Part shown: positions 1-64,000 of the stretch, in pieces
Position numbering within the stretch: position 1 is the stretch's first letter
Layout of the letters: each line of letters opens with the position of its first letter
Origin: Candidatus Poseidoniaceae archaeon
GTDB taxonomy: Archaea > Thermoplasmatota > Poseidoniia > Poseidoniales > Poseidoniaceae
Assembly: GCA_943788655.1 (NCBI GenBank)
Contig: CALSRB010000002.1
Location: forward strand, 395,081-459,080
DNA length: 64,000 nt
Direction of reading: 5' to 3'
The notes under the pieces: model-generated
What the model was told of the DNA's origin: nothing
Seen by the model: the letters and a program-made list of their open reading frames with translations, nothing else
The model's database searches: none
Made by a program: the position numbers and the translations under genes

Positions 1-452
1 TCTGTATCCGCAATCCAACCAGTTGAGGATGCTTCAATCAGCGATTCGAGATCTTTGAGACCAAGGTCGATTTTGGCCCCGCTGGCAAACAACGCTTTCC
101 TTGCTGCAATTTTCTCATCAAGATCATCGATGTAGAATGTCGGTGTGAAGTCGGCGCGCCATCCTTGAATCAGATCGAGAATTTCATCCACTTTCCCTCG
201 AACAAAGAGATCTTCGGGTTCGATTCCAGCAAGTGCTGCTGCGTATCGCATCAATGCATTTGATTCAGCGATGGTACCCTGAGGCGTCTTGAGAATTGGT
301 AGGTATCCCCACGGCAAATCACCGCTGTCTTTCAGTGTTTGAAAGCCGTCCCAATCCACCACTGTGTTTTTCCAAGGAACTTTCGAAATCTCCAAACATA
401 ATCGAGTTGGTTCTGCATAACCAGGTGATGCGAAGTAAATCAGTTCGTGCAT
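1..452 (-). CDS. Glutathione S-transferase family protein (partial; start codon at 452, C-terminus beyond window start)
   Basis: Manual minus-strand translation from ATG at 452: MHELIYFASPGYAEPTRLCLEISKVPWKNTVVDWDGFQTLKDSGDLPWGYLPILKTPQGTIAESNALMRYAAALAGIEPEDLFVRGKVDEILDLIQGW... This shows a thioredoxin-like GST N-domain (P-x-L...ES-x-A-[LI]-x-RY) followed by a helical GST C-domain. It is not in the ORF track because it runs off the window edge. Confidence 0.55.
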   Translation of the reverse strand, partial: MHELIYFASPGYAEPTRLCLEISKVPWKNTVVDWDGFQTLKDSGDLPWGYLPILKTPQGTIAESNALMRYAAALAGIEPEDLFVRGKVDEILDLIQGWRADFTPTFYIDDLDEKIAARKALFASGAKIDLGLKDLESLIEASSTGWIADT

Positions 453-497
453 GTCACCGGCTCAGTTCGGCGGTTGATGAACGCTTCTGTATCTACA

Positions 498-1904
498 TCA
501 GGGGCTGACTCGGCGTCGGTCTCGCGGGAACAACACTGTTTCTCGGACGTTCTTCGCACCGGTCAACTTCATCAGAATTCGTTCAACACCAAGACCCCAT
601 CCCGCGTGAGGCGGGACGCCATGACGGAATCCAGCAACGTAGAATTCAAATTCTTCAGGATCCAAATTCATGTCCTTGAGGTTTTCAATTAAGACATCCA
701 TTCGGTGCTCTCGCTGACCACCCGAAGTGAGTTCGTCGCGACCAAAGTTAAGATCAAAACCACGGCTAAGTTGTTTTCCAGTGCTTCCATCCTCGCCCTC
801 TACATGGTGGATGTAGAACGGTTTGAGGTCCATTGGCCACCGAGGCAGGAAGTAAAATTGTGGCAAATCTTCTGCTAGCAAATCGGAGTTCTCAGCATCA
901 ATGTCGTCGCCCCATTCAATCGAGCCACCTTTGGCTTTAATGGTTGCAATCGCATCGCAATAAGACAAGCGAGGGAATGGCAATTCAGGTACAATCACTT
1001 CGATTGGCTCTTCATCCTGAGTGGCTCTGTATTCATTGATGGTGTCAATGTGAGCAATGGATTCAGGATCGGTCGAAACCGAGACCCAAATGTGATGAAT
1101 CATTCGCTCCAACACACCCATGACGTCTTCGTCGTTCGCCCAGGAGCATTCAATATCGAACGAGATGAATTCGTTGAGGTGTCGATATGTGTCGTGCTTT
1201 TCTGCTCTGAAAGCAGGTCCAACTTCGAACACTCGTTCAAGGCCACCAGACATGCATAATTGCTTGAACAGTTGGGGGGACTGGTTCAGGAAGGCAGGCG
1301 TGTCGAAATACATCATCGGGAACAAGTCAGTTCCACCTTCCGTGGCCGTTGCAACAATCTTGGGAGTGTGAGTTTCAAAGAAACCTTCTGAGATGAGGGC
1401 CTCTCGACCGTACTGCAACACTTTGCCCCGGAGTTTGAACATCGCATTTACTTGGGCACGGCGAAGGTCCAAAAATCGGTTGTCGAGCCGAGTGTCCAGA
1501 GCGACGTGAACCGTATCGGTGACGCCTAGGGGAAGCGGTGCTTCTGCTCGAGCAATAACAACGACGGATGTGGCAACCACTTCGTACGCTGGTGGCGGCG
1601 TGGGTTCGCCCTCTTTGGCCTTGGGAGGTCGCTTTTGCGAGACGGTGCCTGTGAATTGAAGAGTGGATTCACGGGTCATGCGCTGCACCATGTCAAGTGA
1701 AGCTTCACCGATGTTGTCTTTCTTGAGGAATATTTGAGTTATACCAGTACCATCACGGAGGTCGACAAAACAAATGGCGCCCTTTCCACGGTTGGCTTCC
1801 ATGAAACCGGCGACCGTAACTTCTTGATCAACCAAATCCGCTCCAAGCGCTTGAATTTGGCCCAAAGTGTGCGTTCGATAGGAGGTCGGTACCCATGTGG
1901 TCAT
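498..1904 (-). CDS. aspS: Aspartate--tRNA ligase, archaeal/eukaryotic type (AspRS)
   Basis: Class II aaRS motifs (FRAEKHDTYRHLNEF, GGQREHR, GFGLGVERILMKL). The N-terminus SYRTHTLGQI aligns to archaeal AspRS MYRTHY..., so the start is taken at the internal Met (1904) rather than the ORF-track start (2012). Confidence 0.9.
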   Translation of the reverse strand: MTTWVPTSYRTHTLGQIQALGADLVDQEVTVAGFMEANRGKGAICFVDLRDGTGITQIFLKKDNIGEASLDMVQRMTRESTLQFTGTVSQKRPPKAKEGEPTPPPAYEVVATSVVVIARAEAPLPLGVTDTVHVALDTRLDNRFLDLRRAQVNAMFKLRGKVLQYGREALISEGFFETHTPKIVATATEGGTDLFPMMYFDTPAFLNQSPQLFKQLCMSGGLERVFEVGPAFRAEKHDTYRHLNEFISFDIECSWANDEDVMGVLERMIHHIWVSVSTDPESIAHIDTINEYRATQDEEPIEVIVPELPFPRLSYCDAIATIKAKGGSIEWGDDIDAENSDLLAEDLPQFYFLPRWPMDLKPFYIHHVEGEDGSTGKQLSRGFDLNFGRDELTSGGQREHRMDVLIENLKDMNLDPEEFEFYVAGFRHGVPPHAGWGLGVERILMKLTGAKNVRETVLFPRDRRRVSP

Positions 1905-2032
1905 GATACGATGGCAGCAGGTCGAGAACATCAACCATTCGTTCGAACTTTCAGCAAGTCTCAGACCTCGATGGGGTATAAACGCAACAATTATTCCCAA
2001 TAGGAATATCATTGGTAGTGATTAAGCGTTGC

Positions 2033-2043
2033 CTTCATATATC
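2033..2043 (+). promoter_or_regulatory. Putative TATA-like box (ttcatatatcc) about 25 nt upstream of the metK ATG, consistent with a leaderless transcript. It lies in the divergent aspS/metK promoter region 1905-2063.
   Basis: An AT-rich heptamer in an otherwise GC-moderate intergenic region, at the expected spacing for an archaeal TATA box. Confidence 0.3.
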
Positions 2044-2063
2044 CGCGGTCGAGGCGCCCACCC

Positions 2064-3299
2064 ATGACTGACGACCTGTTCTCATCCGAATCCGTGACCC
2101 GAGGCCACCCAGACAAACTCTGTGACACAATTTCCGATGCAATTGTCGATGCATGCCTTGCCGTCGATTCAAACGCTCGTGTGGCTGTTGAAACATGCGT
2201 GAAGGGAAAGGAAAACATCGGCCTCATCGTCCTTGCGGGTGAAGTATCCCTCAACGGCGAAGCACCTGATTACGAATCCATCGCTCGAAAGGCTGCGGTC
2301 GATGTAGGGTACAACGATCACGCCATCGGCATGGACGCTGCATCACCCGAATGGACGGAAGTTCAGGTGCACATCACAACTCAATCATCCAACATTGCTC
2401 AAGGCGTCAACAAAGACGGCCTCTCTCAAGGGGCAGGCGATCAAGGACTCATGTTTGGATATGCATGCACTGAAACAGAGGCATACGAAGACCTCAATGG
2501 GCGGTTCTTCCCCCTTGCAGCAGCGCTGTCACAACGGCTCACACGCCGGCTCACGGCCGTCCGAGAGCAAGGAATTCTCCCCTGGGCACGGCCGGATGGA
2601 AAATCACAAGTGACCGTCGAATATGACGAACAAGGAAATGTGTCTCGAGTTCACACCGTCATCATTGCCATTCAACACGACAAAGCCCTCAAGGACCAAT
2701 TTGGAGGTTCCATCGAGGCAGAACTCGCCCATGTTCAAAGCGAAGTTCGCCGACATGTGGTCGATTATGCCATCCCTTCCGAGCTGCTTGATGATGACTG
2801 CATTCTTGTGGTCAACGGAACCGGGCGATTTGCAGACCCAGGAGGCCCCTACGCCGATGCTGGTCTCACCGGCCGGAAAATCATCGTGGACACCTATGGT
2901 GGAATGGGACGACACGGCGGTGGAGCCTTCTCTGGAAAGGATCCCTCGAAGGTGGATCGTTCAGCAGCCTACGCTGCCCGATGGGCTGCCAAGCACGTGG
3001 TTGCGGCAGGCCTGGCAGACCGTTGCGAAATCCAACTCGCTTACGTGATTGGTGTTGCTGAACCTGTGAGCGTTCGTGTCGAAACTTTTGGCACCTCTGA
3101 ACTGACCGCTCGAGCGATCTCGAAGCGTGTCAAAAACGCCTTTGATTTCCGCCCGGGTGCGATTGCGAACGACCTCGATTTACTCAAGCCGATTTACTCC
3201 ACGACTGCAGCTGGCGGCCACTTTGGCCGAGCCCCGGGGGCAGACGGTTCCTTCCCTTGGGAAGCACTTGATGATGCTCGCCTTGCCCTCCTCAAGTGA
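2064..3299 (+). CDS. metK: S-adenosylmethionine synthetase, bacterial/eukaryal MetK type
   Basis: GHPDKLCD N-terminal motif; GGGAFSGKDPSKVDRSAAYAARWAAK; 411 aa, collinear with bacterial MetK. Confidence 0.9.
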   Translation: MTDDLFSSESVTRGHPDKLCDTISDAIVDACLAVDSNARVAVETCVKGKENIGLIVLAGEVSLNGEAPDYESIARKAAVDVGYNDHAIGMDAASPEWTEVQVHITTQSSNIAQGVNKDGLSQGAGDQGLMFGYACTETEAYEDLNGRFFPLAAALSQRLTRRLTAVREQGILPWARPDGKSQVTVEYDEQGNVSRVHTVIIAIQHDKALKDQFGGSIEAELAHVQSEVRRHVVDYAIPSELLDDDCILVVNGTGRFADPGGPYADAGLTGRKIIVDTYGGMGRHGGGAFSGKDPSKVDRSAAYAARWAAKHVVAAGLADRCEIQLAYVIGVAEPVSVRVETFGTSELTARAISKRVKNAFDFRPGAIANDLDLLKPIYSTTAAGGHFGRAPGADGSFPWEALDDARLALLK

Positions 3300-3390
3300 G
3301 CAGGAATATCGGCCAGTTAAATCCCCCTTTCACACGGCCCGTAGGGCCGATTCACTCAAGTGGTAGTGAAGTGTGGCCTAACTTGGTCTT

Positions 3391-4191
3391 ATGTCATCTC
3401 GTCCCGCTCGTGCTGTGGCCTTTGTTCTTGTATTGCTGTTTGCAAGCCTTTCACCGTTGGCGGTGCCTGCATCAGCGCACAGTGCAATTTTGCTGGATGT
3501 CGATGCGCATCATGTGGTGCTGGAACCTGGGCAATCAAGCAATGTTACCCTTACAATCGAAAACAATGGATCCTCAATCCGATCCTACAATGTTTCCACC
3601 AACACTGGTGTCCTTTCATCGCTTTGGTCAATCACTGCAACCGAACCTGTTGTCGAGAATATTTTCCCTACATGGAGCAAGAACACAACGATTGTGGTTC
3701 AACTCTCCGTTGGCGCCGTACCTGCAGACAGCGGTTCGTTCAACATTCATGTGACTGAGCCATCTCAAAACATCACCTCCATCATCACCGTGTATGTGAG
3801 CGTCGCACCATCGTACGCCCCGCTCATCAGTTTCGACACGATGGGATCATCGCTGGTTTCAATGGAGGCTGGTGCACAATCCTCCTTCAGCGTCGATGTT
3901 ACCAACGCTGGCTCAGTAGAAGACACGCTGCTTCTTGACGTCGAATTCGAACCTGATTTGGCCACATGGTGGTCGAACCAAGGCTCCAACTCAACCGGCA
4001 ACGGTACTGGTGGGAATGGAACTGGCAATGGAACTGGCACCGGCAACGGTACTGGTGGGAATGGAACTGGTAACGGAACTGGAACCGGCAACGGACTGGT
4101 AACGGAACTGGAACTGGCAACGGTACTGGAACCGGCAACGGAACCGGTGGCAATGGAAGCAGCAACATCACCGTCCTATCGAATCTCTTGA
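3391..4191 (+). CDS. Secreted surface protein, N-terminal fragment (signal peptide, beta-rich domain, NGT-sequon repeat); continues into the 4188..7520 ORF after a -1 frameshift near 4095
   Basis: Signal peptide MSSRPARAVAFVLVLLFASLSPLAVPASA. The C-terminal (NGTG)n low-complexity tract departs from the repeat consensus at about 4095, after which the translation becomes GLVTELELATV... (non-repeat). The 0-frame continues the NGT repeats directly into the next ORF. Confidence 0.6.
   Translation: MSSRPARAVAFVLVLLFASLSPLAVPASAHSAILLDVDAHHVVLEPGQSSNVTLTIENNGSSIRSYNVSTNTGVLSSLWSITATEPVVENIFPTWSKNTTIVVQLSVGAVPADSGSFNIHVTEPSQNITSIITVYVSVAPSYAPLISFDTMGSSLVSMEAGAQSSFSVDVTNAGSVEDTLLLDVEFEPDLATWWSNQGSNSTGNGTGGNGTGNGTGTGNGTGGNGTGNGTGTGNGLVTELELATVLEPATEPVAMEAATSPSYRIS
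3990..4150 (+). repeat. Imperfect tandem repeat (45-bp unit, about 3.5 copies) encoding (N-G-T-G)n, i.e. iterated N-x-T N-glycosylation sequons
   Basis: Unit ggcaacggtactggtgggaatggaactggYaaYggaactggMacc repeated; the antisense frame gives a PVPVPLP ORF (3765..4091, rejected). Confidence 0.8.
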
Positions 4192-7100
4192 TGTATGGAA
4201 ACAGCTACACAGGATACAACAACCTTGCCAGTTTGATGGAATCACTGGGCGTCGTCAACGCAGATTCAATCACACCCGGTGGAAAGATGCTCTCCGGGCA
4301 TTGGGACGACATTAACACCTCGTTACACATCTCAAACACAACGCTTCGCAATCCAAACATCGATTGGGATTATGTTGTTCTCCAAGATCAGAGTCAGGTC
4401 CCTTCCCTCCCCACAACCGATACCTTTTGGCAAGCGAGTATGAATGGCGCAGTGAACATCAGCACCGAAGTTGCTGCAGAAGGTTCGGAAACGGTTCTGT
4501 TCATGACATGGGGGCGCCGAAGTGGAGAATCTGGACCTCAATGGCATCAATACAACATCAATCAAAACTACACCATTATGCAAGATCGATTGGCTGATGG
4601 ATACACCTACTATGCAGAAAACATCAGTGCCGAGGGGAACACTGTCTGGATTGCGCCAGTCGGCCTCGCTTTCAAAACCATTCACGATGCCGTAGAGGAC
4701 AGCGGTTCTGACCCAACTCAAAGTGGAAACTTGTTTTATGACCTCTATGACGCAGATGGAAGCCACCCTTCATTGAAAGGAAGTTATCTCTCAGCATGCG
4801 TGCTATATGCTACAATGACCGGCGATTCCCCTGTTGGCTCAAACGACACGATCGCCATCAACGCAACCGTGAAAATGCAATTGCAGCAAGCCGCTGCAGA
4901 CACTGTATTCAATGGAACATCTCACATCGATTACCCGTGGTCACAAACCATTACATCCACTTCATCTGCACGCGGCCTTGGCGGCGGAATCCCTGCTGGA
5001 TGGAACGTTCAATGGAACGATGATCAACTCGACAACATGGGTGCAGGAACGACGCAACAAGCCACACTCGACATCACAGTCCCTGCAGATGTTGCACCTG
5101 ATTATTACGGGTTCAGGCTGTTTGCAGCATCCACCCAAGGAAACCTGAGCACATCGACCCTGTTGGTGGTGCACGTTGATGAAGATCACAGCCTAAGCAT
5201 TGCTTTCCTCGACCAAGATTCGGAATTCTTGCCCGGGATGACAACAAACACCACTGTCTCTGTGACAAACACTGGAAATGCGGAAGCGGACTACGATTGG
5301 AATGTTGAAGCACTCAGTGGCCCATGCGCTTTTGCTCTACCAAACCCAGTAAGCCTCGCACTTCTGCCCGATGCATCTGTTGACGTGACCATACAAGTTG
5401 ACGTACCAGCAACTGCGACCATCGCAGATTCATGTGAATTCCACTTTGAGGGTTCAACCCTTCAAGGAACAGGCTCAGTCGTGAGCGGTGCAGAATCGTT
5501 CACCATCGCCGTCGATGAACTGGTCGATTTCGAACTCATTGCAACAAATGCACAGGTCGATGTGGAACCTGGCACCGCACAATCCTACACCATGCGCTTG
5601 CAGAATAACGGAAGTGAAGCCCGAACCTTCAACCTCCAAATTAACAACACAGAGGACCTAAACACCATCATCACCTCAACAATTGACATCACCATTCCTG
5701 CCGGAGAGAGTGGGACATGGGATGTTGAAACAACTGCAGAAGAAGGCGCTGTCGGCATGTATGTCCAAGCATTCAGCGTCACTCGAAGCGGTGTCGTGTC
5801 CGAGGCATCTGTTGACATTGAAGTGCTCGCCACATCAGAAATCACGCTTGTGGGACCCATTGATGGTCGAATCTTGATGCAACCTGGTGGAACCTCGTCC
5901 ACTGAATTCACGCTTAGCAACACTGGCACACGTGATGTCATTCTTGTCGCATCCATGACCGGCCTGCCGTCTTCGGCCACCGCAGAGATCAGCCATTCAT
6001 CGCTCATGCTCAGCGTGGGTGAAACTTCGCAAGTCTACCTGAACATCACGCTCAACACAAACGCTGATCCGGGAACACATCCACTCGAATTTAGTTACGG
6101 GGGAACGGGTGCGTCTGCCGTTGAACAAGTGGATTTGCAAATTCAAGACAGGTTTGCCGTCCTGCTATCAAGCACAAGCACACAAGTGGTAGCAGGGCCG
6201 TCAAACAATGCATCCATCCTCGTCGATGTTACGAACTTCGGCACAGCAACTGATGTTCTGCAACTGAGTTTGTCGGATTCATCTGACTCCACCTGGTTCA
6301 CATCATCCTTATCCACCACATCGGTTTCGCTTGCATCTGGAGCAACCAGCACCGTTGTAATCGATGTTCGAGAAGTCATGACTGGCGCAACTGCCAACGG
6401 TGTTACAATCACACTGCATGCAACTTCGAGCAATGATCCATCCGCTACAGACCACCTGAATGTGACGGTTCGTCCACAAGTGGCTGGCGCTGAAATAACC
6501 GTGATTGCCGATGTCGACGAAGCCCAGCCAGGCGACACCATCCGTGGCACTGTTGTTGTGAAAAACACGGGAACAGCATACGATGAATTACTGCTGACCA
6601 CCGTCGGCATGGACTGTGGTGTAACCACGATGTTTGAACTTGAAGCTGGTGCGTCTTCTTCTGCGATCCCTTGGTCATGTCGTATTGATGAGTCTGCACA
6701 ATCCGGTCTTGCCAACTTAGAGTTCCGAGTCACGAGCACATCTCGCAGTGACTATGTCGGGACATACTCTGAAATTTACACTGTCGAACCAACGTACACA
6801 AACGGAAATGTACTCGACATCACGACGGATGAAACATCTTACAAGGTCCCATACTCGGGCGGTACAAGCGTTGTCGTGACCGTTACCAACTTAGCCAACA
6901 CCCAAGTGAAGGGCGCGCTCAGTTACAACGGCGAAGGGAGCGGCATGCTGATTGGTCAATGGACACGTATCATTGACGAAAGTGCGGTGAACACCTTCGA
7001 CCTTGCCCCGTTCGCATCAACAGAATTCATGCTCACATTTACCTCAAACATTGAGAACGACGAAACGGCCAACATTGTGCTCAAAGCGACCTATGAAATT

Positions 7101-7520
7101 GTTGTGACGAGCACCACCGGATCAGAGGAATCAGACCAGTTTAGCATCTCGATCGCTGGCCCTGCTGAACCTCCACAAGGAGTCACACTCCCACTTGGAC
7201 TTCAACTTGATCAAAGCACGACACTCAACACACTGCTTGGTGGCTGGGCCTTTGCTCTCCTTCTTTTGAGCGTCATGTACCTCCGCCGAAATCGCAAGGA
7301 AACCCAAGAGGTCGCGGACGAATGGGATCAATCCGAAGAAACGACCGAGGAAGAGATCGATGCCGAAGAGCAACCGCTTGGTTACAATGAATGCAGAATG
7401 GAAGACGGGAAGGTCAGTTGCCCTTCATGCGAAGCGCGCTTGGGCGTCCCTCGTGGCAGCGAAGCACCGTTCAGATTCACTTGTCCGAAGTGCCAAACGA
7501 TGATCCGAGTCGTCGAGTGA
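4188..7520 (+). CDS. Large cell-surface protein, C-terminal part (continuation of 3391 gene; combined about 1376 aa); C-terminal TM anchor plus cytoplasmic acidic tail ending in a CxxC...CxxC zinc ribbon
   Basis: The in-frame sequence upstream of the TTG at 4188 encodes NGTGTGNGTGG, contiguous with the repeat. TM helix LLGGWAFALLLLSVMYL followed by RRNRKE (positive-inside). Tail CPSCEARLGVPRGSEAPFRFTCPKCQ. Many Ig-like beta-rich segments. Confidence 0.7.
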   Translation: MMYGNSYTGYNNLASLMESLGVVNADSITPGGKMLSGHWDDINTSLHISNTTLRNPNIDWDYVVLQDQSQVPSLPTTDTFWQASMNGAVNISTEVAAEGSETVLFMTWGRRSGESGPQWHQYNINQNYTIMQDRLADGYTYYAENISAEGNTVWIAPVGLAFKTIHDAVEDSGSDPTQSGNLFYDLYDADGSHPSLKGSYLSACVLYATMTGDSPVGSNDTIAINATVKMQLQQAAADTVFNGTSHIDYPWSQTITSTSSARGLGGGIPAGWNVQWNDDQLDNMGAGTTQQATLDITVPADVAPDYYGFRLFAASTQGNLSTSTLLVVHVDEDHSLSIAFLDQDSEFLPGMTTNTTVSVTNTGNAEADYDWNVEALSGPCAFALPNPVSLALLPDASVDVTIQVDVPATATIADSCEFHFEGSTLQGTGSVVSGAESFTIAVDELVDFELIATNAQVDVEPGTAQSYTMRLQNNGSEARTFNLQINNTEDLNTIITSTIDITIPAGESGTWDVETTAEEGAVGMYVQAFSVTRSGVVSEASVDIEVLATSEITLVGPIDGRILMQPGGTSSTEFTLSNTGTRDVILVASMTGLPSSATAEISHSSLMLSVGETSQVYLNITLNTNADPGTHPLEFSYGGTGASAVEQVDLQIQDRFAVLLSSTSTQVVAGPSNNASILVDVTNFGTATDVLQLSLSDSSDSTWFTSSLSTTSVSLASGATSTVVIDVREVMTGATANGVTITLHATSSNDPSATDHLNVTVRPQVAGAEITVIADVDEAQPGDTIRGTVVVKNTGTAYDELLLTTVGMDCGVTTMFELEAGASSSAIPWSCRIDESAQSGLANLEFRVTSTSRSDYVGTYSEIYTVEPTYTNGNVLDITTDETSYKVPYSGGTSVVVTVTNLANTQVKGALSYNGEGSGMLIGQWTRIIDESAVNTFDLAPFASTEFMLTFTSNIENDETANIVLKATYEIVVTSTTGSEESDQFSISIAGPAEPPQGVTLPLGLQLDQSTTLNTLLGGWAFALLLLSVMYLRRNRKETQEVADEWDQSEETTEEEIDAEEQPLGYNECRMEDGKVSCPSCEARLGVPRGSEAPFRFTCPKCQTMIRVVE

Positions 7521-7523
7521 ACC

Positions 7524-8318
7524 TTACTCAACCGATGTTCGTTGGGCGATGAGAAGGAACGCAGTGTGACCAAATGGTCCGTTGACTGGACGCATGCCTC
7601 CTTTCGATGCCTTACCCCACTGCCGTTCCATAAGTTCACCAGCCCATTCAACATTGAGCCCTGCTTGCTCGCAAGCCTCCCAAGCATGTTCGACTTGGCT
7701 CGTTACTGGACAATAGCACGCAATGCGGCCACCCACGGCTAACAGCGGTGCGACGGCAGCAATTGCTGAGGGGTGCTGGGGTAAGTCAAGGATGATACCA
7801 TCGAATGCTTCCACATGCTGCGTGATTTCAGAAACTACGTCTTCGATGGCGCCTTCGATATGGTGGTGCTCTGGGAATTCGATCCAACTCTGACGAGCTC
7901 GTGTCAAGTTTTTGAGACCGACGTCAGCGTGTTCGGAACGAGGTTCGACAGTGACATGAACGCCTGAACCACCAAGCGCACGAGCGATGTGCATCGAAAG
8001 GCCCGCACTCCCAAGTCCCGCTTCAAGAATAGAATCGCCAGAACCAATGCCGAGTTTAGCAACAAAGTAGCCAGCGTCTTTTGCGCTGATGGTTTGCGCC
8101 CTCCTCAGCATGCCTCTCGAGAGTTCAGGGAGCCTGGGTGGCATTCGCGTCAGTTGCTTTTGCCCAAGAGTAACCTCCGAACCATAAGGCACACCAGCGA
8201 TCGTGGCCATTGCATCAAAGACACCCAAGCCTTTGGTTTTACGAACGCCCTCGACCATTTCAACAACATGAACCTTCCCTTCCGGTTCAACCAAAACAGC
8301 CCACGCGTCATTGTCCAT
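7524..8318 (-). CDS. trmI: tRNA (adenine57/58-N1)-methyltransferase TrmI
   Basis: N-terminal beta-domain plus SAM-MTase motif LEAGLGSGALS...; collinear with archaeal TrmI. Confidence 0.8.
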   Translation of the reverse strand: MDNDAWAVLVEPEGKVHVVEMVEGVRKTKGLGVFDAMATIAGVPYGSEVTLGQKQLTRMPPRLPELSRGMLRRAQTISAKDAGYFVAKLGIGSGDSILEAGLGSAGLSMHIARALGGSGVHVTVEPRSEHADVGLKNLTRARQSWIEFPEHHHIEGAIEDVVSEITQHVEAFDGIILDLPQHPSAIAAVAPLLAVGGRIACYCPVTSQVEHAWEACEQAGLNVEWAGELMERQWGKASKGGMRPVNGPFGHTAFLLIAQRTSVE

Positions 8319-8463
8319 GAGCCTCGCGAGTTCCTTTCGGATTTCAATGCTTTGTGAGAAGGAAAATTAACAACTGAAGTGAAGAATATATATTAAAATT
8401 GCAATAAATATTCCATAAAACCGCAGTCCCACGAATAAAACTGGTTCTGTCATGGGAGGGGTT

Positions 8464-8473
8464 TGTATAAATA
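8464..8473 (+). promoter_or_regulatory. Putative archaeal TATA box (tgtataaata) about 25 nt upstream of ATG 8496, with a G-rich BRE-like stretch just upstream
   Basis: Strong TATA-like element in an AT-rich intergenic region (8319-8495) at canonical spacing for a leaderless mRNA. Confidence 0.45.
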
Positions 8474-8495
8474 CCATCCTCTGTGTGTATGGAGC

Positions 8496-11400
8496 ATGAA
8501 GATGCAAGCACGCCTTCTCGCTCTAACAATTGTGACCCTATTCGTGGGCAGTGTCCTTGTTGGATTTACTGCGGATATGAATCCACTCAACACAGAAAAA
8601 ACGCTCAATGAAGAGCCTGTTATTCAACAAGCAAGTTCGGCAACCAGCCCGGGACACGTCGTGTTTGGACAGTACATCTCATCCGACAACTGTGGTCACT
8701 GCTCGAAAACAGGCGGTGGCTCAGATGCACACCACGCAGTGAAGCAACTTCACCCTGATGAGTATGTCTACATCACTTACATGTCTGCATCCTATGGCGA
8801 TACCGACACCGCCCGAGCAGGCAATGTTGCCCCTTACAACTGGGCTTGGTCCACAGGTGGCGCACCGGACGCTTACTTCGGAGACCGCACCGACAAGAAC
8901 CAAGGCGGAGCTTCATCAAATTACGATACATACGATTCACTCTTCTCTTCTGGCGGAGGAATGGCTGCAACAGTCAATGATTACGGCATGTCCGCCTCAA
9001 TTGGACAAACTGGTGGCACCTACGACATCGACATTTCCTACAAATACACAGGATCTGGTAGCCCAGCAAGCAACATGAAACTTTACGCTGCACTTGTTGA
9101 CAAGGACTGCACAGGTTACACATACTCCTCTGGGATTCCCCACGGATACAACTGCTGGATGGCTTGGCTCACCGACAGTGACACCTACAAATCAAAGAGC
9201 GCCGGTTCCGGTACATCCTTTGCATCAGTCGCCCCAACGTCAACTTCCCAATCTGTCACATGGTCGAGTGTTCCAGCAGCAGTCGTACCGGGTGGCTTGA
9301 ACAAGGCGGTCGTAATTGGCGTTCTGATGGCAGGAAACCAAGTTTCAGTGGGCGGTACTTCAGCCCACGTCTACCACGCCATTGATTCGACAATGGGTCC
9401 AAAGATGGACCTCGCTCCAAACGGCCTCAGTGTCACAAACCCAACCGGTGGCACCTCGTACATCATCGGCGACACTGTCACCCTTGATACGACCATCAAC
9501 AACCTCGGCGACCTTGACTACAGCGCCGGCGGAAACATCGAGTTCTTTTACAAGAACGGCATTAATGAAGTCTCAATTGACACGAAATCTCTGAACGCCA
9601 TCAACACCGGTGGCTCTCAAACCGCATCTGTGAACTTTGACACCTCTGTCCTTCCGACAAACGGATGGAAGACCACATTCGGCGTCCGCCTCACAGGCCT
9701 CGTGGACGAGACGCAAAGTGCCAACAATGTGGCTTTGTCTGAACTTGACCACGACCGACCACCGCTTGCGAAGAAGGCACAGGTCGAAGGCGACAACGTC
9801 ATTGCCCGTGGCACTCAATTCAACATTCTCGCCAAAGGCGATGCTGACGACAATGTCGACACCATCGATTCGATGAGTTTCAACATTGAAGTCTCCCCAA
9901 CAGGAGCAAATCAATGGTCAAGCGACATTGTATCCGGTGGGGAGATGGTCATGTATCCAGGCTCGCCAAGCGAAGGGCGTGCCTACCTCCTCAGCCCATC
10001 GATGAACATGGCCTCTGGCTGGTATGACATTCGATCACAAACAGTGGATTCACGAGGACAGACAAGCGACTGGATTGTCACCGCAGGCACTGATGGTTTC
10101 AAACTCGCCAACGGAATTCCTTCCATTGTCGCAGAGCCAATTCCATCTGTTCTTTGTGATACAACAACCAAGTTCGACCTTACCGGGCACGTCTCTGACC
10201 CAGAGACACCCTTGGGGAGCCTTGTCATCACATCAGACAGTCCTTCATTCGTAGCATGGCATCCATCAACCACAGAACTCGAAGTTAAATTCGCATGGAA
10301 TGAAATCAATGGATGTCCACTCGGACAGCAAGGTATGGAGATTCGAGTCGATGACGGAGGAGATTACTCCGAAGTTGGAGAGTTGCCATACGGAACACTC
10401 CTGTTCAATGTTCTCGAAAATGGACAACCACGTTGGGAAGGACTCCCTACACAAACCGTCGAAGAAGGAGGGTCAGGCATCATTGACCTGCTCCCGTTCC
10501 TTTCTGACACCGACGACACTGGCCAACCTGTGAACGCAAACACGCTCACAGTTTCCATGATCAGCACCTCAAATGATGAGATCATTTCCTTCACCCTTGA
10601 AGGCTACGCTCTTGCCTTTGAGACAATCGACAATGACGTTAACGGTCAGTCAATGGTGACCCTCCGTGCAAGCGACGGCGAGCAAATCTCCGAGCAAACC
10701 ATGATTGTGCAAATCAATCCAAGCAACGATGCGCCCCGAATCGACCTTGACAGCATGGAATCGATTCAACTGAAGCGAAATGAGCAGATGGTCGTTGATC
10801 TAAGCACGAGAATCAGCGACATCGATGACCCTGCGGAAGAAGCATTCCTCACCGTCGATTCAACTGAATCTGGAGCGGCACGATACAACCTCTTGACGGG
10901 AATGCTGACCCTTCAGTTTGAGCAAGTAGGCGCACAAACAGTGACCCTCACCATCATGGACAAGTACGATACAAACACCTACCAAATGATTGTGAATGTG
11001 TACGACGCACTTCCGTTGGAAATTTCAACGGTCGGTGACGGAACGGGACACATATTTGCCGACCTGACTGACACATACATCGGCCAAACACCAACGGTCA
11101 AAATGACGCTCACTGACACAGCACCAGTGTTCACATACATGATGGCAAATTGGAACGTCTGCAATGAATTAACTGGCACCTGTGACGGTTTGCTCACCTA
11201 CGAACTGGATGTCACACAATCCGCAACTGGATGGAGCAACCTCCTCGACATGCCTTCCCTCGTCTTCGAAGGACAGTCTGCCCGAGAGGACGGATCAAGA
11301 GACCGTGATTACTACGAACTTGAGATGACCGCAAGTGATGCCAATGGTGATGATTACAAGACCCTCACCAAGTTGAAGTGGACCATCACCGAATCAGCTC

Positions 11401-11939
11401 CAACACCTGACCAAATGGACGATTCGACGCTCGAGGCACACGTCGTTAACCTTCAAGCAACCAAGGCATCAATTATTGGAAGCATTGCAGAATCCACTGG
11501 CGACACCACAGATCTCGAGGCAGACCTCGCTGAAGTGGAGGTAAGACTCGAGATCGCTTGTGCCGACCCACGTTCAGATTGCCCAACAGATACAGCGTCA
11601 GGAACGACCAACACAGACACATCTGAATCAATTCCAATGGAACTTGTCTTTGCTGGAATTGGCATCCTCATCGTTGCCCTTCTGATTGGCCTCATGTTCA
11701 CCCGTAGCGGCAACAACAACGAAGTCGAAGACTGGAGCGCTAGCATGGTGCCAGCGAATGACATGGTTGCAAATTCCATGTACGGTGGCGCCCAAGAAAT
11801 CTTCCAAGCCCCTGCACCGGTTGTTCAACAACAACAGTACGCTGGACCACCACTGCCAGCAACTGGATTACCCGCTGGATGGAGCATGGAACAATGGGCT
11901 TACTACGGACAGCAGTACCTTGACAACAACCAACTTTGA
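8496..11939 (+). CDS. Giant cell-surface protein (about 1147 aa): signal peptide, multiple beta-rich/cadherin-like repeats, C-terminal TM anchor, Q-rich cytoplasmic tail with PPLP and GW..WAYY motif
   Basis: Start moved to ATG 8496 (MKMQARLLALTIVTLFVGSVLVG is a signal/TM). C-terminal TM VFAGIGILIVALLIGLMF. Tail ...QQQQYAGPPLPATGLPAGWSMEQWAYYGQQYLDNNQL. Confidence 0.8.
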   Translation: MKMQARLLALTIVTLFVGSVLVGFTADMNPLNTEKTLNEEPVIQQASSATSPGHVVFGQYISSDNCGHCSKTGGGSDAHHAVKQLHPDEYVYITYMSASYGDTDTARAGNVAPYNWAWSTGGAPDAYFGDRTDKNQGGASSNYDTYDSLFSSGGGMAATVNDYGMSASIGQTGGTYDIDISYKYTGSGSPASNMKLYAALVDKDCTGYTYSSGIPHGYNCWMAWLTDSDTYKSKSAGSGTSFASVAPTSTSQSVTWSSVPAAVVPGGLNKAVVIGVLMAGNQVSVGGTSAHVYHAIDSTMGPKMDLAPNGLSVTNPTGGTSYIIGDTVTLDTTINNLGDLDYSAGGNIEFFYKNGINEVSIDTKSLNAINTGGSQTASVNFDTSVLPTNGWKTTFGVRLTGLVDETQSANNVALSELDHDRPPLAKKAQVEGDNVIARGTQFNILAKGDADDNVDTIDSMSFNIEVSPTGANQWSSDIVSGGEMVMYPGSPSEGRAYLLSPSMNMASGWYDIRSQTVDSRGQTSDWIVTAGTDGFKLANGIPSIVAEPIPSVLCDTTTKFDLTGHVSDPETPLGSLVITSDSPSFVAWHPSTTELEVKFAWNEINGCPLGQQGMEIRVDDGGDYSEVGELPYGTLLFNVLENGQPRWEGLPTQTVEEGGSGIIDLLPFLSDTDDTGQPVNANTLTVSMISTSNDEIISFTLEGYALAFETIDNDVNGQSMVTLRASDGEQISEQTMIVQINPSNDAPRIDLDSMESIQLKRNEQMVVDLSTRISDIDDPAEEAFLTVDSTESGAARYNLLTGMLTLQFEQVGAQTVTLTIMDKYDTNTYQMIVNVYDALPLEISTVGDGTGHIFADLTDTYIGQTPTVKMTLTDTAPVFTYMMANWNVCNELTGTCDGLLTYELDVTQSATGWSNLLDMPSLVFEGQSAREDGSRDRDYYELEMTASDANGDDYKTLTKLKWTITESAPTPDQMDDSTLEAHVVNLQATKASIIGSIAESTGDTTDLEADLAEVEVRLEIACADPRSDCPTDTASGTTNTDTSESIPMELVFAGIGILIVALLIGLMFTRSGNNNEVEDWSASMVPANDMVANSMYGGAQEIFQAPAPVVQQQQYAGPPLPATGLPAGWSMEQWAYYGQQYLDNNQL

Positions 11940-12013
11940 GTTGGTGCTTTTGCACCATCTTGATACACGGTGAATTGTAAACCCATAAAGGGGAGTAGCG
12001 TGGAGGGTATAAC

Positions 12014-14092
12014 GTGACCGAAGAAATTGCTGAGGACGAAGCGCCTCTCACGGCCGCCGAGGATGGCGCTGATTCCACTGAGAACAGCCTACCTGTCGTT
12101 GATGAAACTGAAGTCACCGTGTGGGCCCCGGAGCCCTCTGCTGGTGGTGACGACATCATCGCTGATAGCGTTGAACAATGGATTCAATCCGTTAATTTCG
12201 AATCGACCGAGGATGTACCAATTCCCGATCGCCTCGTCGACCAAGTCATCGGGCAAGAAGCGGGCTCCATTGTCATCAGGAAGGCAGCAGAACAACGACG
12301 TCACATGTTGATGATTGGCGATCCCGGCACAGGAAAGTCGATGCTGGCGCGTTCCATGACCGACCTGCTTCCAAAAGACGCACTCGAAGATCTCCTCGTC
12401 TACCCAAACGAAGATGACGAGAATGAACCAAGGGTCCGCTCCGTTCCTGCAGGCCGAGGCGACCGCATTGTCAAGTTGCAAAAGGAATCAATGCGAACAC
12501 AGCGTGAACGCTCTCAAAAGATGCTCCTCATTGCCTTTGCAGCTGTTGGATTCCTCATCCTCATCGCAACCCTCCAGTCCGGTGACATCATCACCCTCTT
12601 GTTCGGAGGATTTTTGCTTATGTTCGGATACATGTTCATCCGTGGACGACTAAGTTCGGGCGATGAAAGCAGGATTCCAAAGGTCCTTGTCAAGCACGAA
12701 TCTTCAGAACTCCCCCCCTTCGTCGATGCGACCGCAACCCTCTCTGGCTCCCTCCTCGGTGATGTTCGTCACGATCCGTTCCAGTCTGGCGGCATGGAAA
12801 CCCCAGCACACGACCGAGTCGAACCAGGTGCAATCCACAGAGCGCACAAGGGTGTCCTCTACATCGACGAAGTGAACCTTCTCCGGCTTGAGGAACAACA
12901 GGCCCTGCTCACAGCAATGCAAGAACGTGCGTTCCCAATTTCCGGACGTTCAGAGCGATCTTCAGGAGCGCTCACAAAGACCGAGCCTGTACCGTGTGAC
13001 TTCATCCTCATCGCTGCGGGCAACCTCGATGCAATTCAAGGCATGCACCCTGCTCTACGAAGCAGAATTCGTGGCTATGGTTACGAAGTCTATGTCAACT
13101 CCGAAATGCCGGACACTGCACGGAACCGACGCCGACTTATCCGTTTCATCGCTCAAGAAGTGCGACGTGATATGGGAACCAGCCGTGAGATCCCACACTT
13201 CGAAAAGAGTGCCGTGGCGATTATCCTCCGAGAAGCGCAACGACGTGCTGGCCGCCGTGGAAAACTCTCGCTCCGACTCCGTGAACTCGGTGGCCTCGTG
13301 CGAATTGCTGGCGACCTTGCAATGGAAGAGGGCGCACCCCTCACCACTGCTGCGCATGTGCTTGGTGCACGAAACATCGCAAAGCCGCTCGAGCAACAAG
13401 TCGCCGACCGCATGATTGAACGACGTCTCGATTATGCGCTTGTCGTCAACTCTGGCGAACGCATTGGCCGAGTCAATGGCTTGGCTGTTCTCGGGGCGAA
13501 CTCCGGTCTCTCGGACTTTAGCGGAATCATGCTCCCAGTGGAGGCGCTTGTTACACCATCCCAAGGTGGCGGCGGTAAAATCCACGCCACTGGAGGGCTT
13601 TCTGACCTAGCAAAAGAGAGTGTTACCAACGTCAGCGCTGTCATCAAGAAATTAACTGGAAAGGACATTTCCGACTATGACATCCACATCCAGTTTGTCG
13701 ATACACATGGCGTGGATGGAGATTCTGCCTCGATTACGATCGCCACTGCGATCATTTCCGCCCTTGAAAGCATCCCGATTCGTCAAGATTTGGCAATGAC
13801 GGGATCGCTCTCCGTTCGTGGAGAGGTGTTGCCAATTGGCGGCGTCACAGCCAAGATTGAGGCAGCTGCACGCTCGGGCATCAAGACGGTCATCATCCCA
13901 CGAGCAAACGAACAAGATGTTCTCCTCGATACAAAGTACGAATCGATGATTGAGGTCATACCTGTCGACACATTGGATGAAGTGATGCAATGCGCCCTCA
14001 TCAAGCACGCAGAAAAGGCCGGACTTGTCGAGCGTCTTGGCGCCGTCATCGACCGACTCACGCCTGTCGGTGGCAGCCTTCCGTCGGCTTGA
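12014..14092 (+). CDS. lon: Archaeal membrane-bound Lon protease (LonB) with an acidic N-terminal extension
   Basis: Walker A GDPGTGKS; two TM helices inserted in the AAA domain ([32 protein letters not shown]); Ser-Lys dyad protease domain (DGDSASIT..., KIEAA); GTG start. Confidence 0.85.
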
Positions 14093-14165
14093 GAGTCTCC
14101 AAAGGATGAACAAACACCAATAGCCCACCCGTTGGTTACAAGAAGCCCGCTCGATTCGCCAAACC

Positions 14166-15536
14166 ATGGACACCACAACCGATCAACCACTCCCGGTTGT
14201 CGACGCAAGCAAGGGTGCCCTTTTCGTCCTTTTTTTGGTGACCGTCATTGATATGATTGGGTTTGGGATTGTGATTCCTTTCCTCACCTACTTGGTTGAG
14301 GATCTTACGCCTGCAAGTCAAGAAGCAAGCATCGGTATTTGGGTTGGCGTGCTGATGACTTCATACTCGGCGGCTCAATTCCTCTTTTCGCCGTTTTGGG
14401 GGTCACTCTCTGATAAAATTGGCCGACGGCCAGTGCTCCTCATAGGACTGATTGGCAACACCGTCTTCTTCACAATGTTCGGACTTGCAAACACCCTATG
14501 GCTCGCCTTAGCAGCACGCTTCCTCGCTGGTGTGTTCAATGGCAACCTTGCGGTGGCACGGGCCTACATTGGAGATGTGAGCAGCCCTCAACAATTGGCG
14601 ACACGAATGGGCCTCATTGGTGCTGCGTTTGGACTTGGTTTCACGTTTGGACCGTTCATCGGGGGCGAACTATCTGATCCTGCAAGCCGATGGGCATCGT
14701 TCGAAGGGACGATTTTTGACAGCCACCCTTACTTGCTCCCCTGTGCAGTAGCAAGCCTCCTTTCTGTGCTTTCACTTCTTGTTGCCTTTCGAAGTTTGCC
14801 GGAATCACTCCCCCCGGAACGTCGCACAAGTGGCGAGAAGAAATCGAAAGAAGGTGGCATGCTCAAGACAATGCAAAGCACAAGCGAGATGCTCCGGTCA
14901 GGTAGCACCTCTGTAGTCATCTGGGTGACCATGCTGTTCATTTTTGGATTCACCATCATGCACGCTGTGTTTATCCTGTACACTCAGATGGTACCAGCAG
15001 ACGGTGGCCTTGCTTTCTCGGAAGCCGACAATGGCCGAGTCTTTGCGCTCATTGGTGTTTCAGGCATTGTAACGCAAGGGCTGCTGATTGGGCCGCTCAC
15101 AAGAAAATTTGGAACACGACGCTTGATCCCAATGGCAATTGTGATTACAGGGATTGGGCTTGTTCTCATCCCATACAGCCAATATGAGTCGAGATGGCTG
15201 CATGTGCTCATCGTCGGTGTCCTCGTATCCGTTGGCAACGGCTTGTTCACACCATCTTCCTCCTCGTTCCTCACACGAATTGCAAAATCAGAGGGGTACG
15301 AATTGGGTGTGGTGATGGGAGCGCAAGAATCAGTAAGTGCATTTTCAAGGATCATCGGACCACTTACTGGAGGTTTTGTTTGGGTGTTGACCTACTCGAG
15401 GGATTGGCCATTTGACTACCATACTGCTTTCCACATTTGTGGCATCCTCATGGTATTTGCTGCACTGTTGTCCCTGAAACTCCCACCGCTTCCAGAGGAA
15501 CAAGAAGTCTTGGAACACACCGTAGAAGGTGAATGA
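14166..15536 (+). CDS. MFS transporter (DHA1-like, 12 TM)
   Basis: MFS signature region GxLSDKIGRRPVLL, 12 predicted TM helices. Confidence 0.8.
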   Translation: MDTTTDQPLPVVDASKGALFVLFLVTVIDMIGFGIVIPFLTYLVEDLTPASQEASIGIWVGVLMTSYSAAQFLFSPFWGSLSDKIGRRPVLLIGLIGNTVFFTMFGLANTLWLALAARFLAGVFNGNLAVARAYIGDVSSPQQLATRMGLIGAAFGLGFTFGPFIGGELSDPASRWASFEGTIFDSHPYLLPCAVASLLSVLSLLVAFRSLPESLPPERRTSGEKKSKEGGMLKTMQSTSEMLRSGSTSVVIWVTMLFIFGFTIMHAVFILYTQMVPADGGLAFSEADNGRVFALIGVSGIVTQGLLIGPLTRKFGTRRLIPMAIVITGIGLVLIPYSQYESRWLHVLIVGVLVSVGNGLFTPSSSSFLTRIAKSEGYELGVVMGAQESVSAFSRIIGPLTGGFVWVLTYSRDWPFDYHTAFHICGILMVFAALLSLKLPPLPEEQEVLEHTVEGE

Positions 15537-15576
15537 ACTGGACTATCTTCAAGAGGGGCATTCTCAACCATGACCT

Positions 15577-16998
15577 ATGCAGCACGCAACAACGGCTTGG
15601 GATTCAGGCCGTTTTAATCGAAGGGTCACAACCTTTGCACATGCAATGATCATCATCAGTTTGGCCGTTGTTTGGTTGATTCTGCTGAAGGGAGTCTTGC
15701 AACCTTTCTTCATTGCACTTGGCCTGTACTTCGTCCTTAAACCAGGTTCCGACTACCTCTCTACAAATGGATTTCCCGTGATTCTGTCCTACCTCACAAT
15801 GGTCCTTCTAACATTGCTCGTAGTGTCTTCAGCGGCCTTCTTTGCGTATCAACAAGCAGCAGATGTCCTTGAGGACGAGGCGAAGATGGATGAATACAAC
15901 ATCCTCCTCGAAGAACGCTGGCACGATTTGAAGACGGGGACGGCGTTGTCTGCAGCATTCGATGATGATAATGCCCTTAACAACACGCTTGTCGAAGATT
16001 TAGCAGAATGGGGGGTTCTTGAAAACGATGAAGAAATTTCAGATGCGGCAGTTGGCATGCTTGCAGGTGTGGGTTCAATGCTCACAACGAGCATCACAGT
16101 GATGTTTTTCCTCATTTTCATCATCTTTGAGGCTAGCTTGCTACCGGGCCGAATTGAGCGTGCTTGGCCGGGTGGAGCCAGTGAGAAAGTCCAGATTGTT
16201 CGAAGCAAGATCGAAGCCAGCGTCAACACCTACATTGTCGTGAAGACGGGTGTAGGGCTTGGAACAGCCGTTTGTGCGGGAATCATCATGCTTGTCTTTG
16301 GCATTGAATTGTGGTTCACATGGGCGTTGTTGACCTTCTTGCTGAATTATGTGCCATACATCGGTTCGTTAATCGCGACGCTACCACCGATTATCCTTGG
16401 ACTCATTCTGCTTGAACCGGCGAGCCTCGCACTCCTGATCCTGTTGCTGCTCACCAACCAACAGGTGTGGGGGCAAATAATTGAGACACGATGGGCTGGA
16501 AGAGCCCTTGACCTCTCCCCTGTCGTCTTGTTGCTTGTGACAGCAATCTCATTTGCAGGATGGGGGATTCTCGGGATGATTCTCGCCGTGCCATTTGCGG
16601 TGATCATCAAGATTGTCTTGGAGAACATCGAAGCAACACGCCCAATTTCCATCTTGCTTTCAGAACGGGCACCATCGATTGATGAAGCATGGAACGAGGC
16701 TATGAAAGATGGAAAATTATCCTCCTTCGAAACGCAGTCCCTCGGGCAATTGCAAGAAGTTCTTGGCTATTCAAACCGAGAAGTTAAACTCATTTCGGGC
16801 CGAATTGCAGTCGAACGAGTGCTCCGAAAGAACAAGATTACAGATGACCAATTGGACCTCATAGCAGGCGTGGCAGATGAACTACGCCACCACCAAGATT
16901 TAGCAGCCGAAGTGACTTCATCCCTGCATCAAGGAAAGATTCCTAAGGAAGTTCGCCCCTTGCTCAAGCAGTTCCTTACTGCAATCGAAGAAGAGTAA
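15577..16998 (+). CDS. AI-2E family (PerM/UPF0118) transporter with an approximately 120-aa cytoplasmic C-terminal extension
   Basis: LLNYVPYIGSLIATLPPIILGL and WGILGMILAVPFAVIIKIV are typical of the AI-2E family. Confidence 0.65.
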   Translation: MQHATTAWDSGRFNRRVTTFAHAMIIISLAVVWLILLKGVLQPFFIALGLYFVLKPGSDYLSTNGFPVILSYLTMVLLTLLVVSSAAFFAYQQAADVLEDEAKMDEYNILLEERWHDLKTGTALSAAFDDDNALNNTLVEDLAEWGVLENDEEISDAAVGMLAGVGSMLTTSITVMFFLIFIIFEASLLPGRIERAWPGGASEKVQIVRSKIEASVNTYIVVKTGVGLGTAVCAGIIMLVFGIELWFTWALLTFLLNYVPYIGSLIATLPPIILGLILLEPASLALLILLLLTNQQVWGQIIETRWAGRALDLSPVVLLLVTAISFAGWGILGMILAVPFAVIIKIVLENIEATRPISILLSERAPSIDEAWNEAMKDGKLSSFETQSLGQLQEVLGYSNREVKLISGRIAVERVLRKNKITDDQLDLIAGVADELRHHQDLAAEVTSSLHQGKIPKEVRPLLKQFLTAIEEE

Positions 16999-17265
16999 TC
17001 ACAGAACTTCAGTGAGGATCTTCTCAAGTTCAGTGTTAATCATGAGAATGAGCGTTCCAAATTCAGGTGGAATGTTCGGGTCCTCGTACAACTCTTCGAG
17101 CTTGGATTGGGCCATTGCAATACGTACATCGAGTTTTTTGCCTTTGTTGAGCAACCAGTTATCACACGCTTCTTTTGCTTGACGGCGAATGTTTCGGGGA
17201 ACTTTGGGGTCATCAATTTGATTGATGACTGTAGCAACTTGTTGAAGACGTGTTTCGATATCCAT
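16999..17265 (-). CDS. UPF0147-family small conserved archaeal protein
   Basis: 88 aa, DDPKVPRNIRRQAKEA motif recalled from the UPF0147 family; helical. Confidence 0.45.
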   Translation of the reverse strand: MDIETRLQQVATVINQIDDPKVPRNIRRQAKEACDNWLLNKGKKLDVRIAMAQSKLEELYEDPNIPPEFGTLILMINTELEKILTEVL

Positions 17266-17340
17266 GTTTACAGCCCCTTTGGTCGATACCTACCGCTGTG
17301 TGTAGGCCGTCTTTAAGTTGATTGCCGCCACCCGCACGCC

Positions 17341-18339
17341 ATGGACTTCACCGAAAACGATCTTTTGGGCTGGTCCCGAATCTTCGCACTTGTCCTTGGG
17401 ATGGGATGGGCTGCGTGGATGGACCACAAAGAGCGAAGGGTTAGCAATGACCATTGGCTTGTATGGATCAAACCTGCTCTGTTTCTTTGGGCCCTGGACT
17501 TGATGAACCAAGGGGCTGACTGGACCATCTACCTCACCGCCTCCGCCGTGGTTGCCTATGCAAGCGGTGCTGTCCTCGGGCGACCGTCATTGAGCGACCT
17601 TCGAAGTGGGTCACGTCTGGACGGTGTCGTCCTCTTGTGGTACACCATCAGCAGCGTCGGCTTGGTGGCTGGGGCCTTTGCTTACCAATCCACACAGCCA
17701 TTGGATGTGCTTCTTGGTAACGACACCAGTTTGGGAGCGCTTTGGTGGAAGACGCTGAGCGTTTTATTCGTCATCGTGATTATTGACGGAGCGTGGCGAT
17801 TGCGCTTGTTGCACGGTGGAGCAGATGCAAAGGCCCTGATGTGGGTGGCGTTGTTATTCCCAAACTGGGCGACCATGCCCTTGCTCCTGTCGAATGCAAC
17901 CATGGATGCAACGGTAGCGCTCCCACCGAGTTTTGCGTTGCTCATGTGGGGTGGATTGAGTTTCCTGATCATACCGATTGTCTTGCTGGTGAAGAACATC
18001 ATAGCAGGAAACATCGCTTCGTTTGGAGATTTGAGGCTGGCTTGGCACGCCTCACGAATTGAGCGAACTGAAGTCCTCAACAGGCATGTTTGGCTCTTGA
18101 CCACATTGATCGAAATGCCGGATGGGACAACTGGTCAACACCATCGAACCCGTGCACCCAGAACAACGCCCTCCCGCAAGGAATTGGAGGCATCTGTTGC
18201 AGCGCTCGAAGAAGCAGGTGTCGACCAAGTATGGGTCAGTTCCAAATTGCCACTGTTGGTGTTTCTATTCCCAGCGATTGCACCGCTTGTGCTGTTGGGG
18301 GATCCGATGGCATTGTTGATGCCGATGCTTGGATTGTAA
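17341..18339 (+). CDS. Prepilin/preflagellin peptidase-like (A24 aspartic peptidase family; PibD/FlaK-like) with a C-terminal extension
   Basis: Polytopic membrane protein with LHGGADAKALMWVALLFP (G-x-G-D-x-K second catalytic Asp motif) and an N-proximal Asp (AWMDHKE). Confidence 0.5.
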   Translation: MDFTENDLLGWSRIFALVLGMGWAAWMDHKERRVSNDHWLVWIKPALFLWALDLMNQGADWTIYLTASAVVAYASGAVLGRPSLSDLRSGSRLDGVVLLWYTISSVGLVAGAFAYQSTQPLDVLLGNDTSLGALWWKTLSVLFVIVIIDGAWRLRLLHGGADAKALMWVALLFPNWATMPLLLSNATMDATVALPPSFALLMWGGLSFLIIPIVLLVKNIIAGNIASFGDLRLAWHASRIERTEVLNRHVWLLTTLIEMPDGTTGQHHRTRAPRTTPSRKELEASVAALEEAGVDQVWVSSKLPLLVFLFPAIAPLVLLGDPMALLMPMLGL

Positions 18340-18356
18340 GCAAAAATTGCTGAACA

Positions 18357-18506
18357 TCATGCGCCCTTGCGCTCGATGTTCTTAGCTCGTAGACCCTTAT
18401 AGCCGCACTTTCGGCAACGTGCTGCACGAACTGCGTTGCGTGCGTTGCAGCGCATGCAAATCTTGCGGTGGAGCAAGCGTGCTTCAGCTTCGGGGAATCG
18501 TGCCAT
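18357..18506 (-). CDS. rpl40e: 50S ribosomal protein L40e
   Basis: Manual translation: [49 protein letters not shown] (49 aa). Too short for the ORF track. Confidence 0.8.
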
Positions 18507-18600
18507 GACCAAGCGACAAACTCCCCCTATTTAATCACAACCGAGCAGGACAATGTGGGTCTGTGCACCATTTCCATAGGATTCAAATCTTACCAACCTG

Positions 18601-19407
18601 ATGCAAAGCAGTGTTGAAAGCCCACGGCCCACTGGGCAAAGCATGCGTGTGATGCGACTACCTGGCATTCACCACGACTCAAATGTCGTCGTGGTCACTG
18701 GCTCTGCAGGTTCGCTGCTGATCAACGCTGGAACCTCTTGGTATCAGTCGCTTCAAGTCGAGCGAGTCAAAGGCCTGCTGGGCGACGAAGTGATGCTCGA
18801 CCGAATCCTCCTCACGAGCAAGCGTTACCCATGTTCAGGGGGGGCCAAACACCTTTCCGAGATGTTTGAAAATTGCCCAGTTCATGTGCATGAAGAAGGG
18901 CAAGCTGCACTTGAAACTGGTGACTTTTTCTCGACATGGGCAAATCGATTTGACTCTGACATGCCCCCGATTGGTGCCGAGCCATGTGCGAGTGGTGAAG
19001 TGTTTGCATTGGGTGATGGCGAAGTCGAGGCAATTCATCTACCGGGTTGCTCTGCCGACGAAATTGGGTATTGGATTAAAGATCAGTCAATGATGGTTCT
19101 TGGATGCACCCTTCCAAGAGCAGACCGGCCCGCTCGGTGGGATTTGCCAGGCGGCTGCTTACCAGATTTGATTGAAAGTTTAGAACGGATCCAAAAGCGA
19201 AAACCATCGGCCATTGTACCGATGCAAGGACCAGCAATCAAAGGAAAAAAGCATGTCCAAGAGGTCCTTGACCAGCACCTCAAGTTCCTCCGTGGATGCC
19301 TTGAGAGGGAGGGGGCAATCCCAAAGTCGTGGGGGCGGCCCGCACAAACCGCCATGTGGCATACGTCCCATCCGCCATGGCCGTTAAATGAAAAAGAAGC
19401 AGTCTAG
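18601..19407 (+). CDS. Hypothetical protein (possibly a degenerate metallo-beta-lactamase-fold protein)
   Basis: ORF of 268 aa; VVVVTGSAGSLLINAG...ILLTSKRYPCSGGAKHL resembles an MBL-fold core lacking the HxHxDH motif; weak. Confidence 0.3.
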   Translation: MQSSVESPRPTGQSMRVMRLPGIHHDSNVVVVTGSAGSLLINAGTSWYQSLQVERVKGLLGDEVMLDRILLTSKRYPCSGGAKHLSEMFENCPVHVHEEGQAALETGDFFSTWANRFDSDMPPIGAEPCASGEVFALGDGEVEAIHLPGCSADEIGYWIKDQSMMVLGCTLPRADRPARWDLPGGCLPDLIESLERIQKRKPSAIVPMQGPAIKGKKHVQEVLDQHLKFLRGCLEREGAIPKSWGRPAQTAMWHTSHPPWPLNEKEAV

Positions 19408-20051
19408 GCAACAACTGGAAGATCAAGCATCAATGGTTGAGGTGCATCACCGCTTCGCTGCTGGGATTCTAGAATTTTGGCCCGTCGATTTACTCGTTGC
19501 TGCGCTTTTTCAGCAAACGGTTGTGTTCCATCGATGTTCATCGTTTGTGCACCGTCCATCGAGTAAGTCGCTCGGTGCCACCCACTCTGGATGTGGATGA
19601 TGTTGTTATGCAAGCGAAGGCTCGAAACCGGTCCGTCATATGTGAACAACTTCACGCCTCGACTTGGGACATTTGGCCCGACCATCCACACTTGACCTGC
19701 TTGGGTTGCCACAAGAAAGGAGGTCTCACTTGGAGATGCACTGCACATCGATCGAACAACGCCCCCTTCGACCGTAAATTTGTCAACCAAGTCCAAGAGC
19801 GGTAAGGTGAGGAACGTTACGCCACCTTGGGCATCGCCAATGATGGCGGTCTCGATGCGATTTGAAGGACCTTTGACAACCAACATGACTGTGGCGATAG
19901 CGTCTAATTTTATCCTTCGATTGATTCCTTTGTGGGGGCGCCATTGCACCAGGCCATCATCCATGGCAACAAGGCATCCATCTGGGGTCACGAGGCTTCG
20001 GACAACAACTCGGTTGTTCATACAACAGAAAGCAGAGCCGGGGGTACACAT
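19404..20051 (-). CDS. Hypothetical protein (beta-rich, possibly propeller-like)
   Basis: 215-aa ORF, natural-looking composition; no motif recognised. Confidence 0.3.
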   Translation of the reverse strand: MCTPGSAFCCMNNRVVVRSLVTPDGCLVAMDDGLVQWRPHKGINRRIKLDAIATVMLVVKGPSNRIETAIIGDAQGGVTFLTLPLLDLVDKFTVEGGVVRSMCSASPSETSFLVATQAGQVWMVGPNVPSRGVKLFTYDGPVSSLRLHNNIIHIQSGWHRATYSMDGAQTMNIDGTQPFAEKAQQRVNRRAKILESQQRSGDAPQPLMLDLPVVA

Positions 20052-20088
20052 TCATTTCCGAGACCCCTCGGATAAAACTGAAAGTGAA

Positions 20089-20367
20089 TCAGTAGGAATC
20101 TTCAGACTTACTGTCTTTCTTCCACTTGCGATAGCAAGACTTGCAGACACGGACTCGGCCTTTGCGTTGGGTGTAACCGCTCTCGCCCCACACATCGATC
20201 GCATTGTCGATGGAGAGGGAGCGTCCGCCGAAGGATTTGTCAGCGAAATTGTCACAGGTGTTGACACCACATGGAATCTCGCCTTCTTTTTTCGTTTTCT
20301 TACTGGTCGACTCGTTGGTTTCACCAGCGTCTGCCTTGTGCTTGCGTGCCTTTGCTTTGAAGCCCAT
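20089..20367 (-). CDS. Lysine-rich small zinc-finger protein (hypothetical)
   Basis: MGFKAKARKHK... basic N-terminus, Cys pairs (CGVNTC ... CKSC). Preferred over the overlapping Arg/Ser-rich plus-strand ORF 19780..20430. Confidence 0.3.
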   Translation of the reverse strand: MGFKAKARKHKADAGETNESTSKKTKKEGEIPCGVNTCDNFADKSFGGRSLSIDNAIDVWGESGYTQRKGRVRVCKSCYRKWKKDSKSEDSY

Positions 20368-20418
20368 GGGCCGAAGGACCTGTGCCCGATTCAAGAAGGT
20401 TACCACGGAAGTGGTGCT

Positions 20419-21432
20419 TCACTGTTCTGATACGTACCCGAGTTGGCTGAGCAAACCATCGATGAGACGGAGCAATCCACGGAGGGTTACTTCGGACACA
20501 TTGGCGACGCCACAGACTTCAGATTGAGTGCGTGGGGAACCGGATTCTGAGGATGCCTTGTAGATCAGCGCTGCTGCAACGCCCATTGGTTTCTTTCCTT
20601 GCCAAATATCTTCATGAGGTTGGATGGCATTCCACAAGTGGCCCACTTGGATGTGGGTGTTTGGCGGGAGTTGCAAATCAGAGATGAACTTGTCAAAATA
20701 CTGGTCTGGGGAGGAAATCTTGTGAAGATTGAGCCTGCGAGAAACTTGACGAATCAATCGTGACAATTCCTTTTCGGTTACGTCGAACGACCGAGCAATG
20801 TCAGGAATTTGCCTCGGGAGGTTCTCCTGGCGTGCCACCAAGTAAGCGCATGCTGCGGTTACGCCCGCAATTGAGCGGCCTGTGACGAAGCCTTCGCCGG
20901 ACAATCGACGATAGAGGCGAGCTGCTTCTTCTTGCAAGGGCTTTGGAAGTCCTGAGTTGTCTCGAATGAATTGGTTTGCCCTGACGAGGTTGCGCTCGCG
21001 ACTCTTCCGTGTTTTGGAACGTTCGTCGATCACTCGACGGCGACGCCACTCACGGCGTGCTTGGGAGGAGATCCCGTGACGGCCAGCAGACCCGGTGTTG
21101 AGGTCGCGGACATCAATGGTAGTGTTGAGGCCCTTGTCTGCGAGGGTGTAGGTGAGCGGTTGGCCGACTCGAGAGCGGTCTTGGCTACGGTCACGGTTTG
21201 TCCATTCTGCTCCGGGATCGATTACGTTCTCTTCAACGACGAGACCGCAGGAGTTGCATGTGATTTCACCTCGGCTGTCATCCATCTGCCAGTCAACGAC
21301 GCCGCACTCTTCGCATGGCCTTGTGTGACCCTCGAGCGTTCGTCTGATTTGATGGCTGCTGTCTGCTGCCCCCTGGGAGGTCCGTGAGGTCGTGTTCATG
21401 CTGCCGTTCTGCGCTTGTGTGTTTTGCTTCAT
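20419..21432 (-). CDS. tfb: Transcription initiation factor TFB (TFIIB homolog)
   Basis: N-terminal Zn ribbon CEECGVVDWQMDDSRGEITCNSCG, B-linker, two cyclin-fold repeats; extended linker insertion. Confidence 0.85.
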   Translation of the reverse strand: MKQNTQAQNGSMNTTSRTSQGAADSSHQIRRTLEGHTRPCEECGVVDWQMDDSRGEITCNSCGLVVEENVIDPGAEWTNRDRSQDRSRVGQPLTYTLADKGLNTTIDVRDLNTGSAGRHGISSQARREWRRRRVIDERSKTRKSRERNLVRANQFIRDNSGLPKPLQEEAARLYRRLSGEGFVTGRSIAGVTAACAYLVARQENLPRQIPDIARSFDVTEKELSRLIRQVSRRLNLHKISSPDQYFDKFISDLQLPPNTHIQVGHLWNAIQPHEDIWQGKKPMGVAAALIYKASSESGSPRTQSEVCGVANVSEVTLRGLLRLIDGLLSQLGYVSEQ

Positions 21433-21680
21433 CTTCTCAACTCCTTGTTCAGTAGTTGAGAACCTTTCTATTTAAAACCCTGTGTGGCGATGCATGTCAG
21501 TGGTTGCATGACGCTCGTAGGATAGACGGTGTGTGTTGGGTTCTCGCTAAGTAATTTTCAATCACGCTCAAGTGAATATAAACTGTTGTTTGGAAAACCA
21601 GAATCCATGGAAACCCTAGTCCAAAACTCAGGCAAGAGTTCAAAGACGGTACGCGGTGACATCCGAGCGAGGAGAACACA

Positions 21681-22985
21681 ATGCCAGCAACCGTCGTTCT
21701 AGGTGCGCAATGGGGAGATGAAGGAAAAGGGAAGTTGGTTGACCGGATTGCCGAACAGGCGACATGGGTTGCTCGGTTCCAGGGCGGAAACAACGCCGGT
21801 CACACTGTCGTTCTTGGCGATCAGGTACTCAAATTTCACCTCCTACCGTCCGGTATCACTCGCAAAGAGTGCAACCTCATACTCGGGGACGGCATGGTCA
21901 TTGACCCTTGGGTCTTGGATAGAGAACTCAATGGATGGAACGACTCAACAGGCGAGGATCCTCGCGGCGAGCGGTTGTTCATCAGCGAGCGAGCACACAT
22001 CATTCTCCCCTACCACTGCATTCTTGACGGGCAAGACAAGAAAATTGGGACCACCGGAAGAGGCATCGGCCCGACTTACGCCGACAAGATAAACAGAATT
22101 GGATTGAGATTTGGCGATCTCTCAGAAGTCGACGGTGATAATGACTGGATGGAAGCAACCACTGCTCGAATGAACGCTCGCCTTGAGGCAGCGGGGTGTG
22201 AGGACCGAATCACCGCATCCAAACTCGCAGAAGACATTGCATGGATTCATTCAACGTACGTCACCTGCATAGCCAACACCGGCCTCATGCTCGACAATGC
22301 CCTCAAACTCGGGGAACACGTGATCCTTGAAGGAGCACAAGGTTGCTTGCTCGATATCGACCAAGGCACCTTCCCCTACGTCACCTCCTCAGTCACCTCA
22401 CGAGGCAATGCTGGGCACGGAGCAGGCATCCACCCTGGACACGTTAACGATGTCATTGGAATCACAAAAGCCTACATCACCCGCGTAGGACACGGAGCAA
22501 TGCCAACAGAACTCGAAGACGAAGTAGGTGACCACCTTGGGACCATCGGCCACGAATTTGGAACAACCACAGGGCGAAAGCGACGGTGTGGTTGGTTTGA
22601 CGCGGTGGTCATGCGCCATGCCAACCGAGTCAACGGGTTCACCGGCTTGGCATTGACGAAGTTGGATGTGCTTGGCGGGCTTGATGAACTGAAAATATGC
22701 GTTGCCTACGAACTCGACGGGAAAGAAATTCTCGAAATGCCGGCCAGTGCCACAGCGCTCGAACGATGTAAGCCAATCTACATCTCCATGCCAGGTTTCC
22801 CAGGGCATTCACTACAAGAGTGGCTTGGAATTGCAAAGAAGGCGAATAAAGACGGTGCGGGCTATTCTACATTGCCAGCAGCAGCCCAATTGTACATTAA
22901 GAAAATCGAAGCGTTGGTTGGCGTACCATGCACAAGTGTGGGCGTTGGACCTGATCGTGACGCAACAATCGACATGGTCAACTGA
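21681..22985 (+). CDS. purA: Adenylosuccinate synthetase
   Basis: QWGDEGKGK P-loop, GGNNAGHT, TTGRGIGP, GTTTGRKRRCGWFD: all canonical PurA motifs. Confidence 0.92.
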   Translation: MPATVVLGAQWGDEGKGKLVDRIAEQATWVARFQGGNNAGHTVVLGDQVLKFHLLPSGITRKECNLILGDGMVIDPWVLDRELNGWNDSTGEDPRGERLFISERAHIILPYHCILDGQDKKIGTTGRGIGPTYADKINRIGLRFGDLSEVDGDNDWMEATTARMNARLEAAGCEDRITASKLAEDIAWIHSTYVTCIANTGLMLDNALKLGEHVILEGAQGCLLDIDQGTFPYVTSSVTSRGNAGHGAGIHPGHVNDVIGITKAYITRVGHGAMPTELEDEVGDHLGTIGHEFGTTTGRKRRCGWFDAVVMRHANRVNGFTGLALTKLDVLGGLDELKICVAYELDGKEILEMPASATALERCKPIYISMPGFPGHSLQEWLGIAKKANKDGAGYSTLPAAAQLYIKKIEALVGVPCTSVGVGPDRDATIDMVN

Positions 22986-23049
22986 GGATTCATTCCAGCC
23001 ATTTCAAGGTGAAGACTCAAAAAGGTGAGGCTCAACCGTTGCTTTACAG

Positions 23050-23125
23050 GGGCGTTTAGCTCAGTTGGAAGAGTGCTTGGTTTGCAACCAAGATGTCGTG
23101 GGTTCAAATCCCACAACGTCCACCA
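23050..23125 (+). tRNA. tRNA-Ala(UGC), CCA encoded
   Basis: Hand-folded cloverleaf: acceptor GGGCGUU/AACGUCC with the G3:U70 Ala identity pair, anticodon loop UUUGCAA, T-loop GGGUUCAAAUCCCAC. Confidence 0.9.
23107..23122 (+). repeat. attL-like direct repeat (tRNA-Ala 3' end)
   Basis: aatcccacaacgtcca, identical to 29319-29334. Confidence 0.7.
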
Positions 23126-23490
23126 CCCTCGTCAAAGAGTCCGAAACCAGTAGGGTTTGGACTCATAAATGTACGAACCCTCAGTTTTGACCTCAATCAA
23201 ATGCGAGTCTCCCTTTACGAAAGGGGTGGGAAGCAATTGAAATTGTCCGTACGGAACTTGCGAGATTCCCGGTTTTAACTCTTGGAATCAGTAAGATCTG
23301 AGTTAAAATCACCGTTAATGAAGAGTTTGATTTAGTCAGCGAGTTGCGAGTTTTTTAATGATGAAACGCTGCTTTCATGCATAAAATTGATGAGTTCAAA
23401 ATGCCAATACCTTTCCAATCAATCTGCATTCCCAAAACAAATGATTCATTGGGATAATTATATACATAATTGTATTAATCAAGTTGCTAT

Positions 23491-24198
23491 ATGGACATAC
23501 ACATCCCGGCAGGTTATGATTCGTTAAACAGGCCACTTACTGCTTTGGAGAGTTCAACTTTACTTGGACTTTCCGAATTCACAAAGCAGAATCTACCATA
23601 TTTTTCTAAAATCAAAAAAGGGAAAATACTGATGGCTGTAGGTCTAGGCTTTTTCTTGATTGGCTTGATATATTATGCCGTTTTATTAGTTTCGTTGGTA
23701 ATTTTGGGAGGAGGTTTCTATGTCTGGAAAACAGCAAAATCGACACCAGTGGCTTTTCCGGAACTTTTTGTATTAGAACACTCCTCAACAATATACAAAG
23801 GAAAGCCACTAATCGTTTCCGGATTGGAAGAGAGTAAATCGAACTATGAAATTGACTCACTCTATGAAGAGTATCCAAAACATAACCCTACATTAGAGGA
23901 AAATGAATCACTCTTGTATGTTGAACCCGGAGACAACCCTAAGCATTCGCTTAACACCATTAACGAGTTTTACTCATTACTCTCAAGTTATCACTCGAAG
24001 TTATCGAATGTAGGGAAGTATAATTTCAGCTTAAATTTCCTTTCAAGTTCCCAAGCATCGGCTCTCGATGAATTAAACTATTCATTTGATGGCCCTGATT
24101 GGTTTTTACAGGAATATCTAATTGAATCTAAATCAAATGACCACGATTTGATTTCGGAAAATGTAGCAATTCTGGACTATTTTGGACGATATTCTTGA
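23491..24198 (+). CDS. Islet protein A: membrane protein (TM hairpin) with a S/N/Y-rich soluble C-terminal domain
   Basis: Hydrophobic 31-aa stretch MAVGLGFFLIGLIYYAVLLVSLVILGGGFYV; first gene of a tightly packed/overlapping plus-strand operon. Confidence 0.5.
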   Translation: MDIHIPAGYDSLNRPLTALESSTLLGLSEFTKQNLPYFSKIKKGKILMAVGLGFFLIGLIYYAVLLVSLVILGGGFYVWKTAKSTPVAFPELFVLEHSSTIYKGKPLIVSGLEESKSNYEIDSLYEEYPKHNPTLEENESLLYVEPGDNPKHSLNTINEFYSLLSSYHSKLSNVGKYNFSLNFLSSSQASALDELNYSFDGPDWFLQEYLIESKSNDHDLISENVAILDYFGRYS

Positions 24199-25474
24199 GT
24201 CGAACATAGAGGTTCTTACTAGATTCCTTAAACACTTTGAGGATGAATATGCGGGGTACGAAAACTGGCTCAAGGAACTCGAACACATCGCAAATCAAAG
24301 TTCAGAAGGCGTTCTTGAAAGCATGGTTTTGACATACTCGCATATCAATGATGCATCAGGTGAGGCATCAGCACTTTTGCTAGAATCTGTAGATCATAAA
24401 ATCCAAGAAAATACTAGGAAATTAGAATTCCAAGCAAAACAAAAAATGGACGAATTGGAAGCAAAAATGAGTGATATGCAGGACAAAATCATGGAGCGTA
24501 AAGATGAACTAAAGTCTGCAATCTCATCACAGAATCAAATTGTAAACAACCTGGAGAAAGAAGCAATTAGCGCCCAATCTGATCTAACTGGGACATCATC
24601 TATGATTTCAATGGAATTGCCTTATGCAACCGTCGGCGGGGGTGGCGGAAACATTGGTCCAAACGGAGGAAGAGTTAGTGGAATTTCATCCGGGATTGGA
24701 TATCATACAGTTCACCTTCCAAACCCTGAATTCTCTGCTAAGCAACAGGCACATAGAATCATTTCGACCTTGGGAAGGATTGAACAGGAAAAACTGAAAA
24801 CTTTGAAGGACCAACTTACCTCGACTGATAATTTGGTTGAGCAGCGCCGAGAAGCGATTCTTTCAGAACAAGAAAGCCGTAAAAAAGAGTATCAAGAGAG
24901 AATGGAAGATGAACGTAAGCAGCTATCCAAACATTCCCTTGCTGTCAAGGCTCTGCATGAAGATATTTTAGAAAATCCTATTCAGATTGACGTCGATGAT
25001 TTGACGAGACTGGTTAATCGATCTTGGCTACAGCCGGCTAAAATTGTTTATGGACATCTGAATAGTATCGAATCAAAATTTCAAGAATGCACTGAGATAT
25101 TTCGCTGGTTTAAGGAAAGATCTGACTTGATTTCATCCAGTATTTTAGCAGGCTCTCCGAATCAACTTGGGACTAATGGTCGAATTTTCTCCCACTGGTT
25201 GGTAAGAGACCACGAAGTCTTAGATGTGATTAAAATTAAATCTGAGATCTCACTAGATAAACCAATAAATGTAGACTCTGTACCTTCCAAAAAGAGTCAA
25301 ATTCTTTCTAACCCAAATACCAACCCAAATTTCCCTTCAATGAGAAGGAAAATGAACAGCCAATCCTTAGCGGTTTTAATTCAACATCTAGCTCATCAAG
25401 GCAGTATAGATTCAAAACTGGCGAAGAAGTTATCGGATCTTTGTAATAAAAATGTAAACCATATCATGAGGTGA
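24182..25474 (+). CDS. Islet protein B: 430-aa coiled-coil protein with a central poly-Gly loop
   Basis: Heptad-rich E/K/Q segments flank GGGGGNIGPNGGRVSGISSGIGY. Overlaps gene A by 17 nt and gene C by 4 nt (translational coupling). Confidence 0.5.
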   Translation: MDDILESNIEVLTRFLKHFEDEYAGYENWLKELEHIANQSSEGVLESMVLTYSHINDASGEASALLLESVDHKIQENTRKLEFQAKQKMDELEAKMSDMQDKIMERKDELKSAISSQNQIVNNLEKEAISAQSDLTGTSSMISMELPYATVGGGGGNIGPNGGRVSGISSGIGYHTVHLPNPEFSAKQQAHRIISTLGRIEQEKLKTLKDQLTSTDNLVEQRREAILSEQESRKKEYQERMEDERKQLSKHSLAVKALHEDILENPIQIDVDDLTRLVNRSWLQPAKIVYGHLNSIESKFQECTEIFRWFKERSDLISSSILAGSPNQLGTNGRIFSHWLVRDHEVLDVIKIKSEISLDKPINVDSVPSKKSQILSNPNTNPNFPSMRRKMNSQSLAVLIQHLAHQGSIDSKLAKKLSDLCNKNVNHIMR

Positions 25475-26286
25475 TTTTAATGTCAGATGAATCAAGATCA
25501 GATGCAGCAATATTGGCCTCATTGAGTATGGAGGAGAGCCGAGGTTTAGTTACTCTCAGAGCGGCTCAAGAACGTCGTGAAGGAATTCTTCCAGCAGAAT
25601 CGAATCAAGAGAATCGTAACGTACGTATTGAATCATGTTGTTTTGTTGATGGTCATATTTTCGGTAAAGATGTTGAATTGATGGATTGTGACATTCGTAC
25701 TCTTTCAACCCGAGCGAGCGAAAACCTCCCTGGTACGCAAATAAATGGTGGAATCAATGCCTTCGGTGATGTGAAAATTGGAGTTGGTTGTGTCGTTGGT
25801 TCAGGAGATGGAGGGGGTGTTCTTGCTGGTGGAAATGTAAACATTAGTTCAGCTATTCCAATCGTTGAAAACGGACCATCTCGAACAATTATCATTGGCA
25901 GTGTCAGTGGCGAGCACATAGTGATTGGAGATGGGGCAATCATTTTAGGGGCAGTTATCGGTCAGAAATCAGTACAGATTGGTAGCGGTGTTACAATTCG
26001 AGATCATGTATTCACACCTGCTTTGGATGCTGGTGATGGAAATTTATTCGGAGGCTTAATTGTAGGTGACTCAGTGAGAATGGGAAAACTAAACACAATA
26101 GCATCAGGTAGAATAATGCTCCCTACTGATGATAATACTGTCAGTATCGAATCTCCAATTCGTTCGCCATATCCTGGGTGTAATAATTGCCAATACGCTG
26201 ATGAAGTTGGGAGGTTCAGACAACGTGCAAGACTACGGCCGTCGTTTATCTTGCCACCTTTTCAAATCTGTGGAATTAGAAGATGA
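25471..26286 (+). CDS. Islet protein C: beta-helix repeat protein, bactofilin-like
   Basis: Approximately 120-aa run of short G/V/I-rich turns (GDVKIGVGCVVGSGDGGGVLAGGNVNISSA...IIIGSVSGEHIVIGDGAIILGAVIGQKSVQIGSGVTI) typical of bactofilin/left-handed beta-helix repeats; the C-terminal 55 aa are of uncertain reality. Confidence 0.4.
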   Translation: MILMSDESRSDAAILASLSMEESRGLVTLRAAQERREGILPAESNQENRNVRIESCCFVDGHIFGKDVELMDCDIRTLSTRASENLPGTQINGGINAFGDVKIGVGCVVGSGDGGGVLAGGNVNISSAIPIVENGPSRTIIIGSVSGEHIVIGDGAIILGAVIGQKSVQIGSGVTIRDHVFTPALDAGDGNLFGGLIVGDSVRMGKLNTIASGRIMLPTDDNTVSIESPIRSPYPGCNNCQYADEVGRFRQRARLRPSFILPPFQICGIRR

Positions 26287-26503
26287 ATCTCTTAAGATTA
26301 CTGAAGGGATGTGCACTGAATGGACTCCGTTTGATTTGGATTCCAAAGATGCCCAGTTTACGATAACAGATAATCTAGTCACAGATGTCCCATGGAATTT
26401 GAAATGTGTTACTAATTGGCCGACTGATTCTTTGAACCTAGAGTATGATAGAGACCAAATTGCAATTTGGGAAATGACTGCTGAGTCGCTAGGGGGTTTG
26501 TAG
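26129..26503 (+). CDS. Islet small ORF D (start uncertain; possibly 26309 MCTEW...)
   Basis: In the same frame as, and immediately upstream of, gene E. It overlaps the gene C tail, so the true start is likely internal. Confidence 0.2.
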   Translation: MIILSVSNLQFVRHILGVIIANTLMKLGGSDNVQDYGRRLSCHLFKSVELEDESLKITEGMCTEWTPFDLDSKDAQFTITDNLVTDVPWNLKCVTNWPTDSLNLEYDRDQIAIWEMTAESLGGL

Positions 26504-27112
26504 ATGCCTGAATGCTGTGCGATTCACTTTACTGGATGGTACTGTCCAAAGTGTGGTTTACCCATTTCGTTTGCAGATCACGGTGGAAGTACACCGATTT
26601 CAATTGGAAATATTTCTACTAAAAACGTCACAATTAATCAACAACTTGTTCAAGGTGATTTAATTCAAGCAGGCGGCATAAAGTCAACTGGACGAGGCAA
26701 TGAAGTTCCAGAGTCGTTCGCTTTACCACTTCCGCCTCCTCCGTTTGAGGAAGATGATTTGCCCTTGCCACCCCCTCCTGCGGAAGATGATTTGCCCTTG
26801 CCACCCCCTCCTGCGGAAGATGATTTGCCCTTGCCACCCCCTCCTGCGGAAAATGATTTACCCCTGCCCCCTCTACCTGCGGAAGATGATTTGCCCTTGC
26901 CACCCCCTCCTGCGATTGAAGAACTGCCTTCACCCCCTTCTTTAGTAGAAGATCCAGAGTCTACAGTGAAGAATGTCGATAATTCGGAGGAGATTTGGCC
27001 GCCAACGGATGCAGAAATTATCACTGACGAATTAGGCGTTGAATGGTTTGAGGAAAATGGAAAGTGGTATTTCAAGAACCCTGAAGATAACTGGGAACTC
27101 TTCCAAACTTGA
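26504..27112 (+). CDS. Islet protein E: N-terminal zinc ribbon, five EDDLPLPPPPA polyproline repeats, C-terminal WW-like motif (EWFEENGKWYFKNPEDNWELF)
   Basis: CC-x2-H-x6-C-x2-C at residues 4-17; 5 x 33-bp DNA repeats; the C-terminal motif is shared with chromosomal giant surface-protein tails (see findings). Confidence 0.6.
   Translation: MPECCAIHFTGWYCPKCGLPISFADHGGSTPISIGNISTKNVTINQQLVQGDLIQAGGIKSTGRGNEVPESFALPLPPPPFEEDDLPLPPPPAEDDLPLPPPPAEDDLPLPPPPAENDLPLPPLPAEDDLPLPPPPAIEELPSPPSLVEDPESTVKNVDNSEEIWPPTDAEIITDELGVEWFEENGKWYFKNPEDNWELFQT
26751..26915 (+). repeat. 5 x 33-bp tandem repeat (gaagatgatttgcccttgccaccccctcctgcg) encoding EDDLPLPPPPA; the fourth copy diverged (ENDLPLPPLPA)
   Basis: Direct inspection; coding, not CRISPR (no spacers; repeats are contiguous and in-frame). 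Confidence 0.9.
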
Positions 27113-27149
27113 AAGCTGGTTTGGTTACTTTCTAGCGGGATTTCCACCA

Positions 27150-28619
27150 TCAATTATACGCTTTACATTGGTCACAATACCATCTTCGATATTGAGAAAT
27201 GTACCGGGATACGCCACCGCATAACTTGCACGATTGCTTTTCTGGGGGCGATGGTTGTCCTGGATTATTTTTCGTTGCATCCCCAGAAATCAGGTCACCT
27301 TGAACAAACGTCATGTCACCGTTAGCCTCCCCTGCCCTGTCTAAGAATTGTTGGGCAGTCTGTTGCTTAAGCAGTTCTTTTTGTTGCTGCGTTTCTTGTT
27401 CAATATTTGTTCTCTGGGTAATAGCCTGCTGTTCGATGAGAGTCTGAAGCATTCCCGCAATATCTGATGAACCTTGCTTTCCAGAACTTATAGCCTTCAT
27501 TGCCTGCTGCATGAGTTCGGCCTGATTGCTTGCATCTATCTGGGTTCGGTCAAGTTGCTGTGTTTTCATCGTTCTTGATTTATCCATTTGAGATGACTGT
27601 AGTTCATCCCGCATTTGTTGTTGTTGAATCAGGAATTCTCGTTCCTGTCCAGTTGTATCTCCACTTTTGAAGCGACGTTCAAGTTCCTTATCGGCAACTT
27701 CTTGTTCCATCAGCATTTTTTGTCTTTTCGTATTTAGATCGTGGGTATGAGTACGAACTCTTTGCTCAAATTGAGATTCAAATTCGAGTTGCTTCATTTT
27801 GATTTCAGAGAGTTGATGTTGAATCGCAACGTCATCCTCTCCTTTGGCAATGACAAGTTGTGACTCAGCCTCGAGTTCCAGTTCTTTGTGAATCAGTTGG
27901 TATTTATCCTCGAGAGCAAAAATCATTGCATCTTGCTCAATTTGTTCAACACCCCTTTCTAAATTCAACTGACCCCGCATTTGTTGCACTTTGTCGTGTG
28001 CATTTGGACTAAAAACGATTTGATTTTGACGGAATGTCAACCCAAATTCTGCATGCGTTCTTCTCATGTTTGTGAGTAATTTATCCCGAATGTTCATTTG
28101 GATTTCTTCTGATGTACGAATCTCAGATAAATTATGTTTGCCAATTTCATCTTGCAGCACTTTGTTTCCGACTTCATCAATTAACATGGAAGCAAGTGTA
28201 GATCGTGTTAGATACGCTGAATTCTCATTGTCCAGAGGGTTTAGTGGTACATTTGCGAATAGGTTCACTAATCTTGGAGCATCTGTTAATTGAATTTGCA
28301 TTTCCAAGGTTACCGCACCCTTCACTTCCATAGCGTCGAGTGATCTGCAGTCGAATTCATAATGAAGTTTAAACGGGGTGTTGATTGTAAAAATGAACTT
28401 CTCTTCGGGTTTTCTACCAAAAAAGAGTTTTTTACCAATCCCACCAACAATTTTACTCAGCCTCTGTTCCGTGTAGGTGTCTACGATCTTACCGTCTTGC
28501 AATATCGTCAGTGATTCTGTTGATTCCAACACAATATCTCTGGAACGGAAAGACGAAATTGATGCTGTTTGAATTAAGCTTGCGATTGCCTCAGGGTTTG
28601 TTCTCCACTTGTATGTCAT
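27150..28619 (-). CDS. Islet protein F: SPFH/band-7-like N-domain + long Q/E-rich coiled coil + C-terminal zinc ribbon
   Basis: HNLSEIRTSEEIQMNIRDKLLTNMRRTHAEFGLTFRQNQIV resembles the SPFH core; C-terminal CKLCGGVSRYISQYRRWYCDQCKAY; no TM. Confidence 0.45.
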   Translation of the reverse strand: MTYKWRTNPEAIASLIQTASISSFRSRDIVLESTESLTILQDGKIVDTYTEQRLSKIVGGIGKKLFFGRKPEEKFIFTINTPFKLHYEFDCRSLDAMEVKGAVTLEMQIQLTDAPRLVNLFANVPLNPLDNENSAYLTRSTLASMLIDEVGNKVLQDEIGKHNLSEIRTSEEIQMNIRDKLLTNMRRTHAEFGLTFRQNQIVFSPNAHDKVQQMRGQLNLERGVEQIEQDAMIFALEDKYQLIHKELELEAESQLVIAKGEDDVAIQHQLSEIKMKQLEFESQFEQRVRTHTHDLNTKRQKMLMEQEVADKELERRFKSGDTTGQEREFLIQQQQMRDELQSSQMDKSRTMKTQQLDRTQIDASNQAELMQQAMKAISSGKQGSSDIAGMLQTLIEQQAITQRTNIEQETQQQKELLKQQTAQQFLDRAGEANGDMTFVQGDLISGDATKNNPGQPSPPEKQSCKLCGGVSRYISQYRRWYCDQCKAYN

Positions 28620-28623
28620 TAAA

Positions 28624-29241
28624 TCACCTTAAATTAAAATAAATCGTTACTCCAATTGCGAGTAAGGATATTAATAACGATGCAATCTGGACCCACTTAA
28701 TTGACTTCTTCGATTTCTGACCTTGCACCACATCAAGCGGAACGCCATTGATGATTGCCCTTCTTGCGTTGTATTTGCTTCTGAATTGAGTAATCTGAGA
28801 GATGATTGCCTCAATTCCTGAGTAAGATTCTCGATCAGAAGAGTGCGATGTTTCAGAAATGGAGACCTGAATTTCTTTTACAATTTCAATTATATCCAAA
28901 TCTATCTGAACCAAATTCTCAATCGTTTTTTTATTGATTGATGATAATATGTCAATTTTCTTTGCCATAGTCCCTGTCGGAGATGTCCGCAACTCCGATT
29001 CAATCACATCAATTTCTGTCAAGAGTGTATCAAAATCAGCTTTCTTCTGCTTGTCATTTGAAGTAACGCGTAAAGACTCAATTGTTTTTCGGCAATTTGT
29101 CCACTCCAGACGGATATATTCTCGTAATTCCTTATCATCATCATTTGATGGTTTTTCAGAATATCCCATGTAAGTTGGAATAATTTTGGAAAGTTGCAAA
29201 AGCGCACTGGCGTTTGCTGCGGAGGGGATTGGTGGTTGCAC
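28624..29241 (-). CDS. Islet protein G: tail-anchored coiled-coil protein (single C-terminal TM)
   Basis: C-terminal WVQIASLLISLLAIGVTIYF; helical N-region; 4 nt downstream of the gene F stop codon (co-oriented pair). Confidence 0.45.
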   Translation of the reverse strand: MQPPIPSAANASALLQLSKIIPTYMGYSEKPSNDDDKELREYIRLEWTNCRKTIESLRVTSNDKQKKADFDTLLTEIDVIESELRTSPTGTMAKKIDILSSINKKTIENLVQIDLDIIEIVKEIQVSISETSHSSDRESYSGIEAIISQITQFRSKYNARRAIINGVPLDVVQGQKSKKSIKWVQIASLLISLLAIGVTIYFNLR

Positions 29242-29318
29242 ATGCGTGTTACACCCTGAAAGTATAACATCTTTTGGCCCTCATAAACGATATTTTGTAC
29301 CTCAATCACATGTACTTT

Positions 29319-29334
29319 AATCCCACAACGTCCA
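29319..29334 (+). repeat. attR-like direct repeat (copy of tRNA-Ala 3' end)
   Basis: aatcccacaacgtcca; GC content rises immediately downstream. Confidence 0.7.
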
Positions 29335-29491
29335 TTTCCCTGCTAAAACGGTGGACCCCACGTACGTTATTGATTCTCATAAAGCCCACTTCCATCAGAC
29401 AGAATCTAGATGAGGGCGTTGATGTTAGGCGCATGCACTGGACATCGAAACTGCAGCAAACTTAGGCGAGGCACTCAGCGGTCTTGCCATC

Positions 29492-29983
29492 ATGGCCACG
29501 CTGCTGTTCGGTCTTCGTCAAGTAATGGAAGTCAATCGCAATCGCCGATTTGAAATCTCCCAAACGATTGCCACATCATTGGAAAACCCCCTCGTTCAAC
29601 GAGGATTTGCCACCTTTGGGAGCGTCATCACAAAAGATTCCACGCTCGAAGATTTGATGGGCCTTACGAGGGAGCAAAAAGATGCAACCAATGCGGTCAT
29701 CGTTCTCATGTCGAACCATGCCTTGATGACGTTTCACAGGAATCTTTCATTTGACATCGTTTTTTCCTTCTACAAAGGATACCTCTCACTCATCGGACCT
29801 AGCATGCGACGGATGATGGAGATGATTGAATTTGGTTATTCCATGCACGAAGGGAGCAGTGTAACCAAAGAAGAGGGTATGGGCACGTTCCATTGGGTGT
29901 TTTGGTTACTTGACAAACTCGAGGCACATGAGAATTCATCGCAACTAAAACCCCACATCAACCAAACCGATTGGCAACCATGA
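29492..29983 (+). CDS. Hypothetical protein (possible N-terminal membrane anchor if the start is upstream at a non-ATG codon)
   Basis: 163-aa ORF outside the islet, host-like GC. Confidence 0.3.
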   Translation: MATLLFGLRQVMEVNRNRRFEISQTIATSLENPLVQRGFATFGSVITKDSTLEDLMGLTREQKDATNAVIVLMSNHALMTFHRNLSFDIVFSFYKGYLSLIGPSMRRMMEMIEFGYSMHEGSSVTKEEGMGTFHWVFWLLDKLEAHENSSQLKPHINQTDWQP

Positions 29984-30395
29984 ACGCATGACTTATTCAA
30001 GAGATCGAACTCTTTCCAAGCATAGCACCAAACGACTATGAGGCGTTGGTTTGGATTGCTTGGGGATTGGTACATTCCTTTTCTCAATACTGCTCCTCAT
30101 CGACACGAATGTACTCAAATCCGTTTCAGGGAATAAACGGTGCGACTGCGAAGAACAGAAGCAAAAGAAACGGCGAGAGCAACCTTGAACATCGATTCAA
30201 AGATACGAACGAATCCTGCTAAATCTGTAAAAGGAAGACTGAGAGGCATATCGGGGCCAGATGAAAATTCAAAATATCTATGTGTTCTTTCCGTTTCCCG
30301 ACACCTTGTGACCCCAGAACATACAAGAGAATATATTACAAGACCACTTGACCGAAGTCATACGACCTTAAACCGTCGTTATTCGGGGAATCATT

Positions 30396-32027
30396 ATGGT
30401 CAAATCCAATATTGAATCTTTGGTCGAAACAATCACAGAGGAGGTTAAGTCGAAATTCACGAGAACCATTGGATTGGTCGGTGTGATTATCATCTCACTC
30501 TCCGCCATGCTTCCTGGAATCTTTGTGACCCCAACTTTTGCAGCAGAGATCATGGGGCCTGGAATTTGGCTTGCCTATTTGGTCGCAGCTTCTGTGGTCC
30601 TTCCCGGTGCTCTGTCCAAGTCTGAGCTATCATCGGGAATGCCGTCGAGTGGAGGGTCGTATGTCTACTTAGAGCGCACGTATGGCCCGCTAATCGGGAC
30701 AATCAGCGGACTGGGTTTGTGGGCATCTTTCCTCCTTAAATCGGCCTTTTCCTTGATTGGCTTTTCTGCATACTTCATCGTTGTTACGACCTACTTCGAC
30801 ATAAAGATGGAATTGATGACACTCTCAATGAGCGCACTGGTGCTAATCGTTGTTGTGAACCTACTTGGCGTGTCGAAAGTCAAAGCAGTTCAAGCACCGA
30901 TTGTGTTCATGACCGTGGCTCTGCTTACGGTCATTTGCATTGCCTCATTCTTCACTGACGGCTTCGATGCCAGCATCCCCATCGATGGAGCGATGAATGC
31001 GAATGGGTGGGCACTTGCTGAAGCAGCAGCCTTTGTCTTCGTTGCCTATGCCGGCGTTACCAAGGTGGCTGCGATCGGTGGGGAAGTGAAAAATCCTGAG
31101 AAAAATTTGCCAGCTGGAATATTGCTTTCGTTGCTGATTGCAACAGTGCTCTACTCTGTAATTTCGTTCTTGATGATGGCAGCCATTCCAGGCGATGGAT
31201 GGTGGATCAGCCAAGATGGCAAGGTTGTGGAGAACCCAATTTGGGTCTTCGCTGAAACCGTTGCAGGATCGAAATTCGGTGTCGTTGCCGCTGCCCTTTC
31301 TGTTCTAACGATGATTTCGATGGCGCTTGCCGGTATTCTCGCTTCCTCAAGATTCCTGTTTGCAATGGCTCGTGACAACCTTCTTCCGCAAGCACTCGAG
31401 GAAGTGAATATAAAATTCGAGACCCCTCATTGGCCCATTCTCTTGACTGGAATCGCCATGGCGTTGGCAATTTTCTTTGTGCCTCTCAAGGACGTTGTCA
31501 AACTCGCTTCAGGTTTCAAAATCATGATTTTCATGATGATCAACTCATGCGTTATTATCCTCCGGCAAACGAGCAAAGAACATGATTGGAACCCATCCTA
31601 CAACAGTCCAATGTACCCCTACATCCAGTTGTGGGGAATCGTGGCGGGCGCAGTTCTCATCGCATTCATCGGCAACAAGGCCTTCATCGGTGCAGGTGCT
31701 GCAGTTGTTGCAGGAGCAGCCACATACTTCCTCTACGGCAAAAAGCACGCAGTTCTACAAACGACGCCAGTCGCTTCCTTCCGCAAGCAATTCCAATCGC
31801 CTTCTCCGACCGAGCACGAACGCCGAATAACTGCGTTCCATGCTGCTGACATGGGAGGTAAGAACCATTTGACCGTACGAGAATTCCAACGTGCTCTGAA
31901 AGCGCTCGGCCTCAGTTACACCTCCGATGAATCCCGTGCGATTTTCCATGCCGCAGATGCCGATTCGAACGGTGTAATTGACATTGATGAATTCTTCGAG
32001 TTCATTGAAACCACCAGCGAAGAATAG
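30396..32027 (+). CDS. APC-family amino acid permease fused to a C-terminal EF-hand pair
   Basis: 12 TM helices with APC-like composition; C-terminal DADSNGVIDIDEFFEF canonical EF-hand loop plus an upstream degenerate one. Confidence 0.7.
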   Translation: MVKSNIESLVETITEEVKSKFTRTIGLVGVIIISLSAMLPGIFVTPTFAAEIMGPGIWLAYLVAASVVLPGALSKSELSSGMPSSGGSYVYLERTYGPLIGTISGLGLWASFLLKSAFSLIGFSAYFIVVTTYFDIKMELMTLSMSALVLIVVVNLLGVSKVKAVQAPIVFMTVALLTVICIASFFTDGFDASIPIDGAMNANGWALAEAAAFVFVAYAGVTKVAAIGGEVKNPEKNLPAGILLSLLIATVLYSVISFLMMAAIPGDGWWISQDGKVVENPIWVFAETVAGSKFGVVAAALSVLTMISMALAGILASSRFLFAMARDNLLPQALEEVNIKFETPHWPILLTGIAMALAIFFVPLKDVVKLASGFKIMIFMMINSCVIILRQTSKEHDWNPSYNSPMYPYIQLWGIVAGAVLIAFIGNKAFIGAGAAVVAGAATYFLYGKKHAVLQTTPVASFRKQFQSPSPTEHERRITAFHAADMGGKNHLTVREFQRALKALGLSYTSDESRAIFHAADADSNGVIDIDEFFEFIETTSEE

Positions 32028-32349
32028 AGCCACCCCACATCCCTGAATGTATCAGCGCCTTAGTGGGCTTGGGCGTAGGCTTCACCAATGCCGAATTCTG
32101 AAGCATTTACCACTGCGCAGAGGAAGATGAAAGCGGCGTTATTGGCATTGATAAATTCCTCCTCACCGGTGAAACAATCGACGAAACATTGGTTTCAGAA
32201 GACGAAGAAGCCGAGTTCGATCCACTTCATGAGTGGATTGACAACCTCTGAACGAAAAGTATCGAACCACAACGGACTGGTCCAACAAACCATTGCTGCG
32301 AGAAGATACTCGATGCCGAGTGGTTCCTCTTGAGGGTAGAGGGTGGCCA

Positions 32350-35016
32350 TCACTTCACCTTCGTCCACGAACCATCTGGGCCAACATTCCAGAATTGTAT
32401 CGCTTCGCTGACATCGACATACCATCCGGATTCGCCTTGCACGGATCCAGGGGCGGCCTGCATCACACCGATTTCTGCTGCTTGAGCAGCCAGGCTTGTT
32501 TTCAGTTCAGGACTGAGGTCGATCATTGTGTCAGGTGAAGGCGTAGGATTGAGTGATTCTCCGGATGATGCGTCTGTCTCATCAACCTCATCTTCTGCGT
32601 CCTCATGCTCTTCTTCGAAGGCGTCTTCGACCCAGTCTTCCCCTTCTTCGGCATTGTTCACACGGCGTACGAGCACGACCAATGTAACCAAAATAAGACC
32701 AAGCAGGAACGAGCCAAGCGTCATAGCAGTGTTCGTCGAACCAACTGCTCCACCAAGAAGAACTGGTTCAACATCAAAGAATCGTTGCGTGATAAGTCCA
32801 TTCCAGTTCACAGTACAGGAACGGTCATCGCCAGCAGAACTGACTTTGACTTCCCATGTATCGCCTGTGACGTACTTCGCTTTTCCAGCACTGCAAGAAA
32901 TCGATGTGTTTTCAGGCTCGACAATCACGAGGTTGTCGTATTCATCAACGCCTTGCAGTTGCAGAAGCACCGTATCGCCCTGTGCAATATCAAAGCCGTC
33001 AAGTTCGGCCACCACCCGGACAGGCGTCCCCGGCAGGATGAGTAAGTCGATGGTGTGAACCGCATCATCAGAAGTCAACATCAATTGGTAAGAACCTGAT
33101 GTGCGTCCTGTGAAGTCCCAATATCCATTTCCTGACGAAGATGCTTCAATCACACCAAATGATGAATCCAATTCAGTGCTTACATTTGTTGCCGGCGCCA
33201 TGTTACCATGGGCATCGATCACTTGAATGTACAATTCAGAAGGTTGGCCGGCATTGACCGTGAGCCCGAGTTCCTGATCTGTGACCAAATTACGTGCTTC
33301 TCCGGCGACCACCGTGAGGCGAATTGTGGCAAAGATACCATCTGCGTTTGCACGGATTTCATGACCACCGACACTGGTTGGCATCCATAGGTAGTCTGAA
33401 AGAAGAAGTTCAACGGTTGCGTCCACCCCATCAACAGTCCAATTCAAACCGACTGGATCGAGTTGATTTCCAAAACCATCGAAGAACTGTGGGTCGAGAT
33501 CAAGTGGTACATCCGAGGCAAGAACTTCGTTCGCCCCGTTTAGTTCAATAAAAGCCAGTTGCCCAGTGAGGGTGCTTTGCTGAAAGGTGGGTTCGAAGCG
33601 AATGTTGGTGGAAGCATCGTACCAAGACCCTTCGATTCGCCAAATCTCGAGAAGGCGTGGTGAAAGGGTCGCATAACCTTCGTAGGATTGGAAATGACTT
33701 GCGTTTCCTCCGAGCAATGCCATGGACCCATTGACCAGCCATTTGTTCCCCATTGCATCCACTGCCCAGAACGAGAGGGTGCTTTGCTGTCCGACACGCA
33801 GGGTTGAGGGTTCGAGTTCAAGAACGGCGTCGATTGCTGTTCCATGATGAATTTCGACATCAAGAGACGAAGCCACGCCTTCATCGATGACATTCAATTG
33901 ATGAGACCCCATGGTGCCTGGCGTCCAATAGACTCGGCCATCTTCGAACGACAATCCGCCGCTTGAGGTCGTGAAGTTCTCCAAAGGTGGTGTGAAGGAA
34001 CCTGTGTAACCATTGGCATCGGTGCGCATGGTGATGAGTTCATAGGTCTCTCCAGCGGTGTAGAAGCTGTGGTCGCCAACAATCGACAATTGCGAGAGGG
34101 ATGCATCAGCGGGCACGACTCGGATGGTTGAGGTCCCAGTCACATTTCCAGCGCTGACGGTGAGGTTCCAGACCCCAGGATACGTCGCCGTGTATCGCCC
34201 AACGGGACTCATGGTTCCGTTTTCTGAGGACCATGTCTTGTAACCTGCATCGGTATCATTCATTTCAAATCCATACTGATCGATGAGTTTGACAGTCAGA
34301 TAGACAGATTCTCCGCTGCGAAGCTGGAGATTGTCTTCAAATTGGAATTCATAGGGGTTGCCTGCGACAACTTCCACCATGCGATTGTCTTCCATTTGGT
34401 TCAAACGAGCCCTGACTTGAACATCGCCAAGTTCGGTCGGGGTCCACTGGGGTGCTCCCACGCCAGCATAGACGCCGTCGACATCCCAGACAACATCAGT
34501 TGCTGGTTTTGAATTTCCACGCGCATCGATTAGGTTTGCTTCGAGGGTGTTTGCCACCTTCGCTTGTGCTTCGGAGGTCACGATGCTCAGGCTCTGTCCG
34601 ACACCGGCTTGAACAGTGATGTTGAACACATCCGTCAGGTTTCCGCTAAAGGCTTCGATGCTGATGGTCCCTGCGCTCCATGGATAGAAGGTTCCATCAC
34701 TGGTGATGGTTCCGTTCGAACAGGCCCAGTTCACTTCTTCAGAAACGACGTTGTTAACGGCGTCATACAGCGTTGCTTCAAACATCACAACCTCATCCGC
34801 CGTTAGTGAATACACTGGTGATGTAATGACAACCCTCGTTGCCGATGATGAACTGTGGAAAGGAGATGGTTGATCTCCATCCAATGATGATGCAGACGGC
34901 AGGGATTGCCAAGCTTGTGTGCAGAACAAAGCCACAAGAAGCAGGGTGGCCAGTGGCCGCATCCCCTGAAACGTAGGTCTCCTCATGCCGCTCCCTCTCA
35001 CATTAACCCGTATCAA
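32350..35016 (-). CDS. Giant cell-surface protein (888 aa): signal peptide, beta-rich repeats, C-terminal TM anchor, acidic cytoplasmic tail ending GWYVDVSEAIQFWNVGPDGSWTKVK
   Basis: Signal MRPLATLLLVALFCTQAWQ; TM LGSFLLGLILVTLVVLV followed by RRVNN; tail rich in E/D. Confidence 0.8.
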   Translation of the reverse strand: MIRVNVRGSGMRRPTFQGMRPLATLLLVALFCTQAWQSLPSASSLDGDQPSPFHSSSSATRVVITSPVYSLTADEVVMFEATLYDAVNNVVSEEVNWACSNGTITSDGTFYPWSAGTISIEAFSGNLTDVFNITVQAGVGQSLSIVTSEAQAKVANTLEANLIDARGNSKPATDVVWDVDGVYAGVGAPQWTPTELGDVQVRARLNQMEDNRMVEVVAGNPYEFQFEDNLQLRSGESVYLTVKLIDQYGFEMNDTDAGYKTWSSENGTMSPVGRYTATYPGVWNLTVSAGNVTGTSTIRVVPADASLSQLSIVGDHSFYTAGETYELITMRTDANGYTGSFTPPLENFTTSSGGLSFEDGRVYWTPGTMGSHQLNVIDEGVASSLDVEIHHGTAIDAVLELEPSTLRVGQQSTLSFWAVDAMGNKWLVNGSMALLGGNASHFQSYEGYATLSPRLLEIWRIEGSWYDASTNIRFEPTFQQSTLTGQLAFIELNGANEVLASDVPLDLDPQFFDGFGNQLDPVGLNWTVDGVDATVELLLSDYLWMPTSVGGHEIRANADGIFATIRLTVVAGEARNLVTDQELGLTVNAGQPSELYIQVIDAHGNMAPATNVSTELDSSFGVIEASSSGNGYWDFTGRTSGSYQLMLTSDDAVHTIDLLILPGTPVRVVAELDGFDIAQGDTVLLQLQGVDEYDNLVIVEPENTSISCSAGKAKYVTGDTWEVKVSSAGDDRSCTVNWNGLITQRFFDVEPVLLGGAVGSTNTAMTLGSFLLGLILVTLVVLVRRVNNAEEGEDWVEDAFEEEHEDAEDEVDETDASSGESLNPTPSPDTMIDLSPELKTSLAAQAAEIGVMQAAPGSVQGESGWYVDVSEAIQFWNVGPDGSWTKVK

Positions 35017-35025
35017 AGCCGCGCC

Positions 35026-38000
35026 TCATTCAGTCCATTCGGACCATTCGGACTCATCCGGTTGGCGGTAGTACCAGGTGCCATTTTCATCTTCGGCCCA
35101 CTCAGTACCATCATCGTCCACGCGATGATCTGCCATCCACGATGTGTCCTCTTCGGGCTCCGTTTCAGGTTGCACCTCAGGCACAACCTTTGGCGCAGGC
35201 CCACTCGGCCCAGGTGCAGGACCAGTTGGGCCTGCAGCGCTCGGTGCGGGGCCACTCGGACCCTTTGCTGAACGTGACGGTGCTTCGTCTTCATAATCGT
35301 CTTCGTCATCATAGTCATCGTAGTCTGTGTCACCACCGCGAAGGGCGACAACCAACAGGCCTACAACAACGAGAGCGATGATGGCAACAAGCACTGCGCC
35401 AACATAATACAGCGGTCCGCCAGCCTTGAAGAAACCTCCAACGTTCCCTGTGACTTCAAATTCAATGGATTCAGAGACTTTACCAGATGTTACGGTCACG
35501 GTTTGTGAGCCGCTGTCAAGGGTCACGACCTTCCAGACACCTTGGCCTTGGGCCAAGACTTCTGCTCGACCGGTCGAATCCACGTTTGTGCTCGCAGGAA
35601 CCGGTATTGGGTTGTCATAGGCATCGAAGGCCGAGACAGTCACTGTGAATGTTCCCAATTGGTCAACAGTGGTTTCAGAAAGCACCACGAGAATGGAACT
35701 GACCGTTCGCTGAGCGGCCACTGAGAGTTCAAGACTGCCTGTGGCTTGACCCGTGCTGAACTCAAGTGAATGTGTGCCTGCAGTTCGAGCGAAGTAGGCA
35801 TAGCTTCCTTCTTCTGTGCCGGCCGACATGTCGTCAACACCGCTGTTGTTCTCCGTCCACTCAACGGTCTGTGGGAAGGTGTTTCCGTCAGCATCTGTAC
35901 CTGTGATCTGAATCGAAATTTCCTTGCCAGCATCTTGAGCCAATGTGTCAACTGTTGAGGCCACACTGACAGCAACACCGTGCAGGACAGTCACTGTAAC
36001 TTCGTCACTGATGTTGTACCCTGCGTTGCTGATTGCATACCCTGCAATGGTGTAGTTTCCTACGCTGGTGGCCTGCCAACGCATGTTAGCAGCAACAAGG
36101 CTCGATGTGATGTCTGTTGTTTCTTGAGTTTCAGCGTTGATGAGCACCCACGTCAACAGACTTGCGTCGATTGCGTTGGTGTCCAGATCTGCAAGGTTTG
36201 CAGAGAAATCGATGTATTCATCGGCAGTCAGCGAGAATGCCTCGCCAGATGTGCCGTCTGAAGCGATGGCGGACACCGTTGTGGAGATGAGGTCACCTTG
36301 GCTGACTTCGACAAACAAGCTGACTTCATGGACCATTGAACCGTCGTCATACACTGCGAAAATCGTGTAAGCAGTCGTCGATGATTCGAACGGTTGGAAG
36401 GTCACTTCGTCGTTGCCGATGTCCGCCCCTTCAAGGATGGACTGGTCGCTCCATGTTGCGTGAACAAGCGTCCAGTTGGCATCAATCGACCAGCGGTTGC
36501 CCTTTTGGTCGGTTGCCTTCACATTCACGTCGAGTGAATCATCAGCGGTCAGTTGGAATGTATCGCCGACAGAATCGACGTTCTCAACAACCAACACGAG
36601 CGTAACGATTGCACCTTGCTCAACAGTGATTGAGACCTGGGTCGTTTTGTCCTCATACTTGGCTTCGAGTATTTTCTGACCTCGAGAAATTGGGTCCCAT
36701 ATCGCAGGTCCTCCAGGAGTCAAGATACCGTCTGAAGTCTTGGTCCAGTTCTGACTTGGCAAGAACACAGGTAGGCGATTGCCGCGCACGTCAATGCGAG
36801 TGGTGTTGATGTAAATTCGGTCATCTGCCGTGATTGCGGTTGCGGAAAGATCGAGTTCGAGGCTGTCCATTGCGCCGTGCCCGACGGTGATCAACAACTG
36901 GCCTGCAGCACCGCTGGTTGAGGTAAGGTTCAACCACCAAACGCCAACATGGTCAGGGAAGTATTCGCTGTTCTCTGTGCTGTAGTTTCCATTTCCGACC
37001 GTCCATGTGAGCGAACCTGCTTCGGTCACGTCTTGTATTTCATTCCCAAATTGGTCATACAATGTGTGCGTAATCGAACACCAAACACCAGCTGGTACGG
37101 TGCCGGAGCACCCTTCGAGGGTGAATGATGACGCAACACCGGTCATAACCAATACTTGGACGGTGACCGACTGGCCATTCCAGCGCACGTCAATGCTTTG
37201 CAGCCCAGTCGCATAAGGAAGGAACAAGTTCGGCTGAGCGAGATCCATGCTACCGTTCGTTGGGGTGAACGAGATGGCCTGGTTGGGAACTGCATTGCCA
37301 AACTGATCGACCACTTGCGCGTTGATTGTCAGCGTGTCGTCGGCGGTGATTTCGGTGGCAGATCCGGTTGCAATCAATGTTGTTGGCGCACCAGGCGTAA
37401 CCGTGACAATCTCGATTGAGCAAACCAATCCAAAGCAAGCAGAAACAGTGTGCTGTCCTGATGCATATGGGGTGAAAACACCGGTTGTGGAAATGCTACC
37501 ATTTGATGCTGACCAGATAATTGGAGCACTAACTGGCATCGAGAGGTGGTCATAGGCAACATAGCTGAAGGAAATTGGATTATCCGCTGACGTCGTAGGT
37601 GCCGTAGGCGTGATGTCAACACTGTTGACGTCGGTATGGTTCAACAGAATCATTGGCCGGTTTGCCGCTTGCCCAACTAAGGATTCGCTGGCGATGAAAT
37701 TCGCCATCATATCGCCACGGTTAGGTGTTCCAATAATGATCCAAGCGTTGTCATTGTCAATGAGCATACCTTGCGCACCAATGTCAAACCAAATCCAGCG
37801 GTTGTCGCTGAGGTCGGTTTCCACGAACGAAGAAACAGGTGTTGCTTCGTAATCAACACCGGCTTGCATGCCACTTGCACCCCACGAAACGCCTGTGGAT
37901 GCATTGTTCCACGTGGAGCCAGATTGACTCCACTGAGCGTTGGTGATCCGGTGAACATCAAAGGTCATCGCGTTGGCTCCACCGGCAGTAGTCCATGAAT

Positions 38001-41000
38001 CCACATAGAGTCCAAGGCTTGCAGAATGGATGCTAGCATGAGCAGGCAACGGCACTTGTCCATTGTTGAGTGCAAAGGTCATGTACGCCCTCTGACCGCT
38101 GAATTGTCCAAAGTAGGTGCCAACTTCAATGATGTCGGCGTCACCGAAGTTTTCGTCTGCATCCGCTTCGCTGAGGTGAGTTTCGCGAATGTTGGTATGG
38201 CCGAATTGAGTCACTTCATTTCCGGTTTGGAAGGTGTAACTGAAGGTAAGATCGCCATTGTCGACATGGTCAGGGTTGCCAATGGCAAAGGACCAGCGAG
38301 AAGAGGAAGGTCCCGGTATCGACTGATTGACACCTTGAACCCACCATTGGAACACTTCACCAGTGTCCAGCGTACCGGGGAATCTGAAGGTCGTTCCAAT
38401 GAAAGCGTTCATTGATTCCCATGAGCGGTACTTGTAAACTCCAGATTGGTTGGCAATGGTGACAATATAGCCGGTTGCACCAGTTGATTGTGCCCAAGAG
38501 AGAATTGGTGTCCCGTCCGGCTGGAGCACTGCACCGCTGGTGTTGTACAACACTTCACCATCTGATGGGTAGGTGAGCGTCGGTTGCGATGGCGGCGTGA
38601 TGCCATCGACGTTATCGATGTACTCAACCACCAAACGAGGTCGGAGGGTTTCGTTCACGTACTCTGAGGAGTAGAACTGATGGTTCGTGTAAGGCGTACC
38701 AACAACTTCGAGCATGATGGTCATGGTCATGTTGTTGCTTGCTACATTGCTTTGTGCTAAACTCGTGAGGTCCCATTCAAGCCATCCGCTTGATGGATTG
38801 AGAGTGAGCGTCGAACGTGTGATTTCGGTGGTCGAACATGATGGCGTGTTGTTCCATGTCACTGTTGATTGAGAGAATTGAGAGCAAGCGTAAGCAGACA
38901 CCGTTGTCGCAGAGGTTCCCACGACGTTGTATCGGTACAAGTTAAGCAGCATCGAAGTCGGTGTCATGGCTGCTGGCCATGGCATGGTGCTGAGATCGAA
39001 TTCGATCAAAATACTGCTTTGTCCCGACCCAGAACTCGAGGTGCCAAGGTTGAGCGTTTGTGACGAGCCCATGTTCGAAGAGACAGTGGACGAAATTTCT
39101 GCATCTGGGACAGTTGGCATTAATCCGGTGTCTTCGAAAATCGAGCCACGGTAGAGACTGATGGATTGGTTGCCGTCACCATCGTCATAACCTTGGTTCT
39201 CAGGGATTCTAAACTTCTGAACTGCAGACCATTGACCGATTCTCCCATCTTGATCTGCACGAACGCGCCAGTGGTTCCAGAAATCGCCCTTCGTGAGGTT
39301 CGTATCCGTCATAGTGAGGTTGGTTGGATCCCAAGTTGTGTCTGGCCAAACGCCATCTGCGGCTGAGCCAGAGTCCCAGCATTCCAAATCTTGGACCATT
39401 CTCGGCTCGCTTGCGCCGCAGAGCAACCATTGAGTTTCGTTGGTTTGTGAAGAGGTCCAATTTGCATGGACTTCATCGGCGCCACTTGGTCTGGTGGCAG
39501 AGAGGTTCCATAGGGTCGCTCCATCTGCAGGCAGCATGTTGTATGGTGCAGAGGGAACCCATGCTGTGGTCGTATCATAGGTGAAGGAAAGAAGCGGTCG
39601 ATCGGTTCGAACTGTGTTTTCACTGCTTGCGATGTAGTACACGCCGTCAACGGTGCCATCGATTTCTTCGGCTTGAACCAGAATGTCCAAACTTTCCTGC
39701 CCACGAAGAATAGCATGTTGAAGCATGGCGGTCACGTTGACTTCGTAGACGCTCGTAGTGTTCATCCAGAACCCAGCGGTTTCTGGAATCTGTGAATCTG
39801 CGGAGTGGTATGCGCCTGTTCCAATCCATGAGGTCGTGTTGTTTCCAGGGTGAGCCCATGAAGACGCTTCGTCCCAGGAAGAAATCATTTCTGAAACTGT
39901 GACAAACACCTCTCCGTTTCCATTGACAGCTGTAAGCTGCAACGACGCATTCTCAATCTCATACACTGATGGCAATGGTACGGTACTGAAATCAATCGAA
40001 AGGAGGGTCGAGGAGCGCAAGGTGCTGCTCTGGGGGCTCCGTCCAACCGAGAGGTAGGCGTTCGCGCCGTTGTTTGCTTGGGAGTTGCCTTGGTCGATTG
40101 AAGTATCAATCGTCACTGATGGATAATTGAGGTCTGCGACCATGTTTCCATCCTGAACGGAGAGCCAGGCATGCGTTGAATCGACTTCACCAGAAACCAC
40201 ATCAGGAATGTAGAACACAGTGGAGACGCTTTGTGGGCCAATCATACCCGAGTCGATTGGTTGCACAGTCCAACGAACCGTTTGCACGTCTATATCAGAT
40301 GGTGGCGTGAATTCCAAAGCGTTGAGATCGAACGCCGAGGATGTGACACGGGAGTCGTACACGGTGCGTCCAGCCATGTCATCGTCTGCATCTGCAAACA
40401 GGATGACGCGCCAGGCAGCTGGTGCGTTCACGCTGCTTGGAAGCGTCCAAGACAGGACGGGGGCGTAATCTGGAAGGACTGCGTGGCTGGTTGCGTCCCA
40501 CATGATTGAGCCGTTGCTCGGGCCAGCGTTTGTAGCAGCAGTGCTTGGCACAGCGGCGGTTCCGTTGGTCCATGTGAGGTTTAACCATGGCCGGTTCGAA
40601 GACAGTCCTTCAGAGGTGGTGAAGGTGATGAGGTTCGCGCCGTTCGACCAAGAGGTGATTTCGTTGGAGGCATACACCATGAGCGAGAGGGAGGAAGCAC
40701 CGGAGTCAAGCGCTGCTTGCACGGCCTCAGTGACATCCCAAGACATCCAATCTGCACTCACAGACATTTGCAAATCCACGTATTGGCCCACGTCAACACC
40801 AATGTCCCGACCTGCTAATGCTGACCAGTTGTTTGTGCCGTCGTAGGTCACATCGTTTGCTGCACCCGTCCAATTTTGCAAGACTGGGCGCACGGCAAGT
40901 GGTTCACCGGTTGGGGAACTGAACTCTGAATAGAGGTTGAGGGCTGCATCCGTAACTCGAGCGTTGGCTGGCTGTGGCACTGCGTTGAGCGGAATGCGGA

Positions 41001-44000
41001 TCAGAGAGGCTGCTTGGCGATTGAAGCCGATTGCACCGACCTTCATCTGCGTGTCATTTTCATGTGACGATGAAGACCCTGAACCGGCCTCAAAGACATA
41101 GGTGTCTTCGAAGTTTGGAAGGTTTAGTGCTGGCATAGCCTCACGGTGATGAAGTTCGACTGCAGCGCACGAGCCATCAGGACATGTTTGCCAAGTTGTG
41201 AGGTCAGGGAGCAAGAAATGGAAACTGTTCGACCAGTTACCAATTTGGTTGGTAGCGGAAATCGCACGGACTCTCCAGTGCCATGTCACGCCCTTATCCA
41301 GAGCGGTTGTCGGCGTGTATGTGTTGTTGCCCAAATCGAAGCCCGCATCATTCCAAGACGTGGAGACCTGCAAATTCGATGAGTCAAAAGTGGGCGTTGT
41401 ATCCAATTGGACGGCCCATCCTCCAACACTCAAATTGCTGTTGAAATTCCATGCGAGTGTCGGCTGATCAAGCGGTGTCAAATCGACTCCTGAGCCAAGC
41501 GCCCACGAACCGTTGAGTGGCAATGTTGGAACTGGGTCGTTTGGAACTGCGTTGGAACCTGGCACATAGACAAAGGTCAACTCAGGGCGAACCGAGACAG
41601 CACCGCTTCCAGGGTACAATTGAACATCCCGAGTTTGACCGGTTCCCACGCCGAGGACACCAATCATGAAGTCAGCACTGCGGTTGTTGCGCATGGCGTT
41701 TTGGACGCCGAGGGTGACGTTCCACTCGACGGTGGAACCCGAAGAGTATGCATTGTTGAGGCTCACTGAATCAAGCAAGGAGCCACGCTCGGTTCCTTTT
41801 GCACCGGCCATGCCCCAATTGTTCACACCGTCATAGGTGGTCCATGTTGCACCGTCGGCCGTCCAGTTGGCGAGGTTGTTTTCCCAAACAGCGAGGGTTG
41901 GGGCGTTGAATGGGTTGCTTCCGAGCGTGAATTCCAAGTTGGCCGATTCAACTGCGTAGCCCGCTGGGAGCAGATTGGATTGCAAATCACACCGCATGAG
42001 GGCGATTGATTCGCTTGGGTAGGTGTTGTATGACACGAACAATTTCGACTCATCATCGTAATTCTGGTTTGGCGTTCCACTGTCGATGTATGTGTCGTCG
42101 CATGCTGGGTAAAGGCCATCGTTTGTTCCGTTCCCATTGCTCATTCTGAACTCATATCGATCGCCACCAAGCCATGTGGACTCGGAGGCACTGACAAGGA
42201 AATTCGAGGTGCTCCATGCACCGTATCGTCCATCCGCATCAAGGTGAGCCATTCGCCAGAAATACATGTTTCCAGTCGACAAAGCGTTCACTCCAGTCAT
42301 GTTGAACACTCCATCGCCTGCTGCAAACGCGCTGCTCAGGTCGGTCGTTGTGTCCCAAACACGGTCCCGGAATTGCTCATCAGTTGCCATTTGGAACGCT
42401 AATTCATACGAGCCAGATGTGGACCCGTCCCATTCCAAGGATGGCGTGGTGTTCGCAGAGAAGTTGTGGCCGCTTTGGTTCCAGACTGCAGCGCCTTGGG
42501 CAGGTTCAAGCAAACTGACAGAAGGAAGGCTTGTGCCACTTCCCCAAGCGTAGGTAATGCTCACAGATGGTTGGTCAGCATCCACTGCAGCTTCCGAGGA
42601 ATGGAAAATCGTCGAGAGGGTGCCGGTGCTGGAGTAGTCGCCATGTTCACCTCGTGCGACAATGATGTAATCGGCGGGCTCGTTAGAGGAGGAGTCAAGC
42701 CACGATTGGAGGCTGGCAGTGAATCCAAACTGGAACCTTGAGGCGGTTTGTGAACTGTTGATGCCTGTTGCAGTTGCACTTGAGGAGAAGGCACGGCCGC
42801 CATCTTCCCAATCGTTGCCATTCCCGTTTGAGCCTCGATTCCATGTGAGTTCATCCTCAATCCAGATGTTTGATTCCATTTCATGCATTGAAAGCATGGA
42901 CGAGCCTGAGTTTGATTGGCGTTGGAGTTCGACATTTGCATCAAGGATGGTGGCGTTTGCTGGAAGACCAAGCGCGCCAAGGTCCATCCGGAAATGAATG
43001 ATTGATTCTTTGTTAGAAGTGAGTGTGGAAACCAGTGTGGCTTGATCACCATACTTTGTGTTCCGGCTGAGTTGGTTGGCGTAGGCATCTTCGATGAAAG
43101 CATTGGGAAGGCCAAGGTCATCAACGAACACCTCAATCGTTGCTGTGTTGTCCCCGTTATCGGTGACATCGTGAGCAGGAAGGAGGAAGGATTCGGTTGA
43201 CCAAGAACTCAAGGTGCTTGTCGTATCCATCGAACGATAACGGTAGTGAACCAATGTACCATTGTCAAATTGTTCACTTGCAGGCACTTGGTAAGAACCA
43301 GAAGTCGAGGTGGTTGTGAATGAATTCCACATGTTTGAATAATGCCATTCGAGATCGAGCTCAGTCTTGAATTCTGAATCGAGCGAGAATTGGTATTCAA
43401 CGGCTTCACCTGAAAGTGAATCGTAGGTAATCATCGGAGCACGAGCCGCTGTGAGGATGAAATCACCCGTCATTAACGCATGGCCATCCTCTGCAAAGGT
43501 GGACTCCATTGAGCCGCCAGATCCTGCGGCAGTGCTCGACGAATCAATCGTAAGCGTCGGGCGATTGTTGGGGTTGGAACTTTCGAGCAACTCGCACGTG
43601 TACATTGCACCAGTTCCTGCAACCAACAAATTGAGTTCGCTCTCGCCGTTTGCGGCAGCTGCTTGAGCATGTGCGGTCACATTGAGACTGAATGTTCCGT
43701 TCGCGGCGGTCCGGAAAGGAGGCTCCCAGGCCCCTCGGTCACTGAGACCATCGGCGCCTTGCCCGTCCCATGGAGCGTTTGAATCGCTCTGCATCCATGT
43801 TGCTTCCGAATCGTTCCAAGAAGCAACACCTGCAGTGTAGACATTGATCTGTGTCATTGATACGGAATCAGTTGTGCAGACAAGGTCAAGTGTAGCAGAT
43901 TGGATCGAGGAGGAGGAGGTCAGATTCAAGGGGAAGGTGAAGAGAAGGCGACTTTCCTCGGAAAACTCCGAAATGCCAACGTCACCGGAAACAGATTGGT

Positions 44001-44232
44001 TACCGATGGTGTTTGGATTGGTATCCGAGATAACGGAATCGAAGGTAGGCGCATCGACGGTCGTCACGCTGTAAACGATGGACTGGTCGTCAAGAGCAGG
44101 TTGATTTGGCACAGCACTGGGCACCAATAGATCGGCAAGAAGGAACATCATCACAAGAAGAAGTGCCGTTGAGGTTCGACGGGTTTCTGACGCGGTACGC
44201 ATGGGACTCGATGGCCTCTCTGCCTGCGCCAT
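35026..44232 (-). CDS. Giant cell-surface protein (about 3070 aa, 9.2-kb gene): signal peptide, dozens of beta-rich/Ig-like modules, C-terminal TM anchor, acidic/Pro-rich cytoplasmic tail ending in a WW-like motif
   Basis: Start moved to an internal Met (MAQAERPSSPMRTASETRRTSTALLLVMMFLLADLL is the signal peptide; the ORF-track start 44475 would overlap rfcS). TM VGAVLVAIIALVVVGLLVVAL; tail DYDDYDDEDDYEDE, (PSGPA)n, ...GTEWAEDENGTWYYRQPDESEWSEWTE. Confidence 0.8.
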   Translation of the reverse strand: MAQAERPSSPMRTASETRRTSTALLLVMMFLLADLLVPSAVPNQPALDDQSIVYSVTTVDAPTFDSVISDTNPNTIGNQSVSGDVGISEFSEESRLLFTFPLNLTSSSSIQSATLDLVCTTDSVSMTQINVYTAGVASWNDSEATWMQSDSNAPWDGQGADGLSDRGAWEPPFRTAANGTFSLNVTAHAQAAAANGESELNLLVAGTGAMYTCELLESSNPNNRPTLTIDSSSTAAGSGGSMESTFAEDGHALMTGDFILTAARAPMITYDSLSGEAVEYQFSLDSEFKTELDLEWHYSNMWNSFTTTSTSGSYQVPASEQFDNGTLVHYRYRSMDTTSTLSSWSTESFLLPAHDVTDNGDNTATIEVFVDDLGLPNAFIEDAYANQLSRNTKYGDQATLVSTLTSNKESIIHFRMDLGALGLPANATILDANVELQRQSNSGSSMLSMHEMESNIWIEDELTWNRGSNGNGNDWEDGGRAFSSSATATGINSSQTASRFQFGFTASLQSWLDSSSNEPADYIIVARGEHGDYSSTGTLSTIFHSSEAAVDADQPSVSITYAWGSGTSLPSVSLLEPAQGAAVWNQSGHNFSANTTPSLEWDGSTSGSYELAFQMATDEQFRDRVWDTTTDLSSAFAAGDGVFNMTGVNALSTGNMYFWRMAHLDADGRYGAWSTSNFLVSASESTWLGGDRYEFRMSNGNGTNDGLYPACDDTYIDSGTPNQNYDDESKLFVSYNTYPSESIALMRCDLQSNLLPAGYAVESANLEFTLGSNPFNAPTLAVWENNLANWTADGATWTTYDGVNNWGMAGAKGTERGSLLDSVSLNNAYSSGSTVEWNVTLGVQNAMRNNRSADFMIGVLGVGTGQTRDVQLYPGSGAVSVRPELTFVYVPGSNAVPNDPVPTLPLNGSWALGSGVDLTPLDQPTLAWNFNSNLSVGGWAVQLDTTPTFDSSNLQVSTSWNDAGFDLGNNTYTPTTALDKGVTWHWRVRAISATNQIGNWSNSFHFLLPDLTTWQTCPDGSCAAVELHHREAMPALNLPNFEDTYVFEAGSGSSSSHENDTQMKVGAIGFNRQAASLIRIPLNAVPQPANARVTDAALNLYSEFSSPTGEPLAVRPVLQNWTGAANDVTYDGTNNWSALAGRDIGVDVGQYVDLQMSVSADWMSWDVTEAVQAALDSGASSLSLMVYASNEITSWSNGANLITFTTSEGLSSNRPWLNLTWTNGTAAVPSTAATNAGPSNGSIMWDATSHAVLPDYAPVLSWTLPSSVNAPAAWRVILFADADDDMAGRTVYDSRVTSSAFDLNALEFTPPSDIDVQTVRWTVQPIDSGMIGPQSVSTVFYIPDVVSGEVDSTHAWLSVQDGNMVADLNYPSVTIDTSIDQGNSQANNGANAYLSVGRSPQSSTLRSSTLLSIDFSTVPLPSVYEIENASLQLTAVNGNGEVFVTVSEMISSWDEASSWAHPGNNTTSWIGTGAYHSADSQIPETAGFWMNTTSVYEVNVTAMLQHAILRGQESLDILVQAEEIDGTVDGVYYIASSENTVRTDRPLLSFTYDTTTAWVPSAPYNMLPADGATLWNLSATRPSGADEVHANWTSSQTNETQWLLCGASEPRMVQDLECWDSGSAADGVWPDTTWDPTNLTMTDTNLTKGDFWNHWRVRADQDGRIGQWSAVQKFRIPENQGYDDGDGNQSISLYRGSIFEDTGLMPTVPDAEISSTVSSNMGSSQTLNLGTSSSGSGQSSILIEFDLSTMPWPAAMTPTSMLLNLYRYNVVGTSATTVSAYACSQFSQSTVTWNNTPSCSTTEITRSTLTLNPSSGWLEWDLTSLAQSNVASNNMTMTIMLEVVGTPYTNHQFYSSEYVNETLRPRLVVEYIDNVDGITPPSQPTLTYPSDGEVLYNTSGAVLQPDGTPILSWAQSTGATGYIVTIANQSGVYKYRSWESMNAFIGTTFRFPGTLDTGEVFQWWVQGVNQSIPGPSSSRWSFAIGNPDHVDNGDLTFSYTFQTGNEVTQFGHTNIRETHLSEADADENFGDADIIEVGTYFGQFSGQRAYMTFALNNGQVPLPAHASIHSASLGLYVDSWTTAGGANAMTFDVHRITNAQWSQSGSTWNNASTGVSWGASGMQAGVDYEATPVSSFVETDLSDNRWIWFDIGAQGMLIDNDNAWIIIGTPNRGDMMANFIASESLVGQAANRPMILLNHTDVNSVDITPTAPTTSADNPISFSYVAYDHLSMPVSAPIIWSASNGSISTTGVFTPYASGQHTVSACFGLVCSIEIVTVTPGAPTTLIATGSATEITADDTLTINAQVVDQFGNAVPNQAISFTPTNGSMDLAQPNLFLPYATGLQSIDVRWNGQSVTVQVLVMTGVASSFTLEGCSGTVPAGVWCSITHTLYDQFGNEIQDVTEAGSLTWTVGNGNYSTENSEYFPDHVGVWWLNLTSTSGAAGQLLITVGHGAMDSLELDLSATAITADDRIYINTTRIDVRGNRLPVFLPSQNWTKTSDGILTPGGPAIWDPISRGQKILEAKYEDKTTQVSITVEQGAIVTLVLVVENVDSVGDTFQLTADDSLDVNVKATDQKGNRWSIDANWTLVHATWSDQSILEGADIGNDEVTFQPFESSTTAYTIFAVYDDGSMVHEVSLFVEVSQGDLISTTVSAIASDGTSGEAFSLTADEYIDFSANLADLDTNAIDASLLTWVLINAETQETTDITSSLVAANMRWQATSVGNYTIAGYAISNAGYNISDEVTVTVLHGVAVSVASTVDTLAQDAGKEISIQITGTDADGNTFPQTVEWTENNSGVDDMSAGTEEGSYAYFARTAGTHSLEFSTGQATGSLELSVAAQRTVSSILVVLSETTVDQLGTFTVTVSAFDAYDNPIPVPASTNVDSTGRAEVLAQGQGVWKVVTLDSGSQTVTVTSGKVSESIEFEVTGNVGGFFKAGGPLYYVGAVLVAIIALVVVGLLVVALRGGDTDYDDYDDEDDYEDEAPSRSAKGPSGPAPSAAGPTGPAPGPSGPAPKVVPEVQPETEPEEDTSWMADHRVDDDGTEWAEDENGTWYYRQPDESEWSEWTE

Positions 44233-44361
44233 ATACTGTCTTTTCGCTTGAATGTCATTCAAACAACCATCTAGTTCAATTCCATTTGACTGAATTCCGC
44301 CCAAAAATTTCCGTTGTTTGAAGGGCCAATGTTGAAGGGCGCTCGCCGTCAAGAGGGACCC

Positions 44362-45315
44362 ATGAGCGAACTCTGGGTTGAGCGTCACAGGCCACAGGCC
44401 GTGAGTGAAATTCGTGGCCAACATGCCGTTGTTCAACGCTTGGCAGTCTATTCCGAAAAGAAGGAATTCCCTCATCTGTTGTTCGCCGGCCCCCCTGGCA
44501 CTGGAAAAACAACTGCAGCGATGGCTCTGACCAAGGATGTCTTTGGCGAGGAGTACCGCAGAAACCTGCTCGAGATGAACGCATCAGATGAGCGAAAACT
44601 CGAAAGCATCCGAACCAAGGTAAAGCAATTCGCACGGACCTCACCCTACGGTGGGGCCCAATTCAAGATCATCTTCCTTGACGAAGCTGATGCGCTGACC
44701 AATGATGCTCAAGGCGCCCTTCGCCGCATTATGGAGCAGTACGCTGAAACCTGCAGGTTCATCCTTTCTTGCAACTACTCGTCCAAAATCATCGAACCCA
44801 TCCAATCAAGGTGCGCTGTGTTTCGATTCAGACCATTGTCTGATGCTGATGTGAACGCTCAGATCCACAATGTAGCGGAACTCGAAGGTGTTACCCTCGA
44901 AGATGATGCAGGTGACGCATTGACCCGCATTTCTCAAGGTGATTTACGCAAAGCCCTGACAGGGCTACAAGTTGCATCTGCCATCAACATGCACATCACA
45001 CGAGATTTGATCTACGAAACATCGGCTACCGCTCCACCTGAAGCCTTGCATCAGTATTTGATGGCGTGCAGGGATGACGGATTCCATGCCGCACGCCGAA
45101 GGCTACGAGAACTTCTTGATCGCTACGGACTCGCTGGAACTGATTTTGTGAATCAATTGCACAGGGAACTCTATACTGCTGATTTTCTGAATGAGGATGC
45201 GAAGCTTGACCTCACCGAATGGATGGCAGAAGTCGAGTACCGTCTGGTCGAAGGTGGGGGGGAGCAAATACAACTCGATGCGCTCACGGCACGACTTGTG
45301 ACGCACCTTCGTTAA
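44362..45315 (+). CDS. rfcS: Replication factor C small subunit
   Basis: LWVERHRP...GPPGTGKTT Walker A, DEAD box FLDEADAL, SRC motif (QSRCAVFRF); start at the Met matching the RFC N-terminus. Confidence 0.9.
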   Translation: MSELWVERHRPQAVSEIRGQHAVVQRLAVYSEKKEFPHLLFAGPPGTGKTTAAMALTKDVFGEEYRRNLLEMNASDERKLESIRTKVKQFARTSPYGGAQFKIIFLDEADALTNDAQGALRRIMEQYAETCRFILSCNYSSKIIEPIQSRCAVFRFRPLSDADVNAQIHNVAELEGVTLEDDAGDALTRISQGDLRKALTGLQVASAINMHITRDLIYETSATAPPEALHQYLMACRDDGFHAARRRLRELLDRYGLAGTDFVNQLHRELYTADFLNEDAKLDLTEWMAEVEYRLVEGGGEQIQLDALTARLVTHLR

Positions 45316-45326
45316 TTTCACTTTCA

Positions 45327-45336
45327 CTTTTTTCTT
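45327..45336 (+). terminator. Oligo-T tract (cttttttctt) 12 nt after the rfcS stop, followed by hairpin GGGTC-n8-GACCC (45358-45375)
   Basis: Archaeal intrinsic terminators are oligo-T runs; convergent gene arrangement. Confidence 0.35.
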
Positions 45337-45552
45337 GAAGGGTCAATGAAAACAACAGGGTCGGTACGCTGACCCAAAGACATGAACACAACCACAGCCC
45401 GCCTCAACGATGCCCTTTGTTGGACGCCGCTCGCCCCATTGATACGGGCGGCCCGCAGGTACAGGATCGGACGACGTACCCGTGAACAGAGCGATGTTCA
45501 CAGGATTTCTGTGTTGTTGAGTTCAATCATGCTCGCTCATGGCGACATGCTC

Positions 45553-46479
45553 TCATGACTCATCTGCTACGGGCAATTCTTCAACGATTCGAAGCGTCCA
45601 CGTGTAGGTGCGTGTGTTTTCCCAAGGGTCTCCATCTTCTGCAATGAGGACTGAAATGGTGTGAGTGCCAAGGTTGAGGCCCGTCTCGGACAGCAACACG
45701 GCAAAGGGCTGATCGCTCTCGCCGTGTGGCAACAGATTGGGCGTTCCTGAACTGTTGTCAAGGGTGCGACCGGTGTTGATTTGTTCCAAACGTTCGTCCC
45801 AAAAGGTTGAGTTGGAGGCGAGTTTCTGATTGCTCGCATCGTTATTATCAAGGCCGACGGAAACTTTGGCACCATCGGAATTTACGTTGTCGGCGAGACC
45901 GAACATCAACCAGACTTCGCCGGAAAGTGTTGCACCTTCCGCCACTGTCCATGTGATTTCACCATCCTTGCCGTTGTCATTGGCAAACACCAATTCTGTA
46001 CCGTCGCTCGTTGCAATGGTCCACTCACCGGACAATTGAGGGGCGACAATGTCGCCCAATGGCGGATTCACAAGCATAAACGAAAGCGCTAGGAATGTGA
46101 ACATGTGTAAGAATCCAGACTTAAACCAAGTCCCACGTGTGTAGTGCTCCATAAACCGCTCGGGCATGACCATGCGGTGAACTTGAGGAATGAGCACGAT
46201 TGCAGCGAGCGGGAGGAGGTAAAGAATGTCAGATTTCTCTGGATCGGTGCGAGGCATCAAGAAATAGCGCATCAACAACGACACCGTCACGGAAAACGTC
46301 AGCACGAGCCACATCGAGGCAGTGTCCGCTCGTTCCTTTGCGACGTACGTCACAGGGTCGAAGGCTTCAATCCCCATGTCTTTCCCAGTCCGGCGTTTTT
46401 TCCGATCTTGGGTTCCATCAGAGGACCTGCGTTTTTGTTCAGCAGCGGCCGCCGCCATCGCAGTATTGAGGTCCACCAT
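45553..46479 (-). CDS. Membrane protein (3 TM) with an extracytoplasmic beta-rich C-terminal domain
   Basis: Start trimmed to an internal Met so as not to overlap tRNA-Met; TM helices WLVLTFSVTVSLLMRYFL, ILYLLPLAAIVLI, FLHMFTFLALSFMLV. Confidence 0.5.
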   Translation of the reverse strand: MVDLNTAMAAAAAEQKRRSSDGTQDRKKRRTGKDMGIEAFDPVTYVAKERADTASMWLVLTFSVTVSLLMRYFLMPRTDPEKSDILYLLPLAAIVLIPQVHRMVMPERFMEHYTRGTWFKSGFLHMFTFLALSFMLVNPPLGDIVAPQLSGEWTIATSDGTELVFANDNGKDGEITWTVAEGATLSGEVWLMFGLADNVNSDGAKVSVGLDNNDASNQKLASNSTFWDERLEQINTGRTLDNSSGTPNLLPHGESDQPFAVLLSETGLNLGTHTISVLIAEDGDPWENTRTYTWTLRIVEELPVADES

Positions 46480-46578
46480 GAACCGCCCTGTGGCGTGAAG
46501 TGAATGAAGGCTACGGTCAAAATACCATCTCGAATCGGCCGTACCCTTCAAAGGGGGAAGGCGGCACGGGGGAACCAA

Positions 46579-46708
46579 GCCGGGGTGGCGTAGTTGGTGG
46601 CGCGTCGGACTCATAGGGCAGCCTTCAAGGCATTCGTATGACGTGCAAACCCCTTGTGGTGTCTGAGACATCCGAAGGTCGCGGGTTCAAGCCCCGCTCC
46701 CGGCACCA
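46579..46708 (+). tRNA. tRNA-Met (or Ile2) with anticodon CAU, containing an approximately 54-nt intron at the canonical 37/38 position; CCA encoded
   Basis: Exon 1 GCCGGGGUGGCGUAGUUGGUGGCGCGUCGGACUCAUA; exon 2 (A)UCCGAAGGUCGCGGGUUCAAGCCCCGCUCCCGGCACCA; acceptor and anticodon stems pair perfectly once 46616-46669 is removed. Confidence 0.8.
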
Positions 46709-46764
46709 ATCTAAATCACAGAGCAGTGAGCATGCTATGCCAATCGCCCCATCCCTTAGCGAGA

Positions 46765-48159
46765 ATGCGAACCCTTGATGTGCCCTCGACCGTTGGCAGA
46801 TTCATGATTGATGCTCCACGTCCCGGTGAACGAGTCAAGATTGAGGTGATCAGCCATAATGGCATCACGACCCTCCAGGGCATCGCATTGCATCCTGCCG
46901 CACCCCGCCACGTTACTCTCAAACTGGTGAACGGCTACAATGCCAGTTATCCACTTGAGGCTGTTGAAACGATTGAAATCATCGGCGAATACAACGCGCC
47001 GCAACCAGCCACGCCTCAAATCATTGAGGCTTCAAACGAGCTTCCCCGTGTAAGGATCCTACACACGGGTGGCACCATTGCATCCAAGGTCGATTATGCG
47101 ACTGGAGCGGTTGTTGCGCGCTTTGAACCTGAAGAACTCGTAGCAAGCCTTCCCGAGTTGTGCGAAATCGCTCAAATCGAAGCGGTGAAACTTGGCAACA
47201 TGTTCAGCGACGACATTCGCCCCCAGCACTGGAACGCGATCATTGCTGCTTCGAAAAAGGCATTCGATGATGGATGCCGAGGTGTTGTGGTGACACACGG
47301 CACCGACACCCTCCACATCACCTCGGCCGCCGTCGGGCTGGCATGGGCAGCGCGAGGCGGGACTGCACCTGGACCAATCGCCTTCGTCGGATCGCAACGC
47401 TCGTCTGACCGCGGTTCCTCAGATGCTGCCGAGAATTTGTTGTGCGCAGTCCACTGGGCTGCAAATGGACCTAAGCCATTGGGCTCGCATGCCGACACCT
47501 CCGTTGTGGTCATGCATGCCAACGCAAATGACGGCGTGTGTTCCGTGCTCCCCGGAACAGGCGTTCGCAAAATGCATTCCTCGAGAAGGGACGCATTCCA
47601 CGCAGTAAACTGTGAGCCACTTGGCATGATTCACATCGAAAACGGTGCCATCCAACACACCCTCCATTCCACCTATGGAGAAGCCATTCAAGACAACCCA
47701 CGGCGAGAGGTAACACAACGACCTGACGCCTACGAGGCTGGCGTTCGAATCGCTCAATTCACGGCAGGGCCGTGGCTGCATGCTGAACAAATTGAGGCCG
47801 TAGCACAAAGCGGCGTTCAAGCCATCGTGATTCACGGAACGGGCCTTGGTCACCTTCCAATCGATGACCCCGGGAAAGATGCCCCAGAAAACACCAAGAT
47901 TTGGCGAACGCTCACCCGATGTGTCAACAGGGAAATACCGATTGTGGTCACCTCCCAGTGTATACATGGCCCGATTGACATGAATGTCTATTCCAAAGGG
48001 CGCAAACAAATCGACATGGGAATCATTGGCCACGGAAGCGTGGCGTCACCTGAAACAATGATTGTGAAGGTCCACTGGGCCTTGTCAAATTCAATGACAG
48101 TTGCGGAAGCGATTGCCACAGATTTAGCTGGAGAAGGGCGGAATACCCTCATGGTCTAA
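46765..48159 (+). CDS. gatD: Glutamyl-tRNA(Gln) amidotransferase subunit D (GatD; asparaginase-like)
   Basis: HTGGTIAS, GVVVTHGTDT asparaginase motifs plus the archaeal GatD N-terminal domain; start trimmed to ATG 46765 to clear the tRNA. Confidence 0.85.
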   Translation: MRTLDVPSTVGRFMIDAPRPGERVKIEVISHNGITTLQGIALHPAAPRHVTLKLVNGYNASYPLEAVETIEIIGEYNAPQPATPQIIEASNELPRVRILHTGGTIASKVDYATGAVVARFEPEELVASLPELCEIAQIEAVKLGNMFSDDIRPQHWNAIIAASKKAFDDGCRGVVVTHGTDTLHITSAAVGLAWAARGGTAPGPIAFVGSQRSSDRGSSDAAENLLCAVHWAANGPKPLGSHADTSVVVMHANANDGVCSVLPGTGVRKMHSSRRDAFHAVNCEPLGMIHIENGAIQHTLHSTYGEAIQDNPRREVTQRPDAYEAGVRIAQFTAGPWLHAEQIEAVAQSGVQAIVIHGTGLGHLPIDDPGKDAPENTKIWRTLTRCVNREIPIVVTSQCIHGPIDMNVYSKGRKQIDMGIIGHGSVASPETMIVKVHWALSNSMTVAEAIATDLAGEGRNTLMV

Positions 48160-48196
48160 GCGTTTTAATCAAAAACCGAGACGGAGTGGAGATGGT

Positions 48197-49759
48197 ATGG
48201 CAGGGAACTCGAGTGACCGTCTCGAAGACCTCCAGTTCAAGCGCGAACAGGCTCGGCTTGGTGGAGGATTGAAGCGTCAGGAGGCCATTCGAGCGAGTGG
48301 CAGAGGCACAGCACGTGACCGAATTGGACTGCTGCTTGATGAAGGGTCATTCATCGAAATCGATTCTTTCGTGACCCATCGAACAACCGACAATGGAATG
48401 TTCTTGCACCACACCATCGGTGATGGCGTTGTTGCTGGACATGGAACAATCGAAGGGCGTCGGGTCTATTGCTTCGCACAGGATTTCAGCGTCCACGGCG
48501 GCAGCATGGGAGAAATGCATGCTAAGAAAATCGCAAAAGTGGTTGAGATGGCGGATCGTGTCAAAGCCCCGATCATCGGATTGTGGGACGGTGGAGGTCA
48601 GCGCGCCCACGATGGCGTGGCTGCACTTGCAGGCACTGGCGAGTTGCTTGACAGGCTTGTCCAATGCAGCGGCCGCATCCCAATGATTTCACTTGTCCTC
48701 GGACCAGTTGTTGGCGTTTCCGCGCTTGCCGCCAGCCTTGCAGATTTCACCATCCTCGGAGAAGAACATGGACAACTGTTCCTGTCCTCACCTCTTGAAA
48801 CACCAGAGGTGATCGACGGCGAAGTGGATGCTGCAGGTCTTGGCGGAGCCAACCTTCATGCCTCTCGCTCTGGTATTGCCTGCATGATTGCAGAAGATGA
48901 AGAGGACGCCTGCACATTGGCCACTGAGATCCTCTCCTTCTTGCCCGACCACAACATGGCAGACCCCCCAGTTGAAGAAACAGCTGACCCCAAAACCCGG
49001 AAGAACACCGTTCTCGAAACCCTCGTGCCCGATAATCCAAACAAGCCCTATGACATGGTCAAGGTGGTTGAAGAAATCGTTGACGACGGAATCTTTGTCG
49101 AGTTATTCGAAGCCTATGCAGACAACATCATCATTGGCTTTGCTCGACTGGAAGGACGCACGATTGGAGTGGTTGGGAACCAACCAAAGGTCCTTGCGGG
49201 TTGTCTTGACATCGATGCATCAATCAAAGCAGCCCGATTTATTCGAACCTGTGATGCATTCAACATTCCGCTGGTCACCTTTGAAGATGTACCTGGATTC
49301 CTACCGGGTGTCGTCCAAGAATGGGGTGGTATCATTCGACATGGGGCAAAATTGTTGTTTGCCTATGCCGAAGCAACGGTGCCGAAATTAACGCTGGTCA
49401 CACGCAAAGCCTACGGGGGCGCTTACCTTGCCATGTCTTGCAAGCACTTGCAAAGCGATTACAACGTTGCGTGGCCAACTGCCGAACTTGCCGTTATGGG
49501 CGCAGATGGAGCAGTCAGCATCATTCATCGACGAGAAATCAACGCTGTTCCAGATGAGGAAAAGGAAGGCGTTCGACAGAAACTCGTGGCAGAGTACAAG
49601 GCCAAATTCGGCGATCCATATGTGGCAGCTCGAAATGGTTGGCTGGATGATGTCATCGAACCTGAAGAGAGCCGTATGCGCCTTTGCCGGGCCCTCAACA
49701 TCCTCCGCTCAAAGCGTGAATGGAGCCCACCAAAGAAGCACGGCAACATCCCGCTGTGA
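48197..49759 (+). CDS. Acyl-CoA carboxylase carboxyltransferase subunit (propionyl-/methylmalonyl-CoA carboxyltransferase)
   Basis: Crotonase-fold tandem CT domains; 520 aa; motif-level resemblance to PccB/methylmalonyl-CoA decarboxylase alpha. Confidence 0.8.
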   Translation: MAGNSSDRLEDLQFKREQARLGGGLKRQEAIRASGRGTARDRIGLLLDEGSFIEIDSFVTHRTTDNGMFLHHTIGDGVVAGHGTIEGRRVYCFAQDFSVHGGSMGEMHAKKIAKVVEMADRVKAPIIGLWDGGGQRAHDGVAALAGTGELLDRLVQCSGRIPMISLVLGPVVGVSALAASLADFTILGEEHGQLFLSSPLETPEVIDGEVDAAGLGGANLHASRSGIACMIAEDEEDACTLATEILSFLPDHNMADPPVEETADPKTRKNTVLETLVPDNPNKPYDMVKVVEEIVDDGIFVELFEAYADNIIIGFARLEGRTIGVVGNQPKVLAGCLDIDASIKAARFIRTCDAFNIPLVTFEDVPGFLPGVVQEWGGIIRHGAKLLFAYAEATVPKLTLVTRKAYGGAYLAMSCKHLQSDYNVAWPTAELAVMGADGAVSIIHRREINAVPDEEKEGVRQKLVAEYKAKFGDPYVAARNGWLDDVIEPEESRMRLCRALNILRSKREWSPPKKHGNIPL

Positions 49760-52537
49760 TCACTGCTTTGCCCGCGCACGAGCAAGCAATCCACCTGCTT
49801 CCGCCTCGCTTGCTTCCACAGAAGCCGGAGCTTCTTCTGTTGCGAACTCAGTCACCTGTCCAGATCCTTGACGACGGGAAAGCAGGACAATGATGACCAC
49901 GGCAAGCAGAAGTATTGCGCCTATGGCACCGATTGTGACGAGCGGGAGAGCGCCTGCTGGATCCTCAGTCTGCACGACTGGAGCGGAATTGTCTGTACCT
50001 CCTGAGAGATTGACAGTGAGATAGGCTACAGATTCCATGCCGAGATCTGCATCAATCACAGCGACTCGCAACTCAACCGTACCGTTCGCATTCACAGGGT
50101 ATTCGATGAACGTGAGGCAGCGGTTGGTTGCTGTGGATTGATCAAGGCTGCAGGAATGACTCAAGTTCTCGAGCATTGTGCCAGCCACTGAAATATTTGC
50201 TTCTGATGGTATTACACCATCAGGATCGTAGACCCACCACATCAATCCGCCGGAACGCTCGTCCACTGCATTGAGTTCTTTGATGGACACAGCAGGTGCA
50301 TCCGGCATGGCGATTACCGTGATGTTGAGCCTGGCAGCATGTGTGTTTTCGCCATCGCTAACATTGAGATAGATTGCATCCTCGAAGCCATAGTAATCCA
50401 TATTGCCGCTGATGATGATTTGTGAGGCTGCACGAACCACATCCACATTCATTGATGAATCGCCAATTGTCCAAAACAGCACATCACCATCGATGTCCCA
50501 AGCCATTTCACTGAGATTTAGTGCTTTAGAATCGTCTTCATTGAGTTCAATGTTCCAGTATGAAGCGTTGATTGTCATAGCGTCATTCACCGGCTCGACA
50601 TACACAGGCACGTCGAGTTCAACAGGAAGGTTGACGCCATCGCCCACCAACAGGTGAAGCACTGAGGCCCCGTTCATGTTGAGGCGTGGTGTGATGGTCA
50701 ACACCCCTTCAGAGATGATGAAATCGATCGGACCGTAAGGCCCTTGGGTCTCGCCAGATATGCTTGCGATCAAGACTTCACCTTCAGGATCGTTTGCGTA
50801 ATCTGAGAGAACAACGGATGTTGAAGCGCCATCCTCAACCATATTTTGCATGGGTACAGTTTGGGTCACGACCACTGCATCATCAACTGGGACAATTCGA
50901 ATCATTGCTTCGACTTCGGCTTCGTCGACAACACCGTCGCCATCAGCTCGCAGGTGCAGCCGGACATCTGCACCATCGACATACTCGCCCGGCGCTGTGT
51001 GGAAGACAATCATCGTGTATCCATCAGAACTAATGGATGTGCTGAAGTTCCCAACTGCACCACCGGTGAGTTCTGCCTCAACAAATAACACATCTTGCCC
51101 ATCAGGGTCGAAGGCAAAAAGCGAGGCATCGATTTCAATGCTTCCACGTTGTTCAACATCGATAAACGGCACAGGGGCAGTGAGAGAAAGGGGGGCATCA
51201 GATCTGTTGAAGGGTTGATGCAAGATTATTGGCGCACCCTCCACTCGAATTTCCAAATGGAATTGGTGAGGCCCCGGTGCCACATCAGCCATCGGGAACA
51301 AGCACTCTGCCTCGCCGTTGCTCAGCAAGGCCCCCGTGAATGGCGTCATTCCAACGATGGCGCAGACAATCTCCACTGACCAATCAGACGGTAGTTCGTC
51401 GTGTGTTGTCCCATCTCGAAGGGTCCATGGAACGCGCCAATTCACGGTTTCGGAGGTATTGAACGATGTCCGATTTGCAGGGGCAAATGTGTTGTTCCCA
51501 GTCAGCACAAGGGCGCTGCCTGCAAGATTTTCCGCAAGATAGGCATTCGGATCGCTCAAGGTATTAGCATCGGTTGGCCGATTCGTCGCCGCTCTGAACG
51601 AGCCATGATCGCCTCTCAATGTGAGGTCGAGGTACGGCACGAGGTGATTGGCCGTGCGCTCAATTTGCAGTTCTTGGGAGATGGATGCATCTTCGTCTGC
51701 CAACGATTCGAAGAATGAGGTTGATGCTTGAAATTGGTAATGATTGGCTCCGAGAAGTTGCATTGCGTGCCATCCGAGGTCATTGGTTCCGTTCAGGACC
51801 GCCGTTACATCATTGAATTCAGCGACTCCATCGAGTGTTCCCGTGATGAAGAGTCCAGTTGATGGTTGTGCGACATCGACCGTCCAACCTTCGGGAGCGA
51901 GGTCCGTCCAGTGATTGCCTTCATCCCAAGAGGAAAAATCTGTACCCAATCCAAACACGCCACGGGGCGGTTGGGCATTTGGCGTGGCATCCCGTTCATT
52001 CCAAAATGGCATGACGGCATAGGCTGCAGCAGCACCATGGCCGTGACCACCAAGGCCCCAGTGGTCCAAATCAATTTGACCAAAAGATCCCGTTAGAGCA
52101 TCAGTGGACTCATTGAGGGTGACCATCAATTCGTACCCTATTTGGATGGACGACAGGATGGAATCGAAATCTGTTGCCTCAGAGACACCTTCGTGGACAA
52201 CAACAATGTGGCCACGCTTTGCAAGGGAAGACCCCAATAGCATGTACTGCTCCATGTTTTCACCATCATCCCCGATGAATTGGACCCAAGTAAAAGGGCC
52301 ATTGCCAGCCATGTTTTCACCCTCACCATCGGCCATTGCGGGATAAATCACTTGCATCTGAGTTTGAGCGGCACCTCCGCCTTGATACCCGGTAATCCAG
52401 CCCACTGGGAAATCAACACCCTCGTGCTTTGGAACAAATGGTAAGGCCTCATCGGGATGGTCTGCTGCAACGCTGTGAAAAGGCACAACGAAGAGCAGAG
52501 CAACGACAAGAAGACAGCGGAAACTTGTTGCGTTCAT
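49760..52537 (-). CDS. Large secreted protein (925 aa) with a possible alpha/beta-hydrolase-like N-domain (nucleophile motif degenerate: GGHGHG), beta-rich repeats and a C-terminal TM anchor
   Basis: Signal MNATSFRCLLVVALLFVVPFHSVAA; C-terminal IGAIGAILLLAVVIIVLL followed by SRRQ; the tail lacks the WW-like motif. Confidence 0.7.
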   Translation of the reverse strand: MNATSFRCLLVVALLFVVPFHSVAADHPDEALPFVPKHEGVDFPVGWITGYQGGGAAQTQMQVIYPAMADGEGENMAGNGPFTWVQFIGDDGENMEQYMLLGSSLAKRGHIVVVHEGVSEATDFDSILSSIQIGYELMVTLNESTDALTGSFGQIDLDHWGLGGHGHGAAAAYAVMPFWNERDATPNAQPPRGVFGLGTDFSSWDEGNHWTDLAPEGWTVDVAQPSTGLFITGTLDGVAEFNDVTAVLNGTNDLGWHAMQLLGANHYQFQASTSFFESLADEDASISQELQIERTANHLVPYLDLTLRGDHGSFRAATNRPTDANTLSDPNAYLAENLAGSALVLTGNNTFAPANRTSFNTSETVNWRVPWTLRDGTTHDELPSDWSVEIVCAIVGMTPFTGALLSNGEAECLFPMADVAPGPHQFHLEIRVEGAPIILHQPFNRSDAPLSLTAPVPFIDVEQRGSIEIDASLFAFDPDGQDVLFVEAELTGGAVGNFSTSISSDGYTMIVFHTAPGEYVDGADVRLHLRADGDGVVDEAEVEAMIRIVPVDDAVVVTQTVPMQNMVEDGASTSVVLSDYANDPEGEVLIASISGETQGPYGPIDFIISEGVLTITPRLNMNGASVLHLLVGDGVNLPVELDVPVYVEPVNDAMTINASYWNIELNEDDSKALNLSEMAWDIDGDVLFWTIGDSSMNVDVVRAASQIIISGNMDYYGFEDAIYLNVSDGENTHAARLNITVIAMPDAPAVSIKELNAVDERSGGLMWWVYDPDGVIPSEANISVAGTMLENLSHSCSLDQSTATNRCLTFIEYPVNANGTVELRVAVIDADLGMESVAYLTVNLSGGTDNSAPVVQTEDPAGALPLVTIGAIGAILLLAVVIIVLLSRRQGSGQVTEFATEEAPASVEASEAEAGGLLARARAKQ

Positions 52538-52588
52538 GTGCGACCCTCCGAGATTTGCTTGCGTCGGACAAATATGAGTCTTGTTCCG

Positions 52589-53605
52589 TCATGCATACGA
52601 ATGAAGCAAGGCCTCTGCGTGAATGAGTTGCGTAAGGAGAAGGTCGATCGAGGGCAAAATGTGTGCGAGGTGAGGTGCCCAAAGGGTGGCCCAGCACGAC
52701 AAATGTTGAGCGACGAGCATCCATCGACCGTTCAATTGAGGCGGTTGCATCGCATTCAGCATGCTCTCGACATCCCCCTCAAATAAAGCATAGGCCGCGT
52801 TGAGCAGCAGAGGGGCTTGGGCGGCTGCAATCTCAGGATCAAAATTGACACCAAAGACCGCATCCTTCGCAGAACCCGTGCACCGTGCAAGCAATTCATC
52901 AGGAAGAGTTCGACGTGATTTAGCAACGTGCACTTGACCGCCTGCATCAAGCCATGTGGAGGCGACCGAGCGTGCAGCACCTCCACCGCCACACAGGGAA
53001 AGAACGGGATGAGATGAAAAGGAAATTCCGAAGTGTTGAGCGAGGCCAACCACACCGGCACCATCCAAACCTGCGCACCACCATCCTTGCCCGTCCCACC
53101 GAAGGGCATTCACTGATTGGTAGTTCATCGAATCGTCAATCGCTGAAACGGCGGTGCTTGACAATTGATGTTTGAGGGGCGAAGTTAGATTTACCCAGAT
53201 TTCATTGCTAAGAAACCCCGTAGGAAGAGGTAGTTTCCGGCCCATAGTTACTGAACGAGCCGCCAATGAAACCGCCACCTCGCCGGTTGGTGCGAACCGA
53301 TCATCTGCGTCCTCAACCGCCATGCCGGCTTCAATTGCTTTGGCGAGAAGGCCTGTTGTGCGAAATTTACCAAATGGTGCGTTTGTGTACGCCCAATCTG
53401 GCGCAGTGGGCACAGAGCCAGCATACCCCCAAGCCAGTGCGTCTTCAATCGTCGAGGTAGGAACAAGATCGGTGTTTTTCAACTTCAAATTAAATTCCTT
53501 CTTACCAAGTAAGTCCAACATTCTGGCGTGTACTAAGCCAAGCAGGAGGGGCGATAATGAATGAGCAACTGGGTCGCCCGCAACCGCATAACGAACCTCA
53601 CCCAT
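52589..53605 (-). CDS. aroE: Shikimate 5-dehydrogenase (AroE) with an approximately 100-aa insertion
   Basis: RYAVAGDPVAHSLSPLL (GxPIxHSxSP), degenerate NTD motif (NALRWDGQGWWCAGLDGAG), Rossmann motif LCGGGGAARSV, C-terminal MLVAQ; start at the Met matching the E. coli AroE N-terminus. Confidence 0.65.
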   Translation of the reverse strand: MGEVRYAVAGDPVAHSLSPLLLGLVHARMLDLLGKKEFNLKLKNTDLVPTSTIEDALAWGYAGSVPTAPDWAYTNAPFGKFRTTGLLAKAIEAGMAVEDADDRFAPTGEVAVSLAARSVTMGRKLPLPTGFLSNEIWVNLTSPLKHQLSSTAVSAIDDSMNYQSVNALRWDGQGWWCAGLDGAGVVGLAQHFGISFSSHPVLSLCGGGGAARSVASTWLDAGGQVHVAKSRRTLPDELLARCTGSAKDAVFGVNFDPEIAAAQAPLLLNAAYALFEGDVESMLNAMQPPQLNGRWMLVAQHLSCWATLWAPHLAHILPSIDLLLTQLIHAEALLHSYA

Positions 53606-53699
53606 GAGGCGAACACAGGGTTCAACACCTTCAACCTCTCCCTCAAAAAACACACCAGTCGGGATAGATTTCAAAAGGGAGGCATCCCTAGGTATTTCC

Positions 53700-54056
53700 A
53701 TGCAAGCGAATGTCGAAGGAGCAAAGTCTGGCTTAATTTCGTTGCTAACGGGGCTCCTCGGTTTGTACTTCACTGCATCGATGTGGATGGAACTGCAAGA
53801 TTCCCTCGGAATCTTGATCGGCGCACCATTGGCAGTTGTTGTTACCACAACGATGCTCATCATTTTTCAATCTAAGAAGCAACAAAAAGAAATTAGCCTC
53901 AACGGAAGTTACGATCTGCATGAGTCATTTCTCAATGAAAACAATGACCCCTTGGGCACACAAAAGGGTCGCAACCCAGTGATGTTCATCGTCATGCTTT
54001 ACATGCTTGTGGTGTTGATTAACGAAGCCGCTGGAACTGGACTGATCTTCAACTAA
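53700..54056 (+). CDS. Small membrane protein (3 TM)
   Basis: Hydrophobic ORF upstream of the nfeD-flotillin pair; start chosen to avoid antisense overlap with aroE. Confidence 0.3.
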   Translation: MQANVEGAKSGLISLLTGLLGLYFTASMWMELQDSLGILIGAPLAVVVTTTMLIIFQSKKQQKEISLNGSYDLHESFLNENNDPLGTQKGRNPVMFIVMLYMLVVLINEAAGTGLIFN

Positions 54057-54057
54057 G

Positions 54058-54318
54058 GTGCAGACGATGGCCGGATTGATGGACGTCTTCCTGATGAAGG
54101 AACGCGTAAATGAAGGGGCAAACCCGATTTTCATCATCCTCGAGAAAGCCTCAATCTTGATTGCGTTACTGATCGTCGTTGTCCTCGCTGTCGCTCTAGA
54201 GTTGCCGGATTGGGGCGTTGGAATTGTGGTCGGCATTTCGCTTGGACCGATTGTCTATGGGCATTACTATTTCATTTACATTCGTCCACTTCGCGCAAAG
54301 AAGTTAGGAGAAGATTGA
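54058..54318 (+). CDS. Small membrane protein (2 TM)
   Basis: 86 aa, two hydrophobic helices, same strand as downstream nfeD. Confidence 0.35.
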   Translation: MQTMAGLMDVFLMKERVNEGANPIFIILEKASILIALLIVVVLAVALELPDWGVGIVVGISLGPIVYGHYYFIYIRPLRAKKLGED

Positions 54319-54352
54319 AGTCCTAAGCGCTTATGTTCAATCAGGTGACACA

Positions 54353-54973
54353 ATGAGTGTACTTTCTAATTTCCTCGAACTCATCGGCTTAGGAGACATC
54401 ACTGGCATCGATGTCTTATTCGCAGCAATGGCCATCGTAGGGACCTTTTTGTTCCTCATTTATTTCGCACTGATTCTGATTGGTGGGGTCGCTGACGGAG
54501 CTCTTGGCGCAGTTGGCGTTGATATTGATCTTGAAATGGGGGCAGAGGGCGTCTTCAACATGCTCACAATTCAAGGATTGCTGAGTTTCCTGATGATGTT
54601 TGGAATTTTTGGTCTTGCAGTCAATATGGAAACAGAAATACCTACTCTTGCGATTTTGGCTGGAACGATTGCGGGGACAATCTCAATGTGGCTCATTGGC
54701 AAGGTGTTTCAAATGTTGAGGAGTCTCGAAGTCGACGCAACGGTCCAACACAAACAAGCAATCGGCGCTCAGGGCCAGGTCTACATGACCATTCACCCTG
54801 GTCAAACTGGCCAAGTGCAGGTTGAGTTCCAGAGCGCACTCCGCACTTGCTCTGCCGTACTTGAAGATGATTCAGCAACACTTGAAACAGGTAAATTTGT
54901 TGAGGTGGTCCGAACCATCGGAGAAACGCTCATTGTTCGAGAATTAAGCCTCAAAGAGATTGCATCCGAATGA
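54353..54973 (+). CDS. NfeD-like membrane protein (short form; C-terminal OB-fold)
   Basis: N-terminal TM segments plus a C-terminal beta-barrel (GQVYMTIHPGQTGQVQVEF...VVRTIGETLIVREL), immediately upstream of flotillin: the classic NfeD-SPFH operon. Confidence 0.75.
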   Translation: MSVLSNFLELIGLGDITGIDVLFAAMAIVGTFLFLIYFALILIGGVADGALGAVGVDIDLEMGAEGVFNMLTIQGLLSFLMMFGIFGLAVNMETEIPTLAILAGTIAGTISMWLIGKVFQMLRSLEVDATVQHKQAIGAQGQVYMTIHPGQTGQVQVEFQSALRTCSAVLEDDSATLETGKFVEVVRTIGETLIVRELSLKEIASE

Positions 54974-55064
54974 ACCCATTTGTCGATGTGAGCCGAGTAG
55001 GGCTTTTTTCAGGGATATACTGAGACGGGTGAAAGGTCATAAAGGACTGTACGCATGGAAGAAC

Positions 55065-56450
55065 ATGGCAGAACTCTTTGTTATTGGACTCGGACTTTTC
55101 CTTTTTGTCCTCTTGGGTACGATTTACGTTGCAACCCAGCGGTACAAACTTGCACCATCGGACCAAATCCTTGTCGTCTATGGTAACGTGAAAGACAAAC
55201 AATCGGCAGAATGTATCCACGGTGGTGGAAAGATTGTCTGGCCTTTGATCCAGCACTACGCATACTTGTCGCTGCGCCCTATGACGCTCAACATCCCGCT
55301 CAAGCATGCCCTTTCAAAGCAAAACATCCGAATCAATGTTCCTTCTTCCTTCACAATCGGTATCTCAACTGAGCCATCGATTATGCAGAACGCTGCAACT
55401 CGTTTGCTCGGCCTGCCACAAAACGACATCGAGAAGCTCGCAGAAGACATCATCTTTGGTCAACTTCGGTTGACCGTTGCTTCGCTCACCATCGAACAGG
55501 TCAACCAAGACCGTGATTCGTTCCTGCGAATCGTGTTCACCAACGTCGACACAGAACTGCACAAGCTTGGTTTGTACCTCATCAACGTCAACGTTGTTGA
55601 CATCACTGACGAGCGACAATACATTGAGTCGATTGGTACCAAGGCCGCAGAGACTGCAGTCAACGAAGCACTGGTTGAGACTGCAATCGCTCGCTCGACT
55701 GGTGAACTTGGCCGTGCAAAGGCAGACCGAGAGCGTGAAGTTGGTGTCGCGCAAAACTCCGCAGAGTCCGAAAAAGGACAGAAGGAAGCAGAAGTCAACC
55801 GACGTATTTTCGTCATGCAACAAGAAGCAATGGGTAAGCAAGGTGAAAACGTTGCAGCCGCAGAGATTGCTGATTTCGAAGCCGATCTTTTGGTCAAGCA
55901 AGCAGACGCACGAAAGCGTGCAGAAGTCGCCCAACGTATTGCACAGAAGGAAATTGAATCCGCTCAGTACGAACTGGAAGGCGAGCGATTGCGTGCTCTC
56001 GAAGTCGTTCGTGAAGAAGTCTCCAAGCAAACGGTCGAAATTGCTGCAGAAGCCGAGGCTGAACGTCAACGCCGAATCGCACAAGGTCAAGCCGATGCTA
56101 CCCTTGCACGCTACCAAGCAGAAGCAGAAGGTACACGAGCGGTTCTCGAAGCAAAGGCTGCGGGTTACTCTCAACTTGTTGCAAGCGCTGGTGGCGACGC
56201 CCGTGCGGCTGCTACGCTCCTGATGGTCGAGAAGATGGAAGAATTGGTTGCACGACAAACAGAAGCAATCTCCAACCTCAAGATCGACAAGATCACAGTA
56301 TGGGACTCCGGAAACGGAGCAAACGGCGAAGGTGGATCAACCTCCAACTTCATCTCCTCCCTCATGCAAAGCCTACCACCAGTCCACGATGTGGCAAAGA
56401 TGGCTGGCGTTGAATTGCCAGAGTACCTTGGTCACATCAAGGACGAGTGA
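55065..56450 (+). CDS. Flotillin-like SPFH/band-7 protein
   Basis: N-terminal membrane hairpin, SPFH core, long EA/EQ-rich flotillin-type coiled coil; ATG 55065 preferred over the TTG at 54960. Confidence 0.8.
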   Translation: MAELFVIGLGLFLFVLLGTIYVATQRYKLAPSDQILVVYGNVKDKQSAECIHGGGKIVWPLIQHYAYLSLRPMTLNIPLKHALSKQNIRINVPSSFTIGISTEPSIMQNAATRLLGLPQNDIEKLAEDIIFGQLRLTVASLTIEQVNQDRDSFLRIVFTNVDTELHKLGLYLINVNVVDITDERQYIESIGTKAAETAVNEALVETAIARSTGELGRAKADREREVGVAQNSAESEKGQKEAEVNRRIFVMQQEAMGKQGENVAAAEIADFEADLLVKQADARKRAEVAQRIAQKEIESAQYELEGERLRALEVVREEVSKQTVEIAAEAEAERQRRIAQGQADATLARYQAEAEGTRAVLEAKAAGYSQLVASAGGDARAAATLLMVEKMEELVARQTEAISNLKIDKITVWDSGNGANGEGGSTSNFISSLMQSLPPVHDVAKMAGVELPEYLGHIKDE

Positions 56451-56545
56451 AGCCACACGGCGCCCAAATGCGGGTCCTCAAACTGCGTTCATGGCGCTGG
56501 TTTGAGCCGAGGGATTGAAAGCCAAAACGACACGGACCAAGGTCT

Positions 56546-58261
56546 ATGGCAAGCGACTTGGAAATTGCTCGAGCAGCAACACTCGAACCGATTGAAACCA
56601 TTGCATGGAAATTAGGCATTTCAAGCCACGAACTTCTCCCAATGGGAAGAGGCATGGCCAAAATCACCTGGGAAGCCCTAAGCGAGCGCTTTTCACGCCC
56701 TCAAGGCAGCCTTGTCCTCGTCACATCTGTCAACCCCACTCCGTTTGGCGAGGGAAAAACCGTGACGACAATCGGACTCACTCAGGCCCTGTGCGCCATT
56801 GGCCAATCTGCCACATGTGTGATTCGGGAACCATCAATGGGTCCAGTGTTTGGCATCAAAGGCGGTGCAGCGGGTGGCGGTCAGTCCCAAGTTCTCCCAA
56901 TGGAAGAAATTAACCTCCATTTTACCGGTGATTTGCATGCCGTTACTTCTGCGCACAACCTTCTTTCAGCCCTCGTCGACAACCACATTAAGCATGGAAA
57001 CGCAACAAAACTAGATCCAACTCGCATCTTTTGGCCAAGAGTCATCGACATGAACGACCGTGCGTTGAGAAATGTCACTGTTGGACTTGGTGGGCCAGCG
57101 AATGGCAACCCACGGCAAGACCGATTTGATATCACAGCAGCAAGCGAAGTCATGGCCATCTTGGTCCTTGCAAAAGACTACGCAGATTTGCGAAGCCGTC
57201 TTGGCAACATCGTGGTTGGGCAATCCACAGATGGAAACCCTGTCAAAGCAGAAGAAATGGGGGCCGCAGGAGCCATGGCACTGCTGCTCAGAAACGCATT
57301 CCTACCAAATTTAGTTCAAACACTGGAGGGGAATCCAGCGTTCATTCATGGTGGACCATTTGCAAACATCGCTCATGGCAATTCAAGCATCATAGGCGAC
57401 CGTTTGGCACTTGGCGCTGCAGACATTGTCGTCACTGAAGCAGGCTTTGGATCTGACATGGGGGCTGAGAAATTCATGCACATCAAGGCAGCGAACTCGG
57501 GTAAAGCACCAGATTGTGTGGTTATGAACGTCACCGTCCGCTCCATGAAGTTGCACGGCGGTGCTTTTGGTAGCCGTGGAGGCTATCGCCCAAGTCGAGA
57601 AGAATTAGATGCTGAGAACATTGAGGCCGTGAAGCAGGGGGCTCAAGGGAACTTAGACCGTCATATTAGGAACATGGCCGGATTTGGCATGCCCGTTATC
57701 GTATCAATCAACAGATTCACGGCAGACACCGATGGAGAACTCGAGGCTTTAACGGCGGCTGCCCGAGCAAGCGGAGCGCATGCAGTCACCCTTACAGAAG
57801 TCCATGCCAACGGTGGTAAAGGTGGAGAACCACTGGCCAAAGCCGTCGTTTCTTCAATTCAAGACCATGTTGCAGCAGGCCGTCCATTCACACCACTCTT
57901 CCTGAAAGATGCCCCTGTCATGGAGAAAGTCAACGGAATCGCAAAGCGAATCTACAAGGCGGAAGGCGTCGTTGTCGAAGCGAAAGCAAAGAAACAACTG
58001 GCAGCAATCGAATCATGGGGCTATGGGCACCTTCCCGTGTGCATGGCGAAAACACAGTACTCATTCTCACATGATGCAGGTCAACTTGGAGCTCCAGTCG
58101 GGTTCACAATCCCAGTCAGAGAGTTCCGCCTCAACGCTGGAGCAGGATTCATTGTGGCCGTCCTTGGGAACATGATGACCATGCCTGGTTTGCCAAAGCG
58201 ACCGGCTGCGGCAGATATGGACATGGATGAAAACGGCCAACTAACCGGCGTATTTGGGTGA
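56546..58261 (+). CDS. fhs: Formate--tetrahydrofolate ligase
   Basis: PTPFGEGKTVTTIGL P-loop signature; 571 aa; collinear with Fhs. Confidence 0.9.
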   Translation: MASDLEIARAATLEPIETIAWKLGISSHELLPMGRGMAKITWEALSERFSRPQGSLVLVTSVNPTPFGEGKTVTTIGLTQALCAIGQSATCVIREPSMGPVFGIKGGAAGGGQSQVLPMEEINLHFTGDLHAVTSAHNLLSALVDNHIKHGNATKLDPTRIFWPRVIDMNDRALRNVTVGLGGPANGNPRQDRFDITAASEVMAILVLAKDYADLRSRLGNIVVGQSTDGNPVKAEEMGAAGAMALLLRNAFLPNLVQTLEGNPAFIHGGPFANIAHGNSSIIGDRLALGAADIVVTEAGFGSDMGAEKFMHIKAANSGKAPDCVVMNVTVRSMKLHGGAFGSRGGYRPSREELDAENIEAVKQGAQGNLDRHIRNMAGFGMPVIVSINRFTADTDGELEALTAAARASGAHAVTLTEVHANGGKGGEPLAKAVVSSIQDHVAAGRPFTPLFLKDAPVMEKVNGIAKRIYKAEGVVVEAKAKKQLAAIESWGYGHLPVCMAKTQYSFSHDAGQLGAPVGFTIPVREFRLNAGAGFIVAVLGNMMTMPGLPKRPAAADMDMDENGQLTGVFG

Positions 58262-59331
58262 CCAGAATGAAAATTTTGAAGCGCGAGCCCACGCTTTGGC
58301 GTTTGCGTGTCGAATCCGACGATGACCTTTGGACGCTCTCCCACCTCGCACGACCCGGCCTTCAACTGGGCATGCTTGGGGAGCGACGTGACCAAACCAC
58401 CTCCGGTGAAGAGGGAGGCAGAGCGAAGGTGGCAGAACGAAAAAAAATGTGGATTCGCCTCAACATCGAGACAACGGAATACCAAGCATTTAGTGAGTCA
58501 CTCCGAATTCATGGCATCATTGACGAGGCTAAATTCGATGTTGGTATGCACCACACCCATGTGGTGGAAGTTCGTGATGAGGTCGAGATCACAGCGGCCT
58601 CAGCGTTCACAACAGCGGACGACGACCTCTTGCGCGAGTCTGAAAAGGCGGCGCACCAGGTGAGCGTCGCTTTGGCAATGGTTGAAAACGACGAGATTGT
58701 CTTGTTTTACATCACGCCACGAGGCCTCAAAGAAGGGGCAACATGGACAATGCGCGGTGGAGGAAAACGTGGCGACATCAAGCAATCTTCGGGAATCACC
58801 GCAACCTTCCGCTCAAATGTCATCAAAGCAGTCAAAGCCACCCTCGATGAAACGACACCGCTTCTTCTCTGTGGGCCCGGTCACGCAAGGGAAACCCTGC
58901 TCAAGGAATTCCAAGCATCCGGCGAGGTTCGATTGATGAAGTCAATTGCGACTTCAATGGCTGGACGAGCAGGCGCCAACGAATTGCTTCGTGAAGGCCT
59001 CGCCGGCGATTTACTCAGCGAATACGCCATTACCAAAGAAACGACGTTGTTAGACGAAGCATGGAAGCGCTTGTCCACAAATGGCGCCGTCGCCTATGGG
59101 CCGAAGGACCTCATGAGGGCGATGGAGGAAGGTGCAATTGAGACGTTCCTGATCACTGCAGAACTGCTCCGAAGCACTGATGCCTCCATTGACGGGATGC
59201 AATGGTCCACATGGGTCAACGGACTGTCTGCCATTGGGGCAGACCTGATTCAGTGTTCGTCAGACCACGATGCCGGCCAGCAACTAATTGGAATGGGTGG
59301 AGCAATCGCCCTTTTACGCTACACAATGTGA
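58258..59331 (+). CDS. pelA: Pelota (aPelota/Dom34) mRNA surveillance factor
   Basis: N-terminal Sm-like domain MKILKREPTLWRLRVESDDDLWTL, central and eRF1-like C-domains; 4-nt overlap with fhs. Confidence 0.85.
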   Translation: MTRMKILKREPTLWRLRVESDDDLWTLSHLARPGLQLGMLGERRDQTTSGEEGGRAKVAERKKMWIRLNIETTEYQAFSESLRIHGIIDEAKFDVGMHHTHVVEVRDEVEITAASAFTTADDDLLRESEKAAHQVSVALAMVENDEIVLFYITPRGLKEGATWTMRGGGKRGDIKQSSGITATFRSNVIKAVKATLDETTPLLLCGPGHARETLLKEFQASGEVRLMKSIATSMAGRAGANELLREGLAGDLLSEYAITKETTLLDEAWKRLSTNGAVAYGPKDLMRAMEEGAIETFLITAELLRSTDASIDGMQWSTWVNGLSAIGADLIQCSSDHDAGQQLIGMGGAIALLRYTM

Positions 59332-59339
59332 GGGAAAAA

Positions 59340-59648
59340 ATGAGAATCGTGAACCTTGATGAGTTGGGCGACAACCCACGCCAAGCCATGGCAGGAGCTC
59401 GTTGGTTGGTGATGAAAGGTTCGCAAGTGGCCCAATCCACTGGATTGTTAATGTTCACAGAACTTGACGATATACTCGTGGCTGTCGATCATCGAGGCGC
59501 TGTGCCTCAGCCAGGATTATGGCAACGAGCCGTTCACTGCATCATGATTGATGGAACCGCAGAGGAAGCAGAAGCATTTCGACGTTCTTCTGGTATTACC
59601 AAAGTGATTGCTGAGTCAAGTGAACCAATTGAAACTCACCTATGGTAG
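59340..59648 (+). CDS. Hypothetical small protein (possibly cupin-like)
   Basis: 102 aa from ATG 59340; the upstream part of ORF 59202 overlaps pelA and is discarded. Confidence 0.3.
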   Translation: MRIVNLDELGDNPRQAMAGARWLVMKGSQVAQSTGLLMFTELDDILVAVDHRGAVPQPGLWQRAVHCIMIDGTAEEAEAFRRSSGITKVIAESSEPIETHLW

Positions 59649-59649
59649 A

Positions 59650-59722
59650 TGGGTCTGGAGGGATTTGAACCCTCGATCAACGCCGTGTAAGGGCGGTGTC
59701 ATAACCACTAGACCACAGACCC
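59650..59722 (-). tRNA. tRNA-Val(UAC), no encoded CCA
   Basis: Reverse complement folds as GGGUCUG/CAGACCC acceptor (7 perfect pairs), anticodon loop CUUACAC, T-loop GAGGGUUCAAAUCCCUC. Confidence 0.85.
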
Positions 59723-59803
59723 AACCCATCGTGGAAGCCCCGGTTCTTGAAGCCATTGCAGGAGGGTTAACCTCAAAGGCGATGAGCCACGCCCCCAAAA
59801 TGA

Positions 59804-60493
59804 ATGGATGAAGATGTCCAAGCGGCCGCTGCTCGGCTGGTGCGCCGCCTCAAAGAGGGTGGCCACACCATCACCGTAGCAGAATCTTGTACAGGAGGAT
59901 TGCTCGCGAGCGCCTTCACAGATATCGCAGGCGCCTCACAATGGTTCAACCAATCGTGGGTCACCTATTCCAACGAATCAAAAATGACTGAACTTGGCGT
60001 CAGCGCCGATCTTTTGGAAAAGAAAGGGGCTGTCTCAGCTGGTGTCGCTATGGCCATGGCACAAGGTGCTGTCAAGCGAGCAAATGCAAGCATTGCCATT
60101 TCAATCACCGGCATCGCAGGACCATCCAACGATGGAACCAACAAAAAAGTCGGCATGGTGTATGTGGGCATTGCCTCCTCAACAAACTGGGCGAACGCCG
60201 AATCGACACAAATAGGTGGAAACAGAGCAGAAAATAAAATTGCATTCGTTCATTTTGCTCTTCTCACAGCCATTCGTTGCTGGGACGACGCAATGGCCCT
60301 TGCAGAAGAGAACAAGCGGGCTGAAGATGAAGCCTTGATAGCAAAGGCAAAAGCGGAGGCCCTCTTTGAAATCGAACGGGCTCAGCGGGATGCTGCTGCT
60401 CGTGAAGCCACGCCCTGGAAGGGTGATGAATGGGATGGTACAAATGGCCAACCTGACAAAGATGATGAGATCGATTCGGACATCGAGTGGTAA
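59804..60493 (+). CDS. CinA C-terminal-domain family protein (PncC-like nicotinamide-nucleotide amidase) with an acidic C-terminal extension
   Basis: TVAESCTGGLLA hallmark motif. Confidence 0.75.
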   Translation: MDEDVQAAAARLVRRLKEGGHTITVAESCTGGLLASAFTDIAGASQWFNQSWVTYSNESKMTELGVSADLLEKKGAVSAGVAMAMAQGAVKRANASIAISITGIAGPSNDGTNKKVGMVYVGIASSTNWANAESTQIGGNRAENKIAFVHFALLTAIRCWDDAMALAEENKRAEDEALIAKAKAEALFEIERAQRDAAAREATPWKGDEWDGTNGQPDKDDEIDSDIEW

Positions 60494-60526
60494 TTCACTT
60501 TCGCCTTTCAGACCTCACCCACCGGT

Positions 60527-62194
60527 GTGCTTTTGGAGGGGCTACGCCACCTTGAGCCCATGGGTGCCCCGTGGGAAGAGATTCTCCCTGTTCTTCGGAA
60601 GAGGGGGATTGTCCCAACTGCGTCCGTTCGGCAAGATTTGATCGAATTGGATGACCTTCAATCCGTGCTCGATTGCTCTGAAGCGGTTGGATTTGAGCGC
60701 GGTTTTCTCACTGCTGAAATCCTCGAAGACATGATGGCGGTTTGGCGAGGTAAGCAGCGAATGATGGCTGCCTCCACGAGCAATGCGGTCGTCGCCCCAA
60801 CCACACCTACGAAAGCAGTGCCTGCGCAGGTGGCAACAGACCTTGGTCGAACAATTGCGCCCGTCCACGAACCAGAACCACTGGACATTCGATTCCGCAA
60901 CAACTTACCAGACTGGAAGGAGTCAGATTACAGTGAGCATGCAAGCGATGCATCGAGTGACATCTTGGTTCATTATGACATCACAGGGAACAGCACAACG
61001 GAAGGTAAAATGTCGGACATCACATCGTGCTTTAGTGACCGTTTGCAAAGCATTCGAAAGATGATTATACAAAATTCCAGACTGCCAAGAACGCCGACTG
61101 AAATTGCACGACTGCATGCAGAAAGCAGTCGCTACCAGGGCTATGAGAACAAAGCAGTGGCCATTGGGCTTGTCAATGAACCAAGGTACACCAAGAATGG
61201 GCATCTGATTTGGAACCTTGAGGATGAAACTGGTGAACTGACCTGTTTGCTCACCAAAAGAAAAGGCGATGATCGTGACCGTGCCCATGAACAAATTTTG
61301 GAAGCCGGATTGATGCCTGATGATGTGCTCGGAGTATCGGGGACCTTCAGTCAAACAGGGGATATGTTCTACGTTGACGATCTGCATTTCCCAATGAAAG
61401 ACAGGCACGTGAAGGCAAGCGCAGAACACGGCGTGAGCGTGGCATTCCTGTCCGATATCCACGTAGGATCCAAGACCTTCCTTGAAGCACAATGGCACAA
61501 GATGGTTCGATGGTTCCACACCGACCCACTTGCTAAGACCATCAAGTACCTCATTCTCTCAGGAGACTGTGTCGATGGCGTAGGAATCTATCCCGGACAA
61601 GACAGTGAATTATCCATCCCCGATTTGTTTGGACAGTACCAAGAATTTGCACGCCTGTTGGAACTGCTGCCAGAATGGGTTGAATGCGTGATGCTCCCTG
61701 GAAACCACGATGCTGTCCGACCCGCAGAACCTCAACCTACGTTTGAAAAAGATATCCAGCAAGATTTCAACACCACCACATTCGTTGGAAACCCCTGTGA
61801 CTTCTCGCTTCATGGTGTTCGGTTGTTATCTTACCATGGAAAGTCGATTGACGATTTCGTAGCAGGCCTTCGAACCGTGACCTATGCCGACCCAGTGGAA
61901 GCAATGAGACAAATGCTCCGCAGACGGCACTTAGCCCCCCAATGGGGTGGAAAAACGCCATTATCTCCCGAACCGGAAGATGGGCTTGTGATTCGTGAAG
62001 TCCCTGATATCTTTGTCACCGGCCACGTGCATGGACATGCGTGTATCGATTACAAGGGCACGACGTTGATCTGTTCCAGCACATGGCAGGACCAAACCTC
62101 CTACCAACGGATGCTTGGTTTCCAACCGAAACCATGTATGCTGACAATTGTCAATTTGAAGAGTCATGCAACAACGGCCATACCATTTGCCTGA
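60527..62194 (+). CDS. DNA polymerase II (PolD) small subunit DP1
   Basis: Calcineurin-like phosphoesterase motifs (FLSDIHVGS, LSGDCVDG, MLPGNHD, GHVHG) with an OB-fold N-region; archaea-specific. Confidence 0.85.
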   Translation: MLLEGLRHLEPMGAPWEEILPVLRKRGIVPTASVRQDLIELDDLQSVLDCSEAVGFERGFLTAEILEDMMAVWRGKQRMMAASTSNAVVAPTTPTKAVPAQVATDLGRTIAPVHEPEPLDIRFRNNLPDWKESDYSEHASDASSDILVHYDITGNSTTEGKMSDITSCFSDRLQSIRKMIIQNSRLPRTPTEIARLHAESSRYQGYENKAVAIGLVNEPRYTKNGHLIWNLEDETGELTCLLTKRKGDDRDRAHEQILEAGLMPDDVLGVSGTFSQTGDMFYVDDLHFPMKDRHVKASAEHGVSVAFLSDIHVGSKTFLEAQWHKMVRWFHTDPLAKTIKYLILSGDCVDGVGIYPGQDSELSIPDLFGQYQEFARLLELLPEWVECVMLPGNHDAVRPAEPQPTFEKDIQQDFNTTTFVGNPCDFSLHGVRLLSYHGKSIDDFVAGLRTVTYADPVEAMRQMLRRRHLAPQWGGKTPLSPEPEDGLVIREVPDIFVTGHVHGHACIDYKGTTLICSSTWQDQTSYQRMLGFQPKPCMLTIVNLKSHATTAIPFA

Positions 62195-62197
62195 GGA

Positions 62198-62887
62198 TTA
62201 AACGCCAAGGTACGGCGCTACATCAAGCAGGTTTTTTCCCAACACAATTGGAACGCCGGCTTCCTCAAAAGATGAGATTGATGAATCTCGGGTTGGATTG
62301 AATCCAATGAAATGTCCGCCTTCAATGTGCATGGATAAATCCATTTCGGAGTCGCCGAGACTAACACAACCTTCTGCCGTTAGGCCATTCATTTCCAACA
62401 AGCGTTCGATGATCTCGCCTTTGCCAGTGGCATGGAGACGGCACACACCCTCGTCGCTCAAGGTGTCATCATCATTGAATACAAACCCATTCGCAATCCA
62501 ATCATCAACCTTCAGCATTGCAGCAATGGAGGCGACAAACAAGTCGACACCAGCACTCACAATAGCGACAAAGATGCCCTTGTCTTGCAATCGTTGCACT
62601 AGCTCTCTGGCACCGGACATCAGCTGCACACCTGCATAGGCCCGAAACAGGTCATCTTTGTGAATGGGATCTTCGATTGATTTCCATTTTTTTATGTCAA
62701 GACGCATGAACTCTGTGTCGGTGATCTCACCCCGAATGAATCGTTGCAAATTCTCAGCGTTGTCTGTACCGAAGTGGTCGTGCAAGGTCCGCCACGAACT
62801 GACAGCATCGACAAGTACACCGTCGCAATCAAACACCACACATGTCACGTCAGTAAGCGGGCTTGGCGCTGTTGAATGGGTGTTCAT
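62198..62887 (-). CDS. HAD-superfamily hydrolase, subfamily IB (phosphoserine phosphatase-like)
   Basis: FDCDGVL (DxDxV/T) motif I, SAGVD motif II, GDSEMD motif IV. Confidence 0.7.
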   Translation of the reverse strand: MNTHSTAPSPLTDVTCVVFDCDGVLVDAVSSWRTLHDHFGTDNAENLQRFIRGEITDTEFMRLDIKKWKSIEDPIHKDDLFRAYAGVQLMSGARELVQRLQDKGIFVAIVSAGVDLFVASIAAMLKVDDWIANGFVFNDDDTLSDEGVCRLHATGKGEIIERLLEMNGLTAEGCVSLGDSEMDLSMHIEGGHFIGFNPTRDSSISSFEEAGVPIVLGKNLLDVAPYLGV

Positions 62888-62959
62888 GCTTCACGCAGGT
62901 TCGTCTGCTTTGAAAGGCTTCCCAACCAGATGGGAGAGAAAAGAAATCACAGAAGTGAA

Positions 62960-63100
62960 AAAAGGGGGGGCCGAAGACAGGGGGCCCCTTTCGGAAACCC
63001 CCTGCGTTCGGGCAGGCTTTCCACCGCTCGGGTGGATCATCCCATCACTGGGATGTTGGGAGGCAGAAGGGAAAGGGACCTGAGTCCCTTTCCCTAATGC
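62960..63100. ncRNA. Candidate structured small RNA or regulatory element: GC-rich cluster of perfect hairpins in the 243-nt intergenic region
   Basis: Hairpins GGGGCC-n10-GGCCCC, CAGGGGG-n13-CCCCCUG, CCACC-GCUCG-GGUGG, AUCCCA-UCAC-UGGGAU, GGGAAAGGGAC-CUGA-GUCCCUUUCCC (11-bp stem); the local GC is far above its surroundings. Confidence 0.25.
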
Positions 63101-63130
63101 GTCCGATTGTCTTCACGTCGGTCTTGAACC

Positions 63131-63682
63131 TCAAGCCTTGGTGTCGTATGACAAATCGTTCCAGGTCTTGAGCAAAGCGCCCTTTCCTACGCTAGGTGCG
63201 TAGGTCAACTGGATTGTCACGTCTTCCAAAGGTGTGCCGTCTGGGGCGTGGGTTCGCACAAAGATGGTGTCTCCAGTGTTGAAGGTCGAAACAGAGTCTG
63301 CTCCTTCCTTGTTCACTTGGTCGACAAAGGTGACGAACTCGTCACTGTTGTCCGGGTTGAACCCGTAGACACCGTTTGTGTCAGCCATGTTGGCATCATG
63401 CGTTGCCGTGTTACCGTCTGCATCAGTGTAGATGATTCGGAGCACAACAGCTTGTGTTGCCAAGTCTGTTTCAGACGCTTGCACTGTAATTCGCCAGTGG
63501 CCGGTCTCAGCATCGAAGCCGTCGATGTCTTCGATATCGAAGGTGATCCGAGGAACACCCTTGGTATCGACATCAGCGAGGCTGCTTGCCCAAACGTAGA
63601 TCACACCAGAGAGCACGACGGTGATTGCGACCATCAAGATGGTAGCAATCACTGGGCTCACTGCAGCGTCGTCATCGACCAT
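63131..63682 (-). CDS. Archaeal type IV pilin-like protein (class III signal peptide, Pilin_N-type hydrophobic N-terminus)
   Basis: MVDDDAAVSPVIATILMVAITVVLSGVIYVWASSL matches the VSPVIA(T/V)ILMVAITV archaeal pilin N-domain. The ORF-track ORF extends to 63907 with 75 extra N-terminal residues that may or may not be translated. Confidence 0.55.
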   Translation of the reverse strand: MVDDDAAVSPVIATILMVAITVVLSGVIYVWASSLADVDTKGVPRITFDIEDIDGFDAETGHWRITVQASETDLATQAVVLRIIYTDADGNTATHDANMADTNGVYGFNPDNSDEFVTFVDQVNKEGADSVSTFNTGDTIFVRTHAPDGTPLEDVTIQLTYAPSVGKGALLKTWNDLSYDTKA

Positions 63683-64000
63683 GGTCTCGGCGACTTCTTC
63701 TTCATCGTCAGCACGGCGGCTGGAGAAGGCGAGGGCGCTCACGAAGAGACCAGTTAGGCTGACCACAACGATGCTTGGTGCAAACGATGGGACCGAGGAG
63801 GCACCGATGGTACGAACAACGCTTGGGAGCGATTGGCTCGTAGCTTCGAAGGTGCCAGGTGGCTGGTTGGCGTGGTTACAGATCGAGCCGACTTCAAGGG
63901 ACGTCATTCGGTTGTTACACCAGTTGCTGTCCTCAAGGAGTGGTCGACGCTCGGAGGTCTGGGTAGCGTTGCTACCGTACTGTCCAGGCTTGGACCAGTC

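Follow-up and report, generated by a model that had tools for sequence, protein, structure and literature searches.

Archaeal iMGE classes include cryptic integrated elements. We analysed a 64-kb stretch of Poseidoniales DNA (the window), which contains an islet at a tRNA-Ala gene, and compared the islet with such elements and with the tycheposons of Prochlorococcus. In tycheposons (bioRxiv 10.1101/2020.12.28.424599), and also in cryptic archaeal elements, insertion takes place at a tRNA 3' end and a partial tRNA copy is found at the far end, as in the islet. The likeness extends to polymorphism in marine picoplankton, to the occurrence of integrase-less degenerate copies beside integrase-bearing ones, and to a cargo unrelated to replication or virions. 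However, the islet family differs from tycheposons in its much smaller size (6.2-7.6 kb), in its archaeal host and in having no replication module in any copy; its five-gene cargo is constant, whereas the integrase is the rare part.

Charybdis elements are circles of ~4.6 kb that carry ~10 small genes, have a double Greek-key protein as their hallmark and are represented by thousands of IMG/VR contigs; an integrase has placed some of them beside tRNA genes, and a link to membranes or vesicles has been suggested (bioRxiv 10.1101/2025.08.03.668216). The islet resembles them in its small size, its lack of known hallmark genes and its host order. Nevertheless, we rejected its assignment to Charybdis, because it is 6.2 kb long with five large genes, and its F, AB and CD proteins have no IMG/VR relatives.

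For the cargo, the closest described systems are two SPFH-containing loci. In the pspA-ydjGHI operon of B. subtilis, the cytosolic SPFH protein YdjI/SamI is recruited by the membrane proteins YdjG/H (PMC8581546; bioRxiv 10.64898/2026.02.06.704340), and SPFH-coiled-coil-zinc-ribbon proteins are present in archaeal "Meth_adaptin" ESCRT-linked loci (PMC10936438). Protein F of the islet is like these proteins in having an SPFH fold followed by a coiled coil, a zinc-ribbon end, no TM anchor of its own and small membrane proteins encoded with it. The combination of a cytosolic SPFH protein with integral membrane proteins, a feature of PspA-YdjGHI, is also found in the islet, where F, which has no TM segment, is encoded 4 bp downstream of G, and AB has a TM hairpin. 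In contrast to both loci, no PspA/ESCRT-III, Vps4 or NfeD partner was found in the islet, and its F protein falls under the Band_7 and Band_7_1 thresholds; nothing there corresponds to AB, CD, E or G, and the module is mobile.

A precise and polymorphic insertion at tRNA-Ala

The islet comprises 6,196 bp (23123-29318), flanked on both sides by identical 16-bp copies of the tRNA-Ala 3' end (Table 1). The repeat, AATCCCACAACGTCCA, matches the tRNA end at 16 of 16 positions and occurs exactly twice in the window, with two mismatches tolerated in the search and 0.08 copies expected. The GC content is 0.405 between the repeats and 0.519 in the rest of the window, where all other segments of 6.2 kb (n=228) lie within 0.504-0.535 (sd 0.007). 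In tetranucleotide composition, the islet lies at a distance of 0.036, compared with a maximum of 0.013 elsewhere in the window. Both the repeat and the low GC had been described in the earlier note, and both withstood these measurements.

The earlier note had read the repeat as the footprint of site-specific integration, and this is proven by empty sites in conspecific genomes. In near-identical genomes (99.8-99.9%), the tRNA-Ala gene is joined straight to the right flank without the islet. The empty-site contigs L034 and L039 match the window at 13681-23122 and 29319-37197 with 99.8-99.9% identity, and the two alignments overlap by exactly the 16-bp core. The unoccupied site (attB) was seen in L034/L024 and L039 and in seven similar places, and many contigs are broken at the core. 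In the empty sites the tRNA-Ala gene ends at ...GTCCA and is 73 nt long; in the window, the CCA that follows comes from the islet. The joining of the flanks at the core in genomes of this identity shows that the islet is a precise insertion, which some cells of the population carry and others do not.

Table 1. Features of the islet and its insertion site, in coordinates of the window.
Feature	Coordinates	Strand	Description
tRNA-Ala(TGC)	23050..23125	+	Integration target; ARAGORN, Rfam 71.7 bits
attL core	23107..23122	+	16-bp AATCCCACAACGTCCA, the tRNA 3' end; exact overlap of both flank alignments in empty-site contigs
Left non-coding arm	23123..23490		368 bp; place where the relative L023 has its integrase gene
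AB	23491..25474	+	660 aa elsewhere; A + B of the earlier note, split in the window at 24184
CD	25471..26503	+	340-343 aa elsewhere; C + D of the earlier note, split in the window at 26203
E	26504..27112	+	202 aa; N-terminal 4-Cys zinc ribbon, LPLPPPPxED repeats, WW-like C-terminal motif
F	27150..28619	-	489 aa; SPFH/Band-7-fold domain (aa 1-205), ~220 aa coiled coil, C-terminal CxxC...CxxC zinc ribbon
G	28624..29241	-	205 aa from GTG or 181 aa from ATG at 29169; helical, tail-anchored
Right non-coding arm	29242..29318		Motif GAAAGTATAACATCTTTT at 29258-29277, kept upstream of G in diverged copies
attR core	29319..29334	+	Second copy of the 16-bp tRNA 3' end; from sequence reading, repeat search and empty-site overlap

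The left arm matched no Rfam family. It contains an AT-rich TATA-like motif ~30 nt upstream of the AB start, and its first ~45 nt can be aligned by eye to the left arm of the L018 copy. In the right arm, the motif GAAAGTATAACATCTTTT is probably an archaeal TATA-type promoter of the G-F operon.

The earlier note had called the islet integrase-less, which is correct for the window copy and incorrect for the family. Searches with Pfam, PHROGs, NCBIfam and PADLOC detected neither an integrase nor a Rep, ATPase, capsid or terminase protein in the islet, in agreement with the first reading; tblastn with the integrase of a relative revealed no remnant in the window, including the left arm of the islet, and 10 further window ORFs chosen by size included no tyrosine recombinase. 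In that relative (L023/L061), however, the 3' half of tRNA-Ala(GGC) is followed by a 458-aa integrase ORF and then by the same five genes. The ORF matches Pfam Phage_integrase (PF00589; 29.4 bits against a cut-off of 27.1) and the phrog_1 integrase (1.5e-5), carries the motifs HRMR...HGDW...RNY, and recurs on an independent 7,666-bp contig. A tyrosine integrase thus adjoins the five shared genes at a tRNA-Ala, so that the lack of an integrase is not an intrinsic property of the element family. Either loss in the window lineage or gain in the L023 lineage may account for the difference; the L023 lineage is the sole one in which an integrase was seen, and its AB is just 28% identical to that of the window. 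An attP junction or excised circle was also sought: one JGI metagenome scan gave attR context only, no contig had terminal overlaps, and no circular contig was seen.

A conserved five-gene module

All seven ORFs (A-G) listed in the earlier note lie where it placed them. The module nevertheless consists of five genes instead of seven, because A+B (660 aa) and C+D (340 aa) are single ORFs in all other assemblies. The genes form two convergent operons, AB-CD-E and G-F. In the window copy, +1 insertions at 24184 and 26203 split AB and CD. The truncated products are confined to one 661-kb contig, and another long contig also has a frameshift, but a different one. These private frameshifts point to assembly error or very recent damage; if they are not assembly errors, the window copy may have lost its activity.

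The five-gene module was found in at least 7 genomic contexts in Poseidoniales, with neighbours that include GrpE, tRNA-Gln/NFACT, an S8 peptidase and Trp dioxygenase. Copies with a CD identity as low as 48% retain the AB-CD-E / F-G order, and the module GC is below the flank GC in the loci profiled. Most other copies have no clean flanking repeats, and some adjoin a recurring peptidase-gene fragment rather than a tRNA. In one copy (L066) the order is circularly permuted to F, G, AB, CD, E, so that G adjoins AB, an indirect sign of an excised circular form; another (L008) shows mosaic recombination between alleles, AB/CD being 87.5% and F 99.7% identical. Dozens of other contigs carry intact versions of all five genes, whose dN/dS values of 0.04-0.13 across lineages indicate that the module is under strong purifying selection. 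The proposal that this is a functional module therefore holds for the family. Among 185,579 GTDB species representatives, CD was present in two, both Poseidoniales, and a search of F, AB and CD against IMG/VR (2.9 million contigs) found no relatives. We also rejected a provirus of a known archaeal or bacterial virus group, since no significant virion hallmark was found in PHROGs or Pfam and F, AB and CD lack IMG/VR relatives.

The earlier statement that the genes have no recognisable homologs was too strong, because F falls in the SPFH superfamily and every gene has a homolog family in Poseidoniales metagenomes. F has the SPFH alpha/beta fold followed by a helical/coiled-coil extension. The protein itself is under threshold for every Pfam family, including Band_7 and Band_7_1; among 52 homologs found by profile, 17 match Band_7 (best 3.6e-9) and one matches Band_7_1. 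By sequence, its membership in the superfamily is transitive only. F is probably cytosolic, because it has no TM segment. G, encoded upstream of F in the same operon, has one C-terminal TM segment (aa 181-204).

In AB, a TM hairpin in the N-terminal part (aa ~45-80) precedes a conserved domain at aa 90-220 whose fold was not recognised. The protein also has a long antiparallel coiled coil; its tip, in a low-confidence structure model, is a beta-hairpin around an invariant GGGG loop. ZorA of the Zorya anti-phage system is a long-tailed membrane protein. AB is like ZorA in its N-terminal TM helices and very long cytoplasmic coiled coil, with weak PADLOC matches; unlike ZorA, it has a 2-TM hairpin and not a MotA/ExbB channel, the matches are sub-threshold and confined to the coiled coil, and the islet has no ZorB/C/D. 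CD has a left-handed, hexapeptide-like beta-helix core, as judged from weak profile matches, and ends in a domain in which four Cys are invariant (CxxC...C...C). The matches are to PF25084 (7e-4), Hexapep (5e-3) and, in PDB, eIF2B-epsilon, LpxA and gamma-carbonic anhydrases. The description of C as bactofilin-like was accordingly abandoned: bactofilin (DUF583) is a right-handed beta-helix and gave no match, and the weak matches are all to left-handed hexapeptide (LbH) proteins. In E, the LPLPPPPxED repeats are 33 bp long and vary in copy number between copies, and the WW-like C-terminal motif was seen at the pattern level without a Pfam match. Overall, the SPFH fold of F, the TM segments of G and AB, the AB coiled coil and the zinc ribbons of CD, E and F bear out the view of these proteins as membrane-anchored or scaffold-like. 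Profiles of AB and G matched no PspA, Vipp1 or CHMP chain in PDB, no islet protein matched PspA_IM30 or Snf7 at E<=1, and domain and profile searches found no PspA/ESCRT-III, NfeD, nuclease or other effector among them.

A candidate membrane-proximal scaffold and its alternatives

The reading that we favour, and hold to be reasonably probable, is that the islet is a non-autonomous copy of a small element family at tRNA-Ala that is specific to Poseidoniales (marine group II archaea), and that its cargo is a membrane-proximal SPFH scaffold. The element entered the tRNA-Ala 3' end by site-specific recombination, and it is still polymorphic in the natural population. The full form of the family is seen in the diverged relative, where it is ~7.6 kb long and contains the tyrosine integrase and the five genes. 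As the window copy has no integrase, any further movement would need a recombinase acting in trans or homologous recombination in the flanks. The products of AB-CD-E and G-F may form a cytoplasmic scaffold close to the membrane, to which F would be brought by tail-anchored G and the TM hairpin of AB, by analogy with YdjI/SamI of Bacillus subtilis. There F may assemble, as other SPFH proteins do, into ring- or cage-like oligomers bounding a patch of membrane, with CD (beta-helix and Cys4) and E (zinc ribbon, PPLP-type repeats and WW-like end) as putative adaptor or cross-linking subunits. The suggested functional analogy rests on one fold and on architecture, because the searches yielded neither PspA/ESCRT-III or NfeD nor an ATPase, a nuclease or another effector. 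We infer an accessory membrane-organising or membrane-protecting role, for which antiviral defence and vesicle formation, put forward in the earlier note along with membrane remodelling, are the main specific possibilities.

It is possible, though in our judgement unlikely, that the cargo is a new system acting at the membrane against viruses or superinfection, carried by a hitch-hiking islet in a flexible part of the genome; AB, CD and E would sense or anchor, and F/G would alter or sacrifice the membrane on infection. Presence that varies within one population at a tRNA hotspot, the low GC, giant hypervariable surface-protein genes within a few kb, strong selection combined with patchy distribution, and the mosaic alleles of L008 are consistent with such a system, as are sub-threshold PADLOC 2.0 matches of AB to ZorA tail regions (6e-4 to 0.1) and of G to LeoC (1e-3). 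On the other hand, CD, E and F matched nothing, none of the 5,027 PADLOC models gave a significant match, and the weak ones lie in coiled-coil regions. There was no recognisable domain of a nuclease, NADase, protease, ATPase or pore-forming toxin, a literature search gave no SPFH-based defence system, and known defence genes were absent beside the loci examined. We find it doubtful that the five genes are instead the transmission apparatus of an integrative element that has no capsid and spreads in vesicles, much as in plasmid vesicles or in budding of the pleolipovirus type, and whose SPFH and coiled-coil proteins would bud membrane around an excised circle. The invariance of the five genes beside a varying integrase and neighbours would suit this idea, and so would the membrane-associated or scaffold-like nature of all the proteins; the permuted order in L066 implies a circular ancestor, and Charybdis provides a precedent for small hallmark-less elements in Poseidoniales (bioRxiv 10.1101/2025.08.03.668216). 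Many assemblies also give contigs of about element length (6.0-7.7 kb), but these are equally explained by assembly breaks at polymorphic borders. Against it are the lack of F, AB and CD in IMG/VR and of a circular contig or attP junction in the contigs and the metagenome scan; in addition, the module has neither genes for replication or packaging nor a signal peptide or spike-like protein, and the large domains are all predicted to be cytoplasmic.

A decaying provirus or plasmid remnant, with genes that have no remaining function, would agree with the missing integrase, the two frameshifts and the failure to find replication and structural hallmark genes. We consider it very improbable, and it is largely refuted for the family by the intact genes in dozens of contigs and the low dN/dS; the att repeats are still perfect, and the frameshifts are private to one long contig, with a different one in another. 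Finally, nothing other than the occurrence of homologs in other Poseidoniales genomes speaks for ordinary chromosomal genes flanked by a chance 16-bp repeat. This explanation has virtually no probability left, being refuted by the empty sites at 99.9% flank identity; the repeat is far beyond chance, the composition is strongly deviant, the contexts differ, and CD occurs in two GTDB species representatives only.

Giant hypervariable surface-protein genes lie a few kb from the islet. The earlier note had also proposed a motif link to host surface proteins, which was seen in the flank of one relative only (the L007 tail) and not in this window.

Occupied and empty states of the tRNA-Ala site

The islet (23123-29318) lies between two copies of the tRNA-Ala 3' end, and the direct repeat described in the earlier note was borne out: with up to two mismatches permitted, we found no further copies of the 16-bp core in the window, where 0.08 matches are expected by chance. 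Windowed GC and tetranucleotide profiles also upheld its low-GC character. The GC content is 40.5% over 6,196 bp compared to 51.9% in the remaining window, the lowest value among 228 other 6.2-kb windows is 50.4% (s.d. 0.7%), and the tetranucleotide distance from the window mean is 0.036 for the islet and at most 0.013 elsewhere.

To retrieve contigs, public assemblies were queried with the exact proteins of the two flanks (adenylosuccinate synthetase to the left, a 163-aa ORF to the right). The results showed that contigs of the same population come in two states. Four contigs are occupied as in the window (L036-L038 and L040); in the empty state, seen in L034/L024 (a 156-kb contig), L039 and seven similar places, the right flank directly follows the tRNA. 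BLAST of the empty-site contigs joins window positions 13681-23122 to 29319-37197 at 99.8-99.9% identity, and the two flank alignments share an overlap of exactly the 16-bp core. Both states were obtained from the runs behind ERZ10646226 and ERZ10646538, from ERR9769278 and from ERR9769375. In several assemblies the contig ends at the core (L004 covers 23087-29344; L029, L033, L042 and L043 stop there), the effect that a mixed population has on an assembly graph. This result proves a precise insertion with target duplication that is polymorphic in the population. The empty sites at such flank identity therefore refute a chance repeat or a stretch of ordinary chromosomal genes, and the footprint of site-specific integration proposed from the sequence is confirmed by empty tRNA-Ala sites in conspecific contigs.

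Positions of the insertion site and contexts of module copies (L-numbers are contigs or loci from public assemblies; other positions refer to the window)
Feature	Location	Sequence, basis or remark
tRNA-Ala(TGC)	23050-23125	ARAGORN and Rfam
16-bp core	23107-23122 and 29319-29334	AATCCCACAACGTCCA; final 16 nt of mature tRNA-Ala
attL (left border) junction		...GGGTTCAAATCCCACAACGTCCACCACCCTCG
attR (right border) junction		...GTACTTTAATCCCACAACGTCCATTTCCCTGC
attB (empty site) junction		...GGGTTCAAATCCCACAACGTCCATTTCCCTGC
attP (predicted excised circle) junction		...GTACTTTAATCCCACAACGTCCACCACCCTCG
Module between RCC1-repeat giant protein and GrpE	L018-21	
Module preceding tRNA-Gln and NFACT	L014	
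Module with one extra gene	L064	
Module after Trp dioxygenase	L067	
Module copies	L011, L022, L023	NCBI or GTDB Poseidoniales MAGs
Fragment of about 95 nt abutting module	L018 3546-3664 and 4900-5021; L022 5913-6054; L011 7847-7891; L007 2225-2290	Orientations differ

A second variable spot lies directly to the right of the islet (29335-30400, the 163-aa ORF, GC 0.43-0.47). A separate indel of about 2 kb (L035, 9570-11575), which encodes a 449-aa MFS/BT1-type transporter, is present there in one conspecific contig whose tRNA site is empty. A few kilobases to the right of the islet, at 32350-44475, are genes for giant surface proteins of 888 aa and 3149 aa, whose homologs show CBM96 and Disaggr-repeat matches. 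The called lengths of these genes vary among conspecific contigs, and the islet is therefore in a flexible region.

Integrase and mobility

The islet had been called integrase-less, which holds for the window copy, where no recombinase was found; ten other ORFs tested in the 64-kb window include no integrase and are housekeeping genes or have no Pfam match. It does not hold for the family. In a GTDB Poseidoniales MAG, a contig of 7,642 bp (L023/L061) begins within the 3' half of tRNA-Ala(GGC), followed by an opposite-strand 458-aa ORF and then by the five module genes. This ORF scores 29.4 bits against Pfam Phage_integrase (threshold 27.1) and 1.5e-5 against the phrog_1 integrase, and shows HRMR, HGDW and RNY motifs. 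Thus, a complete element of about 7.6 kb with integrase and module exists, likewise at a tRNA-Ala 3' end. The same integrase is present on an independent 7,666-bp contig from elsewhere. The AB protein of L023 is only 28% identical to that of the window. What we describe is an insertion that has clean borders, is polymorphic in the population and has a proven empty site, along with a relative in which the integrase is retained. The finding therefore offers a concrete att/integrase pair that is testable in vitro.

Among modules of 99.4% identity, the integrase and tRNA-Ala(GGC) are present in L023 and L063 and absent in L062; comparison of L062 1-461 with L023 1-1652 shows that a Tudor-like host gene adjoins the L062 module, with the junction 81 bp upstream of AB.

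Several sources of recombinase activity for the window copy were considered. An SSV-type integrase split across the att sites was rejected, as the joint of the circle would have only about 460 bp of non-coding sequence and no junction-spanning ORF. None of the five proteins has the Resolvase or Recombinase matches of a recombinase, and F, which resembles a large serine recombinase in its coiled coil and zinc ribbon, is ruled out by its SPFH (flotillin/Band 7) fold. A helper virus or Charybdis element sharing the att core was also rejected: the IMG/VR matches to the 16-mer number 10, lie in unrelated contexts and are consistent with chance. Phage and plasmid collections yielded no homologs of the integrase.

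The gene order F, G, AB, CD, E in one locus (L066) is a circular permutation of the module in which G and AB are contiguous, as would be expected for an excised circle of the window islet. Evidence against an active element comes from the absence of a circle (contigs of about 6 kb had no terminal overlaps, and there was no circular contig) or attP (a single metagenome scan for the G-side junction returned the integrated form only), from the chance-only core matches, from the absence of a detectable integrase remnant in 23123-23490, and from the lack of a clean att pair among direct repeats flanking the module at L014, L018, L022, L011, L066, L067 and L023.

Module proteins and their possible role

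All ORFs A-G that the earlier note listed were located; however, its seven-gene module gave way to one of five genes. In all other assemblies A and B form one 660-aa gene, and C and D form one of 340-343 aa. Single-base insertions at 24184 and 26203 set the window apart from these assemblies; the truncated A/B and C/D products occur in one 661-kb contig only and the intact proteins in dozens of contigs. Since these frameshifts are private to the window contig and AB is frameshifted differently in another very long contig, they are either long-read assembly errors or private recent damage. The genes form two operons, and conserved, AT-rich promoter-like motifs precede AB and G. Each of the five genes has pairwise dN/dS values within 0.04-0.13, also in a pair with unsaturated dS (L018/L022).

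The claim that the cargo lacks recognisable homologs was partly sustained: the window ORFs gave no significant match in Pfam, PHROGs, NCBIfam or PADLOC, but homolog clusters exist and one fold is recognisable. By its structure F belongs to the SPFH superfamily, but its sequence failed the Pfam threshold. A broad F-family profile searched against PDB retrieved zinc ribbons only, and PDB profile searches with AB, G and the N-terminal domain of F gave nothing significant. The fold search with AB started from a model of low confidence and was uninformative, retrieving only coiled-coil hairpins of a generic kind (HlyD, dynein stalk, SMC, prefoldin). AB and G have membrane anchors, that of the helical G being a single C-terminal TM segment. 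CD showed weak yet consistent matches to left-handed beta-helices and has a C-terminal domain with four invariant cysteines. E combines an invariant Cys4 ribbon, LPLPPPP-type repeats in variable number and a C-terminal WW-like pattern that lacks Pfam support. No host surface protein of the window has the WW-like motif, whose only match there is E itself, so the proposed motif link to these proteins was not sustained in the window. The module proteins gave no match to PspA/ESCRT-III, NfeD, an ATPase, a nuclease or a known defence component. Within E (26746-26914), contigs that otherwise share 99.6-99.8% identity differ in how many copies they have of a 33-bp repeat encoding DDLPLPPPPAE, and E is therefore 169, 180, 191 or 202 aa long, depending on the assembly.

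The oligomers that SPFH proteins form on membranes are ring- or cage-like. In B. subtilis, co-encoded membrane proteins recruit YdjI/SamI, a cytosolic member of the superfamily, to the membrane (PMC8581546; bioRxiv 10.64898/2026.02.06.704340), and archaeal ESCRT-type loci are accompanied by SPFH-coiled-coil-zinc-ribbon proteins (PMC10936438). Because of these precedents, we infer that G and/or AB would bring F to the membrane on its cytoplasmic side and that a coiled-coil scaffold would form there; CD and E may act as zinc-dependent adaptors. The candidate roles, in descending order of our confidence, are an accessory function in organising or protecting the membrane, an antiviral function that acts on the membrane, and the formation of vesicles that serve the element itself. 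It is possible, but in our estimate improbable, that the module is an undescribed archaeal membrane machine defining its own class of mobile element, either as the budding or vesicle apparatus of a capsid-less, replication-gene-free element that spreads between Poseidoniales cells and integrates at tRNA-Ala, or as a new membrane-acting antiviral system unrelated to catalogued defence families.

In its behaviour as a mobile element, the islet is similar to cryptic integrated archaeal elements and to the tycheposons of marine cyanobacteria, which target tRNAs and include remnants that lack an integrase and are bounded by partial tRNAs (bioRxiv 10.1101/2020.12.28.424599). Unlike both, it is smaller and has no replication module, and its cargo is the constant part. 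Charybdis elements are 4.6-kb circles of about ten small genes that are abundant in IMG/VR (bioRxiv 10.1101/2025.08.03.668216), a description against which the islet was rejected as a member; assignment of the operon to the Psp or Sam systems was rejected for want of the defining PspA. The tRNA-integrating islet and the SPFH scaffold are of known kinds, and the set of partner proteins is novel. Overall, the finding of the earlier note is real, stands on firmer ground than the sequence alone could give, and is partly re-interpreted, with five genes, an integrase in the family and one recognisable fold.

Poseidoniales are uncultured and among the most abundant archaea of the surface ocean; to our knowledge, very little is known of their gene exchange and their dealings with viruses. 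The module is conserved and strongly selected, built around a cytosolic SPFH protein with partners that resemble nothing characterised. As a mobile module of archaea, it is a further case of the emerging link that SPFH proteins have with zinc-ribbon membrane partners and with systems of membrane stress or remodelling. If its function were to prove to be defence or vesicle formation, it would represent a new type of defence system or of vesicle-forming apparatus.

Relatives of the module and their borders

For CD, homolog searches produced 31 clusters (35-90% identity), for AB 17 and for F 9; nearly all have either no name or the label of a MAG protein from Poseidoniales, Euryarchaeota or Thermoplasmatota. 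CD is encoded in only 2 of 185,579 GTDB species representatives, and the 2.9 million contigs of IMG/VR contain no relative of F, of AB or of the CD profile. Diverged copies maintain the order AB, CD, E followed by F and G on the opposite strand in unrelated neighbourhoods, and module GC is below flank GC at the profiled loci. In L048-50, the most divergent relatives, a Sir2-like gene follows AB-like, CD-like and short E-like genes; F and G are not visible on these short contigs. In a mosaic allele (L008), the AB/CD part is 87.5% identical to the window (23583-26848) and the F part 99.7% (26812-28653). This contrast in identity indicates that module variants recombine within the population.

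In L018 (twice), L021, L022, L011-13 and L007, a conserved fragment of about 95 nt abuts the module instead of a tRNA. Its opposite strand codes for ...WGVAQGCNCRSILEAIA.LIEAQR.DLA, the C-terminus specified by a subtilase-like (peptidase-like) gene, which in L022 runs on into a subtilase ORF. The fragment is this coding end and not a non-coding RNA; Rfam found no non-coding RNA in it or in the islet arms. Because its junction (CCCCAGCGTCCA|CTCCCCTC) resembles the tRNA junction (CACAACGTCCA|CCACCCTC), the peptidase-gene fragment may mark another site of recurrent insertion.

The flanks are different in L005 (1-23, 6010-6067), L006 and L007 (1-2296), whose copies share 92-99% identity with the window islet. 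At their G end these copies retain 15 nt of the tRNA-Ala core, and they are flanked by a Cys-rich surface protein with a WW-like cytoplasmic tail and, on the other side, by the tRNA 3'-half-like GAAGGCCGGGGGTTCAAATCCCCCAGCCTTTG. Upstream of AB in L067 (about 9480-9790), an uncalled zinc-ribbon ORF of about 100 aa ends in YFCKDCKAYHLT, a motif that it shares with the F C-terminus (RWYCDQCKAYN). In L011, the low-GC stretch that also holds the module has at its edge a tRNA with an intron (3883-4066, minus strand); a box C/D sR3-like match lies in this intron.

Follow-up and report, generated by a model that had tools for sequence, protein, structure and literature searches.

We propose, at a probability of about one half, that protein E of the window (the 64,000-nt stretch of a Candidatus Poseidoniaceae contig analysed here) serves in the cytoplasm as the adaptor arm of a membrane complex that has an SPFH scaffold and is encoded by a mobile, tRNA-integrated five-gene cassette of the Poseidoniales. 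This reading is drawn from gene order, protein architecture and conservation. The N-terminal domain of E, a metal knuckle plus a conserved beta segment, would dock the protein on an assembly of g1, g2 and the SPFH protein at the membrane. The acidic polyproline-II array would form an extended arm of variable length showing repeated L-PPPP docking motifs, and the terminal Trp-rich module (W-module) would couple the complex to a partner that is also engaged by the tails of surface proteins. E would be an interchangeable subunit for output or coupling, serving here as a binding arm and in a sister cassette as a kinase. In P0052 the E N-domain is joined to a Ser/Thr kinase, with g1 and g2 alongside as in the case of E, and P0055-57 consist of the N-domain plus an acidic tail only. 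In the sister cassette the kinase takes the place of the polyproline arm. The gene, its array and the cassette appear not to have been described before, and the function of E is one that we infer; a literature search on polyproline repeats in Marine Group II (MGII; Poseidoniales islands, archaeal WW or polyproline proteins, MGII proline-rich repeats) returned nothing on this family.

Frame E, the one favoured by the original prediction, is coding and under strong purifying selection. Over the N-terminal 72 codons dN/dS is 0.007-0.04 relative to three relatives, with 26-35 of the 31-37 differences falling on codon position 3, and both termini are conserved in more than 40 homologues. Alternative ORFs overlie the gene, at 26700..26945 on the same strand and at 26634..26933 and 26665..27153 on the opposite one, only because the repeat unit has no stop codons in those frames. 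The peptides NVTINQQLVQGDLIQAGGIK and WYFKNPEDNWELFQT belong to frame E; the rival frame at 26700..26945 reads as MICPCHPLLRK repeats. The family is narrow (21 representatives in 1.84 billion proteins), all homologues that carry names come from Candidatus Poseidoniales, and an exact look-up of E returned no identical protein in the records. The family has no match in Pfam, PHROG, PADLOC or NCBIfam.

Table. Features of the protein E islet and of the surface-protein gene with a W-module (positions in the window).
Feature	Position	Strand	Evidence or remark
tRNA-Ala(TGC); its 3′ end is the left direct-repeat copy bounding the islet	23050..23125	+	ARAGORN; Rfam 71.7 bits
attL-like core AATCCCACAACGTCCA, spanning tRNA-Ala from the T-arm to the discriminator base	23107..23122	+	
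g1, cassette gene 1: two TM helices, globular part, long coiled coil	23491..25474	+	
g2, cassette gene 2: beta-helix-like (weak hexapeptide/LbH signal), Cys-rich C-terminal part	25481..26503	+	
Protein E, 202 aa, ATG start, TGA stop	26504..27112	+	
E N-domain, aa 1-66	26504..26701	+	Invariant residues, dN/dS, kinase fusion
Acidic polyproline array, seven units (degenerate first and last, five of 33 bp)	26714..26947	+	
Degenerate unit on 5′ side of array	26714-26746	+	SFALPLPPPPF
Exact repeat units GAAGATGATTTGCCCTTGCCACCCCCTCCTGCG (codon register)	26750-26782, 26783-26815, 26816-26848, 26882-26914	+	
Diverged repeat unit, 7 mismatches	26849-26881	+	Peptide ENDLPLPPLPA
Degenerate unit on 3′ side of array	26915-26947	+	IEELPSPPSLV
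E C-terminal W-module, aa 169-201: EWFEE / KWYFK / WEL	27008..27106	+	AlphaFold2, profile A3
F, cassette gene, 489 aa	27150..28619	-	AlphaFold2, Foldseek
G, cassette gene, 205 aa: coiled coil and C-terminal TM anchor WVQIASLLISLLAIGVTIYF	28624..29241	-	
attR-like core, exact copy of tRNA-Ala 3′ end, 6212 bp from left copy	29319..29334	+	
3149-aa surface protein with C-terminal W-module	35026..44475	-	9.4-kb ORF, intact
Second W-module in window, extreme C-terminus of 3149-aa protein	35044..35133	-	Profile search

The N-domain is the family-defining part of E and consists of a putative CC...CPxCG...H metal-binding knuckle followed by HGGSxPxSIGxISTKNVTINQQLxQGDxIxAGG. The zinc ribbon originally assigned to it stands in part: C4, C5, C14, C17 and H26 are invariant, whereas the knuckle matches are weak and the fold is of low confidence. 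The W-x-C-P-x-C-G knuckle weakly resembles rubredoxin and zinc-finger knuckles in a PDB sequence profile search, and a Zn_ribbon_NUD match (E-value 0.004) is seen in just two of 12 family members. A typical zinc ribbon has four ligands arranged as CxxC...CxxC, and the first "knuckle" of E is CC. AlphaFold2 assigns the domain a pLDDT of 40-55 and no confident fold.

The five 33-bp units reported within E are confirmed to the base, as four exact copies and one diverged copy. They occupy 26750..26914 and are each assigned to EDDLPLPPPPA; Tandem Repeats Finder gives 26749..26914 with a period of 33, 5.0 copies, 91% matches and a score of 288. In total E contains seven proline cores. The acidic L-PPPP peptide of the array is EDDLPLPPPPAEDD. 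Fast turnover of the repeats, also predicted, is evident from the identical units of the window as against the diverged units of locus L001, a pilon-polished 272-kb contig whose units are at most 88% identical, differ at synonymous sites and still encode the same peptide. Arrays in L003 and L004 consist of near-identical units, and those in L005 and L106 contain duplicated blocks of several units. Copy number varies between strains as anticipated, with 3-10 proline cores among near-identical relatives, protein lengths of 158-271 aa in close relatives, and a single unit in L092 at the place of three identical units in the window; part of this spread may be artefact, because short-read assemblies can collapse identical 33-bp units. 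Variation of about three-fold among close relatives makes it less likely that the array needs a precise length, and a loosely constrained linker would fit it too. The array is a candidate strain marker and at the same time a caution for short-read assemblies of Poseidoniales genomes.

Units of the array follow the pattern [acidic]3-4-L-P-(L)-PPPP and originate as tandem DNA repeats, which undergo rapid expansion and contraction; the core [acidic]-L-PPPP is kept across clades with repeat periods of 9, 11 and 13 residues. Of 83 distinct units, taken from seven clades with differing periods, 68 have Leu immediately N-terminal to the prolines.

At its C-terminus E carries the W-module, which AlphaFold2 predicts to be a three-stranded, Trp-rich beta-meander (pLDDT 88-89; strands 180-184, 187-191 and 197-199). 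That this C-terminal motif recurs elsewhere in the window is borne out by a profile search, which matches the C-terminal 30 residues of the 3149-aa protein (E-value 3e-7 over 1261 window ORF segments); a strict regular expression for the motif detected only the copy in E. The C-terminal part of the large protein runs from a TM helix through an acidic Pro-rich cytoplasmic tail to the W-module, and a further copy closes the TM-anchored tail encoded at 13021..16185 of L005; the module also terminates cytoplasmic tails of large MGII surface proteins. Searched by word index, the W-module profile brought up nothing beyond fragments of the three families already seen here. Unlike the Pro-rich linker of E, the linker before the module in the 3149-aa protein is GPxGPAP, and the proline-rich part there looks like a mere spacer.

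Membership of the W-module in the WW domain family (PF00397) was considered and is rejected because hhalign gives a probability of 2.8%, a figure obtained over only 17 aligned columns with the W-module profile set against eight approximate WW sequences. Neither E nor its homologue nor any of 11 isolated C-terminal modules matches the Pfam WW profile at E-value <= 10, and no WW domain is among the top 50 Foldseek matches. The AlphaFold2 model does have the three-stranded antiparallel sheet of about 35 residues that marks WW domains, a topology which is generic. In the window protein W181 and W197 are 16 residues apart, as against 20-22 in the WW signature, and the Pro that this signature puts three residues after the second Trp is missing, the sequence there being E-L-F. 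P0049 and P0054, both distant members, are the only ones to come near the WW pattern (W to W of 20, then W-x3-P). Below threshold, the W-module comes closest to the choline/cell-wall-binding repeat PF01473 (E-value 0.022; 15.5 bits against a gathering score of 20.5), and a sequence profile search lists PDB 3hia at an E-value of 0.25. PF01473 and the W-module share the motif W-x-x-x-G-K-W-Y-Y-x-N, whereas the W-module is a single, cytoplasmic hairpin-plus-strand and PF01473 forms a repeat array on the cell surface.

E is the third gene of a syntenic five-gene cassette conserved in more than 30 loci. The order g1, g2, E, with F and G convergent, holds down to 23-48% identity of g1, g2 and F, and in every locus the g2 stop abuts the E start codon (26503/26504 in the window). 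In the window a +1-nt insertion near 24180 breaks g1 into ORFs 23491..24198 and 24182..25474 (relatives, 660-666 aa), and another near 26206 breaks g2 into ORFs 25471..26286 and 26129..26503 (relatives, 340 aa), so that this genome may encode a defective complex. All five genes are intact in L007, where g2 lies at 2416-3438. The five cassette proteins gave nothing significant in Pfam, PADLOC, PHROGs or NCBIfam. The original prediction had pointed to the neighbours B, C and F as a place to look for a polyproline-binding fold; none was found, B and C being fragments of the frameshifted genes and F having a predicted SPFH fold. The candidate polyproline reader is only the C-terminal Trp module of E itself, the one that fails the WW tests.

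F is predicted to have an SPFH (prohibitin/stomatin/flotillin) domain with no TM segment, followed by a long coiled coil, a linker of low complexity (PGQPSPP) and, at the C-terminus, a zinc ribbon of the form CxxC-x14-CxxC. The SPFH assignment comes from one AlphaFold2 model, built from nine sequences with a mean pLDDT of 66 and about 80 in the SPFH part. Foldseek matches this model in the PDB to prohibitin, stomatin, HflK/C, erlin, flotillin and vault proteins, with E-values down to 1e-7 and a probability of 1.0; all 34 PDB matches at E-value <= 0.001 are SPFH-family or vault proteins, and the 13 BFVD matches at that threshold are mostly annotated as Band 7/SPFH. At the sequence level a PDB profile search matched the zinc ribbon only. 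SPFH cages (HflK/C, prohibitin, stomatin, flotillin, erlin, QmcA-YbbJ), the top Foldseek matches at E-values of 1e-7 to 1e-5, have an SPFH domain followed by long helices that form oligomeric membrane cages, and the model of F likewise combines SPFH and coiled coil. F differs from them in its lack of a TM or hairpin anchor, in its terminal zinc ribbon, in an identity of 10-16% and in having no NfeD or FtsH partner in view. [quoted passage not shown] F shows no sequence-level relation to YdjI/SamI; it has no match to Pfam Band_7 or Band_7_1 at E-value <= 5. The cassette, unlike that module, is archaeal and mobile, has no recognised PspA/ESCRT-III gene, and encodes in g1, g2, E and G proteins with no detectable counterpart there; the polyproline arm and W-module of E have no equivalent in the two B. 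subtilis reports.

The cassette is best read as a small, low-GC islet that integrates at tRNA genes and appears to move between genomes. The 16-nt direct repeat at 23107 and 29319 is exact, these are the only two matches in the window at up to two mismatches, and none of 100 shuffles gave two matches. Homology to the cassettes of other genomes stops at the attR-like core. The sequence to be expected after tRNA-Ala at an empty attB is TTTCCCTGC... In L095 the cassette lies at a tRNA-Glu gene between direct repeats of about 50 nt, 90-95% identical, that copy the tRNA 3′ end. The GC content of the cassette is constant (0.40-0.43), as against 0.39-0.53 in the flanks, and the flanking genes vary among L001, L003, L005, L006, L007 and L095. 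A contig search with purA found in the related genome L008 purA and tRNA-Ala followed by unrelated sequence and no cassette. None of the five cassette proteins matched an integrase or recombinase in Pfam, NCBIfam, PHROGs or PADLOC, and a circularity check of L088 revealed no terminal overlap. CIME-type elements of streptococci are cis-mobilisable, integrase-less and integrated at tRNA genes; the islet resembles them in its direct repeats copying a tRNA 3′ end, its lack of a recognisable integrase and its variable genomic contexts, and differs in its archaeal host and in that no helper element was identified. A provirus was also considered; it is unsupported because a scan of IMG/VR found no relative of E, and there was no significant PHROG match.

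Eukaryotic proline-motif systems include ActA-type acidic FPPPP repeats (Listeria) and formin FH1, and EVH1 ligands take the form [FLWY]PPPP with acidic flanks. E is similar to the WW, EVH1 and profilin systems in having tandem acidic phi-PPPP motifs on a disordered arm together with a three-stranded aromatic mini-domain of WW-like size. It differs from these and from Heimdallarchaeal profilin in that no profilin, EVH1 or actin link was found and in that its host belongs to Marine Group II of the euryarchaea and not to the Asgard archaea. Archaeal precedents do exist: Heimdallarchaeal profilin reads polyproline (PMC8410842), and Borg elements of Methanoperedens are described as having fast-evolving, perfect in-frame tandem repeats that give rise to disordered regions and are flanked by partial repeats (PMC9879509). 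The E array is like the Borg repeats in being archaeal, on a mobile element, near-perfect and in frame at the DNA level, flanked by partial repeats, fast-evolving and disordered. It differs from them in being a conserved part of a gene family that is old and in which selection acts on the motif in several clades, and is not a recent de novo insertion; its element is about 6 kb and tRNA-integrated, whereas a Borg is a giant linear element.

Several other explanations of the array have to be weighed against the adaptor arm. It might be a pure spacer, a stiff acidic polyproline-II linker like those of TonB, ZipA and FtsZ, with no reader and a copy number in near-neutral drift. We consider this unlikely, if still a serious contender: close relatives with 3 to 10 copies never lose the gene, AlphaFold2 finds no confident structure in the repeats, and the giant surface protein has a different Pro-rich linker, but both the acidic flank and the Leu that precedes the prolines persist across clades, repeat periods and synonymous divergence, which counts against a mere spacer, as that would tolerate far more drift. 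Somewhat less probable is a multivalent ligand-reader network in which W-modules bind the L-PPPP units, so that E would cluster itself and the tails of giant surface proteins, possibly under an SPFH cage, as a prokaryotic analogue of proline-motif/WW or EVH1 scaffolds. The conserved motif and the presence of the W-module on surface-protein tails would suit such a network, as would the size and topology of the module and the conserved aromatic residues on each of its strands; within the E family no W-module occurs unaccompanied by a polyproline region, and the divergent P0049, P0054 and P0047 show a WW-like spacing (W-x9/10-WFY-x6/7-W-x3-P). Yet the WW tests fail, the nearest sub-threshold family is PF01473, P0044, P0048 and P0050 have polyproline with no W-module, and a 1054-aa protein of L005 has the module with no polyproline. 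A little more doubtful again is the extended proposal that MGII possesses a cytoplasmic proline-motif/Trp-module system of its own, in which W-modules read the multivalent E array and tie surface adhesins to the mobile SPFH scaffold, repeat number setting the valency of a strain and the kinase cassette being the signalling version.

The variable contexts of a mobile, low-GC, tRNA-linked islet would also suit a conflict or defence cassette, that is, an anti-virus or inter-element system of five genes in which the E repeats diversify or are phase-variable. GmrSD adjoins the cassette in L006, the kinase variant of L090 has a JAMM-like neighbour, and the frameshifted E variants P0036, P0037 and P0039 begin inside or beside the C-rich repeats. 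However, the best PADLOC matches (ZorA, E-value 0.0085; LeoC, 0.004) are insignificant and fall on coiled coils, the cassette has no nuclease, NTPase or other usual effector, and the frameshifted variants may be sequencing errors; we regard a defensive role as improbable. It is very improbable that the ORF codes for nothing, that a different frame is translated or that the five-copy array is misassembled. Identical 33-bp units are difficult for short-read assemblers, the nearest relatives (P0001, L092) have fewer units just where those of the window are identical, and two frameshifts lie nearby in g1 and g2. Against this, dN/dS in frame E is 0.01-0.04, independent assemblies (L107, L108, L106) contain arrays of 6-10 units with unique marker units, the polished L001 contig has the array as well, and the 9.4-kb ORF of the window is intact. 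Doubt about the array is confined to its exact copy number (five). Least credible of all is a mimic directed at eukaryotes, in which protists or algae would receive E and have their EVH1, profilin or WW proteins hijacked by its acidic LPPPP repeats, in the manner of ActA. The motif does resemble EVH1 ligands with their acidic flanks, but E has no signal peptide or TM segment and its N-terminal Cys-rich metal site is typical of cytoplasmic proteins, its operon encodes cytoplasmic and membrane scaffold proteins, and the W-module lies on the cytoplasmic side of TM-anchored proteins.

In the surface ocean the Poseidoniales count among the most abundant archaea, and their cell biology is almost unknown because they are uncultured. 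With E as the adaptor arm, the locus would offer a concrete module of that biology: a mobile SPFH membrane scaffold whose output arm is interchangeable (a kinase, or polyproline with the W-module), a small Trp-rich tail module linking the arm to giant surface proteins, and a strain-variable repeat tract that would tune the length or valency of the arm. If it is true that the W-module reads L-PPPP, proline-motif scaffolding would exist in archaea far from the Asgard archaea and the eukaryotes, with an origin independent of the WW, SH3 and EVH1 domains.

Tandem Repeats Finder confirms the repeats of E in the window (Table). The unit GAAGATGATTTGCCCTTGCCACCCCCTCCTGCG occurs in four exact copies, all in codon register, and one diverged copy, as the original prediction had it. 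Since degenerate units flank the array on both sides, E possesses seven proline cores. Six runs contain three or more prolines, and five of these six contain PPPP. Proline runs of this kind stall ribosomes, and their translation requires aIF5A, of the EF-P/eIF5A family (cf. PMC4218817); if this holds here, synthesis of E should be unusually dependent on aIF5A. A second tandem-repeat region lies elsewhere in the window, within an ORF that overlaps another.

Features of the window and of related loci (window positions unless a contig is named)
Feature	Position	Strand	Remarks
ORF of E	26504..27112	+	202 aa
Period-33 array	26749..26914		5.0 copies, score 288
Exact units	26750, 26783, 26816, 26882		EDDLPLPPPPA
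Diverged unit	26849		ENDLPLPPLPA; 7 mismatches
Degenerate unit, 5′ side	26714	+	SFALPLPPPPF
Degenerate unit, 3′ side	26915	+	IEELPSPPSLV
Six proline runs of E	26723..26911
Second tandem-repeat region	3993..4158	+	periods 6/18/45, GGAACT-type units
ORF containing it	3391..4191
ORF overlapping the latter	3296..3754		overlap ~360 nt
g1 split	~24180		235 + 430 aa
g2 split	~26206		271 + 124 aa
Direct repeats, tRNA-Ala 3′ end	23107..23122 and 29319..29334		exact 16 nt
Low-GC tract	29335..30395		~1 kb
ORF in this tract	29492..29983		163 aa, no family
Permease with EF-hand pair	30396..32027	+	Pfam AA_permease_2 + EF-hand_7
Putative surface protein	35026..44475	-	3149 aa
tRNA	46579..46705	+	127 nt
Direct repeats, tRNA-Glu 3′ end	L095, 6296..6344 and 13136..13185		~50 nt, 6840 bp apart
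E head-kinase fusion	L090, 2971..3960; L091, 2707..3696		head 61% identical over 56 aa

Alternative ORFs on both strands owe their existence solely to the absence of stops from the repeat unit in those frames. Over its first 72 codons, E differs from three relatives at 31-37 nucleotides, 26-35 of them in codon position 3, and at only 2-4 amino acids (dN/dS 0.007-0.04). These values establish frame E as the coding frame. Among 5.8 billion proteins searched, 44 relatives of 152-238 aa were found, all with the same two conserved ends, a head (MPECCSIHFTGWYCPKCGLPISF...HGGSxPxSIGxISTKNVTINQQLxQGD) and a tail (GVEWFEENGKWFYKNPExxWELF), and the earlier preference for this frame over that of the MICPCHPLLRK repeats is borne out. 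Three homologues (P0036, P0037 and P0039) are database variants with a frame shift in or beside the repeat region, which may be sequencing error or slippage; the shifted repeats of P0039 are Arg/Lys/Cys/Leu-rich and resemble the MICPCHPLLRK frame.

The family is narrow: against 1.84 billion representatives, a profile search recovered 21 proteins, and curated families gave no match to E. All named relatives are Marine Group II archaea (Candidatus Poseidoniales or Poseidoniaceae). A tRNA with an Rfam score of 52.6 bits and no ARAGORN call is probably an intron-containing archaeal tRNA, consistent with an archaeal window.

E is composed of three parts. In the head, for which a zinc ribbon was originally proposed, C4, C5, C14, C17 and H26 are invariant; its WxCPxCG knuckle only weakly resembles rubredoxin and zinc-finger knuckles, and AlphaFold2 gave no confident fold (pLDDT 40-55). 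The middle part is predicted to be disordered. Residues 165-200 of the tail, the Trp-rich W-module, are modelled as a three-stranded meander (EWFEE / KWYFK / WEL; pLDDT 88-89). A WW domain was rejected: Pfam WW did not match even at E <= 10, hhalign against WW sequences gave 2.8%, and WW was absent among the Foldseek matches. In the window clade the Trp spacing differs from the WW signature and the Pro is missing; distant members come nearer to it. The best sub-threshold match is a choline/cell-wall-binding repeat (E 0.022). We regard the tail as a small, new module, its predicted likeness to WW being one of size and topology only.

It had been noted that copy number can vary between strains, and close relatives of E indeed carry 3 to 10 proline cores, part of which spread may be assembly collapse. 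Where flanks are near-identical, the differences are whole units or blocks of units: 3, 6, 8 and 9 cores in one set of proteins and loci (P0034, L103, L108, L107), 3, 5 and 9 in another (P0030, P0021, P0005), and lengths of 183-271 aa in a third (P0032, P0019, L104, P0012, L106). Identical 33-bp units are collapsible by short-read assemblers, and the nearest relatives (P0001, L092) lack units precisely where those of the window are identical, so that part of this spread, and the exact five in the window, are provisional. The arrays of L107 and L108 contain unique marker units, which shows that long arrays are real.

Units within one array are identical (window) or nearly so (L003/L004), and the arrays of L005 and L106 contain duplicated multi-unit blocks. 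In the polished 272-kb contig L001, unit pairs are at most 88% identical and all encode EED-x-LPLPPPP; selection thus preserves the peptide through turnover of the DNA. Across seven clades whose repeat periods are 9, 11 or 13 residues, 68 of 83 distinct units have Leu immediately ahead of the proline run, with acidic residues upstream. The motif is therefore older than any single array.

E lies third in a five-gene cassette (g1 -> g2 -> E -> <- F <- G), and the 30+ loci fetched all keep this order, even where identity falls to 23-48%. In L088, a 6029-bp contig of about islet size, the genes are cyclically permuted (F<- G<- g1-> g2-> E->); the contig could be an episomal form, though its ends show no terminal overlap. 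The g1 product (~664 aa) combines two TM helices with a long coiled coil; that of g2 (340 aa), whose stop always abuts the ATG of E, is beta-helix-like with weak hexapeptide/LbH matches; and G (205 aa) consists of a coiled coil with a tail anchor. Modelled F (489 aa) matches prohibitin, stomatin, HflK/C, erlin, flotillin, QmcA and vault in the PDB with probability 1.0, and mostly Band 7 proteins in BFVD. These structural matches identify F as a predicted SPFH-fold protein that lacks a membrane anchor; behind the SPFH part come a coiled coil, a low-complexity linker and a CxxC-x14-CxxC zinc ribbon. The same architecture is reported for B. subtilis YdjI/SamI, which membrane proteins recruit and which controls a membrane-stress module (PMC8581546; bioRxiv 10.64898/2026.02.06.704340); no sequence-level link between it and F was found.

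A sister cassette (L090/L091) has the same g1-g2 pair, followed by an E head fused to a Ser/Thr kinase, which replaces the polyproline arm, and other relatives consist of head and acidic tail only. The head is thus the constant part and the arm interchangeable. The gene after the fusion carries a JAMM-like HxHPxxxxxPSxxD motif.

Relative to locus L007, g1 and g2 of the window each carry one +1-nt insertion; both are intact in most other loci examined. With an intact 9.4-kb ORF nearby, these insertions suggest that the cassette may be decaying in this genome. The L001 copy of g1 is 5′-truncated close to the window split point.

Cassette GC is 40-43% in every genome, with flanks of 39-53%. The window cassette starts just past tRNA-Ala and ends 6212 bp away at an exact copy of the tRNA 3′ end, which has only two matches in the window; two matches arose in 0/100 shuffles. 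Repeats of a tRNA-Glu 3′ end flank the cassette in L095. Homology to other genomes ends at these boundaries, beyond which the genes differ, and in the related contig L008 purA and tRNA-Ala are present but the cassette is absent. The cassette encodes no recognisable integrase or replication protein, and IMG/VR holds no copy. On the evidence of its GC, boundaries and varying flanks, the cassette is judged to be mobile. In L096, both ends carry a 33-nt repeat of leader sequence from the element itself. Low GC persists past the right window repeat, perhaps because another element has left a remnant at this tRNA site; next comes an amino-acid permease with a C-terminal EF-hand pair, a fusion that looks unusual for an archaeon.

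The C-terminal motif of E had been said to recur in the window, and the W-module profile does match the extreme C-terminus of a 3149-aa protein (E = 3e-7 within the window). This putative surface protein has five CBM96 domains, a disaggregatase repeat and Big_1, followed by a TM anchor and a cytoplasmic tail with an acidic DYDDYDDEDDYEDE stretch, Pro-rich GPSGPAP-type repeats and the terminal ...DDDGTEWAEDENGTWYYRQPDESEWSEWTE. A 1054-aa protein of L005 likewise ends in the W-module, after a DxDxDG-repeat ectodomain, a TM helix and a 130-aa tail. The W-module is thus a tag at the end of the cytoplasmic tails of large surface proteins, and E carries it too.

E is best explained as the adaptor arm of an SPFH membrane complex, all docking steps being inferred. 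Its head would dock onto cassette partners, the acidic polyproline array would form an extended arm displaying L-PPPP motifs, and the W-module would couple the complex to a partner common to surface-protein tails. The main alternatives are that the motifs have a reader (the W-module or another), as their conservation favours, or that the array is a spacer only, as favoured by the free variation in unit number and by the different linker before the W-module in the 3149-aa protein. A defence role of the cassette, a eukaryote-directed mimic, and an artefact are less likely.

The finding is real and has more structure than could be seen at first; the function of E is a matter of inference. We found no precedent for the finding in this lineage. 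Taken singly, proline-rich tandem repeats, SPFH scaffolds and tRNA-linked islets are already known kinds of feature; what is new is their combination, the W-module and the interchangeable arm.
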